Source of the DNA: an uncultured Pseudomonadales bacterium
GTDB taxonomy: Bacteria; Patescibacteriota; Microgenomatia; UBA1400; CAYNMC01
Assembly: GCA_964414895.1 (NCBI GenBank)
Contig: CAYPXO010000002.1
Coordinates: 35,211 to 99,210 of the forward strand
DNA length: 64,000 nucleotides
Direction: 5' to 3'
Shown: positions 1-64,000 of the stretch, in pieces
How the letters are laid out: the number at the start of each line of letters is the position of its first letter
How positions within the stretch are numbered: the stretch's first letter is position 1
The notes under the pieces: model-generated
Told to the model about the DNA's origin: nothing
The model's input: the letters and a program-made list of their open reading frames with translations, nothing else
Databases searched by the model: none
Program-made: the position numbers and the translations under genes

Positions 1-925
1 CTGGCGGAAAATAATCATAAAGCGGTAAATATTGCAAAGCGATTAATTTCTCTCCTCTTAGCTCTGAGATTAGCTTATAGTCAAGTTTATCTAGTACTTG
101 GTTTGCTCTTTTTTTAGCCAAAATATACAAACCTCTTTTTCCAGTAATTCTAACCACTAAATAGTTCTCATTTTTTGCCACTACCAAAGCCCTGTTGGAA
201 GGCAAAGTCCAGGGGGTAGTTGTCCATGCCAATAAATAGACAGGTTGCTTAAATTTATTCAAAAAAGAAGGAGGGCTTTTCAATTTAAACTTTACGGTTA
301 TCGCCGGATCTCTCATCAGCTTATATGAATTATCCATCGCTATCTCAAAGTTGGAAACCGGCGTTCCGCAACGAGGGCAATAAAGAGAAGTCCGAACCCC
401 TTTATAAATCAAGCCTTTGTTATATAACTGCTTAAAAACCCAAATAACTGACTCCATGTAACTAATGTCCATCGTCCGGTAAGCGTTTTCCATATCTACC
501 CAACGACCAATATGGTCAATGTACCACCTCCACTGCAAAGAAACACTTTCTACATAAACCTGGCATTCTTTAATAAACTTACTGATTCCAAAATTTTCTA
601 TTTCTCGACGATTAGTCAGGCCTAGCTTTTCCTCAACTTTATTTTCAATTGGTAAGCCATGGCAATCCCATCCCCAAACTCGCCGCACTTTTTTGCCTTT
701 CATGGTAAAAAAACGAGGAATGACATCTTTAGCAATACTGCCAATAAGATGACCATAATGAGGATAGCCGGTTACAAAAGGAGGTCCATCATAAAAAGTG
801 TAAGGGTTGCTATCCGGCCGTTGCTCAATTGATTTCTCAAAAATTTTGTTTTTCTTCCAAAAAGACAAAATTTTCTCTTCCATCTTAAAAAAATCTGGTT
901 TTGCCTCAACCGGCTCAAAATTCAT
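1..925 (-). CDS. ileS: Isoleucyl-tRNA synthetase, N-terminal part; gene continues past the window start
   Basis: Reverse-strand translation from the ATG at 925 gives MNFEPVEAKPDFFKMEEKILSFW...PPFVTGYPHYGHLIGS...GWDCHGLPIE...WTTTPWTLPSN. The class I HIGH-region, the GWDCHGLPIE and the TTTPWTLP motifs are characteristic of IleS. No stop occurs before position 1. Confidence 0.85.
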   Translation of the reverse strand, partial: MNFEPVEAKPDFFKMEEKILSFWKKNKIFEKSIEQRPDSNPYTFYDGPPFVTGYPHYGHLIGSIAKDVIPRFFTMKGKKVRRVWGWDCHGLPIENKVEEKLGLTNRREIENFGISKFIKECQVYVESVSLQWRWYIDHIGRWVDMENAYRTMDISYMESVIWVFKQLYNKGLIYKGVRTSLYCPRCGTPVSNFEIAMDNSYKLMRDPAITVKFKLKSPPSFLNKFKQPVYLLAWTTTPWTLPSNRALVVAKNENYLVVRITGKRGLYILAKKRANQVLDKLDYKLISELRGEKLIALQYLPLYDYFPP

Positions 926-959
926 AGGGGTATTATATAATTTTTTTCTTCATCCGTCG

Positions 960-1700
960 AATTCCGGGACGGGGCCAGAAATTACTAATATAGCAGTAAT
1001 TATTAGCTATATTTTTTTATCCTGTTTACAACAAAGGCTTTAGAACCAAAAGCCTCTCTACTACCTTTCCATGGATTTAAATCTGAAAGGTCTAAATCAA
1101 CTCCTGCATAAACAAACTCAATGTAATCTTTTAAAGAAAATTCTGATTTGCCTATTAATCTCTCTATTTTCTCCTCATTAACAATTTTTGATTCTTTTCT
1201 CCCCACAATCTCAGCAAAACTGGAGTATGGGTAGCTAACAGGATCAGTTACTAACTTTGCTTTTACAGGATTGAGGTGAATATAGCGAGAAAGCTGTAAA
1301 AAATAGCTCTCTTTTTGAACGAGAATACTTTTATAACGATCCTCAAAAATGGGCCCTCTTCTTTCATTCTTCTTATTGAAGTAAACTCCATAGCTGGTTA
1401 GAAGCCTACTCATTATTTTTGCTAATGGGGTTTTATTTATCTCTATCAAAAAATGAAAATGGTTTGGTAAAAGCACATAAGAATAAACAATAAAATCTAA
1501 CTCCCTGTTTAAATCTCCAAATTTATTTAAGAATTTCAAGTAGTCACCTGTAGAGATAAAAATTTTTTGCTTATTTAAACCACGATTGTAGATATGATAA
1601 AAACCACCTTGATAAGTCAACCTTCTAGCTCTAGGCATCTAAGAAGAATATAGCCTTTTTAAACTGTTATGTCAAGCTTTTCTGCCCCCGTCCCAGGTGG
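960..1700 (-). mobile_element. RAYT/IS200-like transposon unit: Y1 transposase gene flanked by inverted GC-rich repeats
   Basis: CCGGGACGGGGCC at 964-976 and GCCCCCGTCCCAGG at 1684-1697 are reverse complements of each other (12/13 match) and bracket the transposase ORF. A tandem GTCCCAGGTGGAA x2 sits at 1690-1715. The unit is inserted in the ileS-ftsZ spacer. Confidence 0.6.
1003..1638 (-). CDS. REP-associated tyrosine transposase (RAYT, TnpA_REP / IS200-like Y1 HUH transposase)
   Basis: MPRARRLTYQGGFYHIYNRG...YVLLPNHFHFLIE (HuH motif)...RRGPIFEDRYKS...YIHLNPVKA...YPYSSF. Motif order and spacing match E. coli RayT/YafM-type TnpA_REP. Confidence 0.85.
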   Translation of the reverse strand: MPRARRLTYQGGFYHIYNRGLNKQKIFISTGDYLKFLNKFGDLNRELDFIVYSYVLLPNHFHFLIEINKTPLAKIMSRLLTSYGVYFNKKNERRGPIFEDRYKSILVQKESYFLQLSRYIHLNPVKAKLVTDPVSYPYSSFAEIVGRKESKIVNEEKIERLIGKSEFSLKDYIEFVYAGVDLDLSDLNPWKGSREAFGSKAFVVNRIKKYS

Positions 1701-1718
1701 AAGTCCCAGGTGGAAATA

Positions 1719-2873
1719 TTACTTCTTGTTTCGCAAGAAGGCGGGGATATCAAACTTCGTATCCTCAGGAGAAAGTTCTTCTTCTTGCTGATCCTCTTCT
1801 GTCTGTTCTCTTTTTATCAAGCGAGGAATATCAAATTCTCCTTGGTTTAGTCTTTTCTTTTTTTCTAACTGAGGTCTTACCGGACCCACTGAAGTTAACT
1901 GTTGCAATCTTTGTTTAGTCTCATCAAAACCGGCGGCAATAACAGTTATTTTTATCTGATCAACCATTTTCTCATCAATTGTCGCCCCAAAAATAATATT
2001 AGCATCAGCCCCGGCCGCGCTAGTGATAACCTCTGCTGCTTGAGAAACCTCGTCCATCGTTAAATCGGAACCGCCAATTATATTAAAAAGAATTCCCTGA
2101 GCTCCTTCTATAGAAATTTCTAGCAAAGGAGAGGAAATAGCAGCGCGGGCGGCCATTTGAGCGCGATTTTCTCCGCTTCCTGCCCCAATTCCCATTAAAG
2201 CAGAACCAGCATCGGTCATCACCGTACGTACATCGGCAAAATCTACATTAATAAGGCCAGGAATTGTTATTAAGTCAGCAATTCCCTGAACTCCCTGGGA
2301 TAAAACCGAATCAGCAACTTTAAAGGCTTCAAGCAAACTCATCTTTTTATCAACAACGTCCAAAAGCCGCTGATTAGGAATAACAATTAATGTATCAACC
2401 TTTTCCTTTAGCCTCTCTATGCCTTCTTCTGCTACCACCATTCTTCTGGTGCCTTCAAACAAAAAAGGCTTAGTAACAACAGCAACTGTCAAAGCACCGC
2501 TTTCTTTGGCTACTTCGGCAATAATTGGAGAAGCACCTGTCCCTGTCCCTCCTCCCATTCCGCAAGTTAAAAAAACCATATCACTATCAAGCAATAAATC
2601 CTTTATCTTTTCTCTTGACTCCTCGGCCGCTTGCTGGCCAATCTCCGGGTTGGCTCCCGATCCCAATCCTTTAGTTAATTTATCTCCAATCTGCACTTTT
2701 GTCGGTGCCTGAGAAGTAAGAAGAGCTTGCGCATCAGTATTTACGGCCACAAAATCCACCCCTTTTATTTTTTCTCCGGTAACCATTGAGGTAACAGCAT
2801 TGCTACCGCCACCACCAACTCCCAAAACTTTTATCTTAGCAAAGGTGTTTAAATCAGGTTTAACTAAAGCCAT
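1719..2873 (-). CDS. ftsZ: Cell division GTPase FtsZ
   Basis: [10 protein letters not shown] and [10 protein letters not shown] tubulin-signature motifs; T7 loop NVDFADV. Confidence 0.95.
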
Positions 2874-2902
2874 AACTTACTTATTTCTTGGGCAGGAGAA
2901 AT

Positions 2903-4192
2903 TCAGGGTAAGAAGGACTTTATAAATTCTATTGTTTTTGCCAACGAACCTCTTACAGGTATCCTTCTAAATATTTTACCAAAATTGTTAAAAGAAAAGG
3001 AAGACTCTCTTGAAATCATATTCCTAATTCCATAAAGAATCAAGCCGTGAGAAACAGCAAAGCGACAACCGGAAACTTCCTCCACTAGTCCAGAAAGTTT
3101 TGATAAAGAAGCAACCCTTACCGGTAAGGAAAGAGTGCCCTTGCAGGCGTCAGAAATACCAATAGTTTCTGCCCCTCCACCACAAAGGACAACACCTGCC
3201 GGTGTTGCTCCTCCAAATCCCGATCTTTTAAGCTCCTCTCCAATAAGAGAAAAAATCTCATTCAATCTGGGTCTTATTATTCCCATCACCAAAGTTTTAT
3301 AAGAAATTTTCCCTGTTTTCTCATTTATTCCTAGCTTCTGAGGGTCAATTTCATCTTTTTTCTTTTCACTTAAATCCAAAATTTCCTCTTTTTTTCTACT
3401 AGAGAGAGCAATTTTTATTTTTTCTGCTGTTTCCAGACTAACCCGCAAACCAATAGCTATATCATTGGTAATATTTTTCGCTCCAACCGGCAAAACAGAA
3501 GAATAAGCTAAAGAGTTATTCGTAAAAATAGCAATACTCGTTGTCCCCCCGCCAATGTCCACCAAACAAACACCTAATTCTTTCTCTGTTTCTGTTAAAC
3601 AAGCCTCGGCAGCCGCTAAACCGGAAAAAACCAACCCATTTATCTCCACCCCTACTTCATTAATGCACTTGGCCAAATTTCTCATTGCCGTTGATGAACC
3701 GCTTACAATATGAGCTTCTGCCTCCAGTCTAACACCGGTCATCCCCAAAGGATCTTTTATTCCTTCCTGGGAATCAAGCTTAAACTCCCGAGGAATAACA
3801 TGAACAACTTCTCTAGAAGAAGGCAAAGAAATTGCTTGAGCCGCCTCTATGACTCGGTTAACATCATTGGAAGTAATTTCCTCTTCTGGATTGGCAACGG
3901 CTACTACCCCTTTTGAGTTCTGCGAATGTACATGAGTTCCTCCAACAGAAATAAAGGCACTGGATAAAGAACAACCAGCCATCCTTTCAGTTGCCTCTAC
4001 ACAAGCCGCTATTGCTTCTATCGCCTCCTCTATATCAACTACTTGACTCTTTTTTAGCCCTTTACTTTCAAGGGAAGAAGCCCCAATAACACTAACCTTG
4101 TCTGACTCCTCAGATAAAGAAGCAATAATCGTAGCAATTTTACAACTCCCTATATCAATACCGGCTATTATTTTTGATTTATTCATTGTCAT
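2903..4192 (-). CDS. ftsA: Cell division protein FtsA (actin-like ATPase)
   Basis: N-terminal IAGIDIGS phosphate-1 motif, DIGGGTT phosphate-2 motif; located immediately upstream of ftsZ. Confidence 0.9.
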   Translation of the reverse strand: MTMNKSKIIAGIDIGSCKIATIIASLSEESDKVSVIGASSLESKGLKKSQVVDIEEAIEAIAACVEATERMAGCSLSSAFISVGGTHVHSQNSKGVVAVANPEEEITSNDVNRVIEAAQAISLPSSREVVHVIPREFKLDSQEGIKDPLGMTGVRLEAEAHIVSGSSTAMRNLAKCINEVGVEINGLVFSGLAAAEACLTETEKELGVCLVDIGGGTTSIAIFTNNSLAYSSVLPVGAKNITNDIAIGLRVSLETAEKIKIALSSRKKEEILDLSEKKKDEIDPQKLGINEKTGKISYKTLVMGIIRPRLNEIFSLIGEELKRSGFGGATPAGVVLCGGGAETIGISDACKGTLSLPVRVASLSKLSGLVEEVSGCRFAVSHGLILYGIRNMISRESSFSFNNFGKIFRRIPVRGSLAKTIEFIKSFLP

Positions 4193-4946
4193 CAGTTGTT
4201 ATCACTGGTTTATCAAAACGTAAGTCAATCTTTAATTTTCCCGTATGTTCGTTTATTTTACTGCTTTGCAATAATAATTGTAAAGAGCCTGCCTGAATAA
4301 AAAAATCCTCGGAGGAAGAAAAAACAGCCCTAAAGCCGGAAAAATGAACAACAAAATTGTCTTTCTCAACAACTACTTTCTCAAAAGGCAAAAAGAAACT
4401 CTCTAAGGCTTTTACCAATTCTAAAGACTTCGCTGTCTGTCCTTGAACTTGTGTCCCCAAAGAAATTCCTTGGTTTTTGTCAACTTCGACAACAGGCAAA
4501 ACCGAATTTTCTCTTTTGTCCAAAGAAAAAACAAAACCTTCCTCGTCAAGCAAAAAGTAATCTTTGCCACTTGATAAAACCACTAAAGGTTCTCTTTTTT
4601 CAAGTCTAACAATCAAGCAATTGGGAAACTTTTTCTTCAGAGTAATCTTTTTTAAAGAAATATCTTTAAACCTAATTTCATTTAAAATCTCTTCTTTTTT
4701 AATAAAAAAAATATTTCGCCCTAAAACAAAATTGAACAATTCTTTTTCTTTGTCTGAACAAGAAAAACCTTCGTTTTTACAATCAATAACAGATATCTCA
4801 AACAAACCCGATTGCCAAAAAAAAATTAAGACCAAAACAAAAAGGAGAGCTAAAAAAATCTTAATCAAAACAGAAAAATGTAAAATAAAATATTTTCCAG
4901 GAGGCGGTTTAAAAAGTCTTTTCTTAATTTCTCTTCTTTTTTTCAT
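4179..4946 (-). CDS. ftsQ: FtsQ/DivIB-like division protein (single TM plus POTRA)
   Basis: N-terminal TM helix, then a POTRA-like segment IFFIKKEEILNEI...CLIVRLEKREPLVVL; position between murG and ftsA. Confidence 0.55.
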   Translation of the reverse strand: MKKRREIKKRLFKPPPGKYFILHFSVLIKIFLALLFVLVLIFFWQSGLFEISVIDCKNEGFSCSDKEKELFNFVLGRNIFFIKKEEILNEIRFKDISLKKITLKKKFPNCLIVRLEKREPLVVLSSGKDYFLLDEEGFVFSLDKRENSVLPVVEVDKNQGISLGTQVQGQTAKSLELVKALESFFLPFEKVVVEKDNFVVHFSGFRAVFSSSEDFFIQAGSLQLLLQSSKINEHTGKLKIDLRFDKPVITTDDNE

Positions 4947-6054
4947 AACTAAATTTTTCTATCTCTTCAACTATTTTATCAGTGGCATCTTTTCTTATCT
5001 TTGCAGTTAAAAATTGAGCGTTTTTTTTGTAAAAATTAAAGTTTTTCTCAACTTCTCTTATTGCTTTCAGCAAACTCTCTTTATTTAACTCTTCCTGGAG
5101 GATAATTTTTCCAGCCCTATGTTTTGTAAATAATCGAGCATTTCTCTCCTGCTCCTGAGCAAAAGCAAAAGGAAGAGGAATAAAAATTGCCGGTTTTCCT
5201 TTCAAAGCTAGTTCATAAACGATATGAGCGCCAGCCCGGCCGACAAAAAAGTGAGCCGTTGCCAAGTTTTCTCCCATTTCCTGATCGGAAAAAAATTTTT
5301 TCAAAATATATCTCTTTTTCAAAGAGAGAAAGTTCCTTTTTTTGGATAAACGGCTAAAATCCTCCGCTTCTAAAATGCTGCCACACTGATGGATCAAATT
5401 AAAATTCTGCAAGACCTCTTCCAAAATTTCTTCTATACAAGAATTAATCACATGGCTGCCTTGCTTGCCGCCAGCTACTAAAATAGTCGGTAATTTTTCG
5501 GGAAAAAGCTTAGTCTTACGACTAAAAACTATTTCTTTTCTCACAGGCAAACCAACAAAAACCGATTTTCGAAAAGGAAAAAACTTTCTTGAGGACGACC
5601 AAGTAAGAAAAACCTTTTTAACAAAAAATTTCAAAAAACGATTGGCCAAACCGGCAGTCCGTGTCTGTTCATGAGTAAAACTGGGAATACCTAAAAACCA
5701 AGCGCTTAAAACAACAGGGACGGCTAAATAGCCTCCAAAAGAAAAAACCAAATCCGGCTTAAGATGGAAAAGATAAGCCCAAGCTCTAAAAAAACCAAAA
5801 AAGACCCTCCACCAATCTTTAAAATTTTTATGGAACTTTCCTGCTCTTAAATTAAAAAAAGCAAAACCACTTGCTTTTACCTGTTTATATTCTTGTCCTT
5901 CTGTTTTTTCCGGCCAACGAGGATAACGTGTTCCTATCCAAAAAACCTGATAGCCTTTTTGCCGCAAGGCTTTTGCTAGAACAAGGGCAGAAATATGATG
6001 CCCGCCGGTAATAACTATTCTTCTTTTCATTCGTTTCTTAACTTTGCCTGGCAA
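4924..6054 (-). CDS. murG: UDP-GlcNAc:lipid I N-acetylglucosaminyltransferase MurG
   Basis: N-terminal ITGGHHISAL (GGTGGH-type) motif; C-terminal GT-B domain with GRAGAHIVYELA; dcw context. Confidence 0.85.
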   Translation of the reverse strand: MPGKVKKRMKRRIVITGGHHISALVLAKALRQKGYQVFWIGTRYPRWPEKTEGQEYKQVKASGFAFFNLRAGKFHKNFKDWWRVFFGFFRAWAYLFHLKPDLVFSFGGYLAVPVVLSAWFLGIPSFTHEQTRTAGLANRFLKFFVKKVFLTWSSSRKFFPFRKSVFVGLPVRKEIVFSRKTKLFPEKLPTILVAGGKQGSHVINSCIEEILEEVLQNFNLIHQCGSILEAEDFSRLSKKRNFLSLKKRYILKKFFSDQEMGENLATAHFFVGRAGAHIVYELALKGKPAIFIPLPFAFAQEQERNARLFTKHRAGKIILQEELNKESLLKAIREVEKNFNFYKKNAQFLTAKIRKDATDKIVEEIEKFSYEKKKRN

Positions 6055-7132
6055 TATTAATTAGTATACCAACCGCTACCATCGCTACAACCAATGAAGA
6101 ACCTCCGTAAGAAATAAAGGGCAAAGGAATACCAGTAAGAGGCAAAAGAGAAACCATCGCCGAAAAATTAACAAAAGCTTGCAATCCCAGCCAAGTTGTT
6201 AAACTGCAAGCCAAAAGTTGCCCGAAGCGGTCTTTTGCCTGCCTAACAACTTTGAATCCCAAAAAAATCAATAAAAGATAAAAAAGAACTAAAAAGCTTG
6301 CGCCTAAAAAACCAACCTCCTCGGCAATAACGGCAAAAATAGAATCGGTAGTCGCCTCTGGCAAATATTGATATTTTTGCCGCGACTGTCCCAACCCTAA
6401 ACCCCAAAAACCCCCAGAGCCAAGAGCAATTAAAATCTGCTGCATATGATAAGATTTTCCCAGGGGATCCAAAGAGGGATCTAAAAAAGTCAAAATCCTA
6501 TTGCGTCGATACTCCGAGGAAAAAATCAAACCTAAACCTAGCAAAAGAGCAAAGAAGGAAAAGAAAAGTAATTTTTTAATTGGCGCCCCGGAAACAAAAT
6601 AAACAAAAAAAGCACTAGCAACAATGACCACTCCTGTTCCCAAATCCGGCTGAAGAATAAGCAAAAATAGTAAAACAAAAATTACTATTAAGAAAGGTAA
6701 AATCGGCCGCTTTTCTTCAAGCCAGGCCGCTAGATAAAGACTTAGGCAGAGCTTTAAAAGTTCCGAAGGCTGAAAACCAAGAAACTCCCTTCCTCCAAAG
6801 AAGTTTCCAAAACTAATCCATCGCCTAGCACCGGAAATCCTCACTCCGACCCCAGGGATTAAAACAATAAGTAAAAGAAAAAAATTAAAAACAAGTAAAG
6901 GTAGGGCAGCTATTTTTAATCTTTTATAATCAAAAAAAGAAGCTAAACTTAAGCCAAGAAATCCCACTCCTCCCCAAATTGCTTGATTGCGTAAAAAGTG
7001 ATATTTATTCCCAAAAATCCTATAGGATTCAAAACTGGAGGCATTATAAATCATTAAAAAACCCAAAAGAACCAAGCTTGCGACAAGAGATAAAAGGAAA
7101 AAGGGAAGATTTTTTTTGGTTTTTGCTTTCAT
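6038..7132 (-). CDS. ftsW: SEDS family lipid II polymerase FtsW
   Basis: Ten-TM profile with C-terminal LPLTGIPLPFISYGGSSL motif. The start is set at the internal MKAKTKK; the longer ORF to 7243 would overlap mraY. Confidence 0.85.
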   Translation of the reverse strand: MKAKTKKNLPFFLLSLVASLVLLGFLMIYNASSFESYRIFGNKYHFLRNQAIWGGVGFLGLSLASFFDYKRLKIAALPLLVFNFFLLLIVLIPGVGVRISGARRWISFGNFFGGREFLGFQPSELLKLCLSLYLAAWLEEKRPILPFLIVIFVLLFLLILQPDLGTGVVIVASAFFVYFVSGAPIKKLLFFSFFALLLGLGLIFSSEYRRNRILTFLDPSLDPLGKSYHMQQILIALGSGGFWGLGLGQSRQKYQYLPEATTDSIFAVIAEEVGFLGASFLVLFYLLLIFLGFKVVRQAKDRFGQLLACSLTTWLGLQAFVNFSAMVSLLPLTGIPLPFISYGGSSLVVAMVAVGILINIARQS

Positions 7133-7140
7133 TTTTAAGA

Positions 7141-8196
7141 TTAAATAATCGCCAACCAAATACCAAAAATGGCCAGCATAATTCCTGCCAGCCAAGTACG
7201 ACTGACAATTTTTGGCTCTTCCCAGCCAAGCAGTTGCAGCCACAAATGTAGAGGAGCTACCGGAAAGACCTTTTTCTTTCTAAACTTTTTAGACAAAAGT
7301 TGTATTAAGCTTGAAGCAACCTCAGCCACAAAAATACCACCAATTACCATTAAAGCCATCACCTTGCCTAGCAATAAAGCAACTACTGCTAGAGTAGCGC
7401 CAAAAGACAAAGAACCAACATCACCAAGCCAAACCCTAGCAGGATAAATATTAAAATAAAGAAAAGAAATCAAAGCACCCAGCCAAAGAGCCAAAAAAAT
7501 AGACAAAGGAGTGTCTAAAATCGCTGCCGATAAAAACCAAAAAACAAAAAGACAAATCATTAAAAGGCCCGAAGCCAAACCATCAAGTCCGTCAGTAATA
7601 TTAACCGCATTGGCAAAAGAAACTATCGTTAAAGCTGACAAAGGAACAAAAAACCAGCCCAGTTTTAACACCCCGTAAAAAGGAATATAAAAAATGTCAA
7701 TCTTTAAGTTTACATACAAAAGAATGCCAATAATCAAAGCCAAAATCCACTGGATTAAAAATTTATGCCTCAATCGCAACCCAAAAAAACCGGTTTGTGA
7801 AAAGCGAAAAAACTTCATTAAATCATCATAAAAACCAAGTAAAGCAAAAGAAACAAAGGTAAAAAAGATTATATTTACTTCTTCTTTAACAGAATAAATA
7901 TGAGTAGCTTCTACACCCAAAAAACTAAGAAGAGGGACCAAAAGGAAAAAGAGAATTCCTGTAGTAAAAATTATCAACAAGCCACCACCAACCGGCGTCC
8001 CTGCTTTGCCTTTGTGAAAACGGTCAAAAATAGGGGTTTTTTTTCCAAAAGCGTCTTTTGTTTTTTGCTGTTGTCTTAAAAATTTAAGCTTATACAAAAA
8101 ATCAATAAAAGGGACAATTAAAATACTGTTTACAATAAAAGAAAAAATAAGCAAACCTAATAGTAAAGCCATTGGGTTTTTCAAATCATCTGTCAT
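7141..8196 (-). CDS. mraY: Phospho-N-acetylmuramoyl-pentapeptide transferase MraY
   Basis: NAVNITDGLDGLA and DVGSLSFGA motifs; the start ATG lies inside the terminal arm of class I repeat copy A. Confidence 0.95.
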   Translation of the reverse strand: MTDDLKNPMALLLGLLIFSFIVNSILIVPFIDFLYKLKFLRQQQKTKDAFGKKTPIFDRFHKGKAGTPVGGGLLIIFTTGILFFLLVPLLSFLGVEATHIYSVKEEVNIIFFTFVSFALLGFYDDLMKFFRFSQTGFFGLRLRHKFLIQWILALIIGILLYVNLKIDIFYIPFYGVLKLGWFFVPLSALTIVSFANAVNITDGLDGLASGLLMICLFVFWFLSAAILDTPLSIFLALWLGALISFLYFNIYPARVWLGDVGSLSFGATLAVVALLLGKVMALMVIGGIFVAEVASSLIQLLSKKFRKKKVFPVAPLHLWLQLLGWEEPKIVSRTWLAGIMLAIFGIWLAII

Positions 8197-8294
8197 TCAT
8201 GGCTTACACCAGGAATCTATACGGATAAATCTATCTTTATAGATCCTGAATCCCCAGCACCATTCGGTGCGGGGCAGGCAAGTTCAGAATGACA
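8191..8294. repeat. Class I nested-palindrome (REPIN-like) element, copy A
   Basis: TGTCATTCATGG...CCAGGAATCTATAC...TATAGATCCTGAATC...GTTCAGAATGACA; fills the dgkA-mraY spacer. Confidence 0.7.
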
Positions 8295-8343
8295 AGGTAG
8301 TAACAAAATTCTAAATTGCCTTACCTACAGCTTAACTGCTATC

Positions 8344-8721
8344 TTACAGATTGTCTACTAAATGCGGAATGACAATCAACACTCCAACTAAGGCAGCGAA
8401 ACAAGCCAATAAAAAAACCGCTCCTGCTGCCATATTCCTTATTTGTCTTGTTTCCTTATATTCCAATTTTAATTTTTCATTTAAAAGATTGCAAATAGCC
8501 TCAATGGCAGAATTCAAAATTTCCGCTGACAAAACAAGAGCTATTAAAACAAAAACAATAAACCATTCAAAAACCTCAAAGCCCAAAATAAAACCGACCA
8601 AAATAATCCCTAAGGCAAAGCCAAGTTCTATTTTTAAATTTCTTTCTTTCTTAAATGCCTGGCAGATGCCTTCTATGGCAAAACTGAATGATTGCAGCAA
8701 ATTATATCTTTTATTTTTCAT
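8344..8721 (-). CDS. dgkA: Diacylglycerol/undecaprenol kinase (DgkA family)
   Basis: 125-aa, 3-TM protein with SFxxAxxG N-terminus and ELLNSAIE-type catalytic motif (AEILNSAIEAI). Confidence 0.75.
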   Translation of the reverse strand: MKNKRYNLLQSFSFAIEGICQAFKKERNLKIELGFALGIILVGFILGFEVFEWFIVFVLIALVLSAEILNSAIEAICNLLNEKLKLEYKETRQIRNMAAGAVFLLACFAALVGVLIVIPHLVDNL

Positions 8722-8739
8722 TTTCAGAGACGCTTATAT

Positions 8740-9762
8740 TCAAAGCCTGCGCCACATCCTTCGTCCTGTCTCAAACAAAAAAACCGGCCAATAATTCCAT
8801 TTTAACGGCAAATCCTGCGCCGGTAAATAGGAAAAAGCCTGCCCCCCAAAACCCTTTTTAAAAAGAGTCACTCCGTAAAAACGATGTTTACGATCTTCTT
8901 TTAAGGTAATTCCCCAAAAATCATAAATAGCACAACCTCTCTTTTTTGCCTCTTTAATTGCTTCCCACTGAATTAAATAAGAAGCAGGAACTTTAGAGAA
9001 AGCCGATGAGGAAGCCGAGTAATGATAAACCGCCCTTTTTCCATAAAAAACAATCATTGCAATAGATAAAACTTTCCCTTTATAAATCGCTTTGAAAATT
9101 TTTATCTGGTCATCAGCGACAAAGGCTTTAAAATGGGCCTGAAGAAAATCAAAAGGAAAGGGGATAAAATTGTGTCTTTTGGCAGTCTCTTTTTGCAGTT
9201 TATACAAAATTTCCACATCTGTCTCTTTAACACTCTTAACTACTTTAACTTTTTCTTTGATTGCTTTCCTTATACAATACCTCGTTGTCTTGCGCATTTG
9301 ACTAAGCAAAGTCTTCTCATCCTTGGTAATATCTAAAATCCAAGTGTCTTGAGCATGAAGATGCATTGGTGCCGGCAAAAAGCCGGCTTTTTTAAACCTT
9401 CCTTTATTAGTTCTATCTCTAACAATCTGCGGTCTTACTCGAACAAAAAGACAGCCCTCTCTCTTTCCTGTTTCTTTTAAAAGCTGGACAAACTTTTCAA
9501 AACAGCTAGGCTCCTGCCAATTAATAATCGGCCCGCCCGGAGACTCTAAATAATTGCCTCTTTTTGCCTCCTGTTTTACCAAAAGAGCAACGCCCTGCAA
9601 ACTACTCCCTCTGTAAAAACCAAAGCGAAAAACTTTACGGCCCAAAAGCCGATGAGTTTCCCCCCAATTCCAAGACTGCAAAAAATTGCCCTGCTCTTTT
9701 TGCCCTAGAACAAAATCCTCCCAAAGCTTCTTATTTGTAATTTCTTCCGTCTGCAAATCCAT
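8740..9762 (-). CDS. FemAB-family peptidoglycan bridge aminoacyl transferase
   Basis: About 340 aa with two GNAT-like halves; KAVYHYSASS...WEAIKEAKKRG region typical of FemX/FemAB; dcw context. Confidence 0.65.
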   Translation of the reverse strand: MDLQTEEITNKKLWEDFVLGQKEQGNFLQSWNWGETHRLLGRKVFRFGFYRGSSLQGVALLVKQEAKRGNYLESPGGPIINWQEPSCFEKFVQLLKETGKREGCLFVRVRPQIVRDRTNKGRFKKAGFLPAPMHLHAQDTWILDITKDEKTLLSQMRKTTRYCIRKAIKEKVKVVKSVKETDVEILYKLQKETAKRHNFIPFPFDFLQAHFKAFVADDQIKIFKAIYKGKVLSIAMIVFYGKRAVYHYSASSSAFSKVPASYLIQWEAIKEAKKRGCAIYDFWGITLKEDRKHRFYGVTLFKKGFGGQAFSYLPAQDLPLKWNYWPVFLFETGRRMWRRL

Positions 9763-9827
9763 ATTTCAAAATTTCAAAAATCTAGAAATTCCTTCATATT
9801 AACTTAAATTACGAAATACTATATCTG

Positions 9828-9962
9828 TTATTCTTCGAGCGGATCCCGAGCCTGCCTGCCGGCAGGCAGGTCTGTCAAGGGAGTAGTCGAGAAGTCTTCT
9901 CTAGTAGGGTTCTCGACTTTGCCCCGCACCGTCTGGTGCAGGGCTTCGCTCGAACAATAAAA
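9828..9962. repeat. Class II GC-rich TIR element, copy 1 (intergenic)
   Basis: TTATTCTTCGAGCG...CCTGCCTGCCGGCAGGCAGG...GTCGAGAAG/CTTCTCGAC...GCCCCGCACCgtctGGTGCAGGGC...CGCTCGAACAATAA; the ends are inverted repeats. Confidence 0.7.
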
Positions 9963-10031
9963 ACTAACAAGCTAACAATTTCGTAACTCACACTAGCATA
10001 AACAAACAAGCAGCTACAACCAGTTGACCAT

Positions 10032-11291
10032 TTATCCATAAAACTTCTTCAAACAGCCAATTACCCTCTCAGCATCACTTAAACTCATTTTAGGATAAGT
10101 TGGCAGGTTTATCACTTTTTTGACTGCTCTCTCAGCGTTGGGACAACTGCCTAGCTTATAGCCAACCCTTTTCAAATTTGTTCCTTTAGGAGCAATTACT
10201 TTACTATACCAATTGCCCAAAATTATTTTTCTTTTTTTTGCAAATTTTAACAATTTTTCTTGTTTTTCAACCAATATGGGAAATCTTAAAAAAATAGGCC
10301 GGTAATCCTTTAACAATTTTGGAAATTGAATATTTTTCATACTTGATAAATTATTAATATAATATTGAGCAATTTTTGGTCTCTTTTTATTAAATTCTTC
10401 TAATTTATTAAACTGTTTAAGGAGTAAAGTTGCTAAACCATTGGGCAATTTTTTTGGATAATCTTTCAGCTTCTCACCAATCTTTTCCTTTCTTTTAACA
10501 GGAAAGTCAAGCAAGCCGATCTTCTGCATTAAAAATAAAATCCCCTTACCTAAACTAAATTTACCAATCCTAAAGCAAAAATAGGCAGGGATAACTAAAG
10601 AAAAAATAATCGGGTGGCCTAACTGTTTAAAAATCCAAAAACTGGAAGGAAAGTCAAGTTTTTGGTAAATTCTTTTCACTCTGGCGGCAAGAAATTTATC
10701 TCCGGTAATCAAAACTCCTCCAAAAACAGAAGAAATCACTTTATCTCTGCCAGAGGAAAAAAAAGCAAACTTTCCAAACTGACCAATTTTCTTTTTCCCG
10801 AAAGTCGCTCCTAAAGACTGAGCACAATCCTCTATTAAAATCAGTTTATGTTTTTTAGCAATCTTTAAAATCTTTTGTAAATCGTCGGGAATTCCAAAAA
10901 GATTTTGAACAATGATAGCTTTTGTCTTTGAGGTGATCTTCTTTTCTAAATCAACAACATCAAGAGAAAATGAATTTTTCCTAATATCGACAAAAACCGG
11001 TTTAAGGCCGGCAAAGCGAACACTATTAGCAACAACAACACAAGAAAAAGCCTGGAGAATAACTTCACTTCCCTTTGGTAAAGCTAAAGCCTGCAAACCA
11101 ACCTGCAAAGCTGAACGTCCGCTATTAAAAGAAAAAGCAAAAGGAACTTTAAAATACTCTTTAAATTTTTGTTCTATTTTTCCAATCGCTTCTCCTTTTT
11201 TCCAAGAAAAGGGAAAAAACAGCTGATTAACTGCCAAAAAAACATCATCCGGAAAGGTATTTGGAGATAGAGAGATGATAACAGGTTTCAT
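10032..11291 (-). CDS. DegT/DnrJ/EryC1/StrS-family PLP aminotransferase
   Basis: N-terminal fold-type-I aminotransferase core (GKIEQKFKEYF...FNSGRSALQVGLQAL...GSEVILQAFSCVVVANS...KPVFVDI). Confidence 0.65.
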   Translation of the reverse strand: MKPVIISLSPNTFPDDVFLAVNQLFFPFSWKKGEAIGKIEQKFKEYFKVPFAFSFNSGRSALQVGLQALALPKGSEVILQAFSCVVVANSVRFAGLKPVFVDIRKNSFSLDVVDLEKKITSKTKAIIVQNLFGIPDDLQKILKIAKKHKLILIEDCAQSLGATFGKKKIGQFGKFAFFSSGRDKVISSVFGGVLITGDKFLAARVKRIYQKLDFPSSFWIFKQLGHPIIFSLVIPAYFCFRIGKFSLGKGILFLMQKIGLLDFPVKRKEKIGEKLKDYPKKLPNGLATLLLKQFNKLEEFNKKRPKIAQYYINNLSSMKNIQFPKLLKDYRPIFLRFPILVEKQEKLLKFAKKRKIILGNWYSKVIAPKGTNLKRVGYKLGSCPNAERAVKKVINLPTYPKMSLSDAERVIGCLKKFYG

Positions 11292-11319
11292 TGAATTTTA
11301 AATTATTTTCGGCGTTTTA

Positions 11320-12771
11320 TTAGGAAACTATTTCTTTTTTTGTTTTTAATTTTTTAAATAAGCTAATAACATTTTTTGGCACTCTTCCTTCCAGCAAAAC
11401 TACCCAATTGCTATTTAATTTTTCACCTAGCCACTTTAAAATCTCCACTTCATTTTGAGAAACCAAAAACTTTTTCTCAAACTGTTCCTTTGCTCCTTTT
11501 TTAAAATAAAAAGCAAAATTCTCATTGGTAATCACCACTTTGTCAGCAACCTTGGCTAGAACTGCTCCCAATTGCTGATGTATTTCCTCACTTTTCTTAC
11601 CTAATTCTATAATACCGGGTGTTACAACTAATTTTTTCCTTTTATACTCAGCAATTTTTTCTAAAGCTCTGAAAAAACCATCAGGGTTACTGGAATAACT
11701 ATCATCAAAGAGTAAATATCCTTCCTTTGTCTTTCCTTTTTTAAATTGAAGCTTTTTTCGTAACTTAGGAATGAACCTTCTCATTTTTGTCTTGGGAATC
11801 TTCAAGTAATCTCCTATTTGCCAGGCTGCTTCAATTGCTTCCTCATACTTTTTTATTTTTCTTCCATAAAGTAAAGAGTTTAACTTTCTACGCCTCTTGG
11901 ATAAACTTAAAGTATATTTATTTCTGGCATTAAACAAAGCTAAACCATCAGCTGGCAGGCTTTTTATCAATTCATATTTAGCGGCTTTGGTATTGGCTAA
12001 ATTCCCAAAAAGAGCTAAATGTTGAGCGTTTATTCCTGTTAAAACCCCAATCTTAGGTTTAACTAGTTGACATATTTCTTCTATTTCTCCTCTTTTATAA
12101 GCCCCCATTTCCACAACAAAAATTTGATGACTCTTATCTAAAGAAAACAGAATAGTTTTAGCCACCCCTATTTGCGTATTGGTATTAGCCGGTGTTCTGG
12201 CAACTTTGTATTTTAAAGAAAGCATCCCAGCAATTACTTCTTTGGTAGAGCTTTTTCCAAAACTACCAGTAATCCCAATAACCAGCAGAGCGTTAAGCTC
12301 TTCTATTTTCTTTTTAGCAAAAAAAACTATAAATCTTTTTGCCGGCCAAAGAAGCAAGGAAAAGAAAAAAGTAATCAGCGAAGTCAAAAGCGGAGTAAAA
12401 TAATAAAAGACAATAATGATTAAAAAAAGGGTTAAAACAAAGCGCTGGTTAAGCAATGAGGACTTAATCAATGGCCGATAGATCAAGAAAAGCAATTGAT
12501 AGCCAATAAAAAAGTGGCTAAAAACTGTCAGTATTGTTCTAAAAGTAATCTTTGGATATTTATTAAAGGGATAAAAATTCAAAAAATTAAAATAGCGCAA
12601 TAGCTCTTTTTTATCTCCTTTATTGCTGATTCTGACCAAAAACCTATCCAATCGATACTCAACAATTTGCCATAAATATAAACAATAAAGGGAAAACTTA
12701 AGAATTTGAAAAATTAAAAAAAAGAAGAAAAGACAAACAAAAAATCCAAAAAAAACCATTATCGCTAACAA
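11320..12771 (-). CDS. murF: UDP-MurNAc-tripeptide:D-Ala-D-Ala ligase MurF with an N-terminal ~150-aa multi-TM extension
   Basis: GITGSFGKSST P-loop, Mur ligase central domain, MurF-type C-terminal DDSYSSNP motif; adjacent to mraY. The N-terminal 150 aa are hydrophobic (about 4 TM helices) and in frame. Confidence 0.7.
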   Translation of the reverse strand: MLAIMVFFGFFVCLFFFFLIFQILKFSLYCLYLWQIVEYRLDRFLVRISNKGDKKELLRYFNFLNFYPFNKYPKITFRTILTVFSHFFIGYQLLFLIYRPLIKSSLLNQRFVLTLFLIIIVFYYFTPLLTSLITFFFSLLLWPAKRFIVFFAKKKIEELNALLVIGITGSFGKSSTKEVIAGMLSLKYKVARTPANTNTQIGVAKTILFSLDKSHQIFVVEMGAYKRGEIEEICQLVKPKIGVLTGINAQHLALFGNLANTKAAKYELIKSLPADGLALFNARNKYTLSLSKRRRKLNSLLYGRKIKKYEEAIEAAWQIGDYLKIPKTKMRRFIPKLRKKLQFKKGKTKEGYLLFDDSYSSNPDGFFRALEKIAEYKRKKLVVTPGIIELGKKSEEIHQQLGAVLAKVADKVVITNENFAFYFKKGAKEQFEKKFLVSQNEVEILKWLGEKLNSNWVVLLEGRVPKNVISLFKKLKTKKEIVS

Positions 12772-13469
12772 AAAGAAATAATTTCTCTTGCTACTTTTTC
12801 TACCAATTTAAAAGGCAAGCCGTGATCGCCGTCTTTAAAAACTTTCAAACGAGAATCTTTTATTTCTCCGGCAAAAATATAAGCATCGGCTACTGGGGTA
12901 ATTTTATCCTTTTTTCCCCATAAAATCAAAGTGGAAACTTGAATTTTCTTCAAGAGTGGTTCTAGTCTTTCCCTAAGAACATTCCTCATTGTCAATTTCA
13001 AAAACTCATCAGCCCGGAAATAATCTTGCTCTCTGGCTAATTTATAAAGAAACCAAACAGCAAATCTTCTAAAAAAAGAAAAAGGAGGAAGAAGAAAAAA
13101 AACTTTTCCTGTTTTGGCTAAAAGTAAAAAAATGGCTTTTTTAAAATTATTTTTTGGATCAATACCGGAGCTGGCGATTAAAATTAACTTTCTTGCCCTA
13201 TTTCCCCGGCTTAGAAACTTTACTGCTAACTGGCCGCCAAAAGAATGACCAACCAAAACAGGATTGTCTATTTTTTTCTTGGCTAAATAATCTTCTAACC
13301 AATCAGCATAATCCTTAAGTTTCCAAGCCTTGGTTAACTTCTTTTCAAAACCAGGCAAAGAGGGTAAAAAAACTTTAAATTTCTTCTGCAAGATCTCAAC
13401 CAGTGGCTGCCACCGAGATAGCCTTGACTGCCAGCCGTGAAGAATAACGATTGTTCGCCTTTGTTTCAT
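12765..13469 (-). CDS. Alpha/beta hydrolase fold protein
   Basis: IVILHGW...VGHSFGG (GxSxG nucleophile elbow). Confidence 0.6.
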   Translation of the reverse strand: MKQRRTIVILHGWQSRLSRWQPLVEILQKKFKVFLPSLPGFEKKLTKAWKLKDYADWLEDYLAKKKIDNPVLVGHSFGGQLAVKFLSRGNRARKLILIASSGIDPKNNFKKAIFLLLAKTGKVFFLLPPFSFFRRFAVWFLYKLAREQDYFRADEFLKLTMRNVLRERLEPLLKKIQVSTLILWGKKDKITPVADAYIFAGEIKDSRLKVFKDGDHGLPFKLVEKVAREIISFC

Positions 13470-14797
13470 TACTTCCCCTCCAGTCTTTTTATTTTTGCTC
13501 CCAGTTGACGAAGCCTCCCATCCAAATCCTCATAACCTCTATCAATATGCTCTACTCCCTCCAAAACTGTTTCTCCACCATCAGTTACCAAACCAGCCAA
13601 CACTAAAGTTGCCCCCGCCCTTAAATCGCTAATTTTTGCTTTTATCCCCTTTAACCGCCTTGACCCTTTAATTTGAATGCCATGAGGATAACCTTGCCAA
13701 TCATTCTCTAAATTAAAATTATAAAATTCTCCAGGGTCATCAACAGTCGGATGGAAAAAAGATATCTCCGCTCCCATCCTTCTTAAGTCTTTTACATATC
13801 CAAAGCGGCTAAGATAGATTGTTTCTATAATCGTTGTTATTCCTCTTAGTTGAGTAGCCAGCACTGCCCACAAAGGTTGCCAATCGGTCATAAAGCCGGG
13901 ATAAGGCTGAGTTACTATGTCTAAGGCGGAAAGAGGTTTTTTATAAAAAAAGCGAATCCCATAATTTCCTACCTCAAAACCACCACCGGCTTCTTCCAAT
14001 TTTTCCAAAAATGTCCTTAAATCTTTACTGCGAGCATTTTCCACTACAATATCTCCTTTAGTCATAATGGCTGCCACCGCATAAGAAACGGCCTCATTTC
14101 TATCGGGCATAATTTGATAAATTACCGGCTCAAGTTTAGCTACACCATAAATATCAATTCTTCTGTTAGTTCGTCTTTTAACTTTTGCTCCCATTTTATT
14201 CAAAAACTCTATAAGGTCGTCAACTTCCGGCTCCTCGGCAGCATTCTCCAAAGTTGTCTTACCTTTGGCTAAAACCGCCGTCATTATCAAAGCCTCTGTT
14301 CCCGTATGGGTATTTTTGTCAAAACGGTAGTTGGCACCAACAAGCTGAGAGCAACCAGCCTCAATTACTCCCCTTTTTACTTTTAGACTAACTCCAAATT
14401 TTTCTAAACCCTTAAAATGACGTTCAAGTGGACGGGGACCAATTTTGTCTCCTCCGGGAAAAGGAACAACTGCTTTGTTAAAGCGCGAAAGAAGAGGACC
14501 AATGAACATTGTTGAAGCTCGTGAGAGCCGGCCCCATTTTTCAGGAATAGCAAATCTATTGACTAAAGAAGTATCTATTAAAAGAGTCCTCTCACCGCAC
14601 TTTCGAATTTTTCCTCCCAAAAGACAAATAATATCTTTAGTTGTTTGAACATCGGCAATTTTAGAAAAATTAAGAAGCCGTGTCTCTCCTTTAGCCAATA
14701 AAGAAGCAATCATTAATTTGAAAGAGGCGTTTTTTGCTCCGCCCAAGCGAACTGCCCCTTTTAAAGGACAACCGCCTTCGATAATTAATCTTTTAGA
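13469..14797 (-). CDS. murA: UDP-GlcNAc 1-carboxyvinyltransferase MurA
   Basis: MSKRLIIEGG...LGGAKNASFKLMIASLLA...; start set at MSKRL. The ORF-track extension to 14821 runs into a GC-rich hairpin island. Confidence 0.9.
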   Translation of the reverse strand, partial: SKRLIIEGGCPLKGAVRLGGAKNASFKLMIASLLAKGETRLLNFSKIADVQTTKDIICLLGGKIRKCGERTLLIDTSLVNRFAIPEKWGRLSRASTMFIGPLLSRFNKAVVPFPGGDKIGPRPLERHFKGLEKFGVSLKVKRGVIEAGCSQLVGANYRFDKNTHTGTEALIMTAVLAKGKTTLENAAEEPEVDDLIEFLNKMGAKVKRRTNRRIDIYGVAKLEPVIYQIMPDRNEAVSYAVAAIMTKGDIVVENARSKDLRTFLEKLEEAGGGFEVGNYGIRFFYKKPLSALDIVTQPYPGFMTDWQPLWAVLATQLRGITTIIETIYLSRFGYVKDLRRMGAEISFFHPTVDDPGEFYNFNLENDWQGYPHGIQIKGSRRLKGIKAKISDLRAGATLVLAGLVTDGGETVLEGVEHIDRGYEDLDGRLRQLGAKIKRLEGK

Positions 14798-14902
14798 CAT
14801 AAAAATAAGCCAAGGGGTCACAGCGGGTGTGATCTTTCGCCTACCTGTCCCCTAGCAAATAGTTCTGGGGCGGCTCACGCCCGGTGTGAAAGAATTGGCA
14901 CA

Positions 14903-15778
14903 CTAAAATTCCCCTAAAAAGAAAATCTCCGGTTCGAGTTCTATCTTACAGTCCATCTTCACTTTTTTACAAACCAGCTTAATTAATTTTACAACTTGTT
15001 CGGCTTTACCTCCACCAACGTTGATAAAAAAATTAGCGTGTCTCTCACTTATTTTTACCCCTCCTATTTTCTTGCCTTTCAAACCTACTTTATCAATCAA
15101 ATAACCGGCCGATTTACCTTTAGGGTTTTTAAAAATACAGCCAGCTGATTTGCCTTTCGGCTGATTGCTTCTTTCCTTTAATGTTTCCTTTATTTTTCTC
15201 TTCAAAGTACTTTCATTCTCTTTGTTTAATTTAAAACTAGCGCTAAGAACTATCATCCCTTTTTTTCGTAAGCTCGACCAGTCATAAGAAAAATCCAAGT
15301 CCTTCTTTTTAAAAACTTTTCTTTCAAGATTTTTATTTAAAACTTCCACTTTCTCCAAACAGTCGGAAAAAAAGTGATCCTTCCAATGACTGTTATTATA
15401 AACTGCTCCACCAACTGTTCCCGGCAGGCCAGCGAAAAATTCCAAACCTCCTAAACCTCTATTCACCGTTTCTTCTACAATTCTATTCACCATCACTCCT
15501 CCTTCGCAATAGGCTTTCTCATTTTGAATTTTGAATTTTGAATTTTGAATTTTTATTACCAATCCCCTCACTCCCTTATCAGCTACCAATAAATTACTTC
15601 CCCCACCTAAAATATAAAAAGGTAATTTTTTGGCTTTTGCCCAGTTAACGGCTTTGACAATCTGCTGGCTGTTTCTAGCCTCAAAAAAATAATCGGCCGG
15701 CCCGCCAATACCAAAAGTAGTAAAAGGAGCCAAATCAATATCCTTTTTAATCTTGAATTTTAATCTTGAATTTTGCAT
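14903..15778 (-). CDS. murB: UDP-N-acetylenolpyruvoylglucosamine reductase MurB
   Basis: FAD-binding N-terminus FTTFGIGGPADYF...ILGGGSNLL; carries an in-frame (AATTTTG)4 array. Confidence 0.85.
   Translation of the reverse strand: MQNSRLKFKIKKDIDLAPFTTFGIGGPADYFFEARNSQQIVKAVNWAKAKKLPFYILGGGSNLLVADKGVRGLVIKIQNSKFKIQNEKAYCEGGVMVNRIVEETVNRGLGGLEFFAGLPGTVGGAVYNNSHWKDHFFSDCLEKVEVLNKNLERKVFKKKDLDFSYDWSSLRKKGMIVLSASFKLNKENESTLKRKIKETLKERSNQPKGKSAGCIFKNPKGKSAGYLIDKVGLKGKKIGGVKISERHANFFINVGGGKAEQVVKLIKLVCKKVKMDCKIELEPEIFFLGEF
15521..15554. repeat. Heptanucleotide tandem array (AATTTTG/CAAAATT)x4.5 inside murB
   Basis: attttgaattttgaattttgaattttgaattttt; translated in frame as KIQNSKFKIQN. Confidence 0.8.
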
Positions 15779-17184
15779 TTTAAATTATTAATTATTTTAT
15801 CGTGCCATAAAAATATATCCCCCGCCCCTAAGGTAAAAATGACATCGCCAGCTTTAATATTCTCTTCCAAAAACCGGCAAACCGCCTGACAACCGGCCTG
15901 ATAGCAAACTTTTTTACCTCTTTTAGCAATTTCTTGAGCAAGAATCGCTCCGCTTATTTGTAAATCGGCTTTTTCTCTTGCCGAAGCATAAATCTTAGTA
16001 ATAATTATTTGATCAGCATCCTGAAAACTATCGGCAAACTCAGTTAGTAAAAACTTTGTTCGACTATAAGTATGAGGTTGAAAAATAACAACAATTTTCC
16101 TGTTGTTAAACCAAGACTTTGCCGCTTTAAGTGTTGCTTTAATTTCCAAAGGGTGGTGGGCATAATCATCGTAAAGCAGAACTTTTCCAACTTCAGCAAC
16201 TTTTTCAAATCTTCTTTCTGTTCCTAAAAAAGCTAACAAACCCTGCTTTAATTTGTCAAACTTTAATCCTAAAAAATTCCCCACCACAAAACTGGCAGTT
16301 GCGTTCAAAATATTAAATCTCCCTGGAACTTTTAAGGTTAAATCTTTAAAAACATCTCCTTTGTGTCTAAGGGAAAAAACTGTCTTTCCTGGTTCCAAGT
16401 GCCAGTCTATAATTTGCCAATCAGCATATTTGCAAAAACCATAAGTTTTAACTGGCACTTTAATTGACTGAATTAAATTAGCTACATTCTTATTATCAAG
16501 ACAAGCCACTAAAAGACAATCGGAACTAAGTTTAACAATAAAATTTCTAAAAGCTTTTAAGGTGCTCTTAATATTTGGATAAACATCAGGGTGGTCATGC
16601 TCAATATTGGTCAAAACTACAATTTTTGGTTTTTGGAACATAAACCTGGGAGTTCTATCTGAAGGAGAAGTGGCATACTCATCGGCCTCGGCCACAAAGG
16701 CTTTACCTTTTTCATTAAACCTACCAGGAAAGCCCAAAGGGAAAATCTCGCCAGCGCCGATAGCAAAACTTGGGTTTAAGCCAGCAGTTTGCAAAAGGAT
16801 AGCAATCATCGAAGCTGTTGTTGTCTTCCCACCAACTCCACAAGTAGAAATACCAATCTTTCCTTTCATAAATCTTGCCAATGCTTGAGCATGGGAAAAA
16901 GTAACAACTCCTTTTTGCTGAGCAGCAACTACTTCTCTATTAGCTTCTCCACCATGAGCACCAGTAAAAATCAGCAAGTCAGTATCTTCAGGAATATTTT
17001 CTGGAGAAAAACCAGTCTGCCATTTAATCCCTCGCCTTTCTAAAACCGCATCGGTAACAAACTCCTCTTTAACATCGCTACCGCTAACTTCCAGGCCCAA
17101 ATCTTGAGCACAAAAAGCCAGAGCCGCCATCCCAACTCCCTTAATACCGGTAAAATGAACTTTTTTGATTCTTCTTAAATCCAA
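15760..17184 (-). CDS. murC: UDP-MurNAc:L-Ala ligase MurC
   Basis: HFTGIKGVGMAALA...GLEVSGSD N-terminus, GTHGKTTT-type P-loop (GVGGKTTTASMIA). Confidence 0.9.
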   Translation of the reverse strand: MDLRRIKKVHFTGIKGVGMAALAFCAQDLGLEVSGSDVKEEFVTDAVLERRGIKWQTGFSPENIPEDTDLLIFTGAHGGEANREVVAAQQKGVVTFSHAQALARFMKGKIGISTCGVGGKTTTASMIAILLQTAGLNPSFAIGAGEIFPLGFPGRFNEKGKAFVAEADEYATSPSDRTPRFMFQKPKIVVLTNIEHDHPDVYPNIKSTLKAFRNFIVKLSSDCLLVACLDNKNVANLIQSIKVPVKTYGFCKYADWQIIDWHLEPGKTVFSLRHKGDVFKDLTLKVPGRFNILNATASFVVGNFLGLKFDKLKQGLLAFLGTERRFEKVAEVGKVLLYDDYAHHPLEIKATLKAAKSWFNNRKIVVIFQPHTYSRTKFLLTEFADSFQDADQIIITKIYASAREKADLQISGAILAQEIAKRGKKVCYQAGCQAVCRFLEENIKAGDVIFTLGAGDIFLWHDKIINNLKCKIQD

Positions 17185-17230
17185 AATTCCTCCTTATTAT
17201 TTAGTATATATAGTATACTGAATAATAAGC

Positions 17231-18145
17231 TCAACTTCTTAAACCAATAATAGAGGCAAATCTTCCCTCCACTTCTCCTTTCCTTAAAGCACGAAAGTGA
17301 GAAAAAAAACGCTTATTGCAAATCGTGCAAATCCCTGTATCTTCAATATTGCCTCTTTCTACACCAAAAGAAACAAGTTTGTCTGTTATAAAGGAAGCAA
17401 TATCTAAAGATTTAACGGGGATCCTTCGCGCGCCTGCAGCCAGGCAGGCAGGCTCAGGATGACGGTTTGATCTTAGTATGTACTGCTTCCATTCCGGCAA
17501 TTTCTCTTGAATATAATGGCTGTGGACAAAGCAACATTTCCTTGCTCCCGGCCCAATAACTACCTTAATGTTGACAGGTTGACAAGCAAATTTCTTCATC
17601 ATAATCAGCAAAGTTTCTAAAAAAATTTTCTCTACCGCCCCTCGCCAGCCAACATGAACAGCAGCAACCACTCGTTTCATAGGATCAAAAAACAAAAGAG
17701 GAAAACAATCAGCCGTTTTTACCATCAAAAAAATCCCCGGTTTATCACTAATCAAAGCGTCAACTTCAGAAATAATATTAGTTAAGTGGTTTCTTCTTCG
17801 AGCGAGTCTCGATTTTAATCGAGAGGAGTCGAGAAGCTCATCTGGAATATCTTGAAAAGTTCTTAACTTCTCCCTCTCCGCCTCTTTGGCGGATCGGGAA
17901 CCGCTCGAACAATAAAAAATCTTGTTTAAATCCTGATCATCTAAAACTCTAACCTTGCTTCCGTGAACCTGATCCATTTCAAAAAGAGTCTCTAAATCAA
18001 TTCCTAATTGTCTTGCCAATCTTTTTCTATTGCCTAAAACCTTTCCATCTTCCCCAAAACGAAGGTCAATATTTCCTGAAGCCTTATCAGAAATTCCACA
18101 AACAAGCTTTTCTTCTTTTTTAAAAATTTTAAAATTTTTAAGCAC
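17231..18145 (-). CDS. pgeF: Peptidoglycan editing factor PgeF/YfiH (DUF152) carrying two in-frame repeat-element insertions
   Basis: QVHGSKV...ADALISDKPGIFLMVKTADCFPLLF...AAVHVGWRG core motifs. 304 aa versus ~250 typical; the extra segments correspond exactly to class II element sequence. Confidence 0.7.
   Translation of the reverse strand: MLKNFKIFKKEEKLVCGISDKASGNIDLRFGEDGKVLGNRKRLARQLGIDLETLFEMDQVHGSKVRVLDDQDLNKIFYCSSGSRSAKEAEREKLRTFQDIPDELLDSSRLKSRLARRRNHLTNIISEVDALISDKPGIFLMVKTADCFPLLFFDPMKRVVAAVHVGWRGAVEKIFLETLLIMMKKFACQPVNIKVVIGPGARKCCFVHSHYIQEKLPEWKQYILRSNRHPEPACLAAGARRIPVKSLDIASFITDKLVSFGVERGNIEDTGICTICNKRFFSHFRALRKGEVEGRFASIIGLRS
17419..17465. repeat. Class II fragment (GATCC...GCCTGCCTGG.CAGGC) fused to a class I-like end (CTCAGGATGACGG), in frame in pgeF
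   Basis: ggatccttcgcgcgcctgcagccaggcaggcaggctcaggatgacgg; encodes RHPEPACLAAGARRIP. Confidence 0.6.
17791..17917. repeat. Class II GC-rich TIR element, copy 2, inserted in frame (126 bp, 42 codons) in pgeF
   Basis: TTCTTCTTCGAGCG...AGTCTCGATTTTAATCGAGAGG...CGCTCGAACAATAAAA; encodes FYCSSGSRSAKEAEREKLRTFQDIPDELLDSSRLKSRLARRR between the conserved VHG and ADAL motifs. Confidence 0.75.
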
Positions 18146-18893
18146 TTTTTTTAGTTAATCTTTCTTTCATAAGCTTATCGGCTATTCCTAATTCTTCTTT
18201 GGTATTAACACCATAAGCAACCAAGGGATCATCAATCTTAAAGATCTCCACTGAGAGATTGTTTTCTACCGCCAGCCTTGCTAAATCTGTTAAATAATAC
18301 TCACCACTGGGATTTTCTTTAATTTTAGGCAAAAATCTTCTTAAAAAAGAAAGTTTAAAAAGGTAAAGGCCAAGATTTAGTTCTTTTATTTTCTTTTGTT
18401 CTTTTGTGCAAAATCTCTCCTCGACAATTTCCTTAAATTTTCCTTTTTTATCCCTTAGTATTCGTCCATAGGCAAAATGTCTTGAAGGGATAACAGTTGC
18501 CACCGTCATTACCGCCTTTCTCTTTTGATGATCGTTAATTAACTTTTTTAAGGAATCAGGAGAATAAAAAGCACAATGATCACCATACATAACCAAAATG
18601 TCTTTTTCTTCGCTTTTCATTTTTTTGACGGCATCATAAACAGCAGCCCCGGTTCCCCACCTCTTTCCTTGTCTAACAAAAATAAGATTTTCTCCATTTA
18701 ATTTATTTTTAATTGAATCAACAGCAAAATTAACTACTATAAAAATGTCTTTTATTCCTACTTTTTTCAAGCTTTTTAACCCATAAGTTATCATTGGTTT
18801 GCCGGCAAGCTTCATTATCACTTTGTTTTTTCTCTGGCAATTTAGCCTTGTCCCTTTTCCTGCTGCCAGCACTACAGCGGCAAGCTTAACCAA
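18138..18893 (-). CDS. GlmU N-terminal-domain-like sugar-1-phosphate nucleotidyltransferase (start uncertain; TTG at 18893 proposed)
   Basis: VVLAAGKGTRL...KLAGKPMITYGL matches the GlmU pyrophosphorylase N-terminus; no LbH acetyltransferase domain. The upstream in-frame ORF to 19115 is class II element sequence. Confidence 0.6.
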   Translation of the reverse strand: MVKLAAVVLAAGKGTRLNCQRKNKVIMKLAGKPMITYGLKSLKKVGIKDIFIVVNFAVDSIKNKLNGENLIFVRQGKRWGTGAAVYDAVKKMKSEEKDILVMYGDHCAFYSPDSLKKLINDHQKRKAVMTVATVIPSRHFAYGRILRDKKGKFKEIVEERFCTKEQKKIKELNLGLYLFKLSFLRRFLPKIKENPSGEYYLTDLARLAVENNLSVEIFKIDDPLVAYGVNTKEELGIADKLMKERLTKKSA

Positions 18894-18934
18894 TTTTCTC
18901 TTTGAAAAATTGTCTTTTACAGGACTTACGCGCT

Positions 18935-19015
18935 TTATTCTTCGAGCGATCCCGGTGTAATACCGGGAGAGTCGAGAAGTTCTCGACTTCGCTGACGCTC
19001 CGCTCGAACAGTAAG
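18935..19015. repeat. Class II GC-rich TIR element, copy 3
   Basis: TTATTCTTCGAGCG-ATCCCGGTgtaatACCGGGA-GAGTCGAGAAGTTCTCGACTT-...CCGCTCGAACAGTAAG. Confidence 0.7.
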
Positions 19016-19045
19016 AAATACTGTGTAATTCCTGTTTCATATAAT

Positions 19046-20245
19046 TCATAAATTTCTTAAGGCCTTCTTGACTGCTTTGTGTTCTGACCAAGGATGTTCT
19101 TTTTCCCCAAAACACATTGACTGTTCGTGGCCCTTGCCAAAAAGAGTAACAATATCTCCTTTTTTAGCAAGCTTCCTAATAGCAAAATTTATTGCTTTTT
19201 GTCTATCTGCAATTTTACAAAGCTTTCTTTTATTTTTACATCCTGAAGCTATTTCTTCAATAATTTCCTTGACATTCTCAGTCCGTGGGTCCTCGGCCGT
19301 CAAAACCACCTTATCAGCCAATCGGCAAGCAATTTTCCCCATTGCTGGTCTTTTATAATGATCGCGCAAGCCAGCGCAACCAAAAATGGCAATTAACTTC
19401 CGATGAGAAAAAGTTCTTAAAGTTTTCAGAGCGTTCTTTAAAGCGTTAGGGGTATGAGCAAAATCAATAATCACCTTAAAATTCTTATCATAAACTTTCT
19501 CCATTCTTCCCTTAACTCCTTTGAATTGAGCAATAACCTTTCTAACAACAGGTTCTTTTACTTTAAGAATTTTAGCAACACTAATAGCGGCTAAACAATT
19601 AAGTCTGTTGTATTCTCCTGGCAAAGAAGTCTTAAAAGGAAACTTTTTTAAATTAAGATCACCTTTTTTTAAACCATAAGTAATAACTTTTCCCTTAGCG
19701 ATTTTTTTTAAATAGCCAAAAGACTTGTCTTCAATGTTTAAAACAGCAAACTTTGTCTTTTGAAATAATCGAGCCTTGGCTGACAAATAGTCTTGCCAAT
19801 TTCCATGATAATCTAAATGCTCGTCAGTCACATTTGTAACCACTCCTATATTAAAATTAACCCCAAGGAGACGGTGTTGATCCAAGCCATGGGAAGTTGT
19901 TTCTAAAATTATAAACTTAAATTTCCTATCGGCAATGCGGCGCAAAAGCTTCTGCAACTTACAAGAGTCTGGAGTAGTCACATGCAAGCCGGTGTCTAAA
20001 ACCTCCTCTCCAATTTTGGCACAAACACTGGTTATCAAAGCTACTCTTTTCCCTGCTTTTTTGAGAATTTCATAAATTAAAGTAGAAGTTGTTGTTTTCC
20101 CGTCTGTGCCAGTAACGCCAATAACAACCAAATTCTTAGCCGGATAGCGATAAAAAACAACCGCCAGAATAGAAATAGGGAGATGGTAAAAAGTATTAAC
20201 AAGCCAGTGAGGGATAAAATTTCGCAGAGTTTGTAAGAAAGACAT
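19046..20245 (-). CDS. murE: Mur ligase (MurE-like; MurD not excluded) lacking the usual N-terminal domain
   Basis: GVTGTDGKTTTSTL P-loop near the N-terminus, NVTDEHLDYHG and Y..AKARLF motifs; position between ftsI and murF/mraY. Confidence 0.65.
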   Translation of the reverse strand: MSFLQTLRNFIPHWLVNTFYHLPISILAVVFYRYPAKNLVVIGVTGTDGKTTTSTLIYEILKKAGKRVALITSVCAKIGEEVLDTGLHVTTPDSCKLQKLLRRIADRKFKFIILETTSHGLDQHRLLGVNFNIGVVTNVTDEHLDYHGNWQDYLSAKARLFQKTKFAVLNIEDKSFGYLKKIAKGKVITYGLKKGDLNLKKFPFKTSLPGEYNRLNCLAAISVAKILKVKEPVVRKVIAQFKGVKGRMEKVYDKNFKVIIDFAHTPNALKNALKTLRTFSHRKLIAIFGCAGLRDHYKRPAMGKIACRLADKVVLTAEDPRTENVKEIIEEIASGCKNKRKLCKIADRQKAINFAIRKLAKKGDIVTLFGKGHEQSMCFGEKEHPWSEHKAVKKALRNL

Positions 20246-20287
20246 ATCTAATTTAGAAATTAGTCTATGGGCTTGGGTATAGAAACT

Positions 20288-20313
20288 TGTTTGCCTGCCT
20301 GCCGGCAGGCAAA
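20288..20313. repeat. Isolated perfect GC palindrome GTTTGCCTGCCTGCCGGCAGGCAAAC (class II core) between ftsI and the Mur ligase
   Basis: 26-bp perfect hairpin sharing the GCCTGCCGGCAGGC core. Confidence 0.7.
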
Positions 20314-20344
20314 CCTAAACCCATTTTCTGATTAACTTATTATA

Positions 20345-22087
20345 TCATTCTGGCGGAATCCCATAATAAAAGAAAAGTTTCTCTGCAATTTTAAAAAAAA
20401 GCGGGGCGGCTGTTTCTGAACCCCAAGGAGAACTAGTCGGTTCTCTAAGATAGGTAAGCATTACAAACCTCGGCTTATCTGCCGGGGCAAAGCCGATAAA
20501 AGAAGCAATCGTTTTTTCTTTATCATAATGTCCGGCTACCGGAATTTGCGCTGTTCCTGTTTTTCCGGCTATCTTGTAACCGTCAAGCTTTGTCCATTTA
20601 ACTTCTCCCTCCTCTACTGCATTAACCATCATTTCTGTTATTTCCCGAGTCGCCTTCTCTTTTAAAACTCTAGTTATAATCTTTGGTTTTATCTCTAAAC
20701 TCTTTTTCTCTCCTTCTATTTTCGCTACAACATGTGGCTCCGGTAAGCTACCTCCGTTAGCAATTGCCGCCACCGCCCTAACCATTTGAATGCCAGTTAC
20801 TGCCAAGCCTTGCCCAAAAGAAGCAGTTGCTAAATCTACGTTGCTCCATTGCTTTTTGTCTTTAAGAGAAACATTTCCTTCCTCTTGAAGGTCAATCCCG
20901 GTTTTCTTGCCAACTCCCAACCTTTCTAGGTATTCTGCCAATTTATCTTTACCTAACTTCTGACCTACAAAAACCATCCCAACATTATCAGAATTTTTTA
21001 TAACCTCGCGCATCGTTTGATTGGGATAATACTCATCATTCCAAGTTTTTATAATATATTTATCAATTTTAAAAGGTTTTTCACAAATAGCGCATTTTGT
21101 CTCTGGCGTAATAACCTCTTGGTCTAAAGCCGCTGCCATCACCAAAACCTTAAAAGTAGAACCCGGTTCATAGCTTTCGGCAATACAAGGATTTTTATAC
21201 ACTTCTTTGGAATAATCTGAAAACCTGGCCTGCTCATATCTTGGATAAGCAGCCATTGAAAGAACTGCCCCGCTATAAGGTTCTATAACAACTACCCAGC
21301 CGGATTTCGCTTTGTATTTCTCAACTGCTTTCTCTAACTCTTTCTCTACTGAAAGTTGAAAAGAGCGGTCTAGGTGTAAAATTAAGTTCTTACCATCTTT
21401 TTTTTCTTCTTTGTTAAAAAATCCCGTTAAAATTGGATCGTTGGAAACATCCTTTTCTTGAACTAAAACTCCTTGCTGCCCTTCAAGTTCAAAATTGTAA
21501 AAACCTTCAATTCCAAAATAACCAGTTTGTTCGCCGGCAAAATTAGCACCAACAAAACCGGTTAGATGAGCAGCCATCGAAGCCTCTGGGTAAAATCTAA
21601 GCATCTCCTGCTCAAAACCCAATCCCTCAATTTCTAAATTTTCTATTTGTTCCTTCTGGACCAAAGAAAGCTTTTTTTGTAAAGGAACCCACAATTTCTC
21701 TTCTGGCTCAAGAAGAGCTTTTAATTTTTCACTGTTTTCGTCTAGTATTTCCTCTTTTTTTTTAGCAGAAGAGGTTGCTTCAATTTGAGGTGCGGCTATA
21801 ATTGGAGTTAAACTCTTGACTATCTTTTTCTTTTCTTCCTCTTTTATCTTTTTCAAGTTAGCAAAAAGTAAATAAGATTCCTTGCTGGAAACCAAAGGGA
21901 AGCCATCAGCCGTCAAGATCTCACCCCTAACAGGATTAATTTTCTTAATTTTCTCCCATTGGTCTGATCCTAAAATGGCCAACTCTTCCGCTTTAATTAC
22001 CTGCCAATAAAAAAGCCTAACAATTATTAGGCCTGTAAAAAAAATAAAAAGAAAAACTAAGACAGACAATCGCCTTTCGATATCCAT
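20345..22087 (-). CDS. ftsI: Penicillin-binding protein transpeptidase FtsI (class B PBP)
   Basis: N-terminal TM; STFK (SxxK), SDN and KTGTA active-site motifs. Confidence 0.85.
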   Translation of the reverse strand: MDIERRLSVLVFLFIFFTGLIIVRLFYWQVIKAEELAILGSDQWEKIKKINPVRGEILTADGFPLVSSKESYLLFANLKKIKEEEKKKIVKSLTPIIAAPQIEATSSAKKKEEILDENSEKLKALLEPEEKLWVPLQKKLSLVQKEQIENLEIEGLGFEQEMLRFYPEASMAAHLTGFVGANFAGEQTGYFGIEGFYNFELEGQQGVLVQEKDVSNDPILTGFFNKEEKKDGKNLILHLDRSFQLSVEKELEKAVEKYKAKSGWVVVIEPYSGAVLSMAAYPRYEQARFSDYSKEVYKNPCIAESYEPGSTFKVLVMAAALDQEVITPETKCAICEKPFKIDKYIIKTWNDEYYPNQTMREVIKNSDNVGMVFVGQKLGKDKLAEYLERLGVGKKTGIDLQEEGNVSLKDKKQWSNVDLATASFGQGLAVTGIQMVRAVAAIANGGSLPEPHVVAKIEGEKKSLEIKPKIITRVLKEKATREITEMMVNAVEEGEVKWTKLDGYKIAGKTGTAQIPVAGHYDKEKTIASFIGFAPADKPRFVMLTYLREPTSSPWGSETAAPLFFKIAEKLFFYYGIPPE

Positions 22088-22088
22088 T

Positions 22089-22370
22089 TTAGAATTTCAA
22101 AGCAATTCCTTTTTGGTCTGGCAGATAAACAACAGAAGGATTTTTGCTAAAACCAAGTTGTTTTGCTTTTTCTTCCAGTTCTAGTAAGCTACTACAAGAA
22201 GCAATCTGATTACTAAGTCTTCTGTTTTCCATTTTTAAAACTTCAGCCTCTTTTTCCATCTTTTGTAAAACCTCTCCCGAAGTTGCCAATTTGTTGGCAA
22301 AAATAATTTGCAACAAAGCCAAAACAGCTACAATCACAACCAAAAATAAATGGTAAGAAATTTTTTTCAT
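22089..22370 (-). CDS. ftsL: FtsL-like small bitopic division protein
   Basis: 93 aa, one TM then a coiled-coil; located between rsmH and ftsI. Confidence 0.5.
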   Translation of the reverse strand: MKKISYHLFLVVIVAVLALLQIIFANKLATSGEVLQKMEKEAEVLKMENRRLSNQIASCSSLLELEEKAKQLGFSKNPSVVYLPDQKGIALKF

Positions 22371-23125
22371 AATTTTTTTATCGCCCGCAGTTTAGCACTC
22401 CGCGCTCTAGGATTTACTTTTAGTTCTCTATCATCAGGCACAATTGGCTTTTTGGTTAACACTTGGAACAAAGCTTCTCTATCTTTCTCTTTAAAAAATT
22501 TCTTAACGATTTTGTCTTCTAACCCATGAAAGCTGATCACTACCAATTTTCCTTTTTTCTCTAAAATTTCCAAGGCTTCAGGCAATGCCTTTCTCAAATT
22601 GTTCAACTCATCATTAACAGCAATTCTCAAAGCCTGAAAAATCTTTGTTGCTGGATGGATTTTTCTCCTTCCTTTCTGTTGACAATAAACTTTCTCCACA
22701 ATTTTAGCTAGCTGCCCGGTAGTTTCAATTGGCTTTTCTCTACGGGTCCGATTAATAGCACGAGCAATTGCCAAAGAATACTTTTCTTCACCCAGCTTAG
22801 AAAAAAGTTCATAAAGCTCTTTCTGCCCCAACGCTGCAATCAGGTCGGCGGCACTCACTTTTAAATTCTCATCCATCCGCATATCCAAAAGCTCATCTTT
22901 CTGGAAAGAAAACCCTCTGCCTTTGGATTGCAGCTGGTGATGAGAGGTTCCTAGATCAAAAAGAATTCCGGCAGGACGAGCAATTCCCTGGCTTTGCCAA
23001 ACACTTTTCAAATTGGCAAAATTGGCCTTTACCAGCTTGAAAGCGTTTGTAGGGCAGGCGTGTTTCTGACAAAAAACCGCCAAACGCTTTTTGGCAAAAT
23101 CTACTGCCTCAGAATCGCAGTCCAA
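22367..23125 (-). CDS. rsmH: 16S rRNA m4C1402 methyltransferase RsmH (canonical start missing; the conserved N-terminus is encoded in frame up to 23284)
   Basis: GILFDLGTSHHQL...RGFSF...LDMRMD motifs. Upstream in frame, IISEDFSQFHQPALLKEAISYL...IDVTIGSAGHA has no ATG/GTG; the frame is closed by a TGA inside the class I element end. Confidence 0.8.
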   Translation of the reverse strand: MDCDSEAVDFAKKRLAVFCQKHACPTNAFKLVKANFANLKSVWQSQGIARPAGILFDLGTSHHQLQSKGRGFSFQKDELLDMRMDENLKVSAADLIAALGQKELYELFSKLGEEKYSLAIARAINRTRREKPIETTGQLAKIVEKVYCQQKGRRKIHPATKIFQALRIAVNDELNNLRKALPEALEILEKKGKLVVISFHGLEDKIVKKFFKEKDREALFQVLTKKPIVPDDRELKVNPRARSAKLRAIKKL

Positions 23126-23288
23126 TCCGAAAACTCTTCCTCCCTTTAATAAAATTTCTAAAGCGTGGCCGGCACTGCCAATAGTGACATCAATGTAAAG
23201 CCAGCCAGGCTTAACACTTAGGTAACTTATTGCTTCTTTTAAAAGAGCAGGCTGATGGAACTGGCTAAAATCTTCGGAAATTATTCAT

Positions 23289-23362
23289 TGTCATTCCTGG
23301 CTCGACCAGGAATCTATACAAATAATTACTGTTATAGATTCCGCATCAAGTGCGGAATGACA
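23289..23362. repeat. Class I nested-palindrome (REPIN-like) element, copy B (mraZ-rsmH spacer)
   Basis: TGTCATTCCTGGctcgaCCAGGAATCTATACAaataattacTGTTATAGATTCCGCAtcaagTGCGGAATGACA. Confidence 0.75.
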
Positions 23363-23374
23363 AGGAAAAACAAC

Positions 23375-23812
23375 TCATATTCTGATTTCAAGATTATTTA
23401 ATCTTTCGGCAATCTCATCAGAAGTCTTTTCAATTTTTGACTGATACTCCTCAAACTTATCTTTTGCCCAAATTTCTATGCGATCAAGACTGCCGGCCAC
23501 AACTGCTTGCTTCTTTAAGTAAGCAAACTTTTTAAGGACTTCCGGCAGGAGAATTCTTCCCTGACTGTCGAACTCAACTGCAAAAGCCTCATAGGTCAAA
23601 AGTCTTGTAAAAGCGCGAGCGTCCAAGCTTGTTAGAGGGGTTTGGCGCAATTTTTTAGCAATTTCTTGCCAGCGAGTTTTAGGAAAGAGAAACAAACAAC
23701 CATCCAAACCCCTAGTCAAAATCCCTTCTTTTCCTAAAGTTCCTCTGAATTTTTTGGGAATCGCCAGCCTTCCTTTGGCTTCTAAATTCCTCTCGTATAA
23801 CCCGATAAACAT
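23375..23812 (-). CDS. mraZ: Transcriptional regulator MraZ
   Basis: MFIGLYERNLEAKGRLAIPKKFR, a duplicated MraZ/SpoVT-AbrB-type fold; start set at MFIG rather than the track ATG at 23851. Confidence 0.85.
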   Translation of the reverse strand: MFIGLYERNLEAKGRLAIPKKFRGTLGKEGILTRGLDGCLFLFPKTRWQEIAKKLRQTPLTSLDARAFTRLLTYEAFAVEFDSQGRILLPEVLKKFAYLKKQAVVAGSLDRIEIWAKDKFEEYQSKIEKTSDEIAERLNNLEIRI

Positions 23813-23834
23813 ACTCTTTGCTCTATTATTATTA

Positions 23835-23854
23835 TCACCACTTTTCACCACTAA
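23835..23854 (-). promoter_or_regulatory. Candidate MraZ operator: direct repeats AGTGGTGA x2 at 10-bp spacing, with a degenerate third repeat upstream
   Basis: Minus strand TTAGTGGTGAAAAGTGGTGATAA sits between the -10 element and the mraZ ATG. The GTGG-type, 10-bp periodic repeats resemble described MraZ boxes. Confidence 0.45.
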
Positions 23855-23857
23855 TAA

Positions 23858-23890
23858 ACATTTTTATATACTCAACTCATGCTTGTCAAG
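23858..23890 (-). promoter_or_regulatory. Sigma70-like promoter of the dcw cluster (Pmra)
   Basis: Minus strand CCTCTTGACAagcatgagttgagtaTATAAAAAT: a perfect -35 TTGACA and an AT-rich -10 at 15-17 bp. Confidence 0.55.
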
Positions 23891-23899
23891 AGGGAAAAA

Positions 23900-23940
23900 T
23901 CAACAAAAAAACACTCTAATGATTCGAATCATTAGAGTGT
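23900..23940 (-). terminator. Rho-independent terminator of the upstream GDH-like gene
   Basis: Perfect 30-bp palindrome ACACTCTAATGATTCGAATCATTAGAGTGT, followed on the minus strand by TTTTTTTGTTGATTTTT. Confidence 0.65.
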
Positions 23941-24066
23941 TAAAGAAATTAATCTCTTCCTAAAACTATTCTCCCCAACCTGGATTTCCCCAACCAGTTC
24001 GAGCAGGAGAAGAGAGAGTCTTTCTGTTTTTTCTAGAGAGTTAGTTTTTTTAAATTTTTGATATTC

Positions 24067-25608
24067 TTACCTCATCCACTTCCTTACATATCTCTCCATC
24101 GCCATATAATAGAAAGCGTCAGCCAAAGAATCAACAATTCCTTTTTTAACCAACTTATTCATTTCTTCAAAATTACTCCTTAGGCAATGGGCTATATATT
24201 TTTCTGATTTTTTTTTGTTAACAGCAAAGTTGCCAACATTGCCGGCCCATTCAATCAGTGAACCAATCACTCCGCCGGAATTGGCAAAAGAGCCGGTTAA
24301 ATGATCAATTTTTCTTTTAGGCAATTGCATTTCTGCCTTGGGAGTAACCGGACCGTTGGCTCCATCAACAACCAAACTCCCTTCCGGTAAAAAACAAACA
24401 TTCTTGTTGTTTATAATCATTGCGTCTGAAGAGACAAAAAGGACATTCATTCCTGAGTCCTGCCATAAACGAACTTTACCCTTATCTAAATCCTCCCTCT
24501 TTTCAGCTATGGCTTTTACTCCTTTTTTCCCTCTGGCCCATTGGGCTAAACTACCCCGTTTTGCCTTAATTCTTCCTATTTCCTGCAAGTCTCTTGGCTT
24601 AAAACCTTCCTTTACCATAATTACTGATCTACTATCCGTCATCCCGACTACTTTAATTCCATAATTAACCAAAAAGGTTGCCGCTGGTCGCGCGGCATTA
24701 CCAGCCCCATCAAAAACAACTATTAAATCTTTCAGCTTTTTCCCTTTGGTCTTTGCCCAGGCTTTCAAGGCTTCTACTGTGCCAAAACCGGTCGCTGTTG
24801 CCCGAGCCGGATTGCCAAGATACCTATCATCGGATGTTTTCCCGGTAAGGACAGCAACCACTAAGTTCCTTTTCATCTTCACCCCTAAATTCTTTATCGC
24901 CTTTTGGTAGCCGTCAACAAAACCATCCAAAACAGAACTGCCCTTAACTTTCCCTGTTGTACCAATATCACCGGCCGGCACATCCCTGTCCCAGCCAACT
25001 ATCTGCAAAAGCCCGAGTTTATAGCCAAAAACCTCCAAAGCCCTTTTTACAAACTGGTTATGATCAGGTAAGTGTAAAGACCGAGGAGCAATAATGACTC
25101 CTTTAGAACCGCCAACAATATCCAAATCTTTAAGAGATCTCCTTTTTTTAATAAGCCCCCCTTCTTCTAAAACCCGTTTACGAAAATTAGTCCCTGAATT
25201 TTTAGCGAGCATCTCTAGTCCTAAAGCCATTACATCATCCAAGGCAGACTGGCGGGCTTTCTTCTCATCAGCAATACTTATTATCCTGCCTTGAGTTTCT
25301 TCTTCAACAGACAAAAATCTTATCCCTCCCTTAACAATTTCTCCTTTCTTGTGCAACTTGCCGTTATCAAACCAAGCTCTCATACCTAAACAAATATAAA
25401 TCTTTCCTTTAAACTCCACTGGCAAAATTACTTCTACTGTTCTTGAAGGATGAAGAATCTGATAAACAACAAAGCGATCAATATCTAAACTGGTAGTGCT
25501 CTCAAGTTGGCCTAAAGCTCGTAAAACCCGCCACTGAGCGCCAGCCATAAAGCTTTTCTCACCCTGTTCGGCTAAACTTTTTAAACTTTTTTGAAAGTCT
25601 ATAGTCAT
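24067..25608 (-). CDS. Divergent Glu/Leu/Phe/Val dehydrogenase-family protein
   Basis: KGEIVKGGIRF and DIVGGSKGVI resemble the GDH-family KGGxRF / GGxKGG motifs; the Rossmann region is divergent. Confidence 0.45.
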   Translation of the reverse strand: MTIDFQKSLKSLAEQGEKSFMAGAQWRVLRALGQLESTTSLDIDRFVVYQILHPSRTVEVILPVEFKGKIYICLGMRAWFDNGKLHKKGEIVKGGIRFLSVEEETQGRIISIADEKKARQSALDDVMALGLEMLAKNSGTNFRKRVLEEGGLIKKRRSLKDLDIVGGSKGVIIAPRSLHLPDHNQFVKRALEVFGYKLGLLQIVGWDRDVPAGDIGTTGKVKGSSVLDGFVDGYQKAIKNLGVKMKRNLVVAVLTGKTSDDRYLGNPARATATGFGTVEALKAWAKTKGKKLKDLIVVFDGAGNAARPAATFLVNYGIKVVGMTDSRSVIMVKEGFKPRDLQEIGRIKAKRGSLAQWARGKKGVKAIAEKREDLDKGKVRLWQDSGMNVLFVSSDAMIINNKNVCFLPEGSLVVDGANGPVTPKAEMQLPKRKIDHLTGSFANSGGVIGSLIEWAGNVGNFAVNKKKSEKYIAHCLRSNFEEMNKLVKKGIVDSLADAFYYMAMERYVRKWMR

Positions 25609-25642
25609 TTTTTATCCTTTAAAAGAATTGCGAAAGTGCTCT

Positions 25643-26470
25643 TTACTTCTCCACTAAAACAAAAGCTCCCAAACTGTCAACCTCTGCCGAGGCCTTGCCT
25701 CCACTGACCTCTGTTTCATATTCCTGCCAACTATCACCGTTCCATCTTAACACAACAACCCCTTCCTTTTCTACTCCTTTAAAGATCAAAGCAGCATTGG
25801 CAAGACTTCTTGGTCCGTCAGCATAAAAACCATAAGGACCGGCTATAATCTCCCCTTCGGGAATCTCCGGTAAGCCCAAAGTAGAAGCAATAACCAAGTA
25901 ATCATCGCTTTCTAAATCGCTACTGCCGACTTCAAGGCTAACTTTTTCGTCAGGACTGGTAAACAATCCTTCTACTTCTGTTTTGTTTTGCAGATTAAAG
26001 TCAGTTTTCAAAGCGGCTTCTTCTCCATTGAAAAATTGAAAAGTAAACTTCCCTTCGTAAACTCCCTCATCATACTTATATTTACCTTTAGAGGCTGACC
26101 CAAAAGCAATCTCTTTGGAAACTGGCGGTTTTTCTTTGGTAAAATCTATTCTTCCCATCCCTCCCTGGATCATCGAACCAGTCGTATATTCAAACTCATA
26201 CTCTACTTCCTCAAAACCCCCAATTTTGTCAATAGTCACCGTTACCCAATGACCTAAGCTCTTTGGCTCAATATTGCTCTTTGGCTCAAGGATAATATAA
26301 GGCCTTTTTTCTAACTCTAGGGTATTTACCTGCAAGATTTTTCTTTCTGTTAAAGGCTTTGTTGAAATCATGGAAGAATCCTCAGAAGAAAAAGGTTTAA
26401 AAAACCATAAAATAAAGGCAACCGCCAAAGAAATCAATCCTAAAATAATAAAAATAATTTTTTTATTCAT
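25643..26470 (-). CDS. Hypothetical secreted/membrane-anchored protein
   Basis: N-terminal signal/TM MNKKIIFIILGLISLAVAFILWFF; no recognisable domain. Confidence 0.4.
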   Translation of the reverse strand: MNKKIIFIILGLISLAVAFILWFFKPFSSEDSSMISTKPLTERKILQVNTLELEKRPYIILEPKSNIEPKSLGHWVTVTIDKIGGFEEVEYEFEYTTGSMIQGGMGRIDFTKEKPPVSKEIAFGSASKGKYKYDEGVYEGKFTFQFFNGEEAALKTDFNLQNKTEVEGLFTSPDEKVSLEVGSSDLESDDYLVIASTLGLPEIPEGEIIAGPYGFYADGPRSLANAALIFKGVEKEGVVVLRWNGDSWQEYETEVSGGKASAEVDSLGAFVLVEK

Positions 26471-27755
26471 TTATCAATTTTTCTTTAAAATAGTTTTCCA
26501 ATCTTTTTACTTTCATTCTCTTTTGTTTCGTTGTATCTCTGTCTCTCACTGTTACTGTCTCATCCTCCAAGGTTTGAAAATCAACGGTCACACACCAGGG
26601 GGTACCAATTTCATCCTGAGAATAATAGCGCTTGCCAATGTTGCCTCTATCATCCCAAACAACTACAAAAGACTTTCTCAAGCTATTATAAATTATCCTT
26701 GCCTTTTTTACCAAAGTCGGCTTGTTAGCCAGCAAAGGAAAAACCGCTACTTTAAAAGGAGCTATCTTAGGCTTTAGCTGTAAAACTACCCTTTTATCCT
26801 CTTGTTTATAAGCCTGGCATAAAAGAGCCAAAAATAATCTTTCTACTCCCACTGAAGGCTCAATTACAAAAGGATAAAACTCTTTTCCTTTCTCATCTTT
26901 AAAGCTTAAATTTTTCCCTGAAAACTTAGAGTGGTTTTTAAGATCAAAGTCTGTTCTACTAGCAATACCTTCCAGTTCACCCCAACCAAAAGGATAACGG
27001 TACTCAATGTCAACGGTCCTTTTGGAATAATGAGCCAAGCTTTCTTTCGGGTGATCAAAGCGCCGCAAGTTTTCTTTTTTAAGACCTAAGTTCAAATGCC
27101 AAGCCTCTCTTTTCTTAAGCCAGTAATCAAACCATCTCTCATCCTCGCCAGGATTAACAAAAAATTCCAACTCCATCATCTCTATTTCTCTATCTCTAAA
27201 AATAAAATTGCCGGTAGTAATTTCATTGCGAAAACCTTTACCGATCTGGGCAATTCCAAAAGGAAGGTGCGTCCGCATCGTATCAACTACATTGGCAAAG
27301 TTAATAAAAATCCCCTGGCAAGTCTCCGGACGAAGATAAGCCTGATGAGCAGTATCCTCTGCCGGACCAACAAAAGTCTTAAACATTAGGTTAAATTGCT
27401 TAACTTCCGTAAGTTCACCTCCACACTGAGGACATTTGTCATCCGTCAGATGGTCAGCGCGAAACCGTTGATGACACTTTTTACATTCCCGCAAAGGATC
27501 AGTAAAAGAAAGGCTGTGACCGGAAGCTCTCCATACCTTAGGATTATGAATTACTGTCGAGTCCAAGCCATAAACATCATCTCTTTCTTCTACCATTTCT
27601 CTCCACCAAAGATCTTTAATATTTTTTCTCATCAACACTCCCAAAGGCCCAAAGTCCCAAAAACCACCAATCCCTCCATAGATTTCCGAGCCCGGGAAAA
27701 CAAACCCTCTTCTTTTGCAAAGAGAAACAATTTTCTCCATAAGTTTATTTGTCAT
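26463..27755 (-). CDS. glyQS: Glycine--tRNA ligase (alpha2 dimeric type)
   Basis: Class II motifs plus a Zn-finger-like CKKCHQRF...CPQCGG insertion; C-terminal anticodon-binding domain. Confidence 0.9.
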   Translation of the reverse strand: MTNKLMEKIVSLCKRRGFVFPGSEIYGGIGGFWDFGPLGVLMRKNIKDLWWREMVEERDDVYGLDSTVIHNPKVWRASGHSLSFTDPLRECKKCHQRFRADHLTDDKCPQCGGELTEVKQFNLMFKTFVGPAEDTAHQAYLRPETCQGIFINFANVVDTMRTHLPFGIAQIGKGFRNEITTGNFIFRDREIEMMELEFFVNPGEDERWFDYWLKKREAWHLNLGLKKENLRRFDHPKESLAHYSKRTVDIEYRYPFGWGELEGIASRTDFDLKNHSKFSGKNLSFKDEKGKEFYPFVIEPSVGVERLFLALLCQAYKQEDKRVVLQLKPKIAPFKVAVFPLLANKPTLVKKARIIYNSLRKSFVVVWDDRGNIGKRYYSQDEIGTPWCVTVDFQTLEDETVTVRDRDTTKQKRMKVKRLENYFKEKLINE

Positions 27756-27814
27756 TTTTTACAATTTTACCAAATAACTTAATAATATTAAACAAAAAAC
27801 AAGCTTTTGTTTTT

Positions 27815-27850
27815 ACAATAAACGACTTGCGGGTGCAAGTCATTTATTGT
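27815..27850 (-). terminator. Near-perfect 16-bp-arm hairpin overlapping the recO stop (possible terminator/attenuator)
   Basis: ACAATAAACGACTTGCgggtGCAAGTCATTTATTGT; the downstream T-run is not immediately adjacent. Confidence 0.3.
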
Positions 27851-28406
27851 AAAATTCACAACTCTTTCCTCTTAAAAATTTTTCACTATTAAGCCTTCTG
27901 TCTAAAATGCTCTCAATATGCCTCTCTAGAGTAGACAAGTCTTGCTTTGCTGGTAAACCAAAACCTAAATGAGTCAAAAGAGACTTTTGAAAGTCAATAA
28001 TCTCAGTTCCTCCAAATTTCCTTCTTTCATTTATTCTTCTTAAGGAATTGACTAAAAGCTTGTAAATAAAAAGGCTCTCCTGGTTTTCTGCGGTTAAACA
28101 GTTAATCAATTCCACTAGATAATAAGCTGTCCTTACAAGAGAAAAATTCTTACGCAAATAAGGAAAATCTTCAAGTAGTTTTGTTTCTGTTACTAAACTC
28201 AGGCTTTTTCCTTTAACTAAAAAAAGTGAGGCTTGATTAAAAAGCTCAAGCGAAGGAGCCCGTCTGGAGTTTATTTTACGAATTCCCTTAGCAAGACAAC
28301 AAACTTTGCCTCTTTGCTTACTAAAGACTGTTAAAATCTTGTCTGTTTCTCCATAGTTTATTCTTTTTAAAATAATTGCCTCTATTCTGTAAGTTCCAGC
28401 CATCAC
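27840..28406 (-). CDS. recO: RecO-like recombination mediator (short form)
   Basis: N-terminal OB-fold pattern YRIEAIILKRINYGETDKILTVFSKQRGKV...AKGIRK. Confidence 0.5.
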   Translation of the reverse strand: MMAGTYRIEAIILKRINYGETDKILTVFSKQRGKVCCLAKGIRKINSRRAPSLELFNQASLFLVKGKSLSLVTETKLLEDFPYLRKNFSLVRTAYYLVELINCLTAENQESLFIYKLLVNSLRRINERRKFGGTEIIDFQKSLLTHLGFGLPAKQDLSTLERHIESILDRRLNSEKFLRGKSCEFYNK

Positions 28407-30373
28407 TCCACTTTCATTTTTACCTCTTTATCTGCCATCAAATCAAATTCTTCCTCTTTTCCTCCCGCTTTTATCTTGTAGCGCGAATCCTTTGTTCCTG
28501 GCTGCTTTTGAATCAAAAGTCGATACTCGTCCTCAATTTTTACACTCTCCGGTAACTCATAGCGCAAAACTACCTTGGCTCTGCCGCCACCGCCGCGAAG
28601 AGTAAAAAACCCTTCAAAAAAAGTCTTTCCTAATTCTTCTCCTTGACCAAATTCTTCCTCTGAACCTAAACCTTCAATCAACTTACTCCCCTTGGGTACA
28701 TAGACCCGTAAGTAATCCCTTAAAACTCCATTAAGACAAAGGCCCTCTTTTCTCTCCAAGCTACAATCACTCATTGGTGTTGGATTACTGTAAGTTAGAG
28801 TCAAAGTGCTTAACAAACGACCATCATCTCCAACAGAAACTTCCTTTTCTACCTCTTGTTCAACAAAAAGATTAGACTTTGCTCCCCCAAAATTAGAGTC
28901 GTTAACATGAAGGTAATCGCCATCATAATCTTTAATTCGGCCGGCAGCACCAAAAATCTCGGCCGCTTCTTGAGCCTCCTCATCAAGTAAATAAAAAAGA
29001 ATATGTTTCTGTTTAATATTCTCAATAACTGTTTTAAAAAGATTTGGCCAAACATTTTTTGGAGTTCCCATTGCTTTTAAAATCATCTCCTGCATCATCG
29101 GTCCCAAAACATCTTTGCGGGCTACTTTCACTCCAGGAATAGGAACATCGGCAATATGTTCCAACTCACAAATAATCTGAGGAATATCAAAACACCTTTC
29201 ATCCGGTTCCAAGTTAAACTCACCATAGCCAGGAACATCAATCGGCCCCAAAATCTCTACCAAATCTTTTAAAACTTCTGTATCCATAGCAATTATGCCA
29301 TCCACCTCTGGCTCTCCCTTTATCTTTTGGTAATTAGGTAAAAAAGTTTCCATTGAAAGGCGAAAATCAGGCCAAAAATTCATGTCACGAAGGTAAAAAT
29401 AAGGAACAATGCCCGTGTTTAGATCTGCACTAAGAAGATATTTAGCAATCGGCTCAGGTGGCTCAAGCCGACTATTAAACTTTTTGTCCAGAGAATAAAT
29501 ATCATCACTCTTCTCCGCCCTTATTCTTCCGGATTCTGCTCTTAAAACTCCATATGCTGTCATAAAACCACCGGTCGCCCGCAACTCACCATCATTTTGA
29601 AAAAGAGCTAAATATCTTTTGGTGTCCGGATAGCCCAAAACTGAAGGTAAAACTTCCAAAACTGGCCGAGCGTCCGTTAAGGCCAAAGTAGCATCATGTA
29701 ATAATTCTTTCGCCTCAACAATCTTCTCACGAATAATAATTCCCTTTATTTGACTTGGGTAGCGATTGGGGTTCACTTCATTTAGCTGTTTATCCATCTC
29801 TTCCATTTTCTCCCCAATCTCTTCAAATTTGGGGCTAATTTTAGATAAAGTTTCTACCATTTTGGCTATTCTGTCTTCTGCTGTTCCCCCGGTAAAACTC
29901 CCCTTGCCTTTAAATCCCAAAATATCAGCATAGGGAGTAATTGCCTTTATTAAACTTTGTCCTGCTTCTAAACCAATCTCTCCTGCCTGTAAAAAATGCT
30001 CACCGTCTTTATAATAAACTCCTAAAAGGGGAATATATTTCGACCAAAAAAAACGTTTATAAAGAGATTTTGTTTTTGCCAAACTCTGTTGCGTCTGCAT
30101 TATCTGCTCTTCGGCAGCCGTTAAATCTTGAACTTTTAATAAGTTATAGAGCTCTCTTGCTGTAGCATAAGTTTCCTTACCGCTAAGCAAAAGAGGTTTA
30201 ACTAAAACCATAAAACCAATACTGGCAATCAAGAAAAGCAAAACTAAGCCTAATCCTAAAAAAGCAAAAATTTTGATTATTTTCTTTTTTCTGCCCACTT
30301 TTTTAATCTCCACAGTATCTTCAAGTTTTTCTTCTTTTTGCTGAGCAAAATTTATTCTATTTATTTCTACCAT
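28403..30373 (-). CDS. Large membrane-anchored extracytoplasmic protein (DUF4012-like)
   Basis: N-terminal TM then a 600-aa soluble region with RYLALFQNDGELRATGGFMTAYGVL and GIIAMDTEVL segments; sits at the head of the glycan island. Confidence 0.35.
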   Translation of the reverse strand: MVEINRINFAQQKEEKLEDTVEIKKVGRKKKIIKIFAFLGLGLVLLFLIASIGFMVLVKPLLLSGKETYATARELYNLLKVQDLTAAEEQIMQTQQSLAKTKSLYKRFFWSKYIPLLGVYYKDGEHFLQAGEIGLEAGQSLIKAITPYADILGFKGKGSFTGGTAEDRIAKMVETLSKISPKFEEIGEKMEEMDKQLNEVNPNRYPSQIKGIIIREKIVEAKELLHDATLALTDARPVLEVLPSVLGYPDTKRYLALFQNDGELRATGGFMTAYGVLRAESGRIRAEKSDDIYSLDKKFNSRLEPPEPIAKYLLSADLNTGIVPYFYLRDMNFWPDFRLSMETFLPNYQKIKGEPEVDGIIAMDTEVLKDLVEILGPIDVPGYGEFNLEPDERCFDIPQIICELEHIADVPIPGVKVARKDVLGPMMQEMILKAMGTPKNVWPNLFKTVIENIKQKHILFYLLDEEAQEAAEIFGAAGRIKDYDGDYLHVNDSNFGGAKSNLFVEQEVEKEVSVGDDGRLLSTLTLTYSNPTPMSDCSLERKEGLCLNGVLRDYLRVYVPKGSKLIEGLGSEEEFGQGEELGKTFFEGFFTLRGGGGRAKVVLRYELPESVKIEDEYRLLIQKQPGTKDSRYKIKAGGKEEEFDLMADKEVKMKVE

Positions 30374-30996
30374 TTACTTATCATTGCTCTTGGCGTCTTC
30401 ACGACAATCAGCAAATCCTTCCAAAAATTATAATCTTTAGCATAACTAGCATCCATTCTAACACGTTTAACAAAAGGAATCTCATTCCTTCCTGAGGTCT
30501 GCCAAGGACCGGTAATCCCCGGCTTAACTTTAAGAATCTGGCTGACTAATTTTTTAGTTTTGGGGTGTTTCCTAGTTTGTTCCCTTATTTCTTCTTGCAC
30601 ATAGGCCCGCGGCCCAACAATACTCATTTCTCCTTTTAAAACATTTAAGATTTGAGGAAATTCATCAATGGTTAAATTACGAAGTAAACGACCCAATCTA
30701 GTAATCCGTGGATCTTTTTCTAATTTCCAATCACTATCTTTAAATTTCCTAAAAAGCTTCTTCTTTTTACGAAGGATTTCATCAGCATTGGCTACCATTG
30801 TTCTAAATTTAAACATCGCAAACTCTTTTCCCTTTTTTCCCACTCTCTTATGAGAGTAAAACACCGATCCGGGAGAATCAATAACAATCAAGAAAGGAAT
30901 TATTACCCAAATCGGCAAAAATAAAACCGCCAAAAAAATACTCAAAACAATATCTATTAAACGCTTTATGAAATCGTAACTAAAAAAGGTAATCAT
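30367..30996 (-). CDS. Small initiating phosphoglycosyl transferase (bacterial sugar transferase, WbaP/PglC-like)
   Basis: KRLIDIVLS...KFRTM...DEFPQILNVLKGEMSIVGPRA...KPGITGPWQ motifs. Confidence 0.85.
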   Translation of the reverse strand: MITFFSYDFIKRLIDIVLSIFLAVLFLPIWVIIPFLIVIDSPGSVFYSHKRVGKKGKEFAMFKFRTMVANADEILRKKKKLFRKFKDSDWKLEKDPRITRLGRLLRNLTIDEFPQILNVLKGEMSIVGPRAYVQEEIREQTRKHPKTKKLVSQILKVKPGITGPWQTSGRNEIPFVKRVRMDASYAKDYNFWKDLLIVVKTPRAMISKW

Positions 30997-32098
30997 GTGT
31001 ACTTTTTGTATTTCTTACTTTTCCCGAAAGAATTAACCAATTCTTTTATCGCCGGCATTGCCTCCTGTTGACAGACAAGAATAACATCTTTTGTAACTAC
31101 TATCGCCAAATCTTTAACTCCCACGGCAGCTACCAATTGAGAACTATAATTATATGCCAGGTTATTTTCCGATTTATAAAGGAAACTCTTGCCGAAAACA
31201 ACATTGTCCTTTTCTTCTTTTTGTAAAGCTTCCTTCAAAGCCTGCCAAGTGCCTACATCACTCCAGCCCATATCAACAACAATCACCTTTCCTTTCTCCG
31301 GTTCCAACTTCTCCAAAATAGCTTCATCAAAAGAAATTTTCTTTAAAGTCGGGTAGATTGTCTCTAAAGCTTGAAGATGGCTTTTTTGACCAAAAGAGTC
31401 AGCAAGCTTTGTCAACTTTTTATACATAACTGGCTGAAAACGTTTATATTGCTCAAGTACAAAAGAGGGCTTTACTACCCAATACCCGGGATTCCAATAG
31501 TATTTTTTGCTTTGGAAAAACTTCTCTGCTTTTTCAAGACTCGGGCGGTATTTTATACCTTTAAAAGCAAAAAGAGGTAAGCCTTTCAATTTTGTTTCAC
31601 ATCTTGCTACCTGGATCCATCCTAAATTTTGATTAGCAAAACGGGCTTTTTCCCCTATAAACAAAAATATTTTGGGATTTTTTCTAATAAACTCTTCTCC
31701 CGCCTTCAAAACTTTTTTAAAGGTAGCCAAATTTTTACGAATATGGTCACTCCAAAGAATTACTGTTGGCTCGTCTCCTGCCTTTGTTAAAATAGACATT
31801 AAATAGCCAACCGCTGGCGCCACATCTCTTCTTGCCGGTTCACCAATAACATTTTGAGAAGGAATATTGGGAAGTTGGCGACGAATTATCCCAACATATT
31901 TTTTGTTGGTAGAAATAAAAATATCTTTTGGGGAAAATTCCGGTCTTAGATGTTTAACTGTTAATTGGATTGTAGACTGGCCGTTGATAATCTTTTCAAA
32001 CTGCTTAGGAAAATTAACTCGGCTTACCGGCCACATTCTTGTTCCTACTCCGCCGGCAAAAATTACTGCCTTGGCAGCTTTAGAGATAATTTTGGCTT

Positions 32099-32102
<4 letters not shown>
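30993..32102 (-). CDS. manC: Mannose-1-phosphate guanylyltransferase-like nucleotidyltransferase
   Basis: VIFAGGVGTRMWPVSR...PKQF N-terminus. Confidence 0.65.
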
Positions 32103-33200
<1,098 letters not shown>

Positions 33201-33223
<23 letters not shown>

Positions 33224-34280
33224 AAACTTCCAGTGTTCTCTCGGCACATTTTCTCCAAGAATACTTCTCAGTTTGCTCTTTTCCCAACTTAATTAATTTC
33301 TCTTTTTCTTTCTTGTTCATCTTTAAAAACTTGTTTATTTTTCTGCTAATATTACCAATATCCTTAGGGTCAAAATAAAAAGCTGCTCTTCCATAAATCT
33401 CTCTAAAAACAGGAATGTTCGAACAAACCACCGGACAACCAAGACTCATCGCCTCCAACCCGGGTAAACCAAAACCTTCCATTAAAGAAGGATTGATAAA
33501 ACAAAGGGCATTTTTATAAAGAGAGACTAATTCTTTGTCCGAAGCCGCCCCATAGAATATAATTTTTTCTTCTAAATTACTCTTTTCCACTGTCTTTTTT
33601 AATCTTTCATAAAAATAATCCTCTGGCCCTACAAATAATAATTTTAAATTTTGAATTTCAATTTTGAATTTGTCATTTTTAATTTTGAATTTATTAAATG
33701 CCTCTATCAACCTCTCTAAATTTTTATGCGGATAAGCATTTCCCACATAAAGTAAGTAGCTGGTAGCTGGTAGCTGGTAGCTGGTAGCTGGCTTTCTCTT
33801 CTTGAACTTTGAATCAACTCCTTCATAAATAACAACTATTTTCTCTGGGCTAACTTTCAAACATCTAACAATCTCTTTCTTAGTTGTCTTAGAAACAGCA
33901 ATAATCTTCTCTGCCTTTCTTGCTCCAATAAAAAGAAGCATTTTATAACAAAAATGTTTTATTTTATAAAACAAGCCCGGAAGACTGCTTGCCCTTCCGG
34001 TTTTAAAACGCCAAGGAATCAAATCATGAATAGTAAGAACAAACTTGCCTGGATAAAAAAGAGGAAAAGAAAAATAAGTAAAGTGAACTAAATTAAAATT
34101 TTTTTTTAGCAACCAAAAAGGAAAGCAGACTTGCTCGGCCAAAGAATGCCAGCGAAATTTTGGCTTAATAAGAATATATTCGTTCCTCTTATTAAACCTC
34201 TTTAATTGATTAAAGAGGTTTTTGGCATATCTTCCAACACCGGTTTGATCTATTAAACGACCATCGATTGCAACTTTCAT
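33201..34280 (-). CDS. Glycosyltransferase family 4 (GT-B); carries an in-frame (TAGCTGG)5 array
   Basis: MKVAIDGRLIDQTGVGRY...EGFGLPGLEAMSLGCPVV; the upstream ORF extension to 34349 is a translation of a GC hairpin island. Confidence 0.7.
33757..33791. repeat. Heptanucleotide tandem array (TAGCTGG)x5 inside a GT4 gene
   Basis: tagctggtagctggtagctggtagctggtagctgg; encodes PATSYQLPATSY. Confidence 0.8.
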
Positions 34281-34286
34281 AAAAAT

Positions 34287-34345
34287 ACCGGGCGGGTCAC
34301 GACCCGCCCCTACTGTAGGGGCGGCCGGTCGGGGGCCCGGCAACA
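34287..34345. repeat. GC-rich tandem hairpin island
   Basis: GGGCGGGTCacGACCCGCCC (9-bp stem), GCCCCTActgTAGGGGC (7-bp stem), GGCCGGTCGGGGGCCCGG. Confidence 0.6.
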
Positions 34346-34350
34346 ACACG

Positions 34351-35250
34351 TTATTCTCTAAACCTGCTTACCAACCATATTCCTGCAAAAACTAACTTCC
34401 GAACTACCCAAGGATATTTCTCACTGTAATGCTTCTTATAAAAAACTTTCATTGTTTTGTAAAAATTTCGTTTTGTTGACATTCTTATTTCTTCTGTCAA
34501 ATCTTTATTTTTTTTCTTATCGGGTAATTTTTCTCTTCCTGATTTTCTCTTCGAATGAATAATTTTTGTTTTCGGGTAATAAAAGATTCTAAAACCCAAC
34601 TTTTTAATCCGGTAACACCAATCAATGTCTTCTCCATAGATAAAAAATCTCTCATCTAAAAACCCTACTTTATCAATTATTGATTTTCTTATCATGAAAA
34701 AAGCACCACTACAAACATCAATTTGATGAGCTTTATCTAAATCCTTCCAGCCTTGGTGATAACCGGCAAAAAACCTTAAACTAGGGAAAAGCCTCTCTAA
34801 ACCTAAAAAATAACAAAAAGCGTTCCAGGGAGTCGGAAAACCGCGATGAGAAGCAGGGTCAATTTTGCCATTTGGCAACTCCACTCTGCAAGTAGCCCCG
34901 TCGGCTTTTGGATGATCTCCCATAAATTTGATCATTTTGCTCAAAGTTTCAGGAAAAACTTTTGTATCTGAATTAAGTAGTAAAACCAGTTCTCCCTTCA
35001 CTTTTAAAATTCCCTGGTTGTTGGCAGCGGCAAAACCAAAATTTTTCTTATTAACAATCAACTTCACCCATTTAAACTTACTTTTAATCAGCTGTACGGT
35101 TCCATCCTGCGAATGATTATCAACTACTATTGTCTCCACCCGAAAGCCCTCTTTCTCACAAACCTCAACTGCCTTCTTTAAAGAATCTAAAAGATTAATT
35201 AGTAAATCCTTGGTATTAAAACTGACAATGATAATAGAAAGATCAATCAT
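34351..35250 (-). CDS. Glycosyltransferase family 2
   Basis: SIIIVSFNTKDLL...VVDNHSQDGT DXD-type N-terminus. Confidence 0.8.
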   Translation of the reverse strand: MIDLSIIIVSFNTKDLLINLLDSLKKAVEVCEKEGFRVETIVVDNHSQDGTVQLIKSKFKWVKLIVNKKNFGFAAANNQGILKVKGELVLLLNSDTKVFPETLSKMIKFMGDHPKADGATCRVELPNGKIDPASHRGFPTPWNAFCYFLGLERLFPSLRFFAGYHQGWKDLDKAHQIDVCSGAFFMIRKSIIDKVGFLDERFFIYGEDIDWCYRIKKLGFRIFYYPKTKIIHSKRKSGREKLPDKKKNKDLTEEIRMSTKRNFYKTMKVFYKKHYSEKYPWVVRKLVFAGIWLVSRFRE

Positions 35251-36431
35251 TTTTCTCCTAACTCCTGATAAATCTTGTCCAAATGGGAAGAAATAATCTC
35301 CCAGTTATACTTCTCTTGAACCAGCTTTTTTGCTTTTTTGGCAATCTTCCTTCCTAACAAAGGAGAAGATAATAACCTCAAAGCTTGCTTGGCTAATCTT
35401 TCAGCACTTTTAGCAATTAAAACTTCTTTTTCATTAACAACATCTATACCCTCAATACCAAGAGGGGTGGTAACAACAGGTAAACCAGTCGCCATTGCTT
35501 CCAAAACTTTATATTTTGTCCCCCGACCATTTCTAATAGGAGCTAACAAAACCGAAGCACCGCCAAAAGCTTCCCTTATATCCTCAAGGCTCTCGTCAAC
35601 TTTAATATCCGGTCCGGAGAGTGACTTTATCTCTTTGGTAGGATTTTTGCCTACAATCCAAAGTTGAGCATGAGATAGTTTTCTCTTAATCAACGGCCAA
35701 ATTTTCCGAGCTAAAAAACAGGCAGCATCTTTATTTGGCAACCATTTAAAGTTACCAACAAAAAGGACAGCTGGTTTACTTGGTTTTTTTACCTTCGTGG
35801 CATTAAAAAAATCGCTATCAACCCCGTTGGCAACAACATCTACTTTCACTCCCTTTAATGTTTTTTCAACAATTTTTTTATCTTCAACGGACATTGTTGC
35901 CAAACGAGCCGCTTTTTTCCAATAATGTTTTTCCCAAAACTGAATTTTCAAAACATCGAGAAAAAGTAAAGGCTTGAGAGGCCAAAATTTAAAATTGTGC
36001 ACAAAATTCTCATAAACCAAAGACTCAATCGTTTGCTCAACCAAAAGAATGGGCAAATTGGTTTCCGGCAAATTAGGCATTACATAAAAAGTTTCTGCAT
36101 GAATAAGGTCGTAATTATTCCTTGCCAGCTCCTTCTTAATAAGGCCCTTTAATGACAAAGAAAGATAGATTGCTACCAAAAACGGGTAAGGAGTAAAACC
36201 AGCCAAAGCGAGGTTTTTCCAACTCCAGGCTCGCCTCCTTTGGATAACTTCAACCTTCTTACAATACCTAAGAAGTTCCTTTATATGTTTTTTCTCCTTC
36301 TCTTCCCTAATAAAGGAAAACAAAGTTATCTCATGCTTTAAGCTTAAATTTTTCAAAAGATTGTAAGTCCGAATTTGCCCACCAGAAAGCAAAGGATAAG
36401 GGAAATAAGGGGTAAGCATTAGAATTTTCAA
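35247..36431 (-). CDS. Glycosyltransferase family 4
   Basis: MKILMLTPYFPYPLLSGGQIRTYNL...EGIDVVNEKE... Confidence 0.75.
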   Translation of the reverse strand: MKILMLTPYFPYPLLSGGQIRTYNLLKNLSLKHEITLFSFIREEKEKKHIKELLRYCKKVEVIQRRRAWSWKNLALAGFTPYPFLVAIYLSLSLKGLIKKELARNNYDLIHAETFYVMPNLPETNLPILLVEQTIESLVYENFVHNFKFWPLKPLLFLDVLKIQFWEKHYWKKAARLATMSVEDKKIVEKTLKGVKVDVVANGVDSDFFNATKVKKPSKPAVLFVGNFKWLPNKDAACFLARKIWPLIKRKLSHAQLWIVGKNPTKEIKSLSGPDIKVDESLEDIREAFGGASVLLAPIRNGRGTKYKVLEAMATGLPVVTTPLGIEGIDVVNEKEVLIAKSAERLAKQALRLLSSPLLGRKIAKKAKKLVQEKYNWEIISSHLDKIYQELGEK

Positions 36432-36504
36432 GTCTCGAATGTCAAGTGTTAAGTGTCAAAGTAAGTTCTTTACTGACACTGCCCCTTGAACAAAAATAAC
36501 AAAG

Positions 36505-37965
36505 TTATCTAAAATCACATCTTCGAAGGTCAACAATTGCAAAACTCTCCTGTTCTTCCAATAATAAGCATTGCTTCTTCAAATCTTTCAGCTCCTGATC
36601 CTTCTTAACCGTTACATAAAAACTTGCTCCTTTTTTTATCCTATCTTCAATATTGCCTCCAATCGGCCAGCCTTTTCTTTCGGTTTGATATAAAAAGGCT
36701 GTGTCTCCTCCATAAGGAGCAATTACCTTATCTTCCTCCTGGCTTAGCTTTTTTACTTGTTGGCCGGCAGCCACTATTTCCGGATGATTAATATTAAAAA
36801 AGTCTCTTACTTGATACCAACCAAAAGACTCCATAAACAAAAAGCAGCCAGCAGCCAGCAGCCAGCAGCCAAGGGAACTGAATATCTTTCGTGCTTCCTT
36901 TAACAAAAATAAAACCCCTCGAGCCAGAAAAATACAAACAACTGGAATGATTAAAATCTGATAATAGTCGTGGCGAACATTGCCAGTAGCTACTACTGCT
37001 AAATAAGCCAAACAGCTCAAAAACCAAAAATGAAAAAGGTAGCTTGACTTCTGGGAAGCTTTTCTTAAAAGACCAAAAGCCAAAAAAATCACCCCCCAAT
37101 AGCCCAAAATTAATTTAGCAAGCCTTTCGGCAAATAACCAATAAAACCAAGCTCCTTTAAAACGAATCTCATCACCGTTTAAAAGCCACATATTGGCGGG
37201 AATTCCTTCAGGGAACTGCTGAATCCAAAGCCGCCAGACAGCAAAAGGCAACAACCCAATAAATAAATAAATAAATAAGCCAATAAATAAATAAAGTTTT
37301 TTCTTAGATTGAAAAAACTTTTTAATAAAAATATATAAAACCGGTGGCAATATCAAAAAAAGAGCAAACGGTTTAAGAAGTAGAGCAATTATAAAAAAAA
37401 TAGAAGAAAGAAAGAAATTGAAAATTGAAAATTGAAAATTGAAAATTGAATTTGTTCCCTTTATAAAAAAATAAACAGAACCTAAACTCGTTGCTATCAT
37501 CATCGGCTCAGGCAAAATCACTCGGTTGTAATAAATGTTGTAAGGCAGAACTGCATAAAAAAAAGCTGTTATTAAAGCAAGAGGCAAACCAGCAATTTCA
37601 CCAACAATTAAAAAAAGGAAAATTATTGTTCCTAACGAAAAGAAAATTGACAATAATCTTCCTCCCGTCTCAAAACTAACAAATGAAAAAAGCTTGAAAA
37701 AAAGGCTGTGTAAAAAGGCAAAGATGGGAAACTCCACCATCCGGTATCCTTGAGGGTTCTCTTGTCCTGAAGCAATAGTGGATAAATCATCATACTTTGG
37801 TTTTAGAAGGTCAATTTCTTGATTGACAAAATTCCTTGCCACTGCCGCCGTATCTGCTTGACGCCAAGAATGCCAATCGGCCAAAGGAGCAGTTATCCTA
37901 TAAGTCCTTAAAATAAAAGCTAAAACCAAAATCAATAAAAGAAAAGCAAATTCTTTTTTAAACAT
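36505..37965 (-). CDS. GT-C fold membrane glycosyltransferase (GT39/GT83, ArnT/PMT-like) carrying three in-frame repeat arrays
   Basis: N-terminal WRQADTAAVARNF motif region, more than 10 TM helices; contains (GAAAATT)4.5, (CAGCCAG)3.7 and CCAATAAATAAATAA x2. Confidence 0.55.
   Translation of the reverse strand: MFKKEFAFLLLILVLAFILRTYRITAPLADWHSWRQADTAAVARNFVNQEIDLLKPKYDDLSTIASGQENPQGYRMVEFPIFAFLHSLFFKLFSFVSFETGGRLLSIFFSLGTIIFLFLIVGEIAGLPLALITAFFYAVLPYNIYYNRVILPEPMMIATSLGSVYFFIKGTNSIFNFQFSIFNFFLSSIFFIIALLLKPFALFLILPPVLYIFIKKFFQSKKKLYLFIGLFIYLFIGLLPFAVWRLWIQQFPEGIPANMWLLNGDEIRFKGAWFYWLFAERLAKLILGYWGVIFLAFGLLRKASQKSSYLFHFWFLSCLAYLAVVATGNVRHDYYQILIIPVVCIFLARGVLFLLKEARKIFSSLGCWLLAAGCFLFMESFGWYQVRDFFNINHPEIVAAGQQVKKLSQEEDKVIAPYGGDTAFLYQTERKGWPIGGNIEDRIKKGASFYVTVKKDQELKDLKKQCLLLEEQESFAIVDLRRCDFR
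36844..36873. repeat. Heptanucleotide tandem array (CAGCCAG)x3.7
   Basis: cagccagcagccagcagccagcagcc; in frame (WLLAAGCWLL). Confidence 0.75.
37255..37295. repeat. Tandem duplication CCAATAAATAAATAA(ATAAG) x2 with (AAAT)n
   Basis: ccaataaataaataaataagccaataaataaataaag; encodes the duplicated LFIYLFIG. Confidence 0.7.
37414..37453. repeat. Heptanucleotide tandem array (GAAAATT)x4.5
   Basis: gaaattgaaaattgaaaattgaaaattgaaaattgaattt; encodes FNFQFSIFNF in frame. Confidence 0.85.
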
Positions 37966-39637
37966 GACTCTTTCTTGCTTTTAATTTTAGGACAACTAAT
38001 AAAACTGCCATCAATCCCCAAAAAGTGAAAGCTACTTTTGAAGCTTCAAAAACATCAATATAGGCAGCATTAACCAAAATTGCTACAATTCCTCCCATCA
38101 TCCCAGCTACCAAAGCGGAAAAAAATCTATCCCTAATTCGCCTAAAAGAAAAATAACTAATCTTCAAAATCAAAGCGATAATAACAAAAAAGCTCATAAA
38201 ACCAAAAAGTCCTGTTTCTCCCAAAGCCCGAAGATAATCATTGTCTGTTGACTCTGCTTCGGTAAAATCACTAACTTTCTCTTTAGTTAAGGTTGAATAG
38301 CCAGAACCAAAGAAAGGATTTTTTAAAAAGCCTCTAATTGCTTTTGGCCAGAGGGAATCAAAACGAATAGCCGAAGATAAGCCAACAGCAAAAGCAGTTG
38401 GTGAATAGTCACGGGGCACTTTGACAACGGCTGTTTCTGTTGCCTCGTCTTGGCCTTTAAATAGATCTTCTCCTTCCTTCGCGCTCGGCGTGCTAACAAC
38501 ATCAGGAATGTCCTCATAAACATCAGGGGGCAATTTTCTTTTCTTTTCACCATCGCCTTCAGTTCCATCTTTAACAACAATCTTTGGCGGTTGATCTGAT
38601 CGAGAATAAACCAAATCTAGATCTCCTTCCAAGACAATATATCTTAAGTCTTTCTCTTCTATCCCAAATATCTTCTCTTTCACCAAATAACCAATCAAAT
38701 AATCATCCCAAAAATCAACTTTTAAAAAATCGGCAAATCTCTCTGAAAGATCGCCGCCCCAAAAAAACATCACCAAAAAACTAAAGCAAACAACTGTCAA
38801 CCAACGTGATAAACCCCAAAAAATCTTTCTTTTTTCAATCTTTAGGGCTAAAAGGCCAATAGAAACAGAAATCCCTATTAGGTAAGCAATAAAAGAAGTC
38901 CGCGAAGCAGTATAAATGAGCAAAAAGAAACTAACAAAAAAAACAACAAAAAAGAAAAATCTCTTCTTTTCGTCTTTTATAAAAATAGCCAAGCTTGCAA
39001 AAAGCGTTAAGAAAAAAGCCAAATAAGCGGCTAAATCATAGTGCCCGGCAAAAGTCGAAGGAATCCGAGCGTGTTCGGTTAAAACCAAGCGCCAGCCTTT
39101 AGAAAACTCTCTATTCATTGTTGAGTAAACCGGCCAACCAAAAAATTTCTGCCCAAAACCGTAAAAAGAAATAAACATAAGAGTAATTCCTAAAAAAACA
39201 ACCAGTCTTTTAATCTGATTTGAGTCTTTAATCGCTGAATAAAGAATAAAAAACAAAGACATATATTCAACTCTTCTCAGAAAGTGCAAAACTAGTTTAC
39301 TTATATGAATTAGCTGAAAGGGGACCGTTTTACTGATTAAAACGGCATAGAATGAAGAAAAAAGACCAACCGCTAAATACACGCCAATCGGCACCAATAA
39401 AGGATTAGGGAAAATTTTTACCTTTTTCCTTAAAACTTGAATTAAGCAAACTAAAAAAACAAAAGCTACTAAAAAATCTTCAATTCTCACTCTAACTATA
39501 TAACCGGGCAGAACATCAAAAAGCGGCCATTTAGGGTAAAGAGGAATAAAAACTAGTAAAAAAGTGGCTAAAACAAACAAAAGATTCTCTTCAAGCCACT
39601 TTGAAAGCCTGCCAATAGATTTTCTTTTTTTCTTCAT
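37958..39637 (-). CDS. O-antigen ligase/polymerase-like polytopic membrane protein
   Basis: About 12 TM helices with a large periplasmic loop and TASRTSFIAYLIG segment; family assignment tentative. Confidence 0.4.
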   Translation of the reverse strand: MKKKRKSIGRLSKWLEENLLFVLATFLLVFIPLYPKWPLFDVLPGYIVRVRIEDFLVAFVFLVCLIQVLRKKVKIFPNPLLVPIGVYLAVGLFSSFYAVLISKTVPFQLIHISKLVLHFLRRVEYMSLFFILYSAIKDSNQIKRLVVFLGITLMFISFYGFGQKFFGWPVYSTMNREFSKGWRLVLTEHARIPSTFAGHYDLAAYLAFFLTLFASLAIFIKDEKKRFFFFVVFFVSFFLLIYTASRTSFIAYLIGISVSIGLLALKIEKRKIFWGLSRWLTVVCFSFLVMFFWGGDLSERFADFLKVDFWDDYLIGYLVKEKIFGIEEKDLRYIVLEGDLDLVYSRSDQPPKIVVKDGTEGDGEKKRKLPPDVYEDIPDVVSTPSAKEGEDLFKGQDEATETAVVKVPRDYSPTAFAVGLSSAIRFDSLWPKAIRGFLKNPFFGSGYSTLTKEKVSDFTEAESTDNDYLRALGETGLFGFMSFFVIIALILKISYFSFRRIRDRFFSALVAGMMGGIVAILVNAAYIDVFEASKVAFTFWGLMAVLLVVLKLKARKSHV

Positions 39638-40403
39638 TGCCTAATAGTATACCAAAAATAAAAATCCTTAGGAGAGCTCCAATCTTCAATAAAAGTTCAA
39701 GAATAACTTTTTCCCAAGAAGGTTTGTGTTTTTCAAAAAACAGCTTTAATCCCTTATATTCTGCCAAGATCGCTTTTTGAGATAAACTTCTAGGGCTTGC
39801 CTCTTTATAATGGATAATTTCCGGCTCCGGCACATAAAAAACTCGAAAGTCCTTTTTCTTGGCCCGAAAACAAAAATCGACTTCTTCGGCATACATAAAA
39901 TAGTCTTCATCAAAGCCACCAATTTCCTCCACTAATTTTCTCTTGGTTAACAAGAAGGCTCCGGTCACCCAATCAACTTTTCTCTGCTTTCTGTAAAAAC
40001 TTCTCCTCTGTTGGTGATAAGGCTTTAAAAAGAGATTAAAAACAGGCAAGTCATCTAAAAAAAACATCATATAAAAAATCTGGCGCAGTTTTGGGAAAAA
40101 ACCGGCTGATGGTTGGAGTGTCCTGTCTTTGTTTAAAAGCTTGCAACCCAAAATATCAATCTTCTCATTTTTATCTATTATTTTTACTGCCCTTTCTATT
40201 GCTTTTTCCAAAACAACTGTATCCGAGTTTAAAAAAAGAACATATTCACCCTTTGCCTTTCCAATCGCCTGATTACATGCTTTAGCAAACCCCAAATTTT
40301 TTTTGTTTCGGATAAGCCTAATATTTAAGCTTGCATATTTCTTCTTGACACTTGACACTTGACACTTGACACTATAATCCGATCCATTATCAACAACGAT
40401 CAC
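39591..40403 (-). CDS. Glycosyltransferase family 2 (GTG start per ORF track; the conserved N-terminus LTLTIIIPSFNTKEYLEDCIRSI continues in frame to 40520 without a canonical start)
   Basis: VVDNGSD...; in-frame upstream codons encode the typical GT2 IIIPSFN motif and run to a TGA lying inside the class I element end. Confidence 0.7.
   Translation of the reverse strand: MIVVDNGSDYSVKCQVSSVKKKYASLNIRLIRNKKNLGFAKACNQAIGKAKGEYVLFLNSDTVVLEKAIERAVKIIDKNEKIDILGCKLLNKDRTLQPSAGFFPKLRQIFYMMFFLDDLPVFNLFLKPYHQQRRSFYRKQRKVDWVTGAFLLTKRKLVEEIGGFDEDYFMYAEEVDFCFRAKKKDFRVFYVPEPEIIHYKEASPRSLSQKAILAEYKGLKLFFEKHKPSWEKVILELLLKIGALLRIFIFGILLGNEEKKKIYWQAFKVA
40344..40373. repeat. Heptanucleotide tandem array (GACACTT)x4
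   Basis: cttgacacttgacacttgacacttgacact; encodes SVKCQVSSVK in frame. Confidence 0.8.
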
Positions 40404-40518
40404 TTCATAATCGATCCCTTTTGTCTCTCGCCATATGGAACGAATACAGTCTTCTAGATATTCTTTAGTATTAAAACTAGGGATGATGATGGTAAGAGTT
40501 AGTTGAGAAATTCTATTT

Positions 40519-40594
40519 TGTCATTCCTGCGAAAGCAGGAATCTATAAAAATAAATATTATCTGTATAGATTCCTGATCAAATCAGGAATGACC
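40519..40594. repeat. Class I nested-palindrome (REPIN-like) element, copy C
   Basis: TGTCATTCCTGCgaaaGCAGGAATCTATAAAAataaatattatcTGTATAGATTCCTGATcaaATCAGGAATGACC. Confidence 0.75.
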
Positions 40595-40601
40595 ACGAAG
40601 T

Positions 40602-41198
40602 TCACTGAAAAAGTCTTGCTCTGCCTAAACGATAATCAAGTTTCTTTACTTTTCTTTTACCAATCTCTTTGGCGGGAACGCCGCCAACCATTGTCAGCGG
40701 AGCAACATTTTCGGTGACAACGGCACCAGCGGCCACTACTGCTCCTTTACCAATCTTTACTCCCGGAAGAATAACTGCTCTCGCACCGACAAAAACATAA
40801 TCTTTTATCTCCACCGGCTCTTCTATGGGAGCAAAGTCTTCACTGCTAATATCATGCTCGCTGTTGTAAATTAAAACTTGAGAAGCAATCGCTACATGAC
40901 TGCCAATTTTTAAAGAGGCCCGGCCGTCCAAAAAACAATGATCTCCAATAATTGTTCCCTCGCCGATTTCGATATTTTTCGGCTGGAAAAATCTTGCCGC
41001 CATATGTATTGTTGAACCCTTGCCCATTTTGATCCCAAAGAAACTATAAACAACCCTTCGAAAAAGATGACTAGGAATATATCCCGTCCATCTTAGAACC
41101 AGCAAAACAAAATCAAGATAGTAGTTATAAAACCTATTTATGATTTTCGGCCAAGCTTGGCTTAATGTTAATTTATTTCCCATGCGATCGTAAAACAT
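40602..41198 (-). CDS. Hexapeptide-repeat (LbH) acetyltransferase
   Basis: Repeated [LIV]G..x..I hexapeptides; GAVVAAGAVVTENVAPLTMVGGVPAK. Confidence 0.75.
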   Translation of the reverse strand: MFYDRMGNKLTLSQAWPKIINRFYNYYLDFVLLVLRWTGYIPSHLFRRVVYSFFGIKMGKGSTIHMAARFFQPKNIEIGEGTIIGDHCFLDGRASLKIGSHVAIASQVLIYNSEHDISSEDFAPIEEPVEIKDYVFVGARAVILPGVKIGKGAVVAAGAVVTENVAPLTMVGGVPAKEIGKRKVKKLDYRLGRARLFQ

Positions 41199-41241
41199 AA
41201 TTTATTTCTTGTACAATAAATTGCGCCACTACAAAAAGCCC

Positions 41242-42336
41242 TTAATTATCAGTAGTCTTCTGCAAAACCCTTATTGTCTTTTTGGCACATTTCTCCCAAG
41301 AGAATTTTTTTACTTGCTGCAAACCTTTTTTTATTAAATTATTCCTTTCCCTTTGCTTTGATTTTAACATCTTTGACAAACTTTTATAAATCGAATTATC
41401 AGAATAAGGGTTTTCAATATAAACCGCCGCCTCCCCTGCCACCTCAGGCAGGGAAGAAGTCTTGCTGGTTACAACCGGACAGCCGGCTGCCATTGCTTCA
41501 AGCACTGGTATGCCAAAGCCTTCATAGAGTGAAGGGTAAACAAAGCATAAGGCATTCTTTAATAAAGCTTGTTTTTCTTTTTCGCTGACAAAACCGGTAA
41601 AAATAACTTCTTTTTCTAAACCTAACTGTTTTACTTTATTAAATATCTCTTTGTAAAGCCAACCCTTCTTTCCAGCTATTACTAATTTAGTATTTAGGGA
41701 TAAGTATTTAGTATTTAGGGAAGCGAAAGCTTCTATAAGACGAGTGAGGTTTTTTCTGGGCTGGAGAGTGCCGAGGTAAAGAAGATAATTGCTAGCTGGT
41801 AGCTTTTTAAATTCATTCTTTATTCTTGATTCTTTATTCTTGATTCTTTTACTTAGTCCCGGATAAGTAACGGTAATTTTCTCCTCCGGATAATCATAAA
41901 AATGGATAATCTCCTTTTTAGTAAACTCTGAGATGGTAAAAATATGAGCCGCTTTTTTAATTGAATACCTTGTCCAGTTTTTTAGCTGCCAAAGATCGCT
42001 CTTTTTAAACTGCTCAGGAAAACGCCAGAAAGCTAAATCCATAATAGAAATCACCCTTGGGCAAGAAGAAAACCGAGGAGCATAATGACCCGGAGTAAAA
42101 AATAAATCCGGTTTAGGCCGCAAAAAGAATAATTCCAAAGGCAGCCGCCACTGCGTCCACCATAACCCCGGCCGCAAAACCTTATATCGCCACCAACCTG
42201 TCTCTTTAGGTAAATCATCTAAAAGTTTATCTTTCAAAAAAATTTTGAATTTTAAACTGCAATCCTGCCTGCCGGCAGGCAAGGTTTTAATTTTTAATTT
42301 TTCATTTTTAATTTGTCTATATATTTCCCACAACAA
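41242..42336 (-). CDS. Glycosyltransferase family 4, paralog a (tandem duplicate of 42515-43693)
   Basis: C-terminal half identical to paralog b (YLLYLGTLQPRKNL...EGFGIPVLEAMAAGCPVVTSKTSSLPEVAGEAAV). Confidence 0.75.
   Translation of the reverse strand: MLWEIYRQIKNEKLKIKTLPAGRQDCSLKFKIFLKDKLLDDLPKETGWWRYKVLRPGLWWTQWRLPLELFFLRPKPDLFFTPGHYAPRFSSCPRVISIMDLAFWRFPEQFKKSDLWQLKNWTRYSIKKAAHIFTISEFTKKEIIHFYDYPEEKITVTYPGLSKRIKNKESRIKNEFKKLPASNYLLYLGTLQPRKNLTRLIEAFASLNTKYLSLNTKLVIAGKKGWLYKEIFNKVKQLGLEKEVIFTGFVSEKEKQALLKNALCFVYPSLYEGFGIPVLEAMAAGCPVVTSKTSSLPEVAGEAAVYIENPYSDNSIYKSLSKMLKSKQRERNNLIKKGLQQVKKFSWEKCAKKTIRVLQKTTDN
41682..41721. repeat. 21-bp tandem duplication TAAGTATTTAGTATTTAGGGA x1.9
   Basis: Encodes the duplicated KYLSLNT in the GT4-a interdomain linker. 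Confidence 0.75.
41814..41848. repeat. Heptanucleotide tandem array (ATTCTTK)x5
   Basis: attctttattcttgattctttattcttgattcttt; encodes RIKNKESRIKNE. Confidence 0.75.
42263..42283. repeat. Class II core palindrome CCTGCCTGCCGGCAGGCAAGG inserted in frame near the GT4-a N-terminus
   Basis: Encodes LPAGRQDCS; paralog b has NCNA at the homologous position. Confidence 0.7.
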
Positions 42337-42416
42337 CTCATAAGAATAAACATTACTACCTACTCTTTCTTTTATATTCGCTTCGTTACCGTCAATGGCA
42401 ATAAAAATAGTAGTTA

Positions 42417-42449
42417 GTAGTTAGTAGTTAGTAGTTAGGGATCCTCTGT
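42417..42449. repeat. Heptanucleotide tandem array (TAGTAGT)x4.5, intergenic, abutting class I half-element D
   Basis: tagtagttagtagttagtagttagtagttaggg. Confidence 0.8.
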
Positions 42450-42455
42450 CATTCC

Positions 42456-42496
42456 TGGCTCCGACCAGGAATCTATACAAATAAATCTTATTACTT
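42456..42496. repeat. Class I half element (solo REP-like hairpin), copy D
   Basis: TGTCATTCCTGGctccgaCCAGGAATCTATACAAATAAATC with no right half. Confidence 0.65.
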
Positions 42497-42514
42497 ACCC
42501 TCAACCACTGACTA

Positions 42515-43693
42515 TCAACTACCTACTTCCTCATAAACTTTTAGTGTTTCCCTTGCACATTTTTCCCAAGAGAATTTTTTTACTTGCTGCAAACCTTTTT
42601 TTCTTAGATTGCTTTGCAACCGTTTACTTCCCAAAACTTTTTTAATTGCTAAACCAATTTCATCGACCTTCTGCGGATTAACTAAAACCGCCGCCTCCCC
42701 TGCCACCTCAGGCAGAGAAGAAGTCTTGCTGGTTACAACCGGACAGCCGGCTGCCATTGCTTCAAGCACTGGTATGCCAAAGCCTTCATAGAGTGAAGGG
42801 TAAACAAAGCATAAGGCATTCTTTAATAAAGCTTGTTTTTCTTTTTCGCTGACAAAACCGGTAAAAATAACTTCTTTTTCCAAACCTAACTCTTTTACTT
42901 TATTAAATATCTCTTTGTAAAGCCAACCTTTCTTTCCAGCCATTACTAATTTTAGATCTTCAAGTTTTTTTGTTTTTGAGTTTGTGTTTTTGGTTTTTGG
43001 TTTTTGGTTTTTAACATTGGCAAATGCTTTGACTAGCCTAATGAGGTTCTTCCTAGGCTGGAGGGTGCCTAAATAGAGTAAGTAATTGTTGCTAATATTA
43101 TATTTTTTCTTAATAGCTTTAAGCTTTGCGCTGTGGCTTTGCGCTTTGAGCTTTGCGCTTTGAGTTTTTCCTAAATATACTATCCTGATTCTTTCTTCAC
43201 TGAAACCCAACAAACTAACCAAATCATCTTTAGTCGCCTTTGAGTCGGCTATTACTAAATCAGACTCCTCTTTTACCCAGTAAAGCCGCCTTTTCTGCGT
43301 TTTGATAATCTTTTTAGGAAAAGTTTCCGGAAAGTGCAAAAAAGACAAATCATGAACTGTAGTTACTTTTTTTGCCCTTGTTGGCGGTTGTATCCAATCC
43401 GAGGAATGAAAAATGTCAACTCTTCCAATCAACCTCTCAACTTCTAAAAGATGTAGCTTATTCCATAGAAATTCTAGAGGCGTCGGAGGAATAGGAAAAA
43501 TTTTAAATTTTGCATTGCAGTTTTTAATTTTACATTTTAAATTTTGAATTTTCTCTCTTTGCCTTAAAGAATAACCCAAAAAAATATACTCGTTCTTTTT
43601 ATCAATTCTTAAAAGATTATCTACCAGCTTTTCAGTATAACGGCTAACGCCTGTCTGGTAAACTATTTGACTAATATCAATCCCTATTTTCAT
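42515..43693 (-). CDS. Glycosyltransferase family 4, paralog b
   Basis: MKIGIDISQIVYQTGVSRY...; the linker is encoded by repeat arrays (TTTTTGG and GCTTTGCGCTTTGAG). Confidence 0.75.
   Translation of the reverse strand: MKIGIDISQIVYQTGVSRYTEKLVDNLLRIDKKNEYIFLGYSLRQREKIQNLKCKIKNCNAKFKIFPIPPTPLEFLWNKLHLLEVERLIGRVDIFHSSDWIQPPTRAKKVTTVHDLSFLHFPETFPKKIIKTQKRRLYWVKEESDLVIADSKATKDDLVSLLGFSEERIRIVYLGKTQSAKLKAQSHSAKLKAIKKKYNISNNYLLYLGTLQPRKNLIRLVKAFANVKNQKPKTKNTNSKTKKLEDLKLVMAGKKGWLYKEIFNKVKELGLEKEVIFTGFVSEKEKQALLKNALCFVYPSLYEGFGIPVLEAMAAGCPVVTSKTSSLPEVAGEAAVLVNPQKVDEIGLAIKKVLGSKRLQSNLRKKGLQQVKKFSWEKCARETLKVYEEVGS
42966..43012. repeat. Degenerate heptanucleotide array (TTTTTGG)n
   Basis: tttttgtttttgagtttgtgtttttggtttttggtttttggttttt; encodes KNQKPKTKNTNSKTKK. 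Confidence 0.7.
43116..43166. repeat. About 15-bp tandem array GCTTTGCGCTTTGAG x3
   Basis: Encodes SAKLKAQSHSAKLKA. Confidence 0.7.
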
Positions 43694-43775
43694 CTTTCTC
43701 GCCTTCTAAAACCTAATATATTTTTTAAAAAGAGCAAAGCTGTCTATTTTTAAATACATCATGGAGTGAGCTCTT

Positions 43776-44546
43776 TTATTTAATTCTCCCTTCTATTTTA
43801 ACAAAAAATATCTGCCGATAATAAGGCGGCTTATCCCAAAGCTTAAAAAAAGGAATCAAAAACAAAAAAATCTTTCTAAATAAAAAATCAACAAAAATAT
43901 TTTTTGTCATCCAACCCTTCATTAAAAAATTTCTCAAGCCTAAATTTTCATTACCCTGAATTTTAATTCCGACTTTCTTTTTTTCTCTTTTTGCTGCTAA
44001 TTTAATTAATTGAACTATTTCTTCTTTCTTTGGCAAACCATATTCCAAATGCTCTTTAAAAAAAGAAAAAGGCTGCTTAAAAACCTGTTGGTATCTTTTA
44101 TCTAATTTTTTATCTTGAATAAAACTTTTCTTTCCACAAGGAACAGCTATAAAAACCTCTCTTTTTGCCACCCGTAGAACTTCTCTTATCGCTTTTTCCC
44201 TTTTTGTCTTCTGCAAGTGTTCCAGAACATCAACACAAACAACAAAATCAAAACTATCTCTTTTAAAGGGTAGCTTTAAAACGCTTCCCTTTATCTGCTT
44301 TAACAAACCAAACTTCCTTCCTTCAAAATCCTCATCCAAACCAACAACCTCTTTTCCTAAATAAGGAGCAATCCCCAGCCACCCCGACCCCACTTCAAGA
44401 ATAGAAATTTCTTTGACACTTGACACTTGACACTTGACACTTCTTGCTATCGGCCAGTATCTAATCGCTACTTCTGGATGCCAACGAAAAAAATTGAAAA
44501 TTGAAAATTGAAAATTGAAAATTTTATTTACGATACTCATAAACAA
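43776..44546 (-). CDS. Class I SAM-dependent methyltransferase (type 11-like)
   Basis: ILEVGSGWLGIAPYLG motif I, DFVVCVDVLEHL motif; the N-terminus carries the (GAAAATT)4.5 and (GACACTT)4 arrays. Confidence 0.6.
   Translation of the reverse strand: MFMSIVNKIFNFQFSIFNFFRWHPEVAIRYWPIARSVKCQVSSVKEISILEVGSGWLGIAPYLGKEVVGLDEDFEGRKFGLLKQIKGSVLKLPFKRDSFDFVVCVDVLEHLQKTKREKAIREVLRVAKREVFIAVPCGKKSFIQDKKLDKRYQQVFKQPFSFFKEHLEYGLPKKEEIVQLIKLAAKREKKKVGIKIQGNENLGLRNFLMKGWMTKNIFVDFLFRKIFLFLIPFFKLWDKPPYYRQIFFVKIEGRIK
44413..44442. repeat. Heptanucleotide tandem array (GACACTT)x4
   Basis: ttgacacttgacacttgacacttgacactt. Confidence 0.8.
44487..44525. repeat. Heptanucleotide tandem array (GAAAATT)x4.5
   Basis: aaaattgaaaattgaaaattgaaaattgaaaatttt. 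Confidence 0.85.
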
Positions 44547-46011
44547 AACCGACTCCGGGAAAATCGACTGTTTGATTCAAGGAAAAACCACTATCACCCA
44601 ACCAGCCTGTTGCCTTTTGGTCTGGATCAGTCATTCCCGAAAGATACTGAAAGAGAAAAACCTGCTTCTTACTTGGAACTATTTCCTTTAAAAACAAAGA
44701 AATCTTCTCTCCTTTCTCAAAAATTCCCCTCGCTTCAAGGTTTCTTCTTTGATAATAACTCCAAGGCCCAAATGGAGAAGAAAACTCAAAAAGAACTAAA
44801 CTCTTGTCGCCACTTGCCTTATCTTCCACCCAAGAGACTGCCTGACGCCATTGTTCTCTTTGAAACTGAGAGTCAAAATAATATCTCCCCAAACTAAAAA
44901 AATTAATCGTCAAAACCAAACCTACTGCCAACTTCTGCCATTTTTTTTCTAAAGTAAAAACACCCATTGATAACAACAAATAAAAGAAAGGCAAAGTTAA
45001 AAGCAACCTTTTTGGGGCAATAACCGGCACAAAAAAAGATAACAAAAAAGCCCCAAAAACCGGCACTAAAAAAAAGCTTAAAACAATAAAAGCCTTTCTT
45101 CTCTCTTTTCTCCAGCTTCTTATAACAAGAAAAGAGAAGAAAAGAAATAATAAAAAGGCTAAAAAACCATAAAAAAATTTATTTTCAAAACTGGTATTTC
45201 CTATCCAAAATTTAGTTAATACTAAAGGTACTGCTTTTAATAAAGGAGTTGCCACACTAACTTTCCAGAGAGGAAAAATGGCTGCCCAACCTCGACCAAT
45301 CGCTAATTGTTTAAAAAACATCGGCAGCCAAGGCAAAAAAACAAAAAAGCTCAAAGCCAAATTCACCAGCCAATTTGATAATTTATCTTTGTAGAAAAGT
45401 AAAATAATTAAAAATTGAGTAATAAAAATGAAAGGAAAAAAATATAGACTATATAGTCCAGCGATATTGACTAATACAAAAGGGGCAAAAATTCTATAAA
45501 TATGAAAGGAACTGTCCCTAATAAAAAACTTCAAAAAGAAATAAAAAGAGGCAGTTGCTAAAAAACAAGATAACATATAGGGTCTGAATTCTTGGGAATA
45601 GTAAATATGAAAAGGAGAAGTTGCTAAAAAAAGACTAGAGAGCAAAGCGATTTTCTTATTAGTCAATTTCTTAGCAAACAAAAAAACAAACCAAATCGAT
45701 CCCAATCCTAAAAAGACCGGTAATAATCTTGACCACCATTCAGTTTGTGATATCTTTAACCAAAGCCAAGCTAAATAATGGAAAAGCGGCGGGTGAAAGT
45801 CGGCTGGGATTCGCCAAACCTGCCAAAAAGAAACCTTTGATTCCAAAACTTGAATTGCCTCATCAAGCCAAAAGGACTGGTTAATAGCAATTAGGCGCAA
45901 AAATAAAGCCAGAAACAGGATCAAATAAAACACTTCTACTTTTTTTATTGTTCGAGCAAATCTCGATCCGGCTGCGCCGGAGAGAGAGCAGTCAAGAACT
46001 ACTGCCAACAA
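44524..46011 (-). CDS. GT-C fold membrane glycosyltransferase (PMT_2/ArnT-like); the true start probably lies downstream of the ORF-track ATG
   Basis: FWLDEAIQVLE...FHPPLFHYLAW motif region, about 12 TM helices; the first ~20 codons are class II element sequence. Confidence 0.55.
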   Translation of the reverse strand: MLAVVLDCSLSGAAGSRFARTIKKVEVFYLILFLALFLRLIAINQSFWLDEAIQVLESKVSFWQVWRIPADFHPPLFHYLAWLWLKISQTEWWSRLLPVFLGLGSIWFVFLFAKKLTNKKIALLSSLFLATSPFHIYYSQEFRPYMLSCFLATASFYFFLKFFIRDSSFHIYRIFAPFVLVNIAGLYSLYFFPFIFITQFLIILLFYKDKLSNWLVNLALSFFVFLPWLPMFFKQLAIGRGWAAIFPLWKVSVATPLLKAVPLVLTKFWIGNTSFENKFFYGFLAFLLFLFFSFLVIRSWRKERRKAFIVLSFFLVPVFGAFLLSFFVPVIAPKRLLLTLPFFYLLLSMGVFTLEKKWQKLAVGLVLTINFFSLGRYYFDSQFQREQWRQAVSWVEDKASGDKSLVLFEFSSPFGPWSYYQRRNLEARGIFEKGEKISLFLKEIVPSKKQVFLFQYLSGMTDPDQKATGWLGDSGFSLNQTVDFPGVGFVYEYRK

Positions 46012-46065
46012 AACTTCTCGACTTCGCCCCGCACCGAATGGTGCAGGCTTCGCTCGAAGAATAAG
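45946..46065. repeat. Class II GC-rich TIR element, copy 4
   Basis: TTATTGTTCGAGC...CTTCTCGACTTC-GCCCCGCACCgaatGGTGCAGGC-TTCGCTCGAAGAATAAG. Confidence 0.7.
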
Positions 46066-46084
46066 TTTATCAGCTCAATCCTCT

Positions 46085-46921
46085 CTAATAATAGCCTTTA
46101 AACAATATCTTCTCCAATAAACCAACAAATGAACCAAAATCAAAAACAATTTTAAAAATTAAAAACTCCGCTTTATTAAACCAAACTGCTTTAAAAAAAC
46201 TAATTATTAAAGAAATCGGTAAAAAAGATTTAAGCAGATGAAAAAAATCGCCTAACACTCCCCCTTTATATTTTCTTTTTGCCCGCCATTTGGCTTGAAA
46301 GAAAACCTCTCTTAAATTCTCCGGATTATAATGATAATAGAAAGCTCCTTTGGCCAAACTAGCTTTGTAACCTAGTTTTTCACTCAAACTCCAGTCATCG
46401 GTGTAGCCAGTTTTTTCAAAGCCGCCTGCTTTGAGAAACTCAGATTTTAAAATCGCCCGAAAAACTGGCGAACGGTTGGGATAATTTCTAGGGATTTTTC
46501 TTTTATTCTTAAGCCCAAAATTATAGTTCCAGCATTTTGCCCAAAGATTGCTCCAGTTGGCCACATATTCATCTTTAGAAAAAGTCCCTTTAACCCTTCC
46601 TTGTTTAATTGGTTGAATTAGATTTTTAATAAAATTTTTATCAAAAACCATATCACTATCAACAAAAACTAAAATCTCTCCTTTTGCCTGTTTGGCTCCC
46701 AAATTCCTCGCCGCCCCCGCACCCTTATGTTTCTGTCTAAAAATTGAAAATTGAAAATTGAAAATTGAAAATTCTGACAAAATATCTGATATTTTGTCAG
46801 TGCTCCCATCATCAATTACAACAATTTCCAAGTCTTTAAAAGTCTGTTTTTTTAAACTTTCAAGGCACTCTGGCAAATATCTATATTTATTATAAACAGG
46901 AATAATTACGGAAACTTTCAC
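46085..46921 (-). CDS. Glycosyltransferase family 2; carries an in-frame (GAAAATT)4.5 array
   Basis: MKVSVIIPVYNKYRYL...VVIDDGSTD. Confidence 0.75.
   Translation of the reverse strand: MKVSVIIPVYNKYRYLPECLESLKKQTFKDLEIVVIDDGSTDKISDILSEFSIFNFQFSIFRQKHKGAGAARNLGAKQAKGEILVFVDSDMVFDKNFIKNLIQPIKQGRVKGTFSKDEYVANWSNLWAKCWNYNFGLKNKRKIPRNYPNRSPVFRAILKSEFLKAGGFEKTGYTDDWSLSEKLGYKASLAKGAFYYHYNPENLREVFFQAKWRAKRKYKGGVLGDFFHLLKSFLPISLIISFFKAVWFNKAEFLIFKIVFDFGSFVGLLEKILFKGYY
46738..46773. repeat. Heptanucleotide tandem array (GAAAATT)x4.5
   Basis: aaaattgaaaattgaaaattgaaaattgaaaattc; encodes EFSIFNFQFSIF. Confidence 0.85.
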
Positions 46922-48000
46922 TAGACTAAGCTTAAAAAAACCTCCTCATATTTTTTAGCAATCTTATCCCAAGAAAATTTCTCTGCTTGTTTTCTTGGTT
47001 TGTTTTGCCAATTCATCTTTAGAGCCTTTTCTAAAACAGAAGCGTATTTTTGACTCTCTTCCGGATTTTTAATAAACAAGCCGGCTCTGCCAATAATTTC
47101 CCGACGCAGGCTATCATCAGTTGCTACTACCGGCAGTCCAGAAGCCATCGCCTCCAAATAAACAATTCCAAAAGCTTCAGAACTCTCAGAAACTAAAGTA
47201 AACAAATCGCCAGCACGATAATAAGAGGGAATCTCTTTGTGTCTTACTGTCAAGCGCAAAAAGCGATTTTTTCCTAAAAGTTTTCTCCCCAGATTGTCAA
47301 TAAATTCTTCCTGCTTTTTATCACCACTGCCTATCAACAAAAGACTCCCTTTAGACAAACAAGCAACTGCTCTGATAACTGTATCTATTCTTTTATATTC
47401 TTGAAAGGCAGAAACAGTCAAAATCAGCGGTTTTTGCAAGCCTAAAGAAACCCTTTTGCCTTTTTTCCTAAATCTTTTTAAATCAACACCGTCGGGAATT
47501 CTCTTTATTTTTACCCAAGGACAAACTTTTTTTGCCCACAAAAAGCCTCTTTGAGACAAAGCAACAAAAACATCAGGGCGACAGTATAAATTAAAGCGGT
47601 CGTCCCAGCCAATTCCCGAGTGTCCGCCGACTACTATTTTCTTTCTCCAAACAAGACAAAAAAACTTAGTCAACAAAGTCTGCCAGCCTCCATTTAAAGG
47701 CAAAACCAAATCAAACCCGTCTTTCTTTACTTTTCCTAAAGCTTTTAGGCTAAATTGAAAAATAAGGCGAGAGTAGTAATCTAAAAAAAGCTTTCTTTGC
47801 CAACTTTTTGTAAAGTCTTTTGGCCAATCATTTTTTACCTTTATCCTTTTTATTTGATAATTTTTCTTTTCTTTAATCGGCCCTGTTTGAAAAATTACTA
47901 TTTCGTGTTTTTTTGCCAATCTTCTAGCTAAATTATCTACCCAGACCTCCACTCCTCTATTAACAAAACCGGAATAAAAAGACAAAACAGCAATTCTCAT
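46921..48000 (-). CDS. Glycosyltransferase family 4
   Basis: MRIAVLSFYSGFVNRGVEVWV...; C-terminal AFGIVYLEAMASGLPVVATD. Confidence 0.7.
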   Translation of the reverse strand: MRIAVLSFYSGFVNRGVEVWVDNLARRLAKKHEIVIFQTGPIKEKKNYQIKRIKVKNDWPKDFTKSWQRKLFLDYYSRLIFQFSLKALGKVKKDGFDLVLPLNGGWQTLLTKFFCLVWRKKIVVGGHSGIGWDDRFNLYCRPDVFVALSQRGFLWAKKVCPWVKIKRIPDGVDLKRFRKKGKRVSLGLQKPLILTVSAFQEYKRIDTVIRAVACLSKGSLLLIGSGDKKQEEFIDNLGRKLLGKNRFLRLTVRHKEIPSYYRAGDLFTLVSESSEAFGIVYLEAMASGLPVVATDDSLRREIIGRAGLFIKNPEESQKYASVLEKALKMNWQNKPRKQAEKFSWDKIAKKYEEVFLSLV

Positions 48001-49238
48001 GAACTTATTGCCCTAATGATTATCAATAAATTAATTACCACAAAACTAATAGCTGTGGCCAAAGCCGCGCCAGTCGCCGCCATTTTAGGAATAAAAACCA
48101 AATCTAAAGTTATTATCAAAACTACTTGGAAAAAATTAGCCAGAGCAAAAAATTTTGTCTGTCCTTTCCGATACAAAAGATAAGAAGTAAAAGGAACAGA
48201 CATAACAAAAGCAAAAAAACCAAGGCTTAAAATCTGGGTAGGCAAAATCGCTGCCTTGTAAGCCAAACCATAAAAAAAATTAATAAAAAAAGGGGCAAAG
48301 AAAATAAATCCCAAAAGCAAAAAAGCAAAGCCACTTGCCAGCAAAGCCGCTTTTTTAAGATAAGCTTTTGCTTGAATTTCTTTTTTAAAAGAAGCAAAAC
48401 GAGGAGCAAAAACAATCGATAAAACAGAAGAAAACTGATTTACCGGTAGAAAAAAACGATAACCTGCTTGATAAAAACCAACCATCTCCGGACCGGAAAA
48501 CCTCATCAAAAAAAGAGTATCTATTCGACTGTGAATAGCTACCAAAACAAAAGCTAAAGTCAACCATCCTTGAAAAGAAAAGAAGTTCCCTCTTACCTGT
48601 GAGCTAATTCTTGCCTTTAGGAAATCTAAAGAAATCATTTTAATTCCTATCAAAAAAAGAATAAAATTGGCAACAATCTGCAACCAAAAAACATTATTAA
48701 CCGTTAAGCTGCCGGCAAATATAAAAAATAGAAGAAAGGCCAATCTTAACAAGCTCGCTCCTATATCCAAACCAACGCTCTTGACAAATTTTTTTTCTCC
48801 TTGAAAAATCGCCCTAGGTAAACGATAAAGAAAAATAACAAAAACTAAAAAGGAGGCAATTTTTAAAGGTAAACTAATCTCTTGACGCAAAACTAAGGAA
48901 AAACTTCTTGCTAGAGAAAAAAGCAAAAGAAAGAAAAAAGCACCAAGCATTACTTTTAATAAAAAGGCAAACTTAAGATATGATTTCTTTTCCTTTAAAC
49001 CAATAAAGCGGACAATGCTGCTATCCAAAGACAAATCAACAGTATCAGTCACCATAATAACTACCGCCGTTACTGTTGTATAAATGCCTAATTTGGCCGG
49101 GCCCAAAACTCTGGCAATAAGAAAAAAGAACAAAGCAGAAATCAAAGCCCAAATAAGCTGGCCAAAAAAAACTATCCCCGTATCTTTTATTGTTGCCGTT
49201 TTGGAAATTTTCTTTAGCTTTTTAACAAGAAGCTTCAT
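47997..49238 (-). CDS. wzx: Wzx-like oligosaccharide flippase (polysaccharide biosynthesis protein, MOP superfamily)
   Basis: About 12 TM helices; N-terminal KDTGIVFFGQLIWALISALFFFLIARVLGPAKLGIY pattern. Confidence 0.6.
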   Translation of the reverse strand: MKLLVKKLKKISKTATIKDTGIVFFGQLIWALISALFFFLIARVLGPAKLGIYTTVTAVVIMVTDTVDLSLDSSIVRFIGLKEKKSYLKFAFLLKVMLGAFFFLLLFSLARSFSLVLRQEISLPLKIASFLVFVIFLYRLPRAIFQGEKKFVKSVGLDIGASLLRLAFLLFFIFAGSLTVNNVFWLQIVANFILFLIGIKMISLDFLKARISSQVRGNFFSFQGWLTLAFVLVAIHSRIDTLFLMRFSGPEMVGFYQAGYRFFLPVNQFSSVLSIVFAPRFASFKKEIQAKAYLKKAALLASGFAFLLLGFIFFAPFFINFFYGLAYKAAILPTQILSLGFFAFVMSVPFTSYLLYRKGQTKFFALANFFQVVLIITLDLVFIPKMAATGAALATAISFVVINLLIIIRAISS

Positions 49239-49247
49239 AAAAACAAG

Positions 49248-49607
49248 CTAACTTTTAGCTACACAAATAATGCCTGTCAAAATCAGGCTCAAACCAAACC
49301 AGCGGAATAAAGAAACATCCTCTTTTAAAATCACCTTTGCCAAGATCGTTGTCAACACATAAGAAAAGGCAACCATTGGATAAGCAAAGCTCAAATTTTC
49401 GCGAGACAAAACCACCAGCCAAATAATCAAACTAACCCCATACAAAAAAAGCCCTCCTAAAACAAAAGGGTTGCTAAAAGCACGAAAAAGAGGGCCAAAG
49501 GCTAGACTAATCTCTCCATTTTTGGCCATTCCTATCTTCAAAACGATCTGGCCTATTGCCGCCAAGCCAATAGAAGAAAAGATTAAAGAGTATCTTAAAA
49601 ACTGCAT
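49248..49607 (-). CDS. ArnE/ArnF-like small EamA/SMR-type undecaprenyl-phosphate-aminosugar flippase subunit
   Basis: 119 aa, 4 TM helices; GQIVLKIG...YPMVAFSYVLTTILAKVILKE typical of ArnE/ArnF. Confidence 0.55.
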   Translation of the reverse strand: MQFLRYSLIFSSIGLAAIGQIVLKIGMAKNGEISLAFGPLFRAFSNPFVLGGLFLYGVSLIIWLVVLSRENLSFAYPMVAFSYVLTTILAKVILKEDVSLFRWFGLSLILTGIICVAKS

Positions 49608-49655
49608 TCTAAAAAATTACTAATTACTTCCTTTTTATGTTAATATCATATCATT

Positions 49656-50633
49656 GTGAAGAAACAAAAGGCAAAAAGTTACCTTATCACCGGCGGAGCC
49701 GGTTTTATCGGCTCTTTTTTATGCCAGAAACTAGTCAACAAAGGAGAAAAAGTTGTCTGCCTTGATAATCTTTGTACCGGATCAAAAAAAAACATAAAAT
49801 ATCTTCTTAAGGAAAAAAACTTTACTTTCATCAAAGCCAATGTTTACTCTCAAAAAGAGCTTGGTAAAGTTTCCAATTTTCCCTTTGATTTTATTCTTCA
49901 TTTGGCTTCTCCGGCCGGTCCTAATCCTCAAAGTCCCAAAAGCTACCATCAGCTTTGGCAGGAAACATATTTGGTCAATTCTCTTGGCACTCATCTTTTG
50001 TGCCAGCTGGCAGAAAAAAGAAAAGCCGTTTTTCTTTTCGCCTCAAGCTCAGAAGTTTATGGCAACCCAAAAGTCCATCCGCAAAAAGAGAACTACTTTG
50101 GTAATGTCAATCCCAATGGCCCAAGAGCTATTTATGACGAGGGAAAAAGACTGGGGGAAGCAATTGTTTCCAACTTCACCCGCCACAAAAACCTGAAAAC
50201 TCGAATTGTTCGCATCTTTAACACCTATGGGCCAAGAATGAATGTTGATGACGGCCGAGTTCTTTCCTTATTCGTCTATCAAATTCTTAATAAAAAAGAG
50301 GTTACCATTCATGGTGATGGCCAGCAAACTCGTAGCTTTTGTTATATTGATGACCAAGTAGAAGGAATATTAAAACTTCTTTATTGTAAAAAAGCTAACG
50401 GCTTGCCGGTTAACATCGGCAATCCCCAAGAAATTACTATTCTCAAACTTCTGGAGAAAATAAAAAAACTAACCAAGCTGACTCCAAAAATAAAATACGC
50501 TCCTCTCCCTAAAGATGATCCTAAAAGGAGAAAGCCGGATATTAGCCGCGCCAAAAAACTGCTTGGCTGGCAACCAAAGATTGGTTTGGAGAAAGGCCTA
50601 AGGAGAACCGTTAAGTATTTTCAAAAAAACTAA
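49656..50633 (+). CDS. UDP-glucuronate decarboxylase (UXS/ArnA C-terminal-domain-like SDR)
   Basis: LITGGAGFIGS...DNLCTG...YxxxK region, C-terminal SRAKKLLGWQPK typical of UXS. Confidence 0.75.
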   Translation: MKKQKAKSYLITGGAGFIGSFLCQKLVNKGEKVVCLDNLCTGSKKNIKYLLKEKNFTFIKANVYSQKELGKVSNFPFDFILHLASPAGPNPQSPKSYHQLWQETYLVNSLGTHLLCQLAEKRKAVFLFASSSEVYGNPKVHPQKENYFGNVNPNGPRAIYDEGKRLGEAIVSNFTRHKNLKTRIVRIFNTYGPRMNVDDGRVLSLFVYQILNKKEVTIHGDGQQTRSFCYIDDQVEGILKLLYCKKANGLPVNIGNPQEITILKLLEKIKKLTKLTPKIKYAPLPKDDPKRRKPDISRAKKLLGWQPKIGLEKGLRRTVKYFQKN

Positions 50634-50644
50634 ATCCAGAAATT

Positions 50645-50694
50645 AGAAGAGCGAAGCTATCTATATTTAAAATACATCATGAAGTGAGCTTATT
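50645..50694 (+). repeat. Conserved ~45-nt motif, copy 2 (AGCTRTCTAT.TTTAAAATACATCATGRAGTGAGCT)
   Basis: Near-identical to 43727-43776 in the same orientation. Confidence 0.5.
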
Positions 50695-50822
50695 ACCAAC
50701 TCCCAACATGTCACTGAGTAAATGGTGCGAACGCAATGTTGAGCAAGCGCAGAATCCAAAATAAAGACCAAAATAGCCAGCGCAAGCGCTATTTAAAAAT
50801 ACGATAGCAAGCTCTTTTAAGC

Positions 50823-51782
50823 ATGGAAATTCTCATCACCGGCTGTGCCGGTTTTATCGGCGCTCATTTAAGCAAAAACCTCATTACCAAAAACCATTCT
50901 ATAATCGGCATTGACAACCTAAACAATTACTACAGCCCCCATTTTAAAAAACTCCGTTTAAAAAAACTTGTCGGCAAAGATAAAAATTTCCAATTTATAA
51001 AAGGAGATATTTGTAACAAAAAACTCCTCTATGAAGTTTTTAAGAAAAATAAATTTGATTTGGTAATTCATCTGGCCGCTCAGGCGGGAGTCAGATATTC
51101 CTTAATCAATCCCTTTGTTTACGAGTCAAGCAATCTCAAGGGAACCCTAAATATTTTAGAAATGATAAGACACCACCATAAACCCAGGCTTATCTTTACC
51201 TCCTCCAGCAGTGTTTATGGTAACAACAAAAAGGTTCCCTTTTCTGAAAATGATGCCTGCAATCAGCCAGCTTCTCTTTATTCGGCTAGCAAAAGAGCAG
51301 GAGAATTGATGATCAAAGCCTACCATTACCTTTACGGTATTAAAAGCTGCTGCTTAAGGCTCTTTACTGTTTATGGCCCCTGGGGACGGCCGGACATGGC
51401 TTATTTTATTTTCACCAAAGCTCTTCTGGAAAACAAACCATTAACCGTTTTCCAAAAAGAAACCGCCAGAGACTTTACCTATATTGACGATATTATCAAG
51501 GGAATCACTGCCGCTATGAAAAAAGATTTTAACTTTGAGATTATCAATCTGGGAAACTCCCATCCGATCACTTTAGCCCAACTTATCACTCGCCTAGAAA
51601 AAGAAACCGGTAAAAAAGCAAAAATAAAAATAAAACCGCTTCCTCCTGGTGATGTTAAAAAAACTTACGCGGATATAAACTATGCTAAAAAAAAATTAGG
51701 CTGGAGGCCAAAAACCAAAATAGAAAAGGGCTTAAAAAACTTTGTCGTTTGGTATAGAAAAGAAGGAATAAAAATAAGTTAA
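50823..51782 (+). CDS. NAD-dependent sugar-nucleotide epimerase (UDP-GlcA/UDP-GlcNAc 4-epimerase-like, WbpP/GalE family)
   Basis: ILITGCAGFIGAHL...NLNNYYSPHFKKLRL...SSSSVYG...YSASKRAGE. Confidence 0.7.
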   Translation: MEILITGCAGFIGAHLSKNLITKNHSIIGIDNLNNYYSPHFKKLRLKKLVGKDKNFQFIKGDICNKKLLYEVFKKNKFDLVIHLAAQAGVRYSLINPFVYESSNLKGTLNILEMIRHHHKPRLIFTSSSSVYGNNKKVPFSENDACNQPASLYSASKRAGELMIKAYHYLYGIKSCCLRLFTVYGPWGRPDMAYFIFTKALLENKPLTVFQKETARDFTYIDDIIKGITAAMKKDFNFEIINLGNSHPITLAQLITRLEKETGKKAKIKIKPLPPGDVKKTYADINYAKKKLGWRPKTKIEKGLKNFVVWYRKEGIKIS

Positions 51783-51807
51783 TCTGTGGAAGGAAATCCA
51801 TCTTACT

Positions 51808-52542
51808 CTAAGCGACCCGCGATTGCGTGTCAGCTAGACTATATAAAACTTCCGGTAACTCCTCTTTTTTCATTTTTAGTGCCTTGCCTTTTCCTAAAAA
51901 TTTATATTTCTTAAGTCTATCAATCACCCGTAACTGATGCTGCCAACCACTTCTTTTAAGATGGGTGGCGTGCAAATACCAAGTATCAACAAACTCCAGC
52001 CGAGAGACCAACTCTTGGATTGGCTTACCTTTCAGGCTATAGGCTTCCAGTGGATATTCTCCTTTTACTTGCAAACCATCAATTTTCCTTATTGCCCGGA
52101 TGTTAAGATGGCCTTCCCAAGGTCCTATTTGATATTCTCCCTCGCTTTCAGGCGAATAATGATAAACATCGCTAATACAATTCCTAGTTTTATTTACTAA
52201 AGCAATTGTCTGTTTCTTGGCTTTCTTCATCGCTTTAATTAAATAAACTAAATTTCTCTTAGGCCAAATCTCATCTCCATCAACAAGTAAAAACCAGGGT
52301 GTCTTTGTTTCTTTGAGCTGCTGGTTGCGCAACTCAACTAATTGTTTTCTATTAACTTTTCCACATTGTTTAAATTTAATTTTATTTGATTTCATTGATT
52401 CTATTATCTTTACTGTCTTGTCTGTTGAGCCGGTATCCCAAACAAGCAACTCCTCGGCATAATCCAAAACCGAAAGCAAAGCCGATTTTATAAACTGCTC
52501 TTCATTCTTAACAACAGTGTGAACCGTAAATTTTACAGACAT
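51808..52542 (-). CDS. Glycosyltransferase family 2-like protein
   Basis: VHTVVKNEEQFIKSAL...LVWDTGSTDKT...LLVDGDE (DXD). Confidence 0.5.
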   Translation of the reverse strand: MSVKFTVHTVVKNEEQFIKSALLSVLDYAEELLVWDTGSTDKTVKIIESMKSNKIKFKQCGKVNRKQLVELRNQQLKETKTPWFLLVDGDEIWPKRNLVYLIKAMKKAKKQTIALVNKTRNCISDVYHYSPESEGEYQIGPWEGHLNIRAIRKIDGLQVKGEYPLEAYSLKGKPIQELVSRLEFVDTWYLHATHLKRSGWQHQLRVIDRLKKYKFLGKGKALKMKKEELPEVLYSLADTQSRVA

Positions 52543-52562
52543 TTTTGTCGTAAATATCAATT

Positions 52563-54059
52563 TTAAAATTCAATCTCATATGCTTTACTAGAATTATCCA
52601 AAATATAAACCCGCCAGCCTTCAAAATCTTTTTTGTCAATTATCGGCAAAACTGGCTGATAATCCTTATGGGACCAATTGTCAACAAAAAGAACCACAAT
52701 TTTGGGAAAAACCTCAGCCGGCTTTTCCCGATAAAGCCAAAAGAAATCCGGATCAATAAAACTGATTGCCGGCGGGCTTTCTTTTATTTCAAACAAATAA
52801 CGAAGCCCATTATAGCGAAAACATTTGCTCTTAACATCTAAAGCAAAATCTCTGTCTTTTAATTTTTCGATTGTCCAATTGACTGCTTCTTTAGTACTAG
52901 CCAGTCCATAGGCATTTCTGGCCTTAAAAACCAAACCTATATTGGAAAAAACGAAAAAAATCAGCAAAAAAAATCCTATTGCCCAAAATCGAACAAAAAC
53001 TTTGGCCGTAATTACCGCAAAAACAGGCAAAAGCCCGGCCAGATAATGCTCATAAATAGGCTTTCCCAGCAAACCTCCATAAACTAAAAGTCCTAAAAGG
53101 TAAATCATCAAAAGTCGGGCGAAATAAATCTCGCCAGACTTTCCAGCTCTCTTTTTGCCAAAATAGTAAACAGTCAAAAGCACTAAAGCCAAAAACTGCA
53201 GAAAAACCGGCTGGCCAAACTGCCTTATAAAAGCTACTGGCGAGCAATAAGTATGAAAAAAACTAACCTCTTTCTGTGGAGAATACCAAAATCGAGATAG
53301 GCTCCGAGTCGGCAGAAGGAAGGCAGCCAAAAAGCTCTTTGGATCAAGACTTACCTCTCCTTTCTTTTCAAAGAACTGCAAAATTCCTTGGACGTTGCTT
53401 CCCTGATGGCGAAGGTCAAAGAAAATCAAAGGGGTTAAAAAGAGCGCCCCAAAAATAAGAACAAAAACTAAGCCTTTGCCAAAAATTTCTCTTTCTTCCC
53501 ATAAAGAATAACCGGTTAGCAAAAGTAAAACTAAATTGGAAGGGTCAGCCGTTATCGCAAAAGCCAAAAGCAAACCCAGCCAAAACCAACGCCAGTAAAG
53601 GTTTTTCTTTACCAGTAAAAAAACGACTAAAATTGTAAATAACGGATTTAAGCTTAAAGGCCACCAGTGCCGGTCAAAAAAAACTGCTGTAAAAGAAACT
53701 CCATAAACCAAAGACGTCACCAATCCCATCCTGGTATTGTGAAACTCTTTGGCTAAACAAAAAAGGGCAAAAACAGTCATCACTCCAAAGACTGCTGTTA
53801 ACCAACCCCAAACTAAGGGATTAAAATCAGTCAAAGGTAAAAAGAATGCCGAAAAATAATAAAAGTAAGGAGGAAGATGAAAACCCAAAGAACTAATTCC
53901 ACCAATCAAAAAGGGATGTTTTAAAGCAAACAGTCCCCAACCGCGAAAGGCCAAAAGAGCCTCATCCATCATAAAATAAAAAAGCTCCTCAAGCCTAAAA
54001 ACTCTCAAAAAAAAAGCAAGGCCCAATATTATCCAAAGAAAAAAAGGGGCTTTTCTCAT
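52563..54059 (-). CDS. GT-C fold membrane glycosyltransferase (ArnT/PMT-like)
   Basis: Polytopic; N-terminal FYFMMDEALLAFRGW motif region. Confidence 0.5.
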   Translation of the reverse strand: MRKAPFFLWIILGLAFFLRVFRLEELFYFMMDEALLAFRGWGLFALKHPFLIGGISSLGFHLPPYFYYFSAFFLPLTDFNPLVWGWLTAVFGVMTVFALFCLAKEFHNTRMGLVTSLVYGVSFTAVFFDRHWWPLSLNPLFTILVVFLLVKKNLYWRWFWLGLLLAFAITADPSNLVLLLLTGYSLWEEREIFGKGLVFVLIFGALFLTPLIFFDLRHQGSNVQGILQFFEKKGEVSLDPKSFLAAFLLPTRSLSRFWYSPQKEVSFFHTYCSPVAFIRQFGQPVFLQFLALVLLTVYYFGKKRAGKSGEIYFARLLMIYLLGLLVYGGLLGKPIYEHYLAGLLPVFAVITAKVFVRFWAIGFFLLIFFVFSNIGLVFKARNAYGLASTKEAVNWTIEKLKDRDFALDVKSKCFRYNGLRYLFEIKESPPAISFIDPDFFWLYREKPAEVFPKIVVLFVDNWSHKDYQPVLPIIDKKDFEGWRVYILDNSSKAYEIEF

Positions 54060-54592
54060 TTCTTTTTTATTTTTGCCGGCACACCAACAGCCAAAGAGTC
54101 GGCAACAACATCTTTAGTAACTACCGCTCCTGCTCCAATCATCGCTCTTTTACTTATTTTAAGACCGGGTAAAATTATCGCTCCAAGCCCAATAAAAGAG
54201 CCACTTTCAATAACAGTCTTTTTGACAAACTTGGGATATTTGTCCACCAAAGGATGGTTGGAAAATCCAACTGAGAAATGAGAAATCAGAGAAGCCCGAG
54301 CAGAAACAGTAATCTGATCTTGCAAAACTATCTCTCCTGCCAGATCAAAAAGTGCTCCCCGACCCAAGAAAGACTCTCTCCCTACCTGAAATCCAGCTAA
54401 ACCAGTCCTGTCAAGATTAATAAAATCAATCCTGTCGACAACACATCTCTTCCCAATTTTTGCTCCCCCTAATTTTAGCCAAAAAACCCTTAAAGGCGAA
54501 AAAGGCAAAAAGTCAAAGACCATTTGCCAAAAAGAAAAAATAAAATGGCGAAAGAGTCTTTTAAAACCAATTTCTCTCAAGAGCCTTTTCAT
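54056..54592 (-). CDS. Hexapeptide-repeat (LbH) acetyltransferase
   Basis: IGAGAVVTKDVVADSLAVGVPAKI plus hexapeptide repeats. Confidence 0.7.
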   Translation of the reverse strand: MKRLLREIGFKRLFRHFIFSFWQMVFDFLPFSPLRVFWLKLGGAKIGKRCVVDRIDFINLDRTGLAGFQVGRESFLGRGALFDLAGEIVLQDQITVSARASLISHFSVGFSNHPLVDKYPKFVKKTVIESGSFIGLGAIILPGLKISKRAMIGAGAVVTKDVVADSLAVGVPAKIKKK

Positions 54593-54751
54593 AAAGAGAA
54601 AATTGCGAAAGTAGTCTCCGAGCTACTGAGCAATTTGACTATAATAATTTTAAACGAAAAGCAAGATACTGGCACGAACATTATTTAAAAATATAGCTCT
54701 TTAAAAACAAAATGGCGGGTTTTTAAAACCTTCTCTTTTTTATTTCTCATT

Positions 54752-54854
54752 TGTCATTCTCGACCTGAAAGCGAAAGCGCTTCAAGATCGGGAATCTATA
54801 AAAATATTAAAGCTGAATTATTTGTATAGATTCTGAATCAAGTTCAGAATGACA
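54752..54854. repeat. Class I nested-palindrome (REPIN-like) element, copy E
   Basis: TGTCATTCTCGACC...GGGAATCTATAAAAATATTAAAGCTGAATTATTTGTATAGATTCTGAATCAAGTTCAGAATGACA. Confidence 0.75.
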
Positions 54855-54905
54855 AAGGTGACATTTTGTTTTAACATTGCTATAGGACGCCAAGCTCTCA
54901 AAGAA

Positions 54906-55616
54906 CTAAAGATTAAAACGAAAGCTTATTAAATTTCTCAAATATCTAAAGCTGTCAGGAATCAATCTAACGGTTGAGGTCTTGTCAAACCGCCTTACAA
55001 AAGCAACCGGAATTTCCCTAACTTCAAGTTTTGCCCTGTAGGCCCTAGCCATTATTTCCGTATCCCAAAACCAAGCCGGATAAACAGAGTTTTCGAAAAT
55101 CTTTTTGCTGGTTTTTTTTCTAAAAAACTTATAACCGGCTTCCGTATCTTTAAAAGGCAATCCCAAAAAGATCTTTCTCAACAAAATATAGCCTTTACTG
55201 CTAATCCAGCGAGCAAGGGTAGCCAGCCTAAAATCGTATATCCGCCAAGCAATAGCCACATCAGCACCCTTCTCAATCGTCTGGATAAACTTGGACAAAT
55301 ACCACTCACCTATTTCCAAATCAACATCAATAAAGCCAACCATCTTCCCATGAGCCTTTAAAAATCCCTCAACTACTGTCTTGCCTCTTCCTTTGTTTTT
55401 CCAATGAAAAAAGGCCCGCAGGTTTTTTCTGGGATATTTTTTCAGTGCCTCTTTTATAAGTTTTTTGGTTTTATCTTTCGATTTATCATCAATAAAAATT
55501 ATCTCCCAGGTATAGCTTGTTTCATCCAAAACCTCTATTATCCTGGCAAGAGAATCAACAAAAATCTCTCCTTCATTGTAACAAGGTAAAATCAGAGAAA
55601 AATCAAACTTGCTCAT
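54906..55616 (-). CDS. Polyprenyl-phosphate sugar synthase, GT2 (ArnC/DPM1/GtrB-like)
   Basis: SLILPCYNE...FIDDKSKDKT...DVDL motifs; 236 aa soluble GT2 typical of the Und-P-sugar-forming enzymes. Confidence 0.75.
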   Translation of the reverse strand: MSKFDFSLILPCYNEGEIFVDSLARIIEVLDETSYTWEIIFIDDKSKDKTKKLIKEALKKYPRKNLRAFFHWKNKGRGKTVVEGFLKAHGKMVGFIDVDLEIGEWYLSKFIQTIEKGADVAIAWRIYDFRLATLARWISSKGYILLRKIFLGLPFKDTEAGYKFFRKKTSKKIFENSVYPAWFWDTEIMARAYRAKLEVREIPVAFVRRFDKTSTVRLIPDSFRYLRNLISFRFNL

Positions 55617-55663
55617 AATCTTTATCTTACAATATTGCCCTATTTTAGTCTATAATAGTAACA

Positions 55664-56827
55664 GTGAGAAAAAATTTTTTAATCTTTGGCCAGCCGAGAT
55701 TTTTTAAAGAAGAGCTAACGGGAATCTTGGAAACGCTGCGCTCCGGTTGGTGGGGAACCGGACCAAAAACACAAAAATTCCAAAAACTTTTTGCTAAATA
55801 TACTAAAGCCAAATACGCTCTGGGTTTAAATTCCTGCACTGCCGCTTTAGAGCTGGCCTTGGATGTTTTAAAGATTGGCCCTGGCGATGAGGTTATCACC
55901 ACTCCAATTACTTTTGTTTCTACTGTTAATGTTATTGTCCACCGTGGTGCCAAACCGGTTTTTGCTGACATCAATCCTTCTACTTGGAACATCAATCCCC
56001 GTAAGATTGAAAAAAAGATAACCAAAAAAACCAAAGCAATTATCCCCGTTCATCTCCATGGCCGACCATGTCAAATGGATGAAATCTTAAAACTTGCCAA
56101 AAAACATAAGCTCTTTGTCGTTGAAGACGCTGCCCATGCACTGGAGGCTTGGCATAAAGGTAAAAAAATCGGCTCAATTTCCGATTTTACCGCTTTTTCT
56201 TTTTATGTCACCAAAAATCTGGCTACCGGCGAAGGCGGGATGTTAACGACCAACAATAAAACTTGGTTTAGGCAAGCAACCATAAAAAGCCTGCACGGCA
56301 TTTCTGCCGATGCCTGGAAAAGATATTCGGCCAGCGGCTTTAAACCTTATGAAGCCGTTTATGCCGGCTATAAATTCAACATGACTGATCTGCAGGCCTC
56401 TTTGGGTATTCCTCAGCTTAAAAGAGTCAACAAAAACTTAAAAATTCGCCAAAAGTATTGGCAAGTTTATATGCGAGCTTTTGAAAACCTAAAGGAAATT
56501 AGCTTGCCAGCGCCGATAGAAAAAAATACCATCCATGGTATGCACATCTTCGCTATTTTATTGAACCTAAAAAGACTAAAAATCAACCGTAATCAATTTA
56601 TAGAAGCTCTGCAAAAAGAAAACATTGGCGCCGGTATCCACTTTACTGCCGTGCATCTGCACAAGTTTTACCGGCAAAGATTTGGTTTTAAAAAAGGAGT
56701 TCTACCGGTTGCCGAAAGGATCGGCAACCGCCTTGTTTCCCTCCCCTTCTACCCCCACATGACTAAAAAAGATCTAAACGATGTTATCGCTGCTGTTCAT
56801 AAAATCATCCGTCTTTATAAAAAGTAA
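55664..56827 (+). CDS. ArnB-like UDP-4-amino-sugar aminotransferase (DegT family)
   Basis: IFGQPRFFKEELTGILETLRSGWWGTGPKTQKFQKLFAKYT...NSCTAALELAL...GDEVITTPITFVSTVN aligns closely with ArnB/perosamine synthase N-termini. Confidence 0.8.
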   Translation: MRKNFLIFGQPRFFKEELTGILETLRSGWWGTGPKTQKFQKLFAKYTKAKYALGLNSCTAALELALDVLKIGPGDEVITTPITFVSTVNVIVHRGAKPVFADINPSTWNINPRKIEKKITKKTKAIIPVHLHGRPCQMDEILKLAKKHKLFVVEDAAHALEAWHKGKKIGSISDFTAFSFYVTKNLATGEGGMLTTNNKTWFRQATIKSLHGISADAWKRYSASGFKPYEAVYAGYKFNMTDLQASLGIPQLKRVNKNLKIRQKYWQVYMRAFENLKEISLPAPIEKNTIHGMHIFAILLNLKRLKINRNQFIEALQKENIGAGIHFTAVHLHKFYRQRFGFKKGVLPVAERIGNRLVSLPFYPHMTKKDLNDVIAAVHKIIRLYKK

Positions 56828-56883
56828 TAAAAATACCTAGCTGTCTCGGCTTTAACACCTCCCAAGTGATAAAGCCTGAACAC

Positions 56884-58662
56884 CTAGGAAGTTTTTTTAA
56901 AGATCAAAAAAGCAAGGCAAGAAAAAGCAGCAATGGAAAGCAAGTCGGCAAATAAACGCAACTTTGTCTCTCCAAATTTCAACTTAACTTGAAATTCTCC
57001 TGCCGGTGCAGAAAACAAAACCAAACCTTTGGATTTTTTAAAGTCCTTTAGATTTTCTTTTACTTCTTCCGTTAATTCTCTTCCATCAACAAACAACCGC
57101 CAGCCAGGATAATAATAGTTGTGAATCAAAATTTCTGATTTTTGTCTGCAAGCAAGATTAAAAGAAATTAAATTGCTTTTTTGTAAAAGTTTTTCCACTC
57201 GGCAATCACCCTGGTTAATTTCAACTTTTTGCTCTGGCGGTAGCTGGTATGGTTTTTTTCTTGCCCAGCGAGGAATATATTCATTCCAACCGCTGCCTAC
57301 CCAATAATAAGTCTTAAAATAGTTATCCGGATAGTCAATGGTGTCATTAATACGCAAATGATTGCGATTACCATAAAAAGCAAGAATTAAAAGCATCATA
57401 GAAGCAAAAATTAAAAACTTTCTCTCTTTTAAATTAGCAATCAGCCAACCAGACAAAAAAGCGGCTGTAAAAACGGAAAGAGCCAAAAAGCGCCAAGGAG
57501 TATCTACCTTTTGTAGTGGAGAAAAAAGAACCCAAATCGGCTTGGAAATCTCAAGCATTAAAAAGATTGAAAGAAAAAAATTAAAGAGAAGAATAATAAT
57601 AAGGCTTAAGTTTTTTCGCTTATTTTTCTTTTTTATTATAAAGTATATATAGTATACAGGAGTACACTTAATAATAAGAAAAATGCTTAGAAAAACTGCT
57701 AGCCATTGGGCAATTCCAATTCTTAAGGTCAGATCATTACCAAAGCCCGGCGCTCCATAGCCCCAAGGCGAATAGAGGAGTTTTTTAAAAGAAACAAATT
57801 GGTCATAATTGGCAGAAACAATCTCTGTGTAGTAAGTGTAAGCAGCTTCCCAAACGGCAGGGATTAAATAAAAACTACAAATTCCCACCGCCAGCAAAAT
57901 GGCAACCAGCCACCGTTTTATTATCCTTTTTTTCTTTTTTGAATAACTAACTAGCCAAAAAGAGAATAAAAACCAAAGAGGAAAGAAAATAACCAAAGTT
58001 ATCAAATGAGAAAGAATCAAACCAGCCAAAGCAAAAACAAGAGCGACAAAATTTTTCTTTGTCGATTTTTTGGAAAACCGAAAGACAAAAAGAAAAACTA
58101 AAGGAACAAAAGCAAAGCCAACTGCTTCCCCTAGAGAGGCAGTCACAAAAATCTTGACAAAGCGATAAGGAGCCCAAGACCAAAGAATGCTAGAGACAAA
58201 AGCGGCCCAACTGTTCTTAAAAAGCTCTCTTGCCAAAAAATACATTCCCAAAGCAGAAGTAAAATAGGAAAAAACAATAACCAGCTTAACCGATTCGGCC
58301 AAATTAAAACCAGCAAAATGAAAGCCTTCGGCCAGCCAGTAAGGCAAAGGATAGGCAAAAATAAAAACCGGGTAACCTCTAGTGCCGGAAAACTGGCCGG
58401 CCCAGCGAGGAGGAAACTGGCCTTCTTTTAAAATACGATCAAATTCATAAAGCCTGGCCAGGTGTGACTGTCCATCATGGGAAGTATAAAATTTCGGCCC
58501 CCAAAGATCTTTAAGAGCAAAAAGAGATATAACAAAAATTGCAACAATCAACAATAAATTTATTCCTTTTTTCACTTTTTTAAGGTATAGATAAAACAAA
58601 TAATAATTATTGTTCGAGCCCTGCCTGCCGGACGGGCAGGCAGGCAGGCGTGTCGAGAACAT
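56884..58662 (-). CDS. Large polytopic membrane protein, GT-C-like (YfhO/ArnT-like); the N-terminus reads through a class II element
   Basis: More than 12 TM helices, HDGQSHLARLYEFDR motif; the first ~20 codons (MFSTRLPACPSGRQGS) are element sequence. Confidence 0.4.
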   Translation of the reverse strand: MFSTRLPACPSGRQGSNNNYYLFYLYLKKVKKGINLLLIVAIFVISLFALKDLWGPKFYTSHDGQSHLARLYEFDRILKEGQFPPRWAGQFSGTRGYPVFIFAYPLPYWLAEGFHFAGFNLAESVKLVIVFSYFTSALGMYFLARELFKNSWAAFVSSILWSWAPYRFVKIFVTASLGEAVGFAFVPLVFLFVFRFSKKSTKKNFVALVFALAGLILSHLITLVIFFPLWFLFSFWLVSYSKKKKRIIKRWLVAILLAVGICSFYLIPAVWEAAYTYYTEIVSANYDQFVSFKKLLYSPWGYGAPGFGNDLTLRIGIAQWLAVFLSIFLIIKCTPVYYIYFIIKKKNKRKNLSLIIILLFNFFLSIFLMLEISKPIWVLFSPLQKVDTPWRFLALSVFTAAFLSGWLIANLKERKFLIFASMMLLILAFYGNRNHLRINDTIDYPDNYFKTYYWVGSGWNEYIPRWARKKPYQLPPEQKVEINQGDCRVEKLLQKSNLISFNLACRQKSEILIHNYYYPGWRLFVDGRELTEEVKENLKDFKKSKGLVLFSAPAGEFQVKLKFGETKLRLFADLLSIAAFSCLAFLIFKKTS

Positions 58663-58696
58663 CGGAATTTGAACTTCCCGATTTCACTCGAAGAGT
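58608..58696. repeat. Class II GC-rich TIR element, copy 5
   Basis: TTATTGTTCGAGCC-CTGCCTGCCGGACGGGCAGGCAGG-CGTGTCGAGAAC...CACTCGAAGAGTAAAA. Confidence 0.7.
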
Positions 58697-58715
58697 AAAA
58701 TTCTATTAGTCTTGT

Positions 58716-60167
58716 CTATAGATAAAAATAACTATACATTGTCCAAAAGCCAACTGCATTAAGAGCTATGCTTCCGGCTATTAAAAACAAGCTCAAGATT
58801 TTCTCAAATTTTTCCGGCACCAAAGTTTTCAATCCCAAAAGCAAAAGAGCCATTTGGGCCGTAATTATAGGAATAAAGTAGCGGCCTTGCAAACCAAAAG
58901 CTTTGCCGGTATCAACAAAAACTTTAAAATCATTGAAAACAAGTCCCAAAAAATATATCAAAATTGTTGCCAGTAAAAAAACTGCCGATCGGAATTGAAA
59001 AGTTTTTCTTCTCTTAAAATATAAATAAAACCATCTTGCCAAGCCAATTATGCCTAATCCGCAAATTATCTTTAAAATCCGGTAAACTACCAAAGGCATT
59101 GTTACCTCCAGCCAGCCAAAAACTCCCCAATACCAAGGAAAAAGATTGTTTAAATAAAACTCTTTAGTGGAAGAAAAATAACTGCTTATTTGTTTAAAAA
59201 CTTGGCCATTTCTAATTTGAGAGAAGAAAAAAGAAAAAAGATCCAGATATTGACCAAAAGCCACCTGAAACCTTAACCGATTTAAAAAAGCAGGACATCG
59301 CCCTTGTTTTACTACCATTCTTTCTAAAATTCCAAAGAAAAAATAAGCAATTATCAAAATAGTAAAAAAGGTTACTAAAGTCACCAAAACCCCTCTCTTT
59401 GCTTTTTTTCTCCAAAGCAAGGGAAAAATAAAAAGGAAAATCAAAAATTGAGGTTTGACAAAAAGGCCAAAAATAATTGTCAAAAAAGCAAAAAAAAGCA
59501 GTTCTTTTTTTTCTTCTTTAATAACTTTTAAACCAAAATATATAAAAACTGTTGCTAAAAAAATCAGCAAAACATCGTTATTTATGCTGGCGGTCATAAA
59601 AGAAAAGCTTGGCTGAAAAGCAACCAAAGTGGCAAGAGAAATAGCCATTAATTTGCCCTTTTCACCAAACAACAAAATCCCAATCCTGTAAGCAAGAAAA
59701 ACAGTAAATAAGGAAATTAATAAAGAAAAAAACCTGACCGTAAAAAAGCGATACAAAAAATTAGCCAAATAAAAAAACCTATAAAAACAAGCAGCCAAAG
59801 AATAATAGAGAGGTGGGTTTTTATAACTTCTGCTGATTCCTGATGGAAGAGAAGTTTTGGGAATAAACTCTTTTCTGTCATTAAAAGGAATCTCTTCTAT
59901 TTTCTCCTGCCAGTTTTCTTGATATTCCTGCCAAACAGGATGGCTTTTCCCCCAATTGAAATTCAAAATTCGAGCCACTTTCAAAAGCTCGCTGGAAACA
60001 ATCTTAACATTTCTTGGATCGCTGCGGTTTCCTGTTTCTGCAACCCTCTGAACATAAGCAAAATGGTTGGCTTCATCAGGTGACTGAAAAATTGGAATGG
60101 CAAACAGCCATAAAAAGCTTTTAATAATAATCAAAGCAGCAATGAAATACACTAGATTATTTCTCAT
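58716..60167 (-). CDS. Polytopic membrane protein with PDE..HF N-terminal motif (GT-C/DUF2142-like), paralog 1
   Basis: IPIFQSPDEANHFAYVQRVAE; about 12 TM helices; paralogous to 60241-61896. Confidence 0.4.
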   Translation of the reverse strand: MRNNLVYFIAALIIIKSFLWLFAIPIFQSPDEANHFAYVQRVAETGNRSDPRNVKIVSSELLKVARILNFNWGKSHPVWQEYQENWQEKIEEIPFNDRKEFIPKTSLPSGISRSYKNPPLYYSLAACFYRFFYLANFLYRFFTVRFFSLLISLFTVFLAYRIGILLFGEKGKLMAISLATLVAFQPSFSFMTASINNDVLLIFLATVFIYFGLKVIKEEKKELLFFAFLTIIFGLFVKPQFLIFLFIFPLLWRKKAKRGVLVTLVTFFTILIIAYFFFGILERMVVKQGRCPAFLNRLRFQVAFGQYLDLFSFFFSQIRNGQVFKQISSYFSSTKEFYLNNLFPWYWGVFGWLEVTMPLVVYRILKIICGLGIIGLARWFYLYFKRRKTFQFRSAVFLLATILIYFLGLVFNDFKVFVDTGKAFGLQGRYFIPIITAQMALLLLGLKTLVPEKFEKILSLFLIAGSIALNAVGFWTMYSYFYL

Positions 60168-60180
60168 TTCCTTCTTTTCT

Positions 60181-60291
60181 CGTCATTCTGAGTCCCACAT
60201 TTTGCGGGACGAAGAATCCCCTTCGGAATTATTCAGACTTCTAGGGAGATCCTTCGCTCCGCTCAGGATGACATAGAATTTCAGAATGACA
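60181..60291. repeat. Class I-family element, copy F (variant internal hairpins)
   Basis: CGTCATTCTGAGtcccacattttGCGGGACGAAGAATCCCCttcgg...CTCAGGATGACAtagaatttCAGAATGACA; overlaps the stop of 60241-61896. Confidence 0.65.
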
Positions 60292-61896
60292 TGAAATTGC
60301 ACAAAATCTTACTAGCTTAAATATAAAAACCAATAAGGCCAATAAATAAACAGCCAATAGAACCACCAAGTAATATCCCTTAGCAAACCAGGGCTTATAT
60401 TGACTGGCTTGAATGATAAACTTTCTAAAATTTGACAGATCATAATAAGAGCCGATCACCCAAAAAAAGGCAAAAGAGTTTATAAAAATAAACCATAAAC
60501 AGAGCGAAAAGCGAAAAGCGAAAAGCGAAAAGCGAATTATTTTTTTATTTATTTTTAAAACTCTCCTTATTATTCTCACAATCAAAGCCCAAAAAGTTTC
60601 CAAACCTACAACTAATAAAATTATATGAGGAATAATTACTGGAAAATAATACCTGCCTTGAATTCCAAAAGAAAAACCATGAGCTCGAAAAAAACACCAA
60701 TCCCAAACAAAAAGAGCAAAGAAATAAACTAAAGCAGTGTAAAAAATAAAAAGTAAAAGCAAATTTTGTCTATTAAACCGCCTGTTTTTTGCTAATAAAA
60801 ACTTTATTAATAACCCGACAAGCCCAGCGGCCAAAAGACGCATCAAAACTCGGTTGATCCACCTTGGTAAAACTAAAGACAGCCAACGAAAGACTCCCCA
60901 ATACCAGGGAATCACTTCTTTTATTGTATGCCTCACCGTCCAGCCAAAGTGCTTCCAAATACTATAATTCTTGAGTGAAGGCAAAACATTATAATCAAAA
61001 TAAGGAAGTTCTCCGGAGAATATAGATTTAACCAAAGCGTATATCAAACCCTCCCTAAACTTCACAATTATCAATACAAAAATAAGTAAAAATAATAACT
61101 TCAAAAACAATCTACGCCTATAAAGAACTAAAAATATAACTGGCACTAAAATAATAGCAAGTCCTACAAGAAAATTATGCTTTGTAAAAGAACCAAAAAT
61201 GAAACAAGTTAGCAATAAAGATAAATTAACTAAATTAGGTTTTGCCATCAATAAAATTGAAAAACAAATCAAGCCACTGAAAAACAAATTTAAAATGTTG
61301 TCTATGGAAACTCCAGAACTTACAAAAGTAAACATCGGATGAAAAGAAACTAATAAAGGAACAGTAAGTTGATATTCTACTTTGCTGGGAAAAATTTCTT
61401 TAGCAATCAAAAAAGATAAATAAACCATCAAAACAATAGAGAAAAGCCAAAAAATTCTTATCACAAAAACCCGAACAAACAAATTCTCATAATAAAATAA
61501 TTTATAAACCAATCCGGAAATTTTATAAAAAAAAGAATTATAAGCTGCTGCTTCTTTCCCGACAAAGTCCTTCCGGGTCGAAAGAGGAACATTTTTAATT
61601 TCCTCTTCTCTTAATCCAAAGGAATCATCCGAATATCCAATATTGAACTCTGGATGATAAGTAAATTTATTATTACCCCCGCCGTCCCGTTTAGTTCCCA
61701 GGATTTTTTCAGAAAGCAAAATTTCCTCAGAAAGATTCAAGCCCTGCCCAATTGATTCACCTCCTTCGGCTAAATACTCTACATGGGCAAAATGAGCCTG
61801 TTCGTCAGGAAAATGCCAAAGAGGAATAAAAAAAGACCAAACTAAACCTTTTAAAAAAGTAATTGCAATAATTAAAAATAGTAATCGTTTCATCAT
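60241..61896 (-). CDS. Polytopic membrane protein with PDE..HF motif (GT-C/DUF2142-like), paralog 2
   Basis: IPLWHFPDEQAHFAHVEYLAE; the C-terminal residues (HSEILCHPERSEGSP) are translated from class I element F; carries a (GCGAAAA)4 array. Confidence 0.4.
   Translation of the reverse strand: MMKRLLFLIIAITFLKGLVWSFFIPLWHFPDEQAHFAHVEYLAEGGESIGQGLNLSEEILLSEKILGTKRDGGGNNKFTYHPEFNIGYSDDSFGLREEEIKNVPLSTRKDFVGKEAAAYNSFFYKISGLVYKLFYYENLFVRVFVIRIFWLFSIVLMVYLSFLIAKEIFPSKVEYQLTVPLLVSFHPMFTFVSSGVSIDNILNLFFSGLICFSILLMAKPNLVNLSLLLTCFIFGSFTKHNFLVGLAIILVPVIFLVLYRRRLFLKLLFLLIFVLIIVKFREGLIYALVKSIFSGELPYFDYNVLPSLKNYSIWKHFGWTVRHTIKEVIPWYWGVFRWLSLVLPRWINRVLMRLLAAGLVGLLIKFLLAKNRRFNRQNLLLLFIFYTALVYFFALFVWDWCFFRAHGFSFGIQGRYYFPVIIPHIILLVVGLETFWALIVRIIRRVLKINKKIIRFSLFAFRFSLCLWFIFINSFAFFWVIGSYYDLSNFRKFIIQASQYKPWFAKGYYLVVLLAVYLLALLVFIFKLVRFCAISCHSEILCHPERSEGSP
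60504..60538. repeat. Heptanucleotide tandem array (GCGAAAA)x4.5
   Basis: gcgaaaagcgaaaagcgaaaagcgaaaagcgaatt; encodes FAFRFSLC in frame. Confidence 0.8.
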
Positions 61897-61982
61897 TAAT
61901 CTACCCTTGTTATGAAATTATACTTTAACTTCTTCTTAAAAGTATATTTACACAAGTTTTGCACTTTAACTGAACAAGACTC

Positions 61983-62080
61983 TGTCATCCTGGGAGATCA
62001 GGCACAGCCTGAAACTGATAGGATCTCTTGAGAGATCCTATCGTTCCTCCGCCAGCTGGCGAACTCACTCCAGAATGACA
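61983..62080. repeat. Class I-family element, copy G (variant internal hairpins)
   Basis: TGTCATCCTGGGAG...AGGATCTCTtgagAGAGATCCT...GCCAGCTGGC...CTCCAGAATGACA. Confidence 0.65.
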
Positions 62081-62114
62081 CGGAACTGCGAAACTCGTAA
62101 TTTATATTCAGTCT

Positions 62115-62290
62115 TGACAGATTGTGTAATAAGTGTTCAGACTTTAGGAATAAAAATCAAGTTGTAGTGGTGCCATTTATAGCACCCTAAATTATTTAAG
62201 GTGTGATAAATCACACCACTACATTTTTTTATCATAGATAAATGAAAAAAACTCTTCCTATAGTCTGAACAGTTACATTGTGTAATCTTT
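62115..62290. repeat. IR-flanked structured element upstream of the rfbF remnant
   Basis: Inverted copies of A.STGTTCAGACT.TA at 62131-62146 and 62259-62274; direct ATTGTGTAAT at 62119 and 62276. The centre is a compound hairpin GTAGTG-GTGCcatttataGCAC-...-GTGTGATaaATCACAC-CACTAC. Confidence 0.5.
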
Positions 62291-62356
62291 CTGGAAAAGT
62301 AGAAAAAGCGGTGCTAAAATTAAACTGTCTAAGAATACTTAACAAGAAGCTTCTAA

Positions 62357-62521
62357 ATGAAAAAAAAATTAAAAGTCGTTATTTTGGCCGGTGGGCTTGG
62401 TACGAGACTTGAAAAAGAAACTGTTGTGACTCCCAAACCAATGGTGGTGATTGGGCAATATCCAATACTGTTCCATACAATAGAAGTCTATTCTCATTTT
62501 GAGTTCAATGTCTTTCAGTAA
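62357..62521 (+). pseudogene. rfbF: N-terminal remnant of glucose-1-phosphate cytidylyltransferase (rfbF-like), 54 codons
   Basis: MKKKLKVVILAGGLGTRLEKETVVTPKPMVVIGQYPILFHTIEVYSHF matches the RfbF/DdhA N-terminus (about 257 aa when full length), then an immediate stop. Confidence 0.6.
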
Positions 62522-62616
62522 AAAAAGTCAAAAAATCTTGGAGTGGAAACTTAAATTTCTGTCAGTTGAAGGATTTAAGAAAACGGTAACTTGTTATAAA
62601 AATTAATTGAGAATCC

Positions 62617-63339
62617 ATGTTGCTAAATAATCATTGTATAAATATTAGAAGAAATGTTCTCCGTCTAAGTTATAAATATCATTGGGGACATATCGGTTCA
62701 GCTTTATCATGCGTAGATATTTTAATGGTTCTTTACTTTAAAGTGATGAAAAAAACCGATCGTTTTATTCTCTCAAAAGGCCACGCCGCTATGACCTTAT
62801 ATTCTATACTATTAGAAAAAGGGCAATTAACAAAGAAAGAAATCGCTAAATTAGGAGAACATCCTGATAAAAATGAAAAATTAGGTATTTGGTGTTCTAC
62901 CGGTAGTCTTGGACATGGTTTACCAATTGGTTTAGGGATGGCCTTGGCGGGGAGAAAAACTTTTGTTTTGTTATCTGATGGAGAATTTGATGAAGGTTCA
63001 AATTGGGAAGCAATAAAAATTGCCTCGGGTCATAAAATAGATATTACTGCTATTATTGACTTTAATGACTTGCAGGCTTATCGCAAACTACCTTATGGGG
63101 CTCAAATTTTAGCCAAGAGGCTTAAATCTTTTGGTTGGAAAGCACAAATCATTGATGGTCATAATTATTCTGCGATCATTAAAGCCTTAAAATTTAAACA
63201 TAAAAATACTCCTTATGCAATTATTGCTAAAACAATAAAGGGAAAAGGTATTGCTTTTTTAGAAAATCAACTGGAAAGTCATTATCTTAAACTCAATCAT
63301 AATTCTTTAAAAGAAGCGTTAAATTTTCTAACTTCTTAA
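62617..63339 (+). CDS. Transketolase, N-terminal (TPP-binding) subunit
   Basis: HIGSALSCVDIL...LSKGHAAMTLYSIL...GSLGHGLPIGLGMA. Confidence 0.8.
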   Translation: MLLNNHCINIRRNVLRLSYKYHWGHIGSALSCVDILMVLYFKVMKKTDRFILSKGHAAMTLYSILLEKGQLTKKEIAKLGEHPDKNEKLGIWCSTGSLGHGLPIGLGMALAGRKTFVLLSDGEFDEGSNWEAIKIASGHKIDITAIIDFNDLQAYRKLPYGAQILAKRLKSFGWKAQIIDGHNYSAIIKALKFKHKNTPYAIIAKTIKGKGIAFLENQLESHYLKLNHNSLKEALNFLTS

Positions 63340-63341
63340 GT

Positions 63342-63842
63342 ATGCGTCAGACATTTGCTAAATCTTTACATCAGGCAATGAAAAAAGATAACCGAATTTA
63401 TCTACTAGTTGGTGATCTAGGTTGGGGTATATTTGATCAAATAAAAAAGCAATTCTCAGATAAACTTAAAGATAAGAAAAGAGCTCGTTTTATAAACTGC
63501 GGTGTGGCAGAACAAGCAATGGTGGGAATGGCAGTAGGATTGGCTTCGGTTGGTAAAATACCTTTTGTCTATTCCATAAGCTCTTTTTTAATTTATCGCG
63601 CTTATGAGTTTATTAGAAATGACGTTGGTCGAGATCAAGCAAATGTTAAGCTGATAGGCAGTGGGAGAAACCGGGAATATGGCAATCAAGGATTTACTCA
63701 CTGGTGTACTGATGATAAGGAAATTATGGCAAAATGTAATATAAGGGTTTTTTATCCTGACAAAAAAGAAGAGATTCCTCTTATTCTAAAGTTAATGATA
63801 ACAAATAAAAAACCAGCCTATTTGAATCTGTCCCGTGGCTAA
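63342..63842 (+). CDS. Transketolase, C-terminal (pyrimidine-binding) subunit, unusually short
   Basis: IYLLVGDLGWG...FINCGVAEQAMVGMAVGLA; 166 aa versus about 300 typical (no C-terminal domain). Confidence 0.6.
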   Translation: MRQTFAKSLHQAMKKDNRIYLLVGDLGWGIFDQIKKQFSDKLKDKKRARFINCGVAEQAMVGMAVGLASVGKIPFVYSISSFLIYRAYEFIRNDVGRDQANVKLIGSGRNREYGNQGFTHWCTDDKEIMAKCNIRVFYPDKKEEIPLILKLMITNKKPAYLNLSRG

Positions 63843-64000
63843 ATAATTTTAAAGAAGACACTAATCTTTTTCTACATCAAAAAGATTAGTTTATTGTTAT
63901 TAACCAAAATTGCAAGTCAAAATTTGTACAGAAGAAGGAGAAAGGCCTTTTCAAATATGAAATCTAAAAATATTATCAGGGTTAATTGTTCCCAATGTGG

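What the first reader, a model, noticed from the sequence alone, without database searches (positions are those of the whole stretch)
41242..43693. Tandem GT4 paralogs with about 260-bp near-identical 3' cores and divergent, repeat-built linkers
Segments 41424-41684 and 42688-42948 are near-identical at nucleotide level (a handful of substitutions), as are 41281-41340 and 42541-42600. The N-domains differ, and the interdomain linkers are built from different repeat arrays (21-mer x2 and ATTCTTK x5 in a; TTTTTGG and GCTTTGCGCTTTGAG arrays in b). Paralog a additionally carries the class II palindrome in frame (LPAGRQDCS) where b has NCNA. Direct repeats of this size in head-to-tail genes can drive deletion or gene conversion, producing chimeric transferases.
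Basis: seen in the sequence. Interest (0 to 1): 0.5.

Follow-up and report, generated by a model that had tools for sequence, protein, structure and literature searches.

The report
Gene-converted tandem glycosyltransferases with heptamer-repeat loops
Two neighbouring sugar-transferase genes of an uncultured Microgenomates (candidate phyla radiation, CPR) bacterium have recently copied about 270 bases of their catalytic core onto each other, and their surface loops are written by short 7-base tandem repeats, one carrying a 21-base palindrome; the gene conversion is ordinary, the repeat system is more unusual.

Summary
Segments 41424-41684 and 42688-42948 are 256/261 identical (164-nt exact run), and the flanks are only about 45-50% identical. 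The second pair is real, but its partner lies at 42551-42610, not 42541-42600.

Both genes (minus strand) are GT4/GT-B glycosyltransferases. They are not recent duplicates: the b-a pair, with cleanly distinct N-domains, is conserved in about 50 of 56 related Microgenomates loci. None of 81 related loci shows such a tract. Synonymous sites are homogenised inside the tract (84/87 identical codons versus 35/70 upstream), and b's C-domain types as a-like. So the identity is itself the product of recent gene conversion of the donor-binding core.

The "repeat-built linkers" are in-frame heptanucleotide arrays at the three lowest-confidence loops of the predicted fold. They belong to a window-wide class: 14 strong period-7 arrays against 0 expected, none at periods 6 or 8-15, and 12 of 14 in the glycan cluster.

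The in-frame palindrome is a 21-nt insertion. The same element sits inside heptamer arrays in other genomes.

Unexplained: the arrays are narrowly 27-36 nt long, and several replace native sequence without changing its length.

The parts
41242..42405 (-). Gene a: a-type GT4 glycosyltransferase, 387 codons counted from ATT at 42405-42403. The public annotation (P0121, 363 aa) starts at an internal TTG and omits the conserved N-terminus IAIDGNEANIKERVGSNVY.
   Evidence: ORF. Pfam PF13439 + PF00534 above their cut-offs. 17 orthologs cover 98-100% of the 387-aa reading. ATT sits at the position where 40+ orthologs have ATG.
42515..43693 (-). Gene b: b-type GT4 glycosyltransferase, 392 aa, ATG start.
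   Evidence: AlphaFold2 model with pLDDT 87 and a GT-B fold. Foldseek top hits are MshA, the 7qsg mannosyltransferase, GlgM and BshA.
41421..41688 (-). Recent gene-conversion tract, copy in a (codons 240-329, KLVIAGKKGW...EAAVY; the C-domain Rossmann core including the E-x7-E motif).
   Evidence: 268 nt, 98% identical to 42685-42952. 84 of 87 identical-residue codons are identical codons.
42685..42952 (-). Recent gene-conversion tract, copy in b (residues 248-337).
   Evidence: b's C-domain scores a-type 239 / b-type 235 bits, against 164/262 for the L001 ortholog.
41285..41340 (-). Second, short identity patch, copy in a (KKGLQQVKKFSWEKCA). It is separated from the main tract by about 90 nt of roughly 45% identity.
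42555..42610 (-).
   Evidence: 54/60 over 41281-41340 vs 42551-42610.
42285..42314 (-). Heptamer array, gene a loop 1 (N-domain). Coding-strand unit AAAAATT, peptide QIKNEKLKIK.
42264..42284 (-). 21-nt palindromic insertion (coding strand CCTTGCCTGCCGGCAGGCAGG, peptide TLPAGRQ) abutting the loop-1 array. It is absent from b and from all 17 a-type orthologs.
   Evidence: The same element lies inside heptamer arrays in L033, L162 and L163.
41815..41849 (-). Heptamer array, gene a loop 2 (interdomain linker). Units AAGAATC/AAGAATA, peptide RIKNKESRIKNE.
41685..41721 (-). It abuts the 5' (gene-sense) boundary of the conversion tract.
   Evidence: (family D6).
43498..43552 (-). Heptamer array, gene b loop 1 (residues about 48-66). 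It is 86% identical over 56 nt to an array in a third GT4 gene (33637-33692).
   Evidence: pLDDT 72-73.
43116..43168 (-). Heptamer array, gene b loop 2 (interdomain linker, residues about 176-193), peptide SAKLKAQSHSAKLKA.
   Evidence: pLDDT 64.
42966..43012 (-). Heptamer array, gene b loop 3 (residues about 228-243). Unit AAAAACC, peptide KNQKPKTKNTNSK. It lies 14 nt from the tract boundary.
   Evidence: pLDDT 53, the lowest in the model.
42408..42438 (-). Non-coding perfect heptamer array (coding-sense CTAACTA x4.4) immediately upstream of gene a's ATT. It carries stop codons in all three frames.
   Evidence: L001 has a different array (AATTTCT x4.6) at the same place.
42444..42478 (.). Class I palindrome (GTCATTCCTG-N8-CAGGAATCTATA) in the b-a spacer. 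Other copies lie at 23293, 40523 and 40570, and in L001.

Best explanation
Genes a and b are an ancient tandem pair of retaining GT-B (GT4) glycosyltransferases in a cell-surface glycan cluster of a Microgenomates (CPR) bacterium. Their N-domains, which bind the acceptor in this fold, are old and distinct. The core of their C-domains, which binds the nucleotide-sugar donor, has been homogenised by recent non-reciprocal homologous recombination between the two copies (gene conversion).

Most of b's C-domain is a-type, so the net direction is a to b. The 3' third of the tract carries a few b-type residues in a, so exchange has probably gone both ways or more than once. A protein-identical but synonymously diverged stretch just upstream (NYLLYLGTLQPRKNL) looks like an older tract. 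The recent tract stops where the two genes carry different heptamer arrays, a heterology that would block heteroduplex extension.

The three repeat-built segments per gene are in-frame heptanucleotide simple-sequence arrays. Seven bases times three makes a 7-residue peptide period. They occupy the three lowest-confidence segments of the predicted fold (short loops plus two short helices) and belong to a window-wide class of roughly 30-nt arrays. One array in a has also received a 21-nt palindromic mini-element.

Shown: the identity pattern, codon homogenisation, absence of the tract in orthologous pairs, domain typing, array statistics, loop mapping, and recurrence of the palindrome. Inferred: the recombination mechanism, its direction, the barrier role of the arrays, and that both enzymes use the same donor.
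For: - Sharp-edged 268-nt 98% tract and a second patch, in genes otherwise about 45-50% identical.
- Identical codons at identical residues: 84/87 in the tract, 35/70 upstream, 18/28 downstream.
- The syntenic relative L001 has both genes in the same order (PMT-MT-b-a-Hexapep-GT2-Wzy) but only 46-75% nucleotide identity per 60-nt window across the C-domain, about the same as across the rest of the gene.
- Self-BLAST of 81 related loci finds no comparable a/b tract; the best is 135 nt at 78%.
- HMM typing: N-domains are cleanly a or b in all 56 CPR loci. The window b C-domain scores aC 239 / bC 235, against at most 164 aC bits for any other b gene.
- GT4/GT-B membership.
- Arrays: only period 7 is enriched (14 vs 0.0 expected). 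13 of 14 lie in a CDS and in frame. 12 of 14 lie in 31-49 kb (binomial P = 1.2e-5).
- The arrays coincide with the three lowest-pLDDT segments of the b model and with 7-residue-periodic, length-variable segments in orthologs.
- The palindrome is absent from 17 orthologs and recurs inside arrays in other genomes.
Against: - No reads or coverage are available, so a mis-join across the 164-nt exact repeat cannot be formally excluded.
- No close relative is available: the next-best homologs are 58-64% identical, and a search of the JGI metagenome contig collection for a 35-mer of the tract found nothing. The event therefore cannot be dated or polarised by a sister genome.
- Donor polarity rests on profile typing with few diagnostic residues in the 3' third.
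- Close b homologs P0002 and P0004 also carry a-like GKKGW(L/M)Y...KQLGLE segments. Part of b's a-likeness may therefore predate this genome.
- Gene a has no canonical start codon, so its expression is inferred only from conservation of the N-terminal motif.
Confidence: 0.8

Rival explanations
1. Assembly artefact: the near-identical segment arises from a collapsed or duplicated repeat, or from a chimeric join in a metagenome assembly, and the real genome has divergent cores or a single gene.
For: The exact run of 164 nt is longer than typical assembly k-mers and about one read length, so the assembly graph is ambiguous here. The source is a single 108-kb metagenomic contig, and no second instance is on record.
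Against: The two copies differ at 5 of 261 positions, so they were assembled separately. Each copy continues into the correctly typed tail: a-type YIENP..., b-type LVNP.... Gene order and spacing match L001 and about 50 other loci. A wrong path through a head-to-tail repeat would delete or duplicate 1264 nt rather than produce this layout.
Confidence: 0.05
2. No recombination: the identity reflects extreme purifying selection on this stretch, acting on the protein or on an embedded nucleotide-level element.
For: The tract encodes the most conserved part of GT4 enzymes, including E-x7-E.
Against: Synonymous sites are homogenised: 84/87 identical codons against about 50% elsewhere. The same residues in orthologs a1/b1 and in 50 other pairs use different codons; nucleotide identity there is 46-75%. 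There is no Rfam hit in the window.
Confidence: 0.02
3. The heptamer arrays are contingency loci. Slipped-strand gain or loss of single 7-nt units frameshifts the glycan genes on and off, as in E. coli neuO, giving phase-variable surface glycans. This concerns the arrays only and is compatible with the gene conversion.
For: The unit length is not divisible by 3. The arrays are concentrated in surface-glycan genes (12 of 14). One array sits directly upstream of gene a's start. The neuO precedent is PMC13001214. One same-locus pair of metagenome contigs differs in array length: L098 43 nt against L159 at least 57 nt.
Against: All 13 coding arrays are in the ON frame; (1/3)^13 = 6e-7 if phase were free. 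The arrays have only 4-5 units, against 3-53 in neuO. Each GT4 has three arrays rather than one near the 5' end. Arrays also lie in essential murB and in a transmembrane helix. Orthologs at 95% identity have identical array loops. Seven of eight same-locus pairs or groups of metagenome contigs carry identical array lengths.
Confidence: 0.1
4. The arrays and the palindrome are products of an active, templated or mobile process rather than passive slippage. Patches of about 30 nt of heptamer-periodic sequence are written into DNA in place, by transient-misalignment synthesis or ectopic conversion between arrays, and then serve as landing sites for a 21-nt palindromic mini-element.
For: - Bimodal length distribution with a discrete 26-36-nt class, both in the window and in 800 kb of unbiased related loci.
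- Length-neutral replacement of non-periodic orthologous sequence in a transmembrane helix and in a GT2; MurB shows no insertion at the array site.
- The same unit occurs at non-homologous sites within a genome and across genomes (AATTTTC, AAGTGTC).
- Different units occur at orthologous sites.
- Loops turn over wholesale between 95% and 82% protein identity.
- The 21-nt palindrome lies inside arrays at four independent sites in three genomes; a fifth copy at window 20297 has only partly periodic flanks.
Against: No enzyme or template has been identified. Heptamer over-representation is general in bacteria and has been attributed to polymerase slippage (Mrazek 2007, as cited in PMC4692102). 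The reading-frame constraint (changes of 3 units = 21 nt) could by itself quantise array lengths in coding DNA. (AAGTGTC)n occurs in contigs of 25-69% GC with unrelated flanks, so shared units can be convergent. The sample of length-neutral cases is small.
Confidence: 0.2

Closest known systems
Recombination between tandem glycosyltransferase paralogs in the Neisseria lgt locus (lgtA/lgtD, lgtB/lgtE)
   Same: Head-to-tail glycosyltransferase paralogs in a surface-glycan locus share homologous segments that recombine. Gonococcal strain 15253 retains only lgtA and lgtE of the five lgt genes (abstract of PMC2192810). That the loss arose by recombination between paralogs is my own recollection.
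   Different: Here the outcome is conversion of about 270 nt, with both genes retained. No deletion or hybrid gene was seen. The enzymes are GT4/GT-B, and the organism is a CPR bacterium rather than a pathogen under immune selection.
Over-represented heptanucleotide simple-sequence repeats in bacteria (Mrazek et al. 2007; Xanthomonas GGGAATC and Nostoc GGGGA(C/T)T arrays, PMC4692102; cyanobacterial STRR repeats)
   Same: Tandem arrays with a 7-nt period and a few units, with genome-specific unit families, strongly over-represented relative to other unit lengths. Length and sequence vary between related genomes at the same locus.
   Different: Those arrays are described as intergenic. Here 13 of 14 lie inside coding sequences and in frame, at about the rate expected from the 92% coding density. 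They encode protein loops, sometimes without changing protein length.
E. coli K1 neuO heptanucleotide contingency locus
   Same: A heptanucleotide array (AAGACTC) inside the coding region of a surface-glycan-modifying enzyme. Translation is in frame only for certain array lengths (PMC13001214).
   Different: neuO has one long 5' array of 3-53 units that switches at a measurable rate. Here there are several short arrays (4-5 units) per gene, all in frame, and stable between 95%-identical orthologs.
Small dispersed repeats (SDRs, 21-27 nt) of Nostoc (Elhai et al. 2008, cited in PMC5861425 and PMC3116915) and Rickettsia palindromic elements
   Same: A very small hairpin-forming dispersed element is found at some sites but not at orthologous ones, including in-frame positions in protein-coding genes. 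From memory, unverified because the paper is not held: some SDRs are nested in tandem heptamer repeats.
   Different: The host lineage is different (CPR). The element is 21 nt (3 x 7), preserving both reading frame and heptamer phase. Rickettsia palindromic elements are about 100-150 nt. No transposase or RAYT-like gene is linked here.
In-frame tandem repeats creating disordered regions in Borg proteins (PMC9879509)
   Same: Rapidly evolving, perfect tandem repeats inside ORFs that add low-complexity segments to proteins (abstract).
   Different: From memory: Borg coding repeats have unit lengths divisible by 3 and are long. Here the unit is 7 nt, the arrays are about 30 nt, and the peptide period of 7 arises from reading all three frames of the unit.

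Membership tests
GT4 / GT-B retaining glycosyltransferases | N-terminal Glyco_transf_4 and C-terminal Glycos_transf_1 domains above Pfam gathering scores | tested here: met
   a: PF00534 136.6 bits, PF13439 34.7 bits. b: PF00534 127.9 bits, PF13439 52.0 bits.
GT4 / GT-B retaining glycosyltransferases | Two-Rossmann-domain GT-B fold | tested here: met
   AlphaFold2 model of b: pLDDT 87, pTM 0.86. Foldseek probability 1.00 to MshA (3c4q), mannosyltransferase 7qsg, GlgM and BshA, with TM-scores of 0.65-0.74.
GT4 / GT-B retaining glycosyltransferases | E-x7-E motif in the C-domain | tested here: met
   E303-GFGIPVL-E311 in b. Both glutamates are invariant in 22 sequences. The motif lies inside the converted tract.
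GT4 / GT-B retaining glycosyltransferases | Assignment to a named equivalog, that is, a specific donor and acceptor | tested here: not met
   All NCBIfam hits are far below their cut-offs; the best is TIGR04047 at 108-110 bits against a cut-off of 260. Specificity is unknown.
Gene-conversion tract between paralogs | A block of near-identity with abrupt boundaries inside otherwise divergent paralogs | tested here: met
   98% over 268 nt; flanks are 30-40% identical per 10-nt window.
Gene-conversion tract between paralogs | Homogenised synonymous sites | tested here: met
   84/87 identical codons in the tract against 35/70 upstream.
Gene-conversion tract between paralogs | Orthologous pairs in other genomes lack the tract (incongruence between the N-domain and tract histories) | tested here: met
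   L001 a1/b1. None of 81 loci has a comparable tract.
Gene-conversion tract between paralogs | Both copies verified in the underlying reads | not testable with these tools
   No reads are available. The contig is on record only once.
Heptanucleotide SSR arrays (STRR-like) | Tandem 7-nt period, significantly over-represented | tested here: met
   14 arrays against 0.0 expected; none at periods 6 or 8-15.
Heptanucleotide SSR arrays (STRR-like) | STRR in the strict sense: intergenic repeats of heterocystous cyanobacteria | tested here: not met
   The organism is a Microgenomates/CPR bacterium. 13 of 14 arrays are coding.
Phase-variable contingency locus | SSR with a unit not divisible by 3, in a coding region or promoter of a surface-structure gene | tested here: met
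Phase-variable contingency locus | Copy-number polymorphism with ON and OFF alleles in populations or close relatives | tested here: inconclusive
   13 of 13 arrays are in frame. Loops are identical in orthologs at 95% identity. Population data for this genome are lacking.
Small dispersed palindromic mobile element (SDR/RPE-like) | The same short palindrome at several non-homologous sites, and present or absent at orthologous sites | tested here: met
   Window copies at 9854, 20297 and 42267, plus a variant at 58624. Also L033, L162 and L163. Absent from 17 orthologs of gene a.
Small dispersed palindromic mobile element (SDR/RPE-like) | Demonstrated mobility, or an associated transposase | not tested
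   No candidate enzyme was examined; only 64 kb of the genome is available.

The most novel reading that the evidence does not exclude
Microgenomates genomes may carry a nested system of micro-elements that edits coding DNA. Patches of about 30 nt with heptamer periodicity would be written in place, often without changing length, into genes for cell-envelope enzymes. These patches would then act as landing pads for a 21-nt (3 x 7) palindromic mini-element that preserves both the reading frame and the heptamer phase. Together they would remodel protein surface loops on a species timescale. The same heterologous arrays would delimit gene-conversion tracts between paralogs.
Probability: 0.2. Interest if true: 0.75.

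Novelty: new variant of a known kind. Interest (0 to 1): 0.45.

Why it matters
Gene conversion confined to the donor-binding core, with acceptor-binding N-domains kept distinct, shows that GT-B glycosyltransferases evolve as two modules. It fits the fact that b has lost its C-domain altogether in 14 related loci.

The wider point concerns the repeats. In this CPR lineage, 7-nt tandem arrays, normally excluded from coding DNA because they shift the reading frame, are tolerated inside genes at about the rate expected from the 92% coding density. They build protein loops, occur even in murB and in a transmembrane helix, and host a 21-nt palindrome. If an active process underlies this, it would be a previously undescribed route of protein-loop diversification in reduced genomes.

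There is also a practical consequence. Gene callers truncate gene a, which has an ATT at the Met position, and similar annotations in CPR genomes may need correction.

Tried and rejected
- Looked for the source contig and strain variants. An exact-protein look-up of b found nothing. A 35-mer from the tract had no match in the JGI metagenome contig collection. The genome-contig scan did not return the source genome; the best hit was 52-53% identical. Dating the event, and population variation, therefore could not be addressed.
- Considered that a and b are recent duplicates. Rejected: both orthologs are present across Microgenomates.
- Considered that upstream ATG read-through into gene a could be switched by array length. 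Rejected: the array has stop codons in all three frames (direct reading).
- Considered that (AAGTGTC)n is a lineage-specific mobile cassette. Rejected: it occurs with unrelated flanks in at least 80 contigs of 25-69% GC.
- Looked for known RNAs or tRNAs in the spacers and in the palindrome-bearing intergenic element. None was found.
- NCBIfam gave no specific enzyme name.
- Elhai et al. 2008 and the full text of the lgt paper are not held. Details of those comparisons rest on memory.
- Literature searches found no report of heptamer arrays in CPR/Patescibacteria genomes.


Full report
OBSERVATION

Both genes lie on the minus strand: a = 41242-42405 and b = 42515-43693.

The full tract is 41421-41688 vs 42685-42952 (268 nt, 98%), with a 164-nt exact run. 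Identity falls to 3-4 bases in 10 just outside both ends.

The second pair is real, but the true partner of 41281-41340 is 42551-42610 (54/60), not 42541-42600 (13/60). The remaining parts of the genes are about 45-50% identical at the nucleotide level and 49% at the protein level overall.

Self-BLAST of the whole window finds only this pair plus two array-to-array matches.

WHAT THE GENES ARE

Both carry Glyco_transf_4 plus Glycos_transf_1 above Pfam thresholds. An AlphaFold2 model of b (pLDDT 87) has a GT-B fold. Its best solved matches are MshA, a mycobacterial mannosyltransferase, GlgM and BshA. The E-x7-E motif is present and invariant. No NCBIfam equivalog is reached, so donor and acceptor are unknown.

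Homologs are from Shapirobacteria, Beckwithbacteria and other Microgenomates. The window holds a division/cell-wall (dcw) cluster at 1-23 kb and a surface-glycan cluster at 31-49 kb.

NOT RECENT DUPLICATES

A syntenic contig, L001, has the order PMT-methyltransferase-b-a-hexapeptide transferase-GT2-Wzy. tblastn and HMM typing show the b-then-a arrangement in about 50 of 56 Microgenomates loci. The N-domains are unambiguously a-type or b-type everywhere.

THE IDENTITY IS A CONVERSION FOOTPRINT

- In L001 the a1/b1 pair shows only ordinary conservation across the C-domain, 46-75% per 60-nt window.
- None of 81 related loci has a comparable internal repeat; the best is 135 nt at 78%.
- Within the tract, 84 of 87 identical-residue codons are the same codon, against 35 of 70 upstream. 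The homogenisation is therefore at synonymous sites and not due to protein constraint.
- The window's b C-domain scores 239 bits on an a-type profile and 235 on a b-type profile. Every other b gene scores at most 164 on the a-type profile. Most of b's C-domain is therefore a-derived.
- In the 3' third of the tract, a carries several b-type residues (CFVY, AMAAG, VVTS). This suggests exchange in both directions or repeated events.
- Immediately upstream, NYLLYLGTLQPRKNL is identical in protein but differs in codons, as an older tract would.
- The second patch is separated from the main tract by about 90 nt of roughly 45% identity. It is therefore a separate event.
- The gene-sense 5' boundary of the tract abuts the loop-3 arrays, which differ between a and b. 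I infer that this heterology stopped heteroduplex extension.

The tract covers residues 248-337 of b, essentially the whole C-terminal Rossmann core.

ARTEFACT?

Without reads this cannot be excluded. Three things argue for a true tandem pair: the copies differ at five positions, each continues into the correctly typed C-terminal tail, and the layout matches about 50 independent assemblies.

THE "REPEAT-BUILT LINKERS"

Across the window:

- Period 7 is unique. There are 11 perfect arrays of at least 3 units (27-36 nt) and 14 strong arrays, against 0.0 expected. There are none at periods 6 or 8-15.
- Thirteen of the 14 lie in coding sequence and are in frame. That is about the 92% coding density, so there is no avoidance of genes.
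- Twelve of the 14 lie in the glycan cluster (P = 1.2e-5).
- Others sit in murB and in a transmembrane helix of a PMT-like protein.

In a and b the arrays occupy three homologous positions: an N-domain loop, the interdomain linker, and a C-domain loop. These are the three lowest-pLDDT blocks of the model (72-73, 64 and 53). Orthologs in other genomes have 7-residue-periodic peptides at the same three positions, but with different sequences and lengths.

Three a-type orthologs that are 95% identical to each other have identical loops. At 82% identity in the rest of the protein, the loops are only 16% identical. Turnover is therefore wholesale but not fast.

Heptamer over-representation in bacteria is known, and polymerase slippage has been proposed as its cause. 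Coding, in-frame arrays of this kind were not found in the literature I could search.

FEATURES THAT SIMPLE SLIPPAGE DOES NOT EXPLAIN

1. Perfect-run lengths are bimodal. There is a gap and then a discrete 26-36-nt class, both in the window and in 800 kb of loci chosen without regard to repeats.
2. Several arrays replace non-periodic orthologous sequence of the same length. Examples are the transmembrane helix at 36843-36871 and the GT2 at 40344-40373. MurB shows no insertion relative to solved structures or CPR homologs.
3. The same unit recurs at non-homologous sites. AATTTTC occurs three times and AAGTGTC twice in the window, and AATTTTC also occurs in four other genomes. Orthologous sites carry different units.

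The frame constraint (steps of 3 units = 21 nt) may account for part of point 1. Convergence is clearly possible, because (AAGTGTC)n occurs with unrelated flanks in at least 80 contigs of 25-69% GC.

Phase variation of the neuO kind is disfavoured for four reasons:

- All 13 coding arrays are in frame.
- The arrays are short.
- There are several per gene.
- They are stable among close orthologs.

THE PALINDROME

In gene a, a 21-nt insertion (coding strand CCTTGCCTGCCGGCAGGCAGG, 42264-42284) abuts the loop-1 array. It is absent from b and from all 17 a-type orthologs.

The same 21-mer, with one or two substitutions, sits inside heptamer arrays in three other places:

- in MurB of another genome: (CGAAATT)n | element | CGAAATT (L163)
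- in loop 3 of that genome's a-type GT4 (L162)
- in an intergenic (AGTATTA)n array (L033).

Twenty-one bases equal three heptamers, so the insertion preserves both frame and phase. This is the strongest hint of a small dispersed element with a preference for heptamer arrays. It is reminiscent of the Nostoc SDRs; that comparison is from memory, because the paper is not held.

In the window the same palindrome also forms one hairpin of a structured intergenic element of about 125 nt.

VERDICT

The more interesting content is that the "linkers" belong to a class of in-frame heptamer arrays, with a nested 21-nt palindrome, whose origin is unexplained.

Noticed in passing
window 42405-42403 (gene a); L001 8613-8615; window 40511-40509 (GT2 gene 39591-40403): Gene a has ATT exactly where more than 40 orthologs have ATG. 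An in-frame stop lies just upstream and there is no ATG/GTG/TTG before the conserved IDGNEAN motif. The closest relative, L001, shares the ATT, also preceded by a heptamer array. The GT2 gene likewise has only an ATT between the upstream stop (40523) and its conserved IIIPSFN start. Both ATTs lie just downstream of a class I palindrome. Public annotation truncates both proteins.
   Followed up: partly
L004 4806-5339, L015 4689-5318, and L005-L009, L012, L018, L031, L033, L041, L051, L054: In 14 of 56 Microgenomates loci the b gene is an intact ORF of about 180 aa comprising the N-domain only. It ends at the ..YPG interdomain linker, and in most of these loci a full-length a gene follows directly. 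That a gene's C-domain types as intermediate between a and b. This may be a split or C-domain-sharing GT-B arrangement.
   Followed up: partly
window 9830-9960 (-) and about 58600-58690 (-): An intergenic element of about 125 nt folds into a closing stem plus three hairpins (MFE -68.8 kcal/mol, z = -7.7). Its third hairpin is the class II palindrome. A shorter two-hairpin relative lies at about 58.6 kb. There is no Rfam or tRNA match.
   Followed up: partly
window 23293, 40523, 40570, 42451; L001 14657, 15911: A class I palindrome family, GTCATTCCTG-N(6-8)-CAGGAATCTATA, occurs in intergenic spacers in both orientations. It is shared with the closest relative, L001. It is REP-like, and no function was tested.
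   Followed up: no
window 15521-15553 (murB) and 36843-36871 (PMT-like membrane protein): Perfect heptamer arrays lie inside an essential cell-wall enzyme and inside a predicted transmembrane helix. Neither changes protein length relative to orthologs.
   Followed up: partly
window 33637-33692 vs 43496-43551; 37407-37447 vs 44483-44523: Arrays in different genes match beyond chance. The first pair is 56 nt at 86% identity, between a third GT4 and gene b. The second pair is 41 nt at 95% identity, between a PMT-like gene and the methyltransferase; it encodes (I)FNFQFSIFNFF in both. This suggests array-to-array copying or shared descent.
   Followed up: no
L082-L161 (metagenome contigs): (AAGTGTC)n arrays of at least 30 nt occur in at least 80 contigs of 25-69% GC with unrelated flanks, often next to arrays of related units. 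Seven of eight same-locus pairs or groups of contigs have identical array lengths. One pair (L098/L159) differs: 43 nt in L098 against at least 57 nt in L159, where the array is cut by the contig end.
   Followed up: partly
L002-L056 record titles: Many third-party-annotation (TPA) metagenome-assembled genomes (MAGs) that carry this Microgenomates-type gene cluster are titled 'uncultured Gammaproteobacteria/Pseudomonadales', and one 'Bathyarchaeia'. These are probably taxonomic mislabels.
   Followed up: no

What the first reader, a model, noticed from the sequence alone, without database searches (positions are those of the whole stretch)
49248..56827. Arn-like aminopentose lipid-carrier module in an organism with no sign of lipid A, plus six paralogous GT-C transferases
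The interval carries a UXS/ArnA-C-like UDP-GlcA decarboxylase (49656-50633), an ArnB-like aminotransferase (55664-56827), an ArnC/DPM1-like GT2 (54906-55616), an ArnE/F-like 4-TM flippase (49248-49607) and two LbH acetyltransferases in place of a formyltransferase. Six ArnT/PMT/YfhO-like polytopic proteins surround it (36505, 44524, 52563, 56884, 58716, 60241). In Gram-negatives this chemistry decorates lipid A. Here the acceptor must be something else (cell-wall glycopolymer, lipoteichoic-acid-like polymer, or protein O-glycosylation), and the multiplicity of GT-C paralogs suggests several acceptors or sugars.
Basis: partly seen in the sequence, partly recalled or inferred. Interest (0 to 1): 0.55.

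Follow-up and report, generated by a model that had tools for sequence, protein, structure and literature searches.

The report
Arn-like sugar-lipid module in CPR bacterium
An uncultured Patescibacteria (CPR) bacterium, a group reported to lack lipid A, carries a conserved gene set that probably loads an amino-pentose sugar onto a lipid carrier, flips it across the membrane and attaches it to a surface polymer; this is a new variant of a well-known type of system, not a new kind.

Summary
49656-50633 is a UXS-type UDP-glucuronate decarboxylase. 55664-56827 is a DegT aminotransferase whose best solved relatives are ArnB. 54906-55616 is a TM-less DPMS/GtrB/ArnC-type polyprenyl-phosphate sugar synthase. 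49248-49607 is a 4-TM ArnE/F-like flippase. Six polytopic proteins belong to the GT-C superfamily, and two were confirmed by structure prediction.

Corrections:
- Only one LbH acetyltransferase lies in the interval.
- A UDP-GlcA 4-epimerase (50823-51782) was missed.
- The six GT-C proteins fall into three Pfam families; only the DUF2142 pair are clear paralogs.
- There is no ArnT, ArnD or formyltransferase.

The organism is a Microgenomates-group CPR bacterium. The module sits in a 33-kb Wzx/Wzy glycan locus. The module keeps its gene order in relatives at 50-75% protein identity. A more distant clade has a co-directional GT2→aminotransferase→UXS arrangement, and an aminotransferase lies within 400 bp of the GT2 in 23 of 37 loci.

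Best reading (about 0.55): a three-component extracytoplasmic glycosylation system that delivers a 4-amino-4-deoxypentose to a wall glycopolymer. The identity of the sugar, the role of the LbH protein and the acceptor are inferred, not shown.

The parts
49248..49607 (-). Small 4-TM EamA-half membrane protein, ArnE/ArnF-like putative polyprenyl-P-sugar flippase. It is encoded by a single gene, so probably works as a homodimer. It is the first gene of an operon with the Wzx flippase.
   Evidence: Pfam EamA E 9e-6. NCBIfam ArnF 54 bits and ArnE 47 bits, below cut-offs. 4 TM helices predicted. hhalign of the family gives 97.3% to ArnE and 93.1% to ArnF. 54-68% identical orthologues sit at the same position in L070, L071 and L072.
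49656..50633 (+). UXS-type UDP-glucuronate decarboxylase, the source of UDP-4-keto-pentose and/or UDP-xylose. It diverges from the flippase gene across a 48-bp spacer.
   Evidence: Human UXS1 279 bits, E 6e-82, full length. Motifs SSSEVYG, YDEGKR and QTRSF. 25% identity to the ArnA C-domain.
50823..51782 (+). UDP-glucuronate 4-epimerase-type SDR, giving UDP-GalA.
   Evidence: Best PDB hits are 5u4q (306 bits) and the B. cereus UDP-GlcA 4-epimerase 6zl6 (182 bits). SSSSVYG / YSASK motifs. It is always paired with the UXS gene in relatives.
51808..52560 (-). GT2 glycosyltransferase, 250 aa, generic GT-A with no TM. Last gene of the LbH-GT-C-GT2 operon.
   Evidence: Pfam PF00535 E 6e-15. Only weak PDB hits to GmaR and SunS. 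57-69% identical orthologues in L070, L071 and L072.
52563..54059 (-). GT-C fold glycosyltransferase (PMT_2 family, 498 aa). Of the three GT-C families counted, the one that co-occurs most often with the GT2 synthase.
   Evidence: PMT_2 28 bits, above cut-off. AF2 model pLDDT 93.6. Significant Foldseek hits are all GT-C enzymes: PglB, ArnT, STT3, Pmt4, AftA. Invariant D32 and near-invariant E33 after TM1. Present in 18 of 25 related loci.
54056..54592 (-). Left-handed beta-helix (hexapeptide) acetyltransferase, 178 aa. O- versus N-acetyl specificity is unresolved. It overlaps the GT-C gene by 4 bp.
   Evidence: Hexapep E 3e-7. NCBIfam: NeuD/PglB/VioB 59 bits (C-terminal part only), WcaF family 50 bits (nearly full length). 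PDB hits are a mix of N- and O-acetyltransferases. It is the most constant partner of the GT2, in 21 of 25 loci.
54906..55616 (-). Polyprenyl-phosphate sugar synthase-type GT2 (DPMS/GtrB/ArnC class), 236 aa, without TM helices.
   Evidence: PF00535 E 3e-24. P. furiosus DPMS 62 bits over the full length, GtrB 38 bits, ArnC 36 bits. hhalign 97.5% to the ArnC N-domain. No TM predicted. An exact copy lies on Logan contig SRR14802572_35402.
55664..56827 (+). DegT/ArnB-like PLP sugar 4-aminotransferase. It diverges from the GT2 synthase gene across a 47-bp spacer.
   Evidence: PF01041 E 3e-124. ArnB structures are the top four PDB hits. NCBIfam ArnB 341 bits (cut-off 631) and PseC 326 bits. 38% identity to E. 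coli ArnB. Catalytic Lys conserved.
56884..58662 (-). YfhO/PTPS_related-type GT-C glycosyltransferase. The ORF is 592 aa, but the gene is called as 555 aa, so it probably starts near 58551.
   Evidence: PF10131 36 bits. Homologues also carry PF09586 YfhO and are named 'YfhO family protein'. AF2 model pLDDT 93.5. Foldseek hits are GT-C only: STT3, DPY19, PglB, AftD, ArnT. Invariant H-D after TM1.
58716..60167 (-). DUF2142 (+PMT_2) polytopic membrane protein, GT-C superfamily.
   Evidence: DUF2142 68 bits, PMT_2 29 bits. PDE motif after TM1. Paralog of 60241-61896 (28% identity, E 1e-36).
60241..61896 (-). DUF2142 polytopic membrane protein, GT-C superfamily. A core member of the conserved neighbourhood.
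   Evidence: DUF2142 57 bits. hhalign 90-93% to the PMT_2-type proteins. Present in 16 of 25 related loci, including the rearranged clade.
47997..49238 (-). Wzx-type MOP flippase, immediately downstream of the small flippase.
   Evidence: Polysacc_synt_3 / Polysacc_synt E 3e-20. MOP flippase family 58 bits.
44524..46011 (-). PMT_2-type GT-C glycosyltransferase, 495 aa.
   Evidence: PMT_2 40 bits. hhalign 96.8% to the 52563-54059 family. LDE motif after TM1.
36505..37965 (-). PMT_2-type GT-C glycosyltransferase, 486 aa.
   Evidence: PMT_2 33 bits. hhalign 93.9% to the 52563-54059 family and 93% to DUF2142.
37958..39637 (-). Wzy_C-type polymerase/ligase. Context: part of the Wzx/Wzy pathway of the same locus.
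   Evidence: PF04932 33 bits. 11 predicted TM helices.
30367..30996 (-). Small polyprenyl-phosphate glycosyl-phosphotransferase, the initiating enzyme of the glycan locus.
   Evidence: Bac_transf E 5e-60. EPS_sugtrans 241 bits.
40602..41198 (-). Second LbH acetyltransferase, WcaF-type. It lies outside the finding's interval.
   Evidence: Hexapep E 1e-14. WcaF family 103 bits.

Best explanation
The interval is the core of a three-component extracytoplasmic glycosylation system: a cytoplasmic polyprenyl-phosphate sugar synthase, a small flippase, and GT-C transferases. It is embedded in a roughly 33-kb Wzx/Wzy-type surface-glycan locus (28403-61896) of a Microgenomates-group Patescibacteria (CPR) bacterium.

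**Proposed route**
1. UDP-GlcA, whose dehydrogenase is not encoded in the window, is oxidatively decarboxylated by the UXS-type enzyme (49656-50633).
2. The UDP-4-keto-pentose intermediate or product is transaminated by the ArnB-like aminotransferase (55664-56827) to a UDP-4-amino-4-deoxypentose. This would be Ara4N-like if the stereochemistry follows ArnB.
3. The sugar is possibly acetylated by the LbH enzyme (54056-54592).
4. The TM-less DPMS/ArnC-type GT2 (54906-55616) transfers the sugar to polyprenyl phosphate.
5. The single ArnE/F-like 4-TM protein (49248-49607), probably as a homodimer, flips the lipid-linked sugar.
6. GT-C enzymes transfer it outside the membrane. The leading candidate is 52563-54059, with the DUF2142 pair and the YfhO-like protein as further candidates. 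The acceptor is most likely the locus's own Wzx/Wzy polysaccharide or another wall polymer.
7. The co-located UDP-GlcA 4-epimerase supplies UDP-GalA for other transferases of the locus.

**Shown:** gene families, the GT-C fold of two proteins, catalytic motifs, and conserved gene linkage.

**Inferred:** release of the 4-keto-pentose by the UXS, the sugar used by the GT2, flippase activity, which GT-C uses which donor, and the acceptor.
For: **Enzyme classes**
- UXS: 279 bits to hUXS1.
- Aminotransferase: the four top PDB hits are ArnB, and it is 38% identical to E. coli ArnB.
- GT2: best solved match is DPMS over the full length, followed by GtrB and ArnC.
- Flippase: hhalign 97% to ArnE and 93% to ArnF.

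**GT-C fold**
- AF2 models have pLDDT 93.6 and 93.5. Their significant Foldseek hits are exclusively GT-C enzymes.
- Every one of the six has an acidic motif after TM1.

**Linkage**
- The same gene order at 50-75% protein identity in L070/L100 and L071, and most of it in L078, L084, L085, L089, L090, L093 and L094.
- In a distant clade (GT2 43-48% identical) the genes are rearranged into a co-directional GT2→AT→UXS(→GAE) arrangement. DUF2142, LbH, a GTC_498-like gene and Wzx lie on the opposite strand.
- An aminotransferase lies within 400 bp of the GT2 in 23 of 37 loci with at least 1.5 kb on both sides.
- It does so in 41 loci spread over many subclades of the GT2 family.
- AT and UXS-like genes overlap (ATGA) in an independent Patescibacteria contig, L001, and in Omnitrophota L030.

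**Chemistry and organism**
- No 4,6-dehydratase or other keto-sugar source is present in the 64-kb window.
- There is precedent. The decarboxylases CalS9 and AtmS9 deliver 4-keto-pentose to aminotransferases, and the product outcome cannot be read from the active site (PMC10338323).
- The organism is CPR, and CPR are reported to lack lipid A synthesis (PMC10221324).
Against: - The decarboxylase is far closer to human UXS1, which mainly releases UDP-xylose, than to ArnA (25% identity).
- The aminotransferase is as similar to a PseC-context aminotransferase (37%, 265 bits) as to ArnB (38%, 270 bits). The aminotransferases of the rearranged clade are only about 35% identical to it. Specificity is therefore not established.
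- Several close relatives keep GT2-LbH-GT-C, and UXS/GAE/flippase, with no aminotransferase in roughly 20 kb (L072, L077, L081, L082, L088). Their GT2 is just as similar, at 62-65% identity.
- The GT2's best solved match is a mannose-P-dolichol synthase, and a GDP-mannose pyrophosphorylase is encoded in the locus (30993-32120). A lipid-linked hexose is therefore possible.
- No ugd is present in the window.
- No formyl- or deformyl-handling enzymes are present.
- No biochemical data exist.
Confidence: 0.55

Rival explanations
1. The lipid-linked sugar is a hexose. The GT2 (54906-55616) would make polyprenyl-P-mannose or -glucose, and the GT-C enzymes would add hexose side chains. UXS, the 4-epimerase and the aminotransferase would only supply soluble UDP-sugars (UDP-Xyl, UDP-GalA, an amino sugar) to the cytoplasmic GT2/GT4 enzymes that build the Wzx/Wzy repeat unit.
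For: - The best solved relative of the GT2 is P. furiosus Dol-P-Man synthase (62 bits, full length), against 36 bits for ArnC at the N-terminus only.
- ManC (GDP-Man synthesis) is in the locus.
- The UXS is about 50% identical to a true UDP-xylose synthase.
- GT2-LbH-GT-C persists in relatives without a nearby aminotransferase.
- At least eight conventional GT2/GT4 genes in the locus need soluble donors.
Against: - The aminotransferase is immediately adjacent to this particular GT2 in two different gene arrangements and in many subclades. This includes co-directional GT2→AT→UXS arrangements, which mirror arnB-arnC-arnA.
- Sequence similarity among polyprenyl-P sugar synthases is a poor guide to sugar specificity (established knowledge).
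Confidence: 0.25
2. Most or all of the GT-C-like proteins are not monosaccharide transferases. They would be polymerases or ligases acting on polyprenyl-PP-linked oligosaccharides, like the lactococcal WpsI/WpsJ proteins (DUF2142) or Wzy/WaaL. The 'six transferases' would then reflect assembly and attachment of one or more polymers rather than decoration.
For: - DUF2142 proteins in lactococcal and streptococcal cell-wall polysaccharide loci are assigned as the WpsI polymerase or WpsJ transferase (PMC12599335 and PMC9746298).
- The DUF2142 and GTC_498-like genes sit next to Wzx in both gene arrangements.
- Only one clear polyprenyl-P sugar synthase-type GT2 was recognised for six GT-C proteins.
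Against: - A dedicated small ArnE/F-like flippase and a DPMS-type GT2 are conserved in the module. Both make sense only if a lipid-linked monosaccharide is used outside the membrane.
- YfhO and PMT_2 relatives in Firmicutes use C55-P-monosaccharides (PMC8035078).
- A separate Wzy_C protein is already present.
Confidence: 0.12
3. The acceptors are proteins, through PMT-like O-glycosylation of surface or S-layer/pilin proteins, rather than a glycopolymer.
For: - Three of the GT-C proteins hit PMT_2, the protein O-mannosyltransferase-related family.
- Pmt4 is among the structural matches.
- The GT2 weakly hits PgfS and AglJ, which are protein-glycosylation GT2s.
Against: - The genes are interleaved with a complete Wzx/Wzy/PGT polysaccharide pathway.
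- PMT_2 proteins in Gram-positives mostly glycosylate teichoic acids and wall polysaccharides (PMC8035078).
- No MIR or other peptide-binding domains were seen in the models.
Confidence: 0.06
4. It is a genuine Arn pathway that modifies lipid A in a diderm organism.
For: An ArnB-like aminotransferase, an ArnE/F-like flippase and GT-C enzymes are present.
Against: - There is no ArnT, ArnD or formyltransferase homologue.
- All NCBIfam Arn equivalog cut-offs are missed by a wide margin.
- The host is Microgenomates-type CPR, with a FemAB-type peptidoglycan gene in the window. CPR are reported to lack lipid A synthesis (PMC10221324).
Confidence: 0.02

Closest known systems
Arn (PmrHFIJKLM) pathway of E. 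coli/Salmonella: ArnA-ArnB-ArnC-ArnD-ArnE/F-ArnT, adding L-Ara4N to lipid A
   Same: - The overall logic is the same: UDP-GlcA decarboxylation, 4-transamination, transfer to polyprenyl-P by a GT2, flipping by a 4-TM EamA/SMR-like protein, and transfer by a GT-C enzyme.
- The aminotransferase is 38% identical to ArnB.
- The flippase family is homologous to ArnE and ArnF.
- The aminotransferase-GT2 adjacency matches arnB-arnC.
   Different: - The decarboxylase is UXS-type (25% identical to ArnA), not fused to a formyltransferase.
- There is no formyltransferase and no ArnD deformylase.
- The GT2 lacks the C-terminal TM helices and is closer to DPMS.
- One flippase gene is present instead of two.
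- No ArnT orthologue is present; the GT-C proteins are PMT_2, DUF2142 and YfhO types.
- The host lacks lipid A, so the acceptor differs.
- An LbH acetyltransferase and a UDP-GlcA 4-epimerase are part of the module.
Multi-component transmembrane glycosylation systems of Gram-positive bacteria (CsbB/GtcA/YfhO; GtlA/GtcA/GtlB; L. lactis CsdAB, CsdCD and CsdEF with CflA; GacI-L) (PMC8035078)
   Same: - A monoderm host.
- A GT-A synthase, a small flippase, and PMT_2- or YfhO-type GT-C enzymes.
- Several GT-C enzymes sharing one flippase.
- Acceptors that are teichoic acids or wall polysaccharides.
- Location in or near cell-wall polysaccharide loci.
   Different: - Known systems carry Glc, Gal or GlcNAc taken directly from common UDP-sugars. 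Here, dedicated UXS/aminotransferase tailoring genes are linked.
- The flippase is EamA/ArnE-F-type, not GtrA-type.
- The GT2 has no membrane anchor.
- The host is a CPR bacterium.
4-aminopentose branch of natural-product sugar biosynthesis (CalS9/AtmS9 UDP-GlcA decarboxylases with PLP aminotransferases) (PMC10338323)
   Same: A decarboxylase that is not fused to a formyltransferase hands a UDP-4-keto-pentose to a DegT-family aminotransferase. No formyltransferase is involved.
   Different: The products there are transferred by soluble GT-B enzymes to aglycones. No lipid carrier, flippase or GT-C is involved.
Mycobacterial PpgS/Rv3779 system, adding GalN to arabinogalactan through polyprenyl-P-GalNAc (own knowledge; the NCBIfam PpgS model hit is weak)
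   Same: A short polyprenyl-P amino-sugar synthase (the NCBIfam PpgS profile is 226 positions long; absence of TM helices is from own knowledge) and a GT-C enzyme that decorates a wall polysaccharide with an amino sugar in a bacterium without LPS.
   Different: - A different sugar and different precursor route.
- Only a 20-bit match to the PpgS model.
- Different GT-C family.
Lactococcal/streptococcal WpsI/WpsJ DUF2142 proteins in cell-wall polysaccharide loci (PMC12599335, PMC9746298)
   Same: DUF2142 polytopic proteins encoded next to Wzx-type flippases and GT2 genes in wall-polysaccharide loci.
   Different: They are proposed to polymerise or attach PP-linked oligosaccharides. Here there are two tandem copies next to a YfhO-like protein and an aminotransferase, and their function is untested.

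Membership tests
Arn (L-Ara4N lipid A modification) pathway | ArnA C-domain-type UDP-GlcA oxidative decarboxylase that releases UDP-4-keto-pentose | tested here: inconclusive
   A UDP-GlcA decarboxylase is present, but it is UXS-type: 279 bits to hUXS1, 25% identity to ArnA, and NCBIfam ArnA 92 bits against a cut-off of 777. The product partition cannot be predicted from sequence (PMC10338323).
Arn (L-Ara4N lipid A modification) pathway | ArnB UDP-Ara4N:oxoglutarate aminotransferase | tested here: inconclusive
   ArnB structures are the four best PDB hits, and identity to E. coli ArnB is 38%. However, the NCBIfam ArnB score is 341 bits against a cut-off of 631, with PseC at 326 bits. The protein is equally similar to a PseC-context aminotransferase.
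Arn (L-Ara4N lipid A modification) pathway | N-formyltransferase (ArnA N-domain) and ArnD deformylase | tested here: not met
   tblastn with E. coli ArnA residues 1-300 and ArnD finds nothing in the window. No formyltransferase or polysaccharide-deacetylase Pfam hits appear in any ORF scanned.
Arn (L-Ara4N lipid A modification) pathway | ArnC: GT2 with C-terminal TM helices, specific for UDP-Ara4FN | tested here: not met
   The GT2 at 54906-55616 scores 47 bits against a cut-off of 529. It aligns to ArnC only over about 120 N-terminal residues, has no TM helix, and is closer to DPMS.
Arn (L-Ara4N lipid A modification) pathway | ArnE/ArnF heterodimeric flippase | tested here: inconclusive
   Homology is clear (hhalign 97% and 93%). 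Only one gene is present, and the scores of 54 and 47 bits are below the equivalog cut-offs of 99 and 92.
Arn (L-Ara4N lipid A modification) pathway | ArnT (GT83) transferring to lipid A phosphate | tested here: not met
   No BLAST hit to E. coli ArnT at E<0.1. hhalign probabilities to E. coli ArnT are at most 1.4%. ArnT is only one of many GT-C structural matches.
Arn (L-Ara4N lipid A modification) pathway | Lipid A as the acceptor | not testable with these tools
   Only 64 kb of the genome is available, and it contains no lpx genes. The taxonomy is Microgenomates-type CPR, and the literature reports that CPR lack lipid A synthesis (PMC10221324).
Three-component (GT-A synthase / flippase / GT-C) extracytoplasmic glycosylation system | Polyprenyl-phosphate sugar synthase of the DPMS/GtrB/ArnC GT2 class | tested here: met
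   Full-length match to PfDPMS, then to GtrB and ArnC. hhalign 97.5% to ArnC. DxD (D97-V-D99) and the downstream DTEAGYKFF segment are invariant among orthologues.
Three-component (GT-A synthase / flippase / GT-C) extracytoplasmic glycosylation system | Small (3-4 TM) candidate flippase genetically linked to the system | tested here: met
   119 aa, 4 TM helices, EamA/ArnE-F-like. The position next to UXS and Wzx is conserved in L070, L071, L072, L089, L090 and L093. Flipping activity itself is not testable here.
Three-component (GT-A synthase / flippase / GT-C) extracytoplasmic glycosylation system | GT-C fold transferase with an acidic catalytic motif in the first external loop | tested here: met
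   Two high-confidence models match only GT-C enzymes. D32/E33 and H25/D26 are invariant or nearly so. The other four have Pfam GT-C-type hits, hhalign links and DE motifs.
Three-component (GT-A synthase / flippase / GT-C) extracytoplasmic glycosylation system | Transfer of a monosaccharide from polyprenyl-P to an extracytoplasmic acceptor | not testable with these tools
   This requires biochemistry or genetics.
UXS (UDP-xylose synthase) family of extended SDRs | Full-length homology with the catalytic S/T-E, YxxxK and Arg residues | tested here: met
   alignment (residues 6-324 against hUXS1), with SSSEVYG, YDEGKR and QTRSF present.
Wzx/Wzy-dependent polysaccharide locus (context) | Initiating PGT, MOP flippase, Wzy-type polymerase and multiple GT2/GT4 genes in one cluster | tested here: met
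   Bac_transf 30367-30996, Wzx 47997-49238, Wzy_C 37958-39637, and at least eight GT2/GT4 genes.

The most novel reading that the evidence does not exclude
Microgenomates-type CPR bacteria, which have no outer membrane or lipid A, install a 4-amino-4-deoxypentose (Ara4N-like, possibly acetylated) on a cell-wall glycopolymer. They would do so through an Arn-analogous pathway assembled largely from non-orthologous parts: a UXS-type decarboxylase instead of ArnA, a TM-less DPMS-type synthase instead of ArnC, a single ArnE/F-like flippase, and PMT_2/DUF2142/YfhO GT-C enzymes instead of ArnT, with no formyl cycle. To my knowledge this would be the first lipid-carrier-delivered aminopentose modification outside LPS. 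It would also be a surface-charge or masking mechanism in epibiotic ultra-small bacteria.
Probability: 0.4. Interest if true: 0.6.

Novelty: new variant of a known kind. Interest (0 to 1): 0.42.

Why it matters
Almost nothing is known experimentally about the surface glycans of CPR/Patescibacteria, although their epibiotic lifestyle depends on cell-surface contact.

A conserved gene module found here predicts a specific, testable chemistry: UDP-GlcA to UDP-aminopentose to polyprenyl-P-aminopentose to a wall polymer. The GT2 family query found 486 relatives in metagenomes.

If confirmed, Ara4N-type modification, best known as the polymyxin-resistance modification of lipid A, would have a counterpart in bacteria without lipid A. 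That counterpart would be built from different enzyme lineages and would work without the formylation/deformylation cycle.

It would also assign functions to DUF2142, PTPS_related/YfhO and PMT_2 proteins, which are very common in CPR genomes.

If the sugar turns out to be a hexose, the locus is simply another example of the widespread three-component decoration systems.

Tried and rejected
- **Exact-sequence look-up of the aminotransferase** found nothing, probably because the gene is called from a later start.
- **Sequence search of PDB** found nothing with the PMT_2 GT-C or the flippase. Structure prediction plus Foldseek was needed for the GT-C.
- **dTDP-glucose 4,6-dehydratase reading of 49656-50633.** This was the top NCBIfam hit (136 bits), which would have made the pathway a 4-amino-4,6-dideoxyhexose route. 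It was rejected because of the S-E (not D-E) motif and the 279-bit match to hUXS1.
- **Special ArnT likeness of GTC_498.** Rejected: PglB, STT3 and ArnT score alike.
- **The LbH as an N-acetyltransferase substituting for ArnA formyltransferase.** Left open. The hits are mixed, and the gene persists where no aminotransferase is nearby.
- **ugd, ArnD, ArnT and formyltransferase.** Searched in the window and in about 150 loci. The results were none in the window, ugd in a few loci only, and one Fmt/ArnA-N-like hit in L090 that may be housekeeping Fmt.
- **Rfam and tRNA scans** of the window were empty.
- **Promoter and terminator scans** were uninformative: 36 promoter-like sites against 33 expected, and 27 terminator-like sites against 15 expected, with none at the obvious operon ends.
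- **Literature.** No paper pairs 'Candidate Phyla Radiation' with 4-amino-4-deoxy-L-arabinose, or Patescibacteria with YfhO. The 15 listed of the 35 papers holding 'Patescibacteria' and 'ArnT' looked irrelevant by title and abstract.

Full report
**1. What is in the sequence**

The window has 36% GC, and almost all genes lie on the minus strand.

- Positions 1-28 kb carry a cell-division and peptidoglycan cluster: ftsZ, ftsA, murG, ftsW, mraY, a FemAB-type gene, Mur ligases, murA, murB, a PBP, mraW and mraZ. An aminoacyl-tRNA synthetase and recO follow.
- Positions 28403-61896 are an uninterrupted surface-glycan locus. It holds a DUF4012 protein, a small Bac_transf phosphoglycosyl transferase, ManC, at least eight GT4/GT2 genes, a Wzy_C protein, a Wzx flippase, a methyltransferase, two LbH acetyltransferases and the genes of the finding.
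- A split transketolase follows the locus.

**2. Checking the individual claims**

*Decarboxylase, 49656-50633.*
- It is 279 bits (E 6e-82) from human UDP-xylose synthase over its full length.
- It carries the S-E, YxxxK and Arg signatures of UDP-GlcA decarboxylases.
- The nominally best NCBIfam hit, dTDP-glucose 4,6-dehydratase, is far below its cut-off and is contradicted by the motif.
- Identity to the ArnA C-domain is only 25%.

*Aminotransferase, 55664-56827.*
- It is a complete DegT-family enzyme with the catalytic lysine.
- The four best solved relatives are ArnB proteins (291-248 bits; the next family scores 220 bits).
- It is 38% identical to E. coli ArnB.
- It misses the NCBIfam ArnB equivalog cut-off (341 against 631) and scores almost the same on the PseC model.
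- It is equally similar to an aminotransferase that sits in a PseB/NeuB context in L001.

*GT2, 54906-55616.*
- It aligns over its whole length with Pyrococcus Dol-P-Man synthase, and at the N-terminus with GtrB and ArnC.
- It has no TM helix.

*Flippase, 49248-49607.* It is a 119-aa, 4-TM EamA half, homologous to ArnE and ArnF.

- 50823-51782 is most similar to UDP-GlcA 4-epimerases.
- A second, generic GT2 lies at 51808-52560.
- Only one LbH acetyltransferase (54056-54592) lies in the interval. Its matches mix sugar N-acetyltransferases (short C-terminal stretch) with WcaF/serine O-acetyltransferase types (longer stretch).
- The other LbH (40602-41198) is WcaF-like and lies 13 kb away.

**3. 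The six polytopic proteins**
- Three hit PMT_2, two hit DUF2142 and one hits PTPS_related, all above the gathering scores.
- Homologues of the PTPS_related protein also carry the YfhO domain and are named YfhO-family proteins.
- Only the DUF2142 pair are evident paralogs (28% identity). The PMT_2 proteins resemble each other only in the N-terminal 90-130 residues.
- Profile comparison links PMT_2 and DUF2142 at 90-97% probability. The YfhO-like protein is linked weakly, at 31-63%.
- AlphaFold2 models of 52563-54059 (pLDDT 93.6) and of the YfhO-like protein (pLDDT 93.5) match only GT-C enzymes at significant E-values: PglB, STT3, AglB, ArnT, Pmt4, DPY19, AftA/AftD and ALG9. Neither shows a special affinity to ArnT.
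- All six carry an acidic motif just after TM1. In the two aligned families it is invariant or nearly so (D32/E33; H25/D26).
- 'Six GT-C-superfamily transferases' is therefore right. 'Six paralogs' is too strong.

**4. The organism**
- FtsZ is about 70% identical to proteins of Candidatus Beckwithbacteria, Microgenomates and Chisholmbacteria.
- Homologues of the GT-C and YfhO-like proteins come from Beckwithbacteria, Gottesmanbacteria, Daviesbacteria and 'Patescibacteria group' genomes.
- The closest aminotransferase in GTDB representative genomes is from a Patescibacteria MAG.
- CPR bacteria are reported to lack lipid A/LPS synthesis and to have a Gram-positive-like envelope (PMC10221324).
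- The FemAB gene in the window fits that picture.
- The rest of this genome could not be examined.

**5. Related loci**
- Two relatives keep essentially the whole arrangement at 50-75% protein identity. They are L070/L100 (GCA_964398365.1) and L071. The order is DUF2142, DUF2142, YfhO-like, [AT], GT2, LbH, GT-C, GT2, [GAE, UXS], flippase, Wzx, GT4, GT2, PMT_2, methyltransferase.
- A Beckwithbacteria genome (L072) keeps GT2-LbH-GT-C and [GAE, UXS]-flippase-Wzx. It has no aminotransferase within about 20 kb.
- A metagenome scan with the GT2 family found 486 relatives, and 80 loci were kept.
- In the window's clade, the GT2-LbH-GT-C trio is constant, and the aminotransferase is divergently adjacent in most loci.
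- In a more distant clade (GT2 43-48% identical) the order changes to a co-directional, tightly spaced GT2→aminotransferase→UXS, usually followed by the 4-epimerase. DUF2142, LbH, a GTC_498-like protein and Wzx lie on the other strand.
- Of 25 loci with at least 5 kb on both sides:

| Partner gene | Loci out of 25 |
|---|---|
| LbH | 21 |
| Aminotransferase | 19 |
| GTC_498-like | 18 |
| UXS | 16 |
| 4-epimerase | 16 |
| DUF2142 | 16 |

- An aminotransferase lies within 400 bp of the GT2 in 23 of 37 loci with at least 1.5 kb on both sides.
- It does so in 41 loci spread across many subclades of the GT2 family. These loci are not independent, since some are near-duplicates.
- Independently, the aminotransferase's closest homologue in L001 overlaps a UXS-like gene by 4 bp. 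An Omnitrophota contig (L030) shows ugd-like-SDR-AT-UXS.

**6. Interpretation**

The conserved linkage of a DPMS/ArnC-class GT2, a DegT aminotransferase and a UDP-GlcA decarboxylase survives rearrangement. The module also includes an ArnE/F-like flippase and GT-C enzymes. Together these support an Arn-analogous route to a lipid-linked 4-aminopentose.

The UXS-like nature of the decarboxylase is not a decisive objection:
- The decarboxylases CalS9 and AtmS9 supply 4-keto-pentose to aminotransferases.
- EvdS6 releases the keto sugar first.
- The authors could not explain the product outcome from active-site structures (PMC10338323).
- No other keto-sugar-forming enzyme is present in 64 kb.

Against the model:
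- The aminotransferase's specificity is not established.
- Some close relatives have no aminotransferase in the retrieved flanks, yet their GT2 is equally similar.
- The GT2 resembles a mannose-P-dolichol synthase most, and ManC is in the locus.
- No ugd is in the window.

I put the aminopentose-on-lipid model at about 0.55 and the broader three-component reading at about 0.85.

The LbH enzyme is a core member of the module, but it does not depend on a nearby aminotransferase. Its proposed role as a stand-in for the formyltransferase is therefore doubtful. O-acetylation of the sugar or polymer is at least as likely.

The acceptor is most simply the polysaccharide made by the surrounding Wzx/Wzy genes. 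This follows the model of side-chain addition in Gram-positive wall polysaccharides and teichoic acids, where several GT-A/GT-C pairs share one flippase (PMC8035078). The DUF2142 proteins may instead act like the lactococcal WpsI/WpsJ polymerase or transferase (PMC12599335 and PMC9746298).

**7. Comparison with known systems and novelty**

By membership this is not an Arn pathway:
- The formyltransferase, ArnD and ArnT are absent.
- The ArnC-like and ArnE/F-like proteins are related only at family level.
- The decarboxylase belongs to another subfamily.

It works like the Arn pathway and like the Gram-positive three-component systems. It differs from both in four ways:
- UXS plus aminotransferase tailoring is combined with a TM-less synthase.
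- There is a single EamA-type flippase.
- The GT-C enzymes are not ArnT-like.
- The host is a CPR bacterium.

No paper in the searchable library links CPR with Ara4N or with YfhO-type systems. It is therefore best classed as a new variant of a known kind. It is moderately interesting mainly because it gives a concrete, testable prediction about the unexplored surface chemistry of CPR bacteria.

Noticed in passing
window 39591-40496 (-): GT2 homology (LTLTIIIPSFNTKEYLEDC...) extends about 90 bp upstream of the first ATG/GTG/TTG of ORF 39591-40403. No canonical start codon lies in frame after the preceding stop. The gene may start at a rare codon (ATT around 40508, preceded by AGGA), or it may have lost its start.
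   Followed up: partly
window 10032-11291 (-): A second DegT-family aminotransferase (419 aa, matched in two stretches, suggesting an insertion). It sits inside the mur/dcw cluster between a FemAB-type gene (8740-9762) and a Mur ligase (11320-12771), which is an unusual position for a sugar aminotransferase.
   Followed up: no
window 1003-1638 (-): An IS200/Y1-type transposase-like gene (211 aa) lies immediately downstream of ftsZ.
   Followed up: no
window 18138-19115 (-): A GlmU-like protein that matches only the uridylyltransferase half of the GlmU profile (197 bits, residues 79-323). It has an N-terminal extension of about 78 aa and no acetyltransferase LbH domain.
   Followed up: no
window 28403-30373 (-): A large DUF4012 protein (656 aa) is the first gene of the glycan locus, directly upstream of the small phosphoglycosyl transferase. 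Its function is unknown. It may be an export or chain-length component.
   Followed up: no
window 24067-25608 (-): A Glu/Leu/Phe/Val dehydrogenase-family protein of 513 aa. The matched dimerisation domain begins only around residue 159, implying a long N-terminal extension, and it scores weakly.
   Followed up: no
window 62617-63842 (+): Transketolase split into separate N-terminal (240 aa) and pyrimidine-binding (at least 166 aa) genes.
   Followed up: no
L072 9584-10004 (Ca. Beckwithbacteria GW2011_GWB1_47_15): The LbH acetyltransferase orthologue is called as two fragments (50 and 93 aa) between the GT2 and the GT-C. This may be a pseudogene or an assembly frameshift. The same locus lacks the aminotransferase.
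   Followed up: no
L001 3239-10993: In the Patescibacteria contig with the closest aminotransferase, the AT-UXS pair is followed by a PseB-like dehydratase, a second aminotransferase and a NeuB-type synthase. This looks like a nonulosonic (pseudaminic-like) acid pathway, and GT-C proteins lie in the same locus.
   Followed up: partly
L090 406-1098: A formyltransferase-fold gene (27% identical to ArnA residues 47-274) lies about 9 kb from the GT2 module. It could be housekeeping Fmt or a sugar N-formyltransferase.
   Followed up: no
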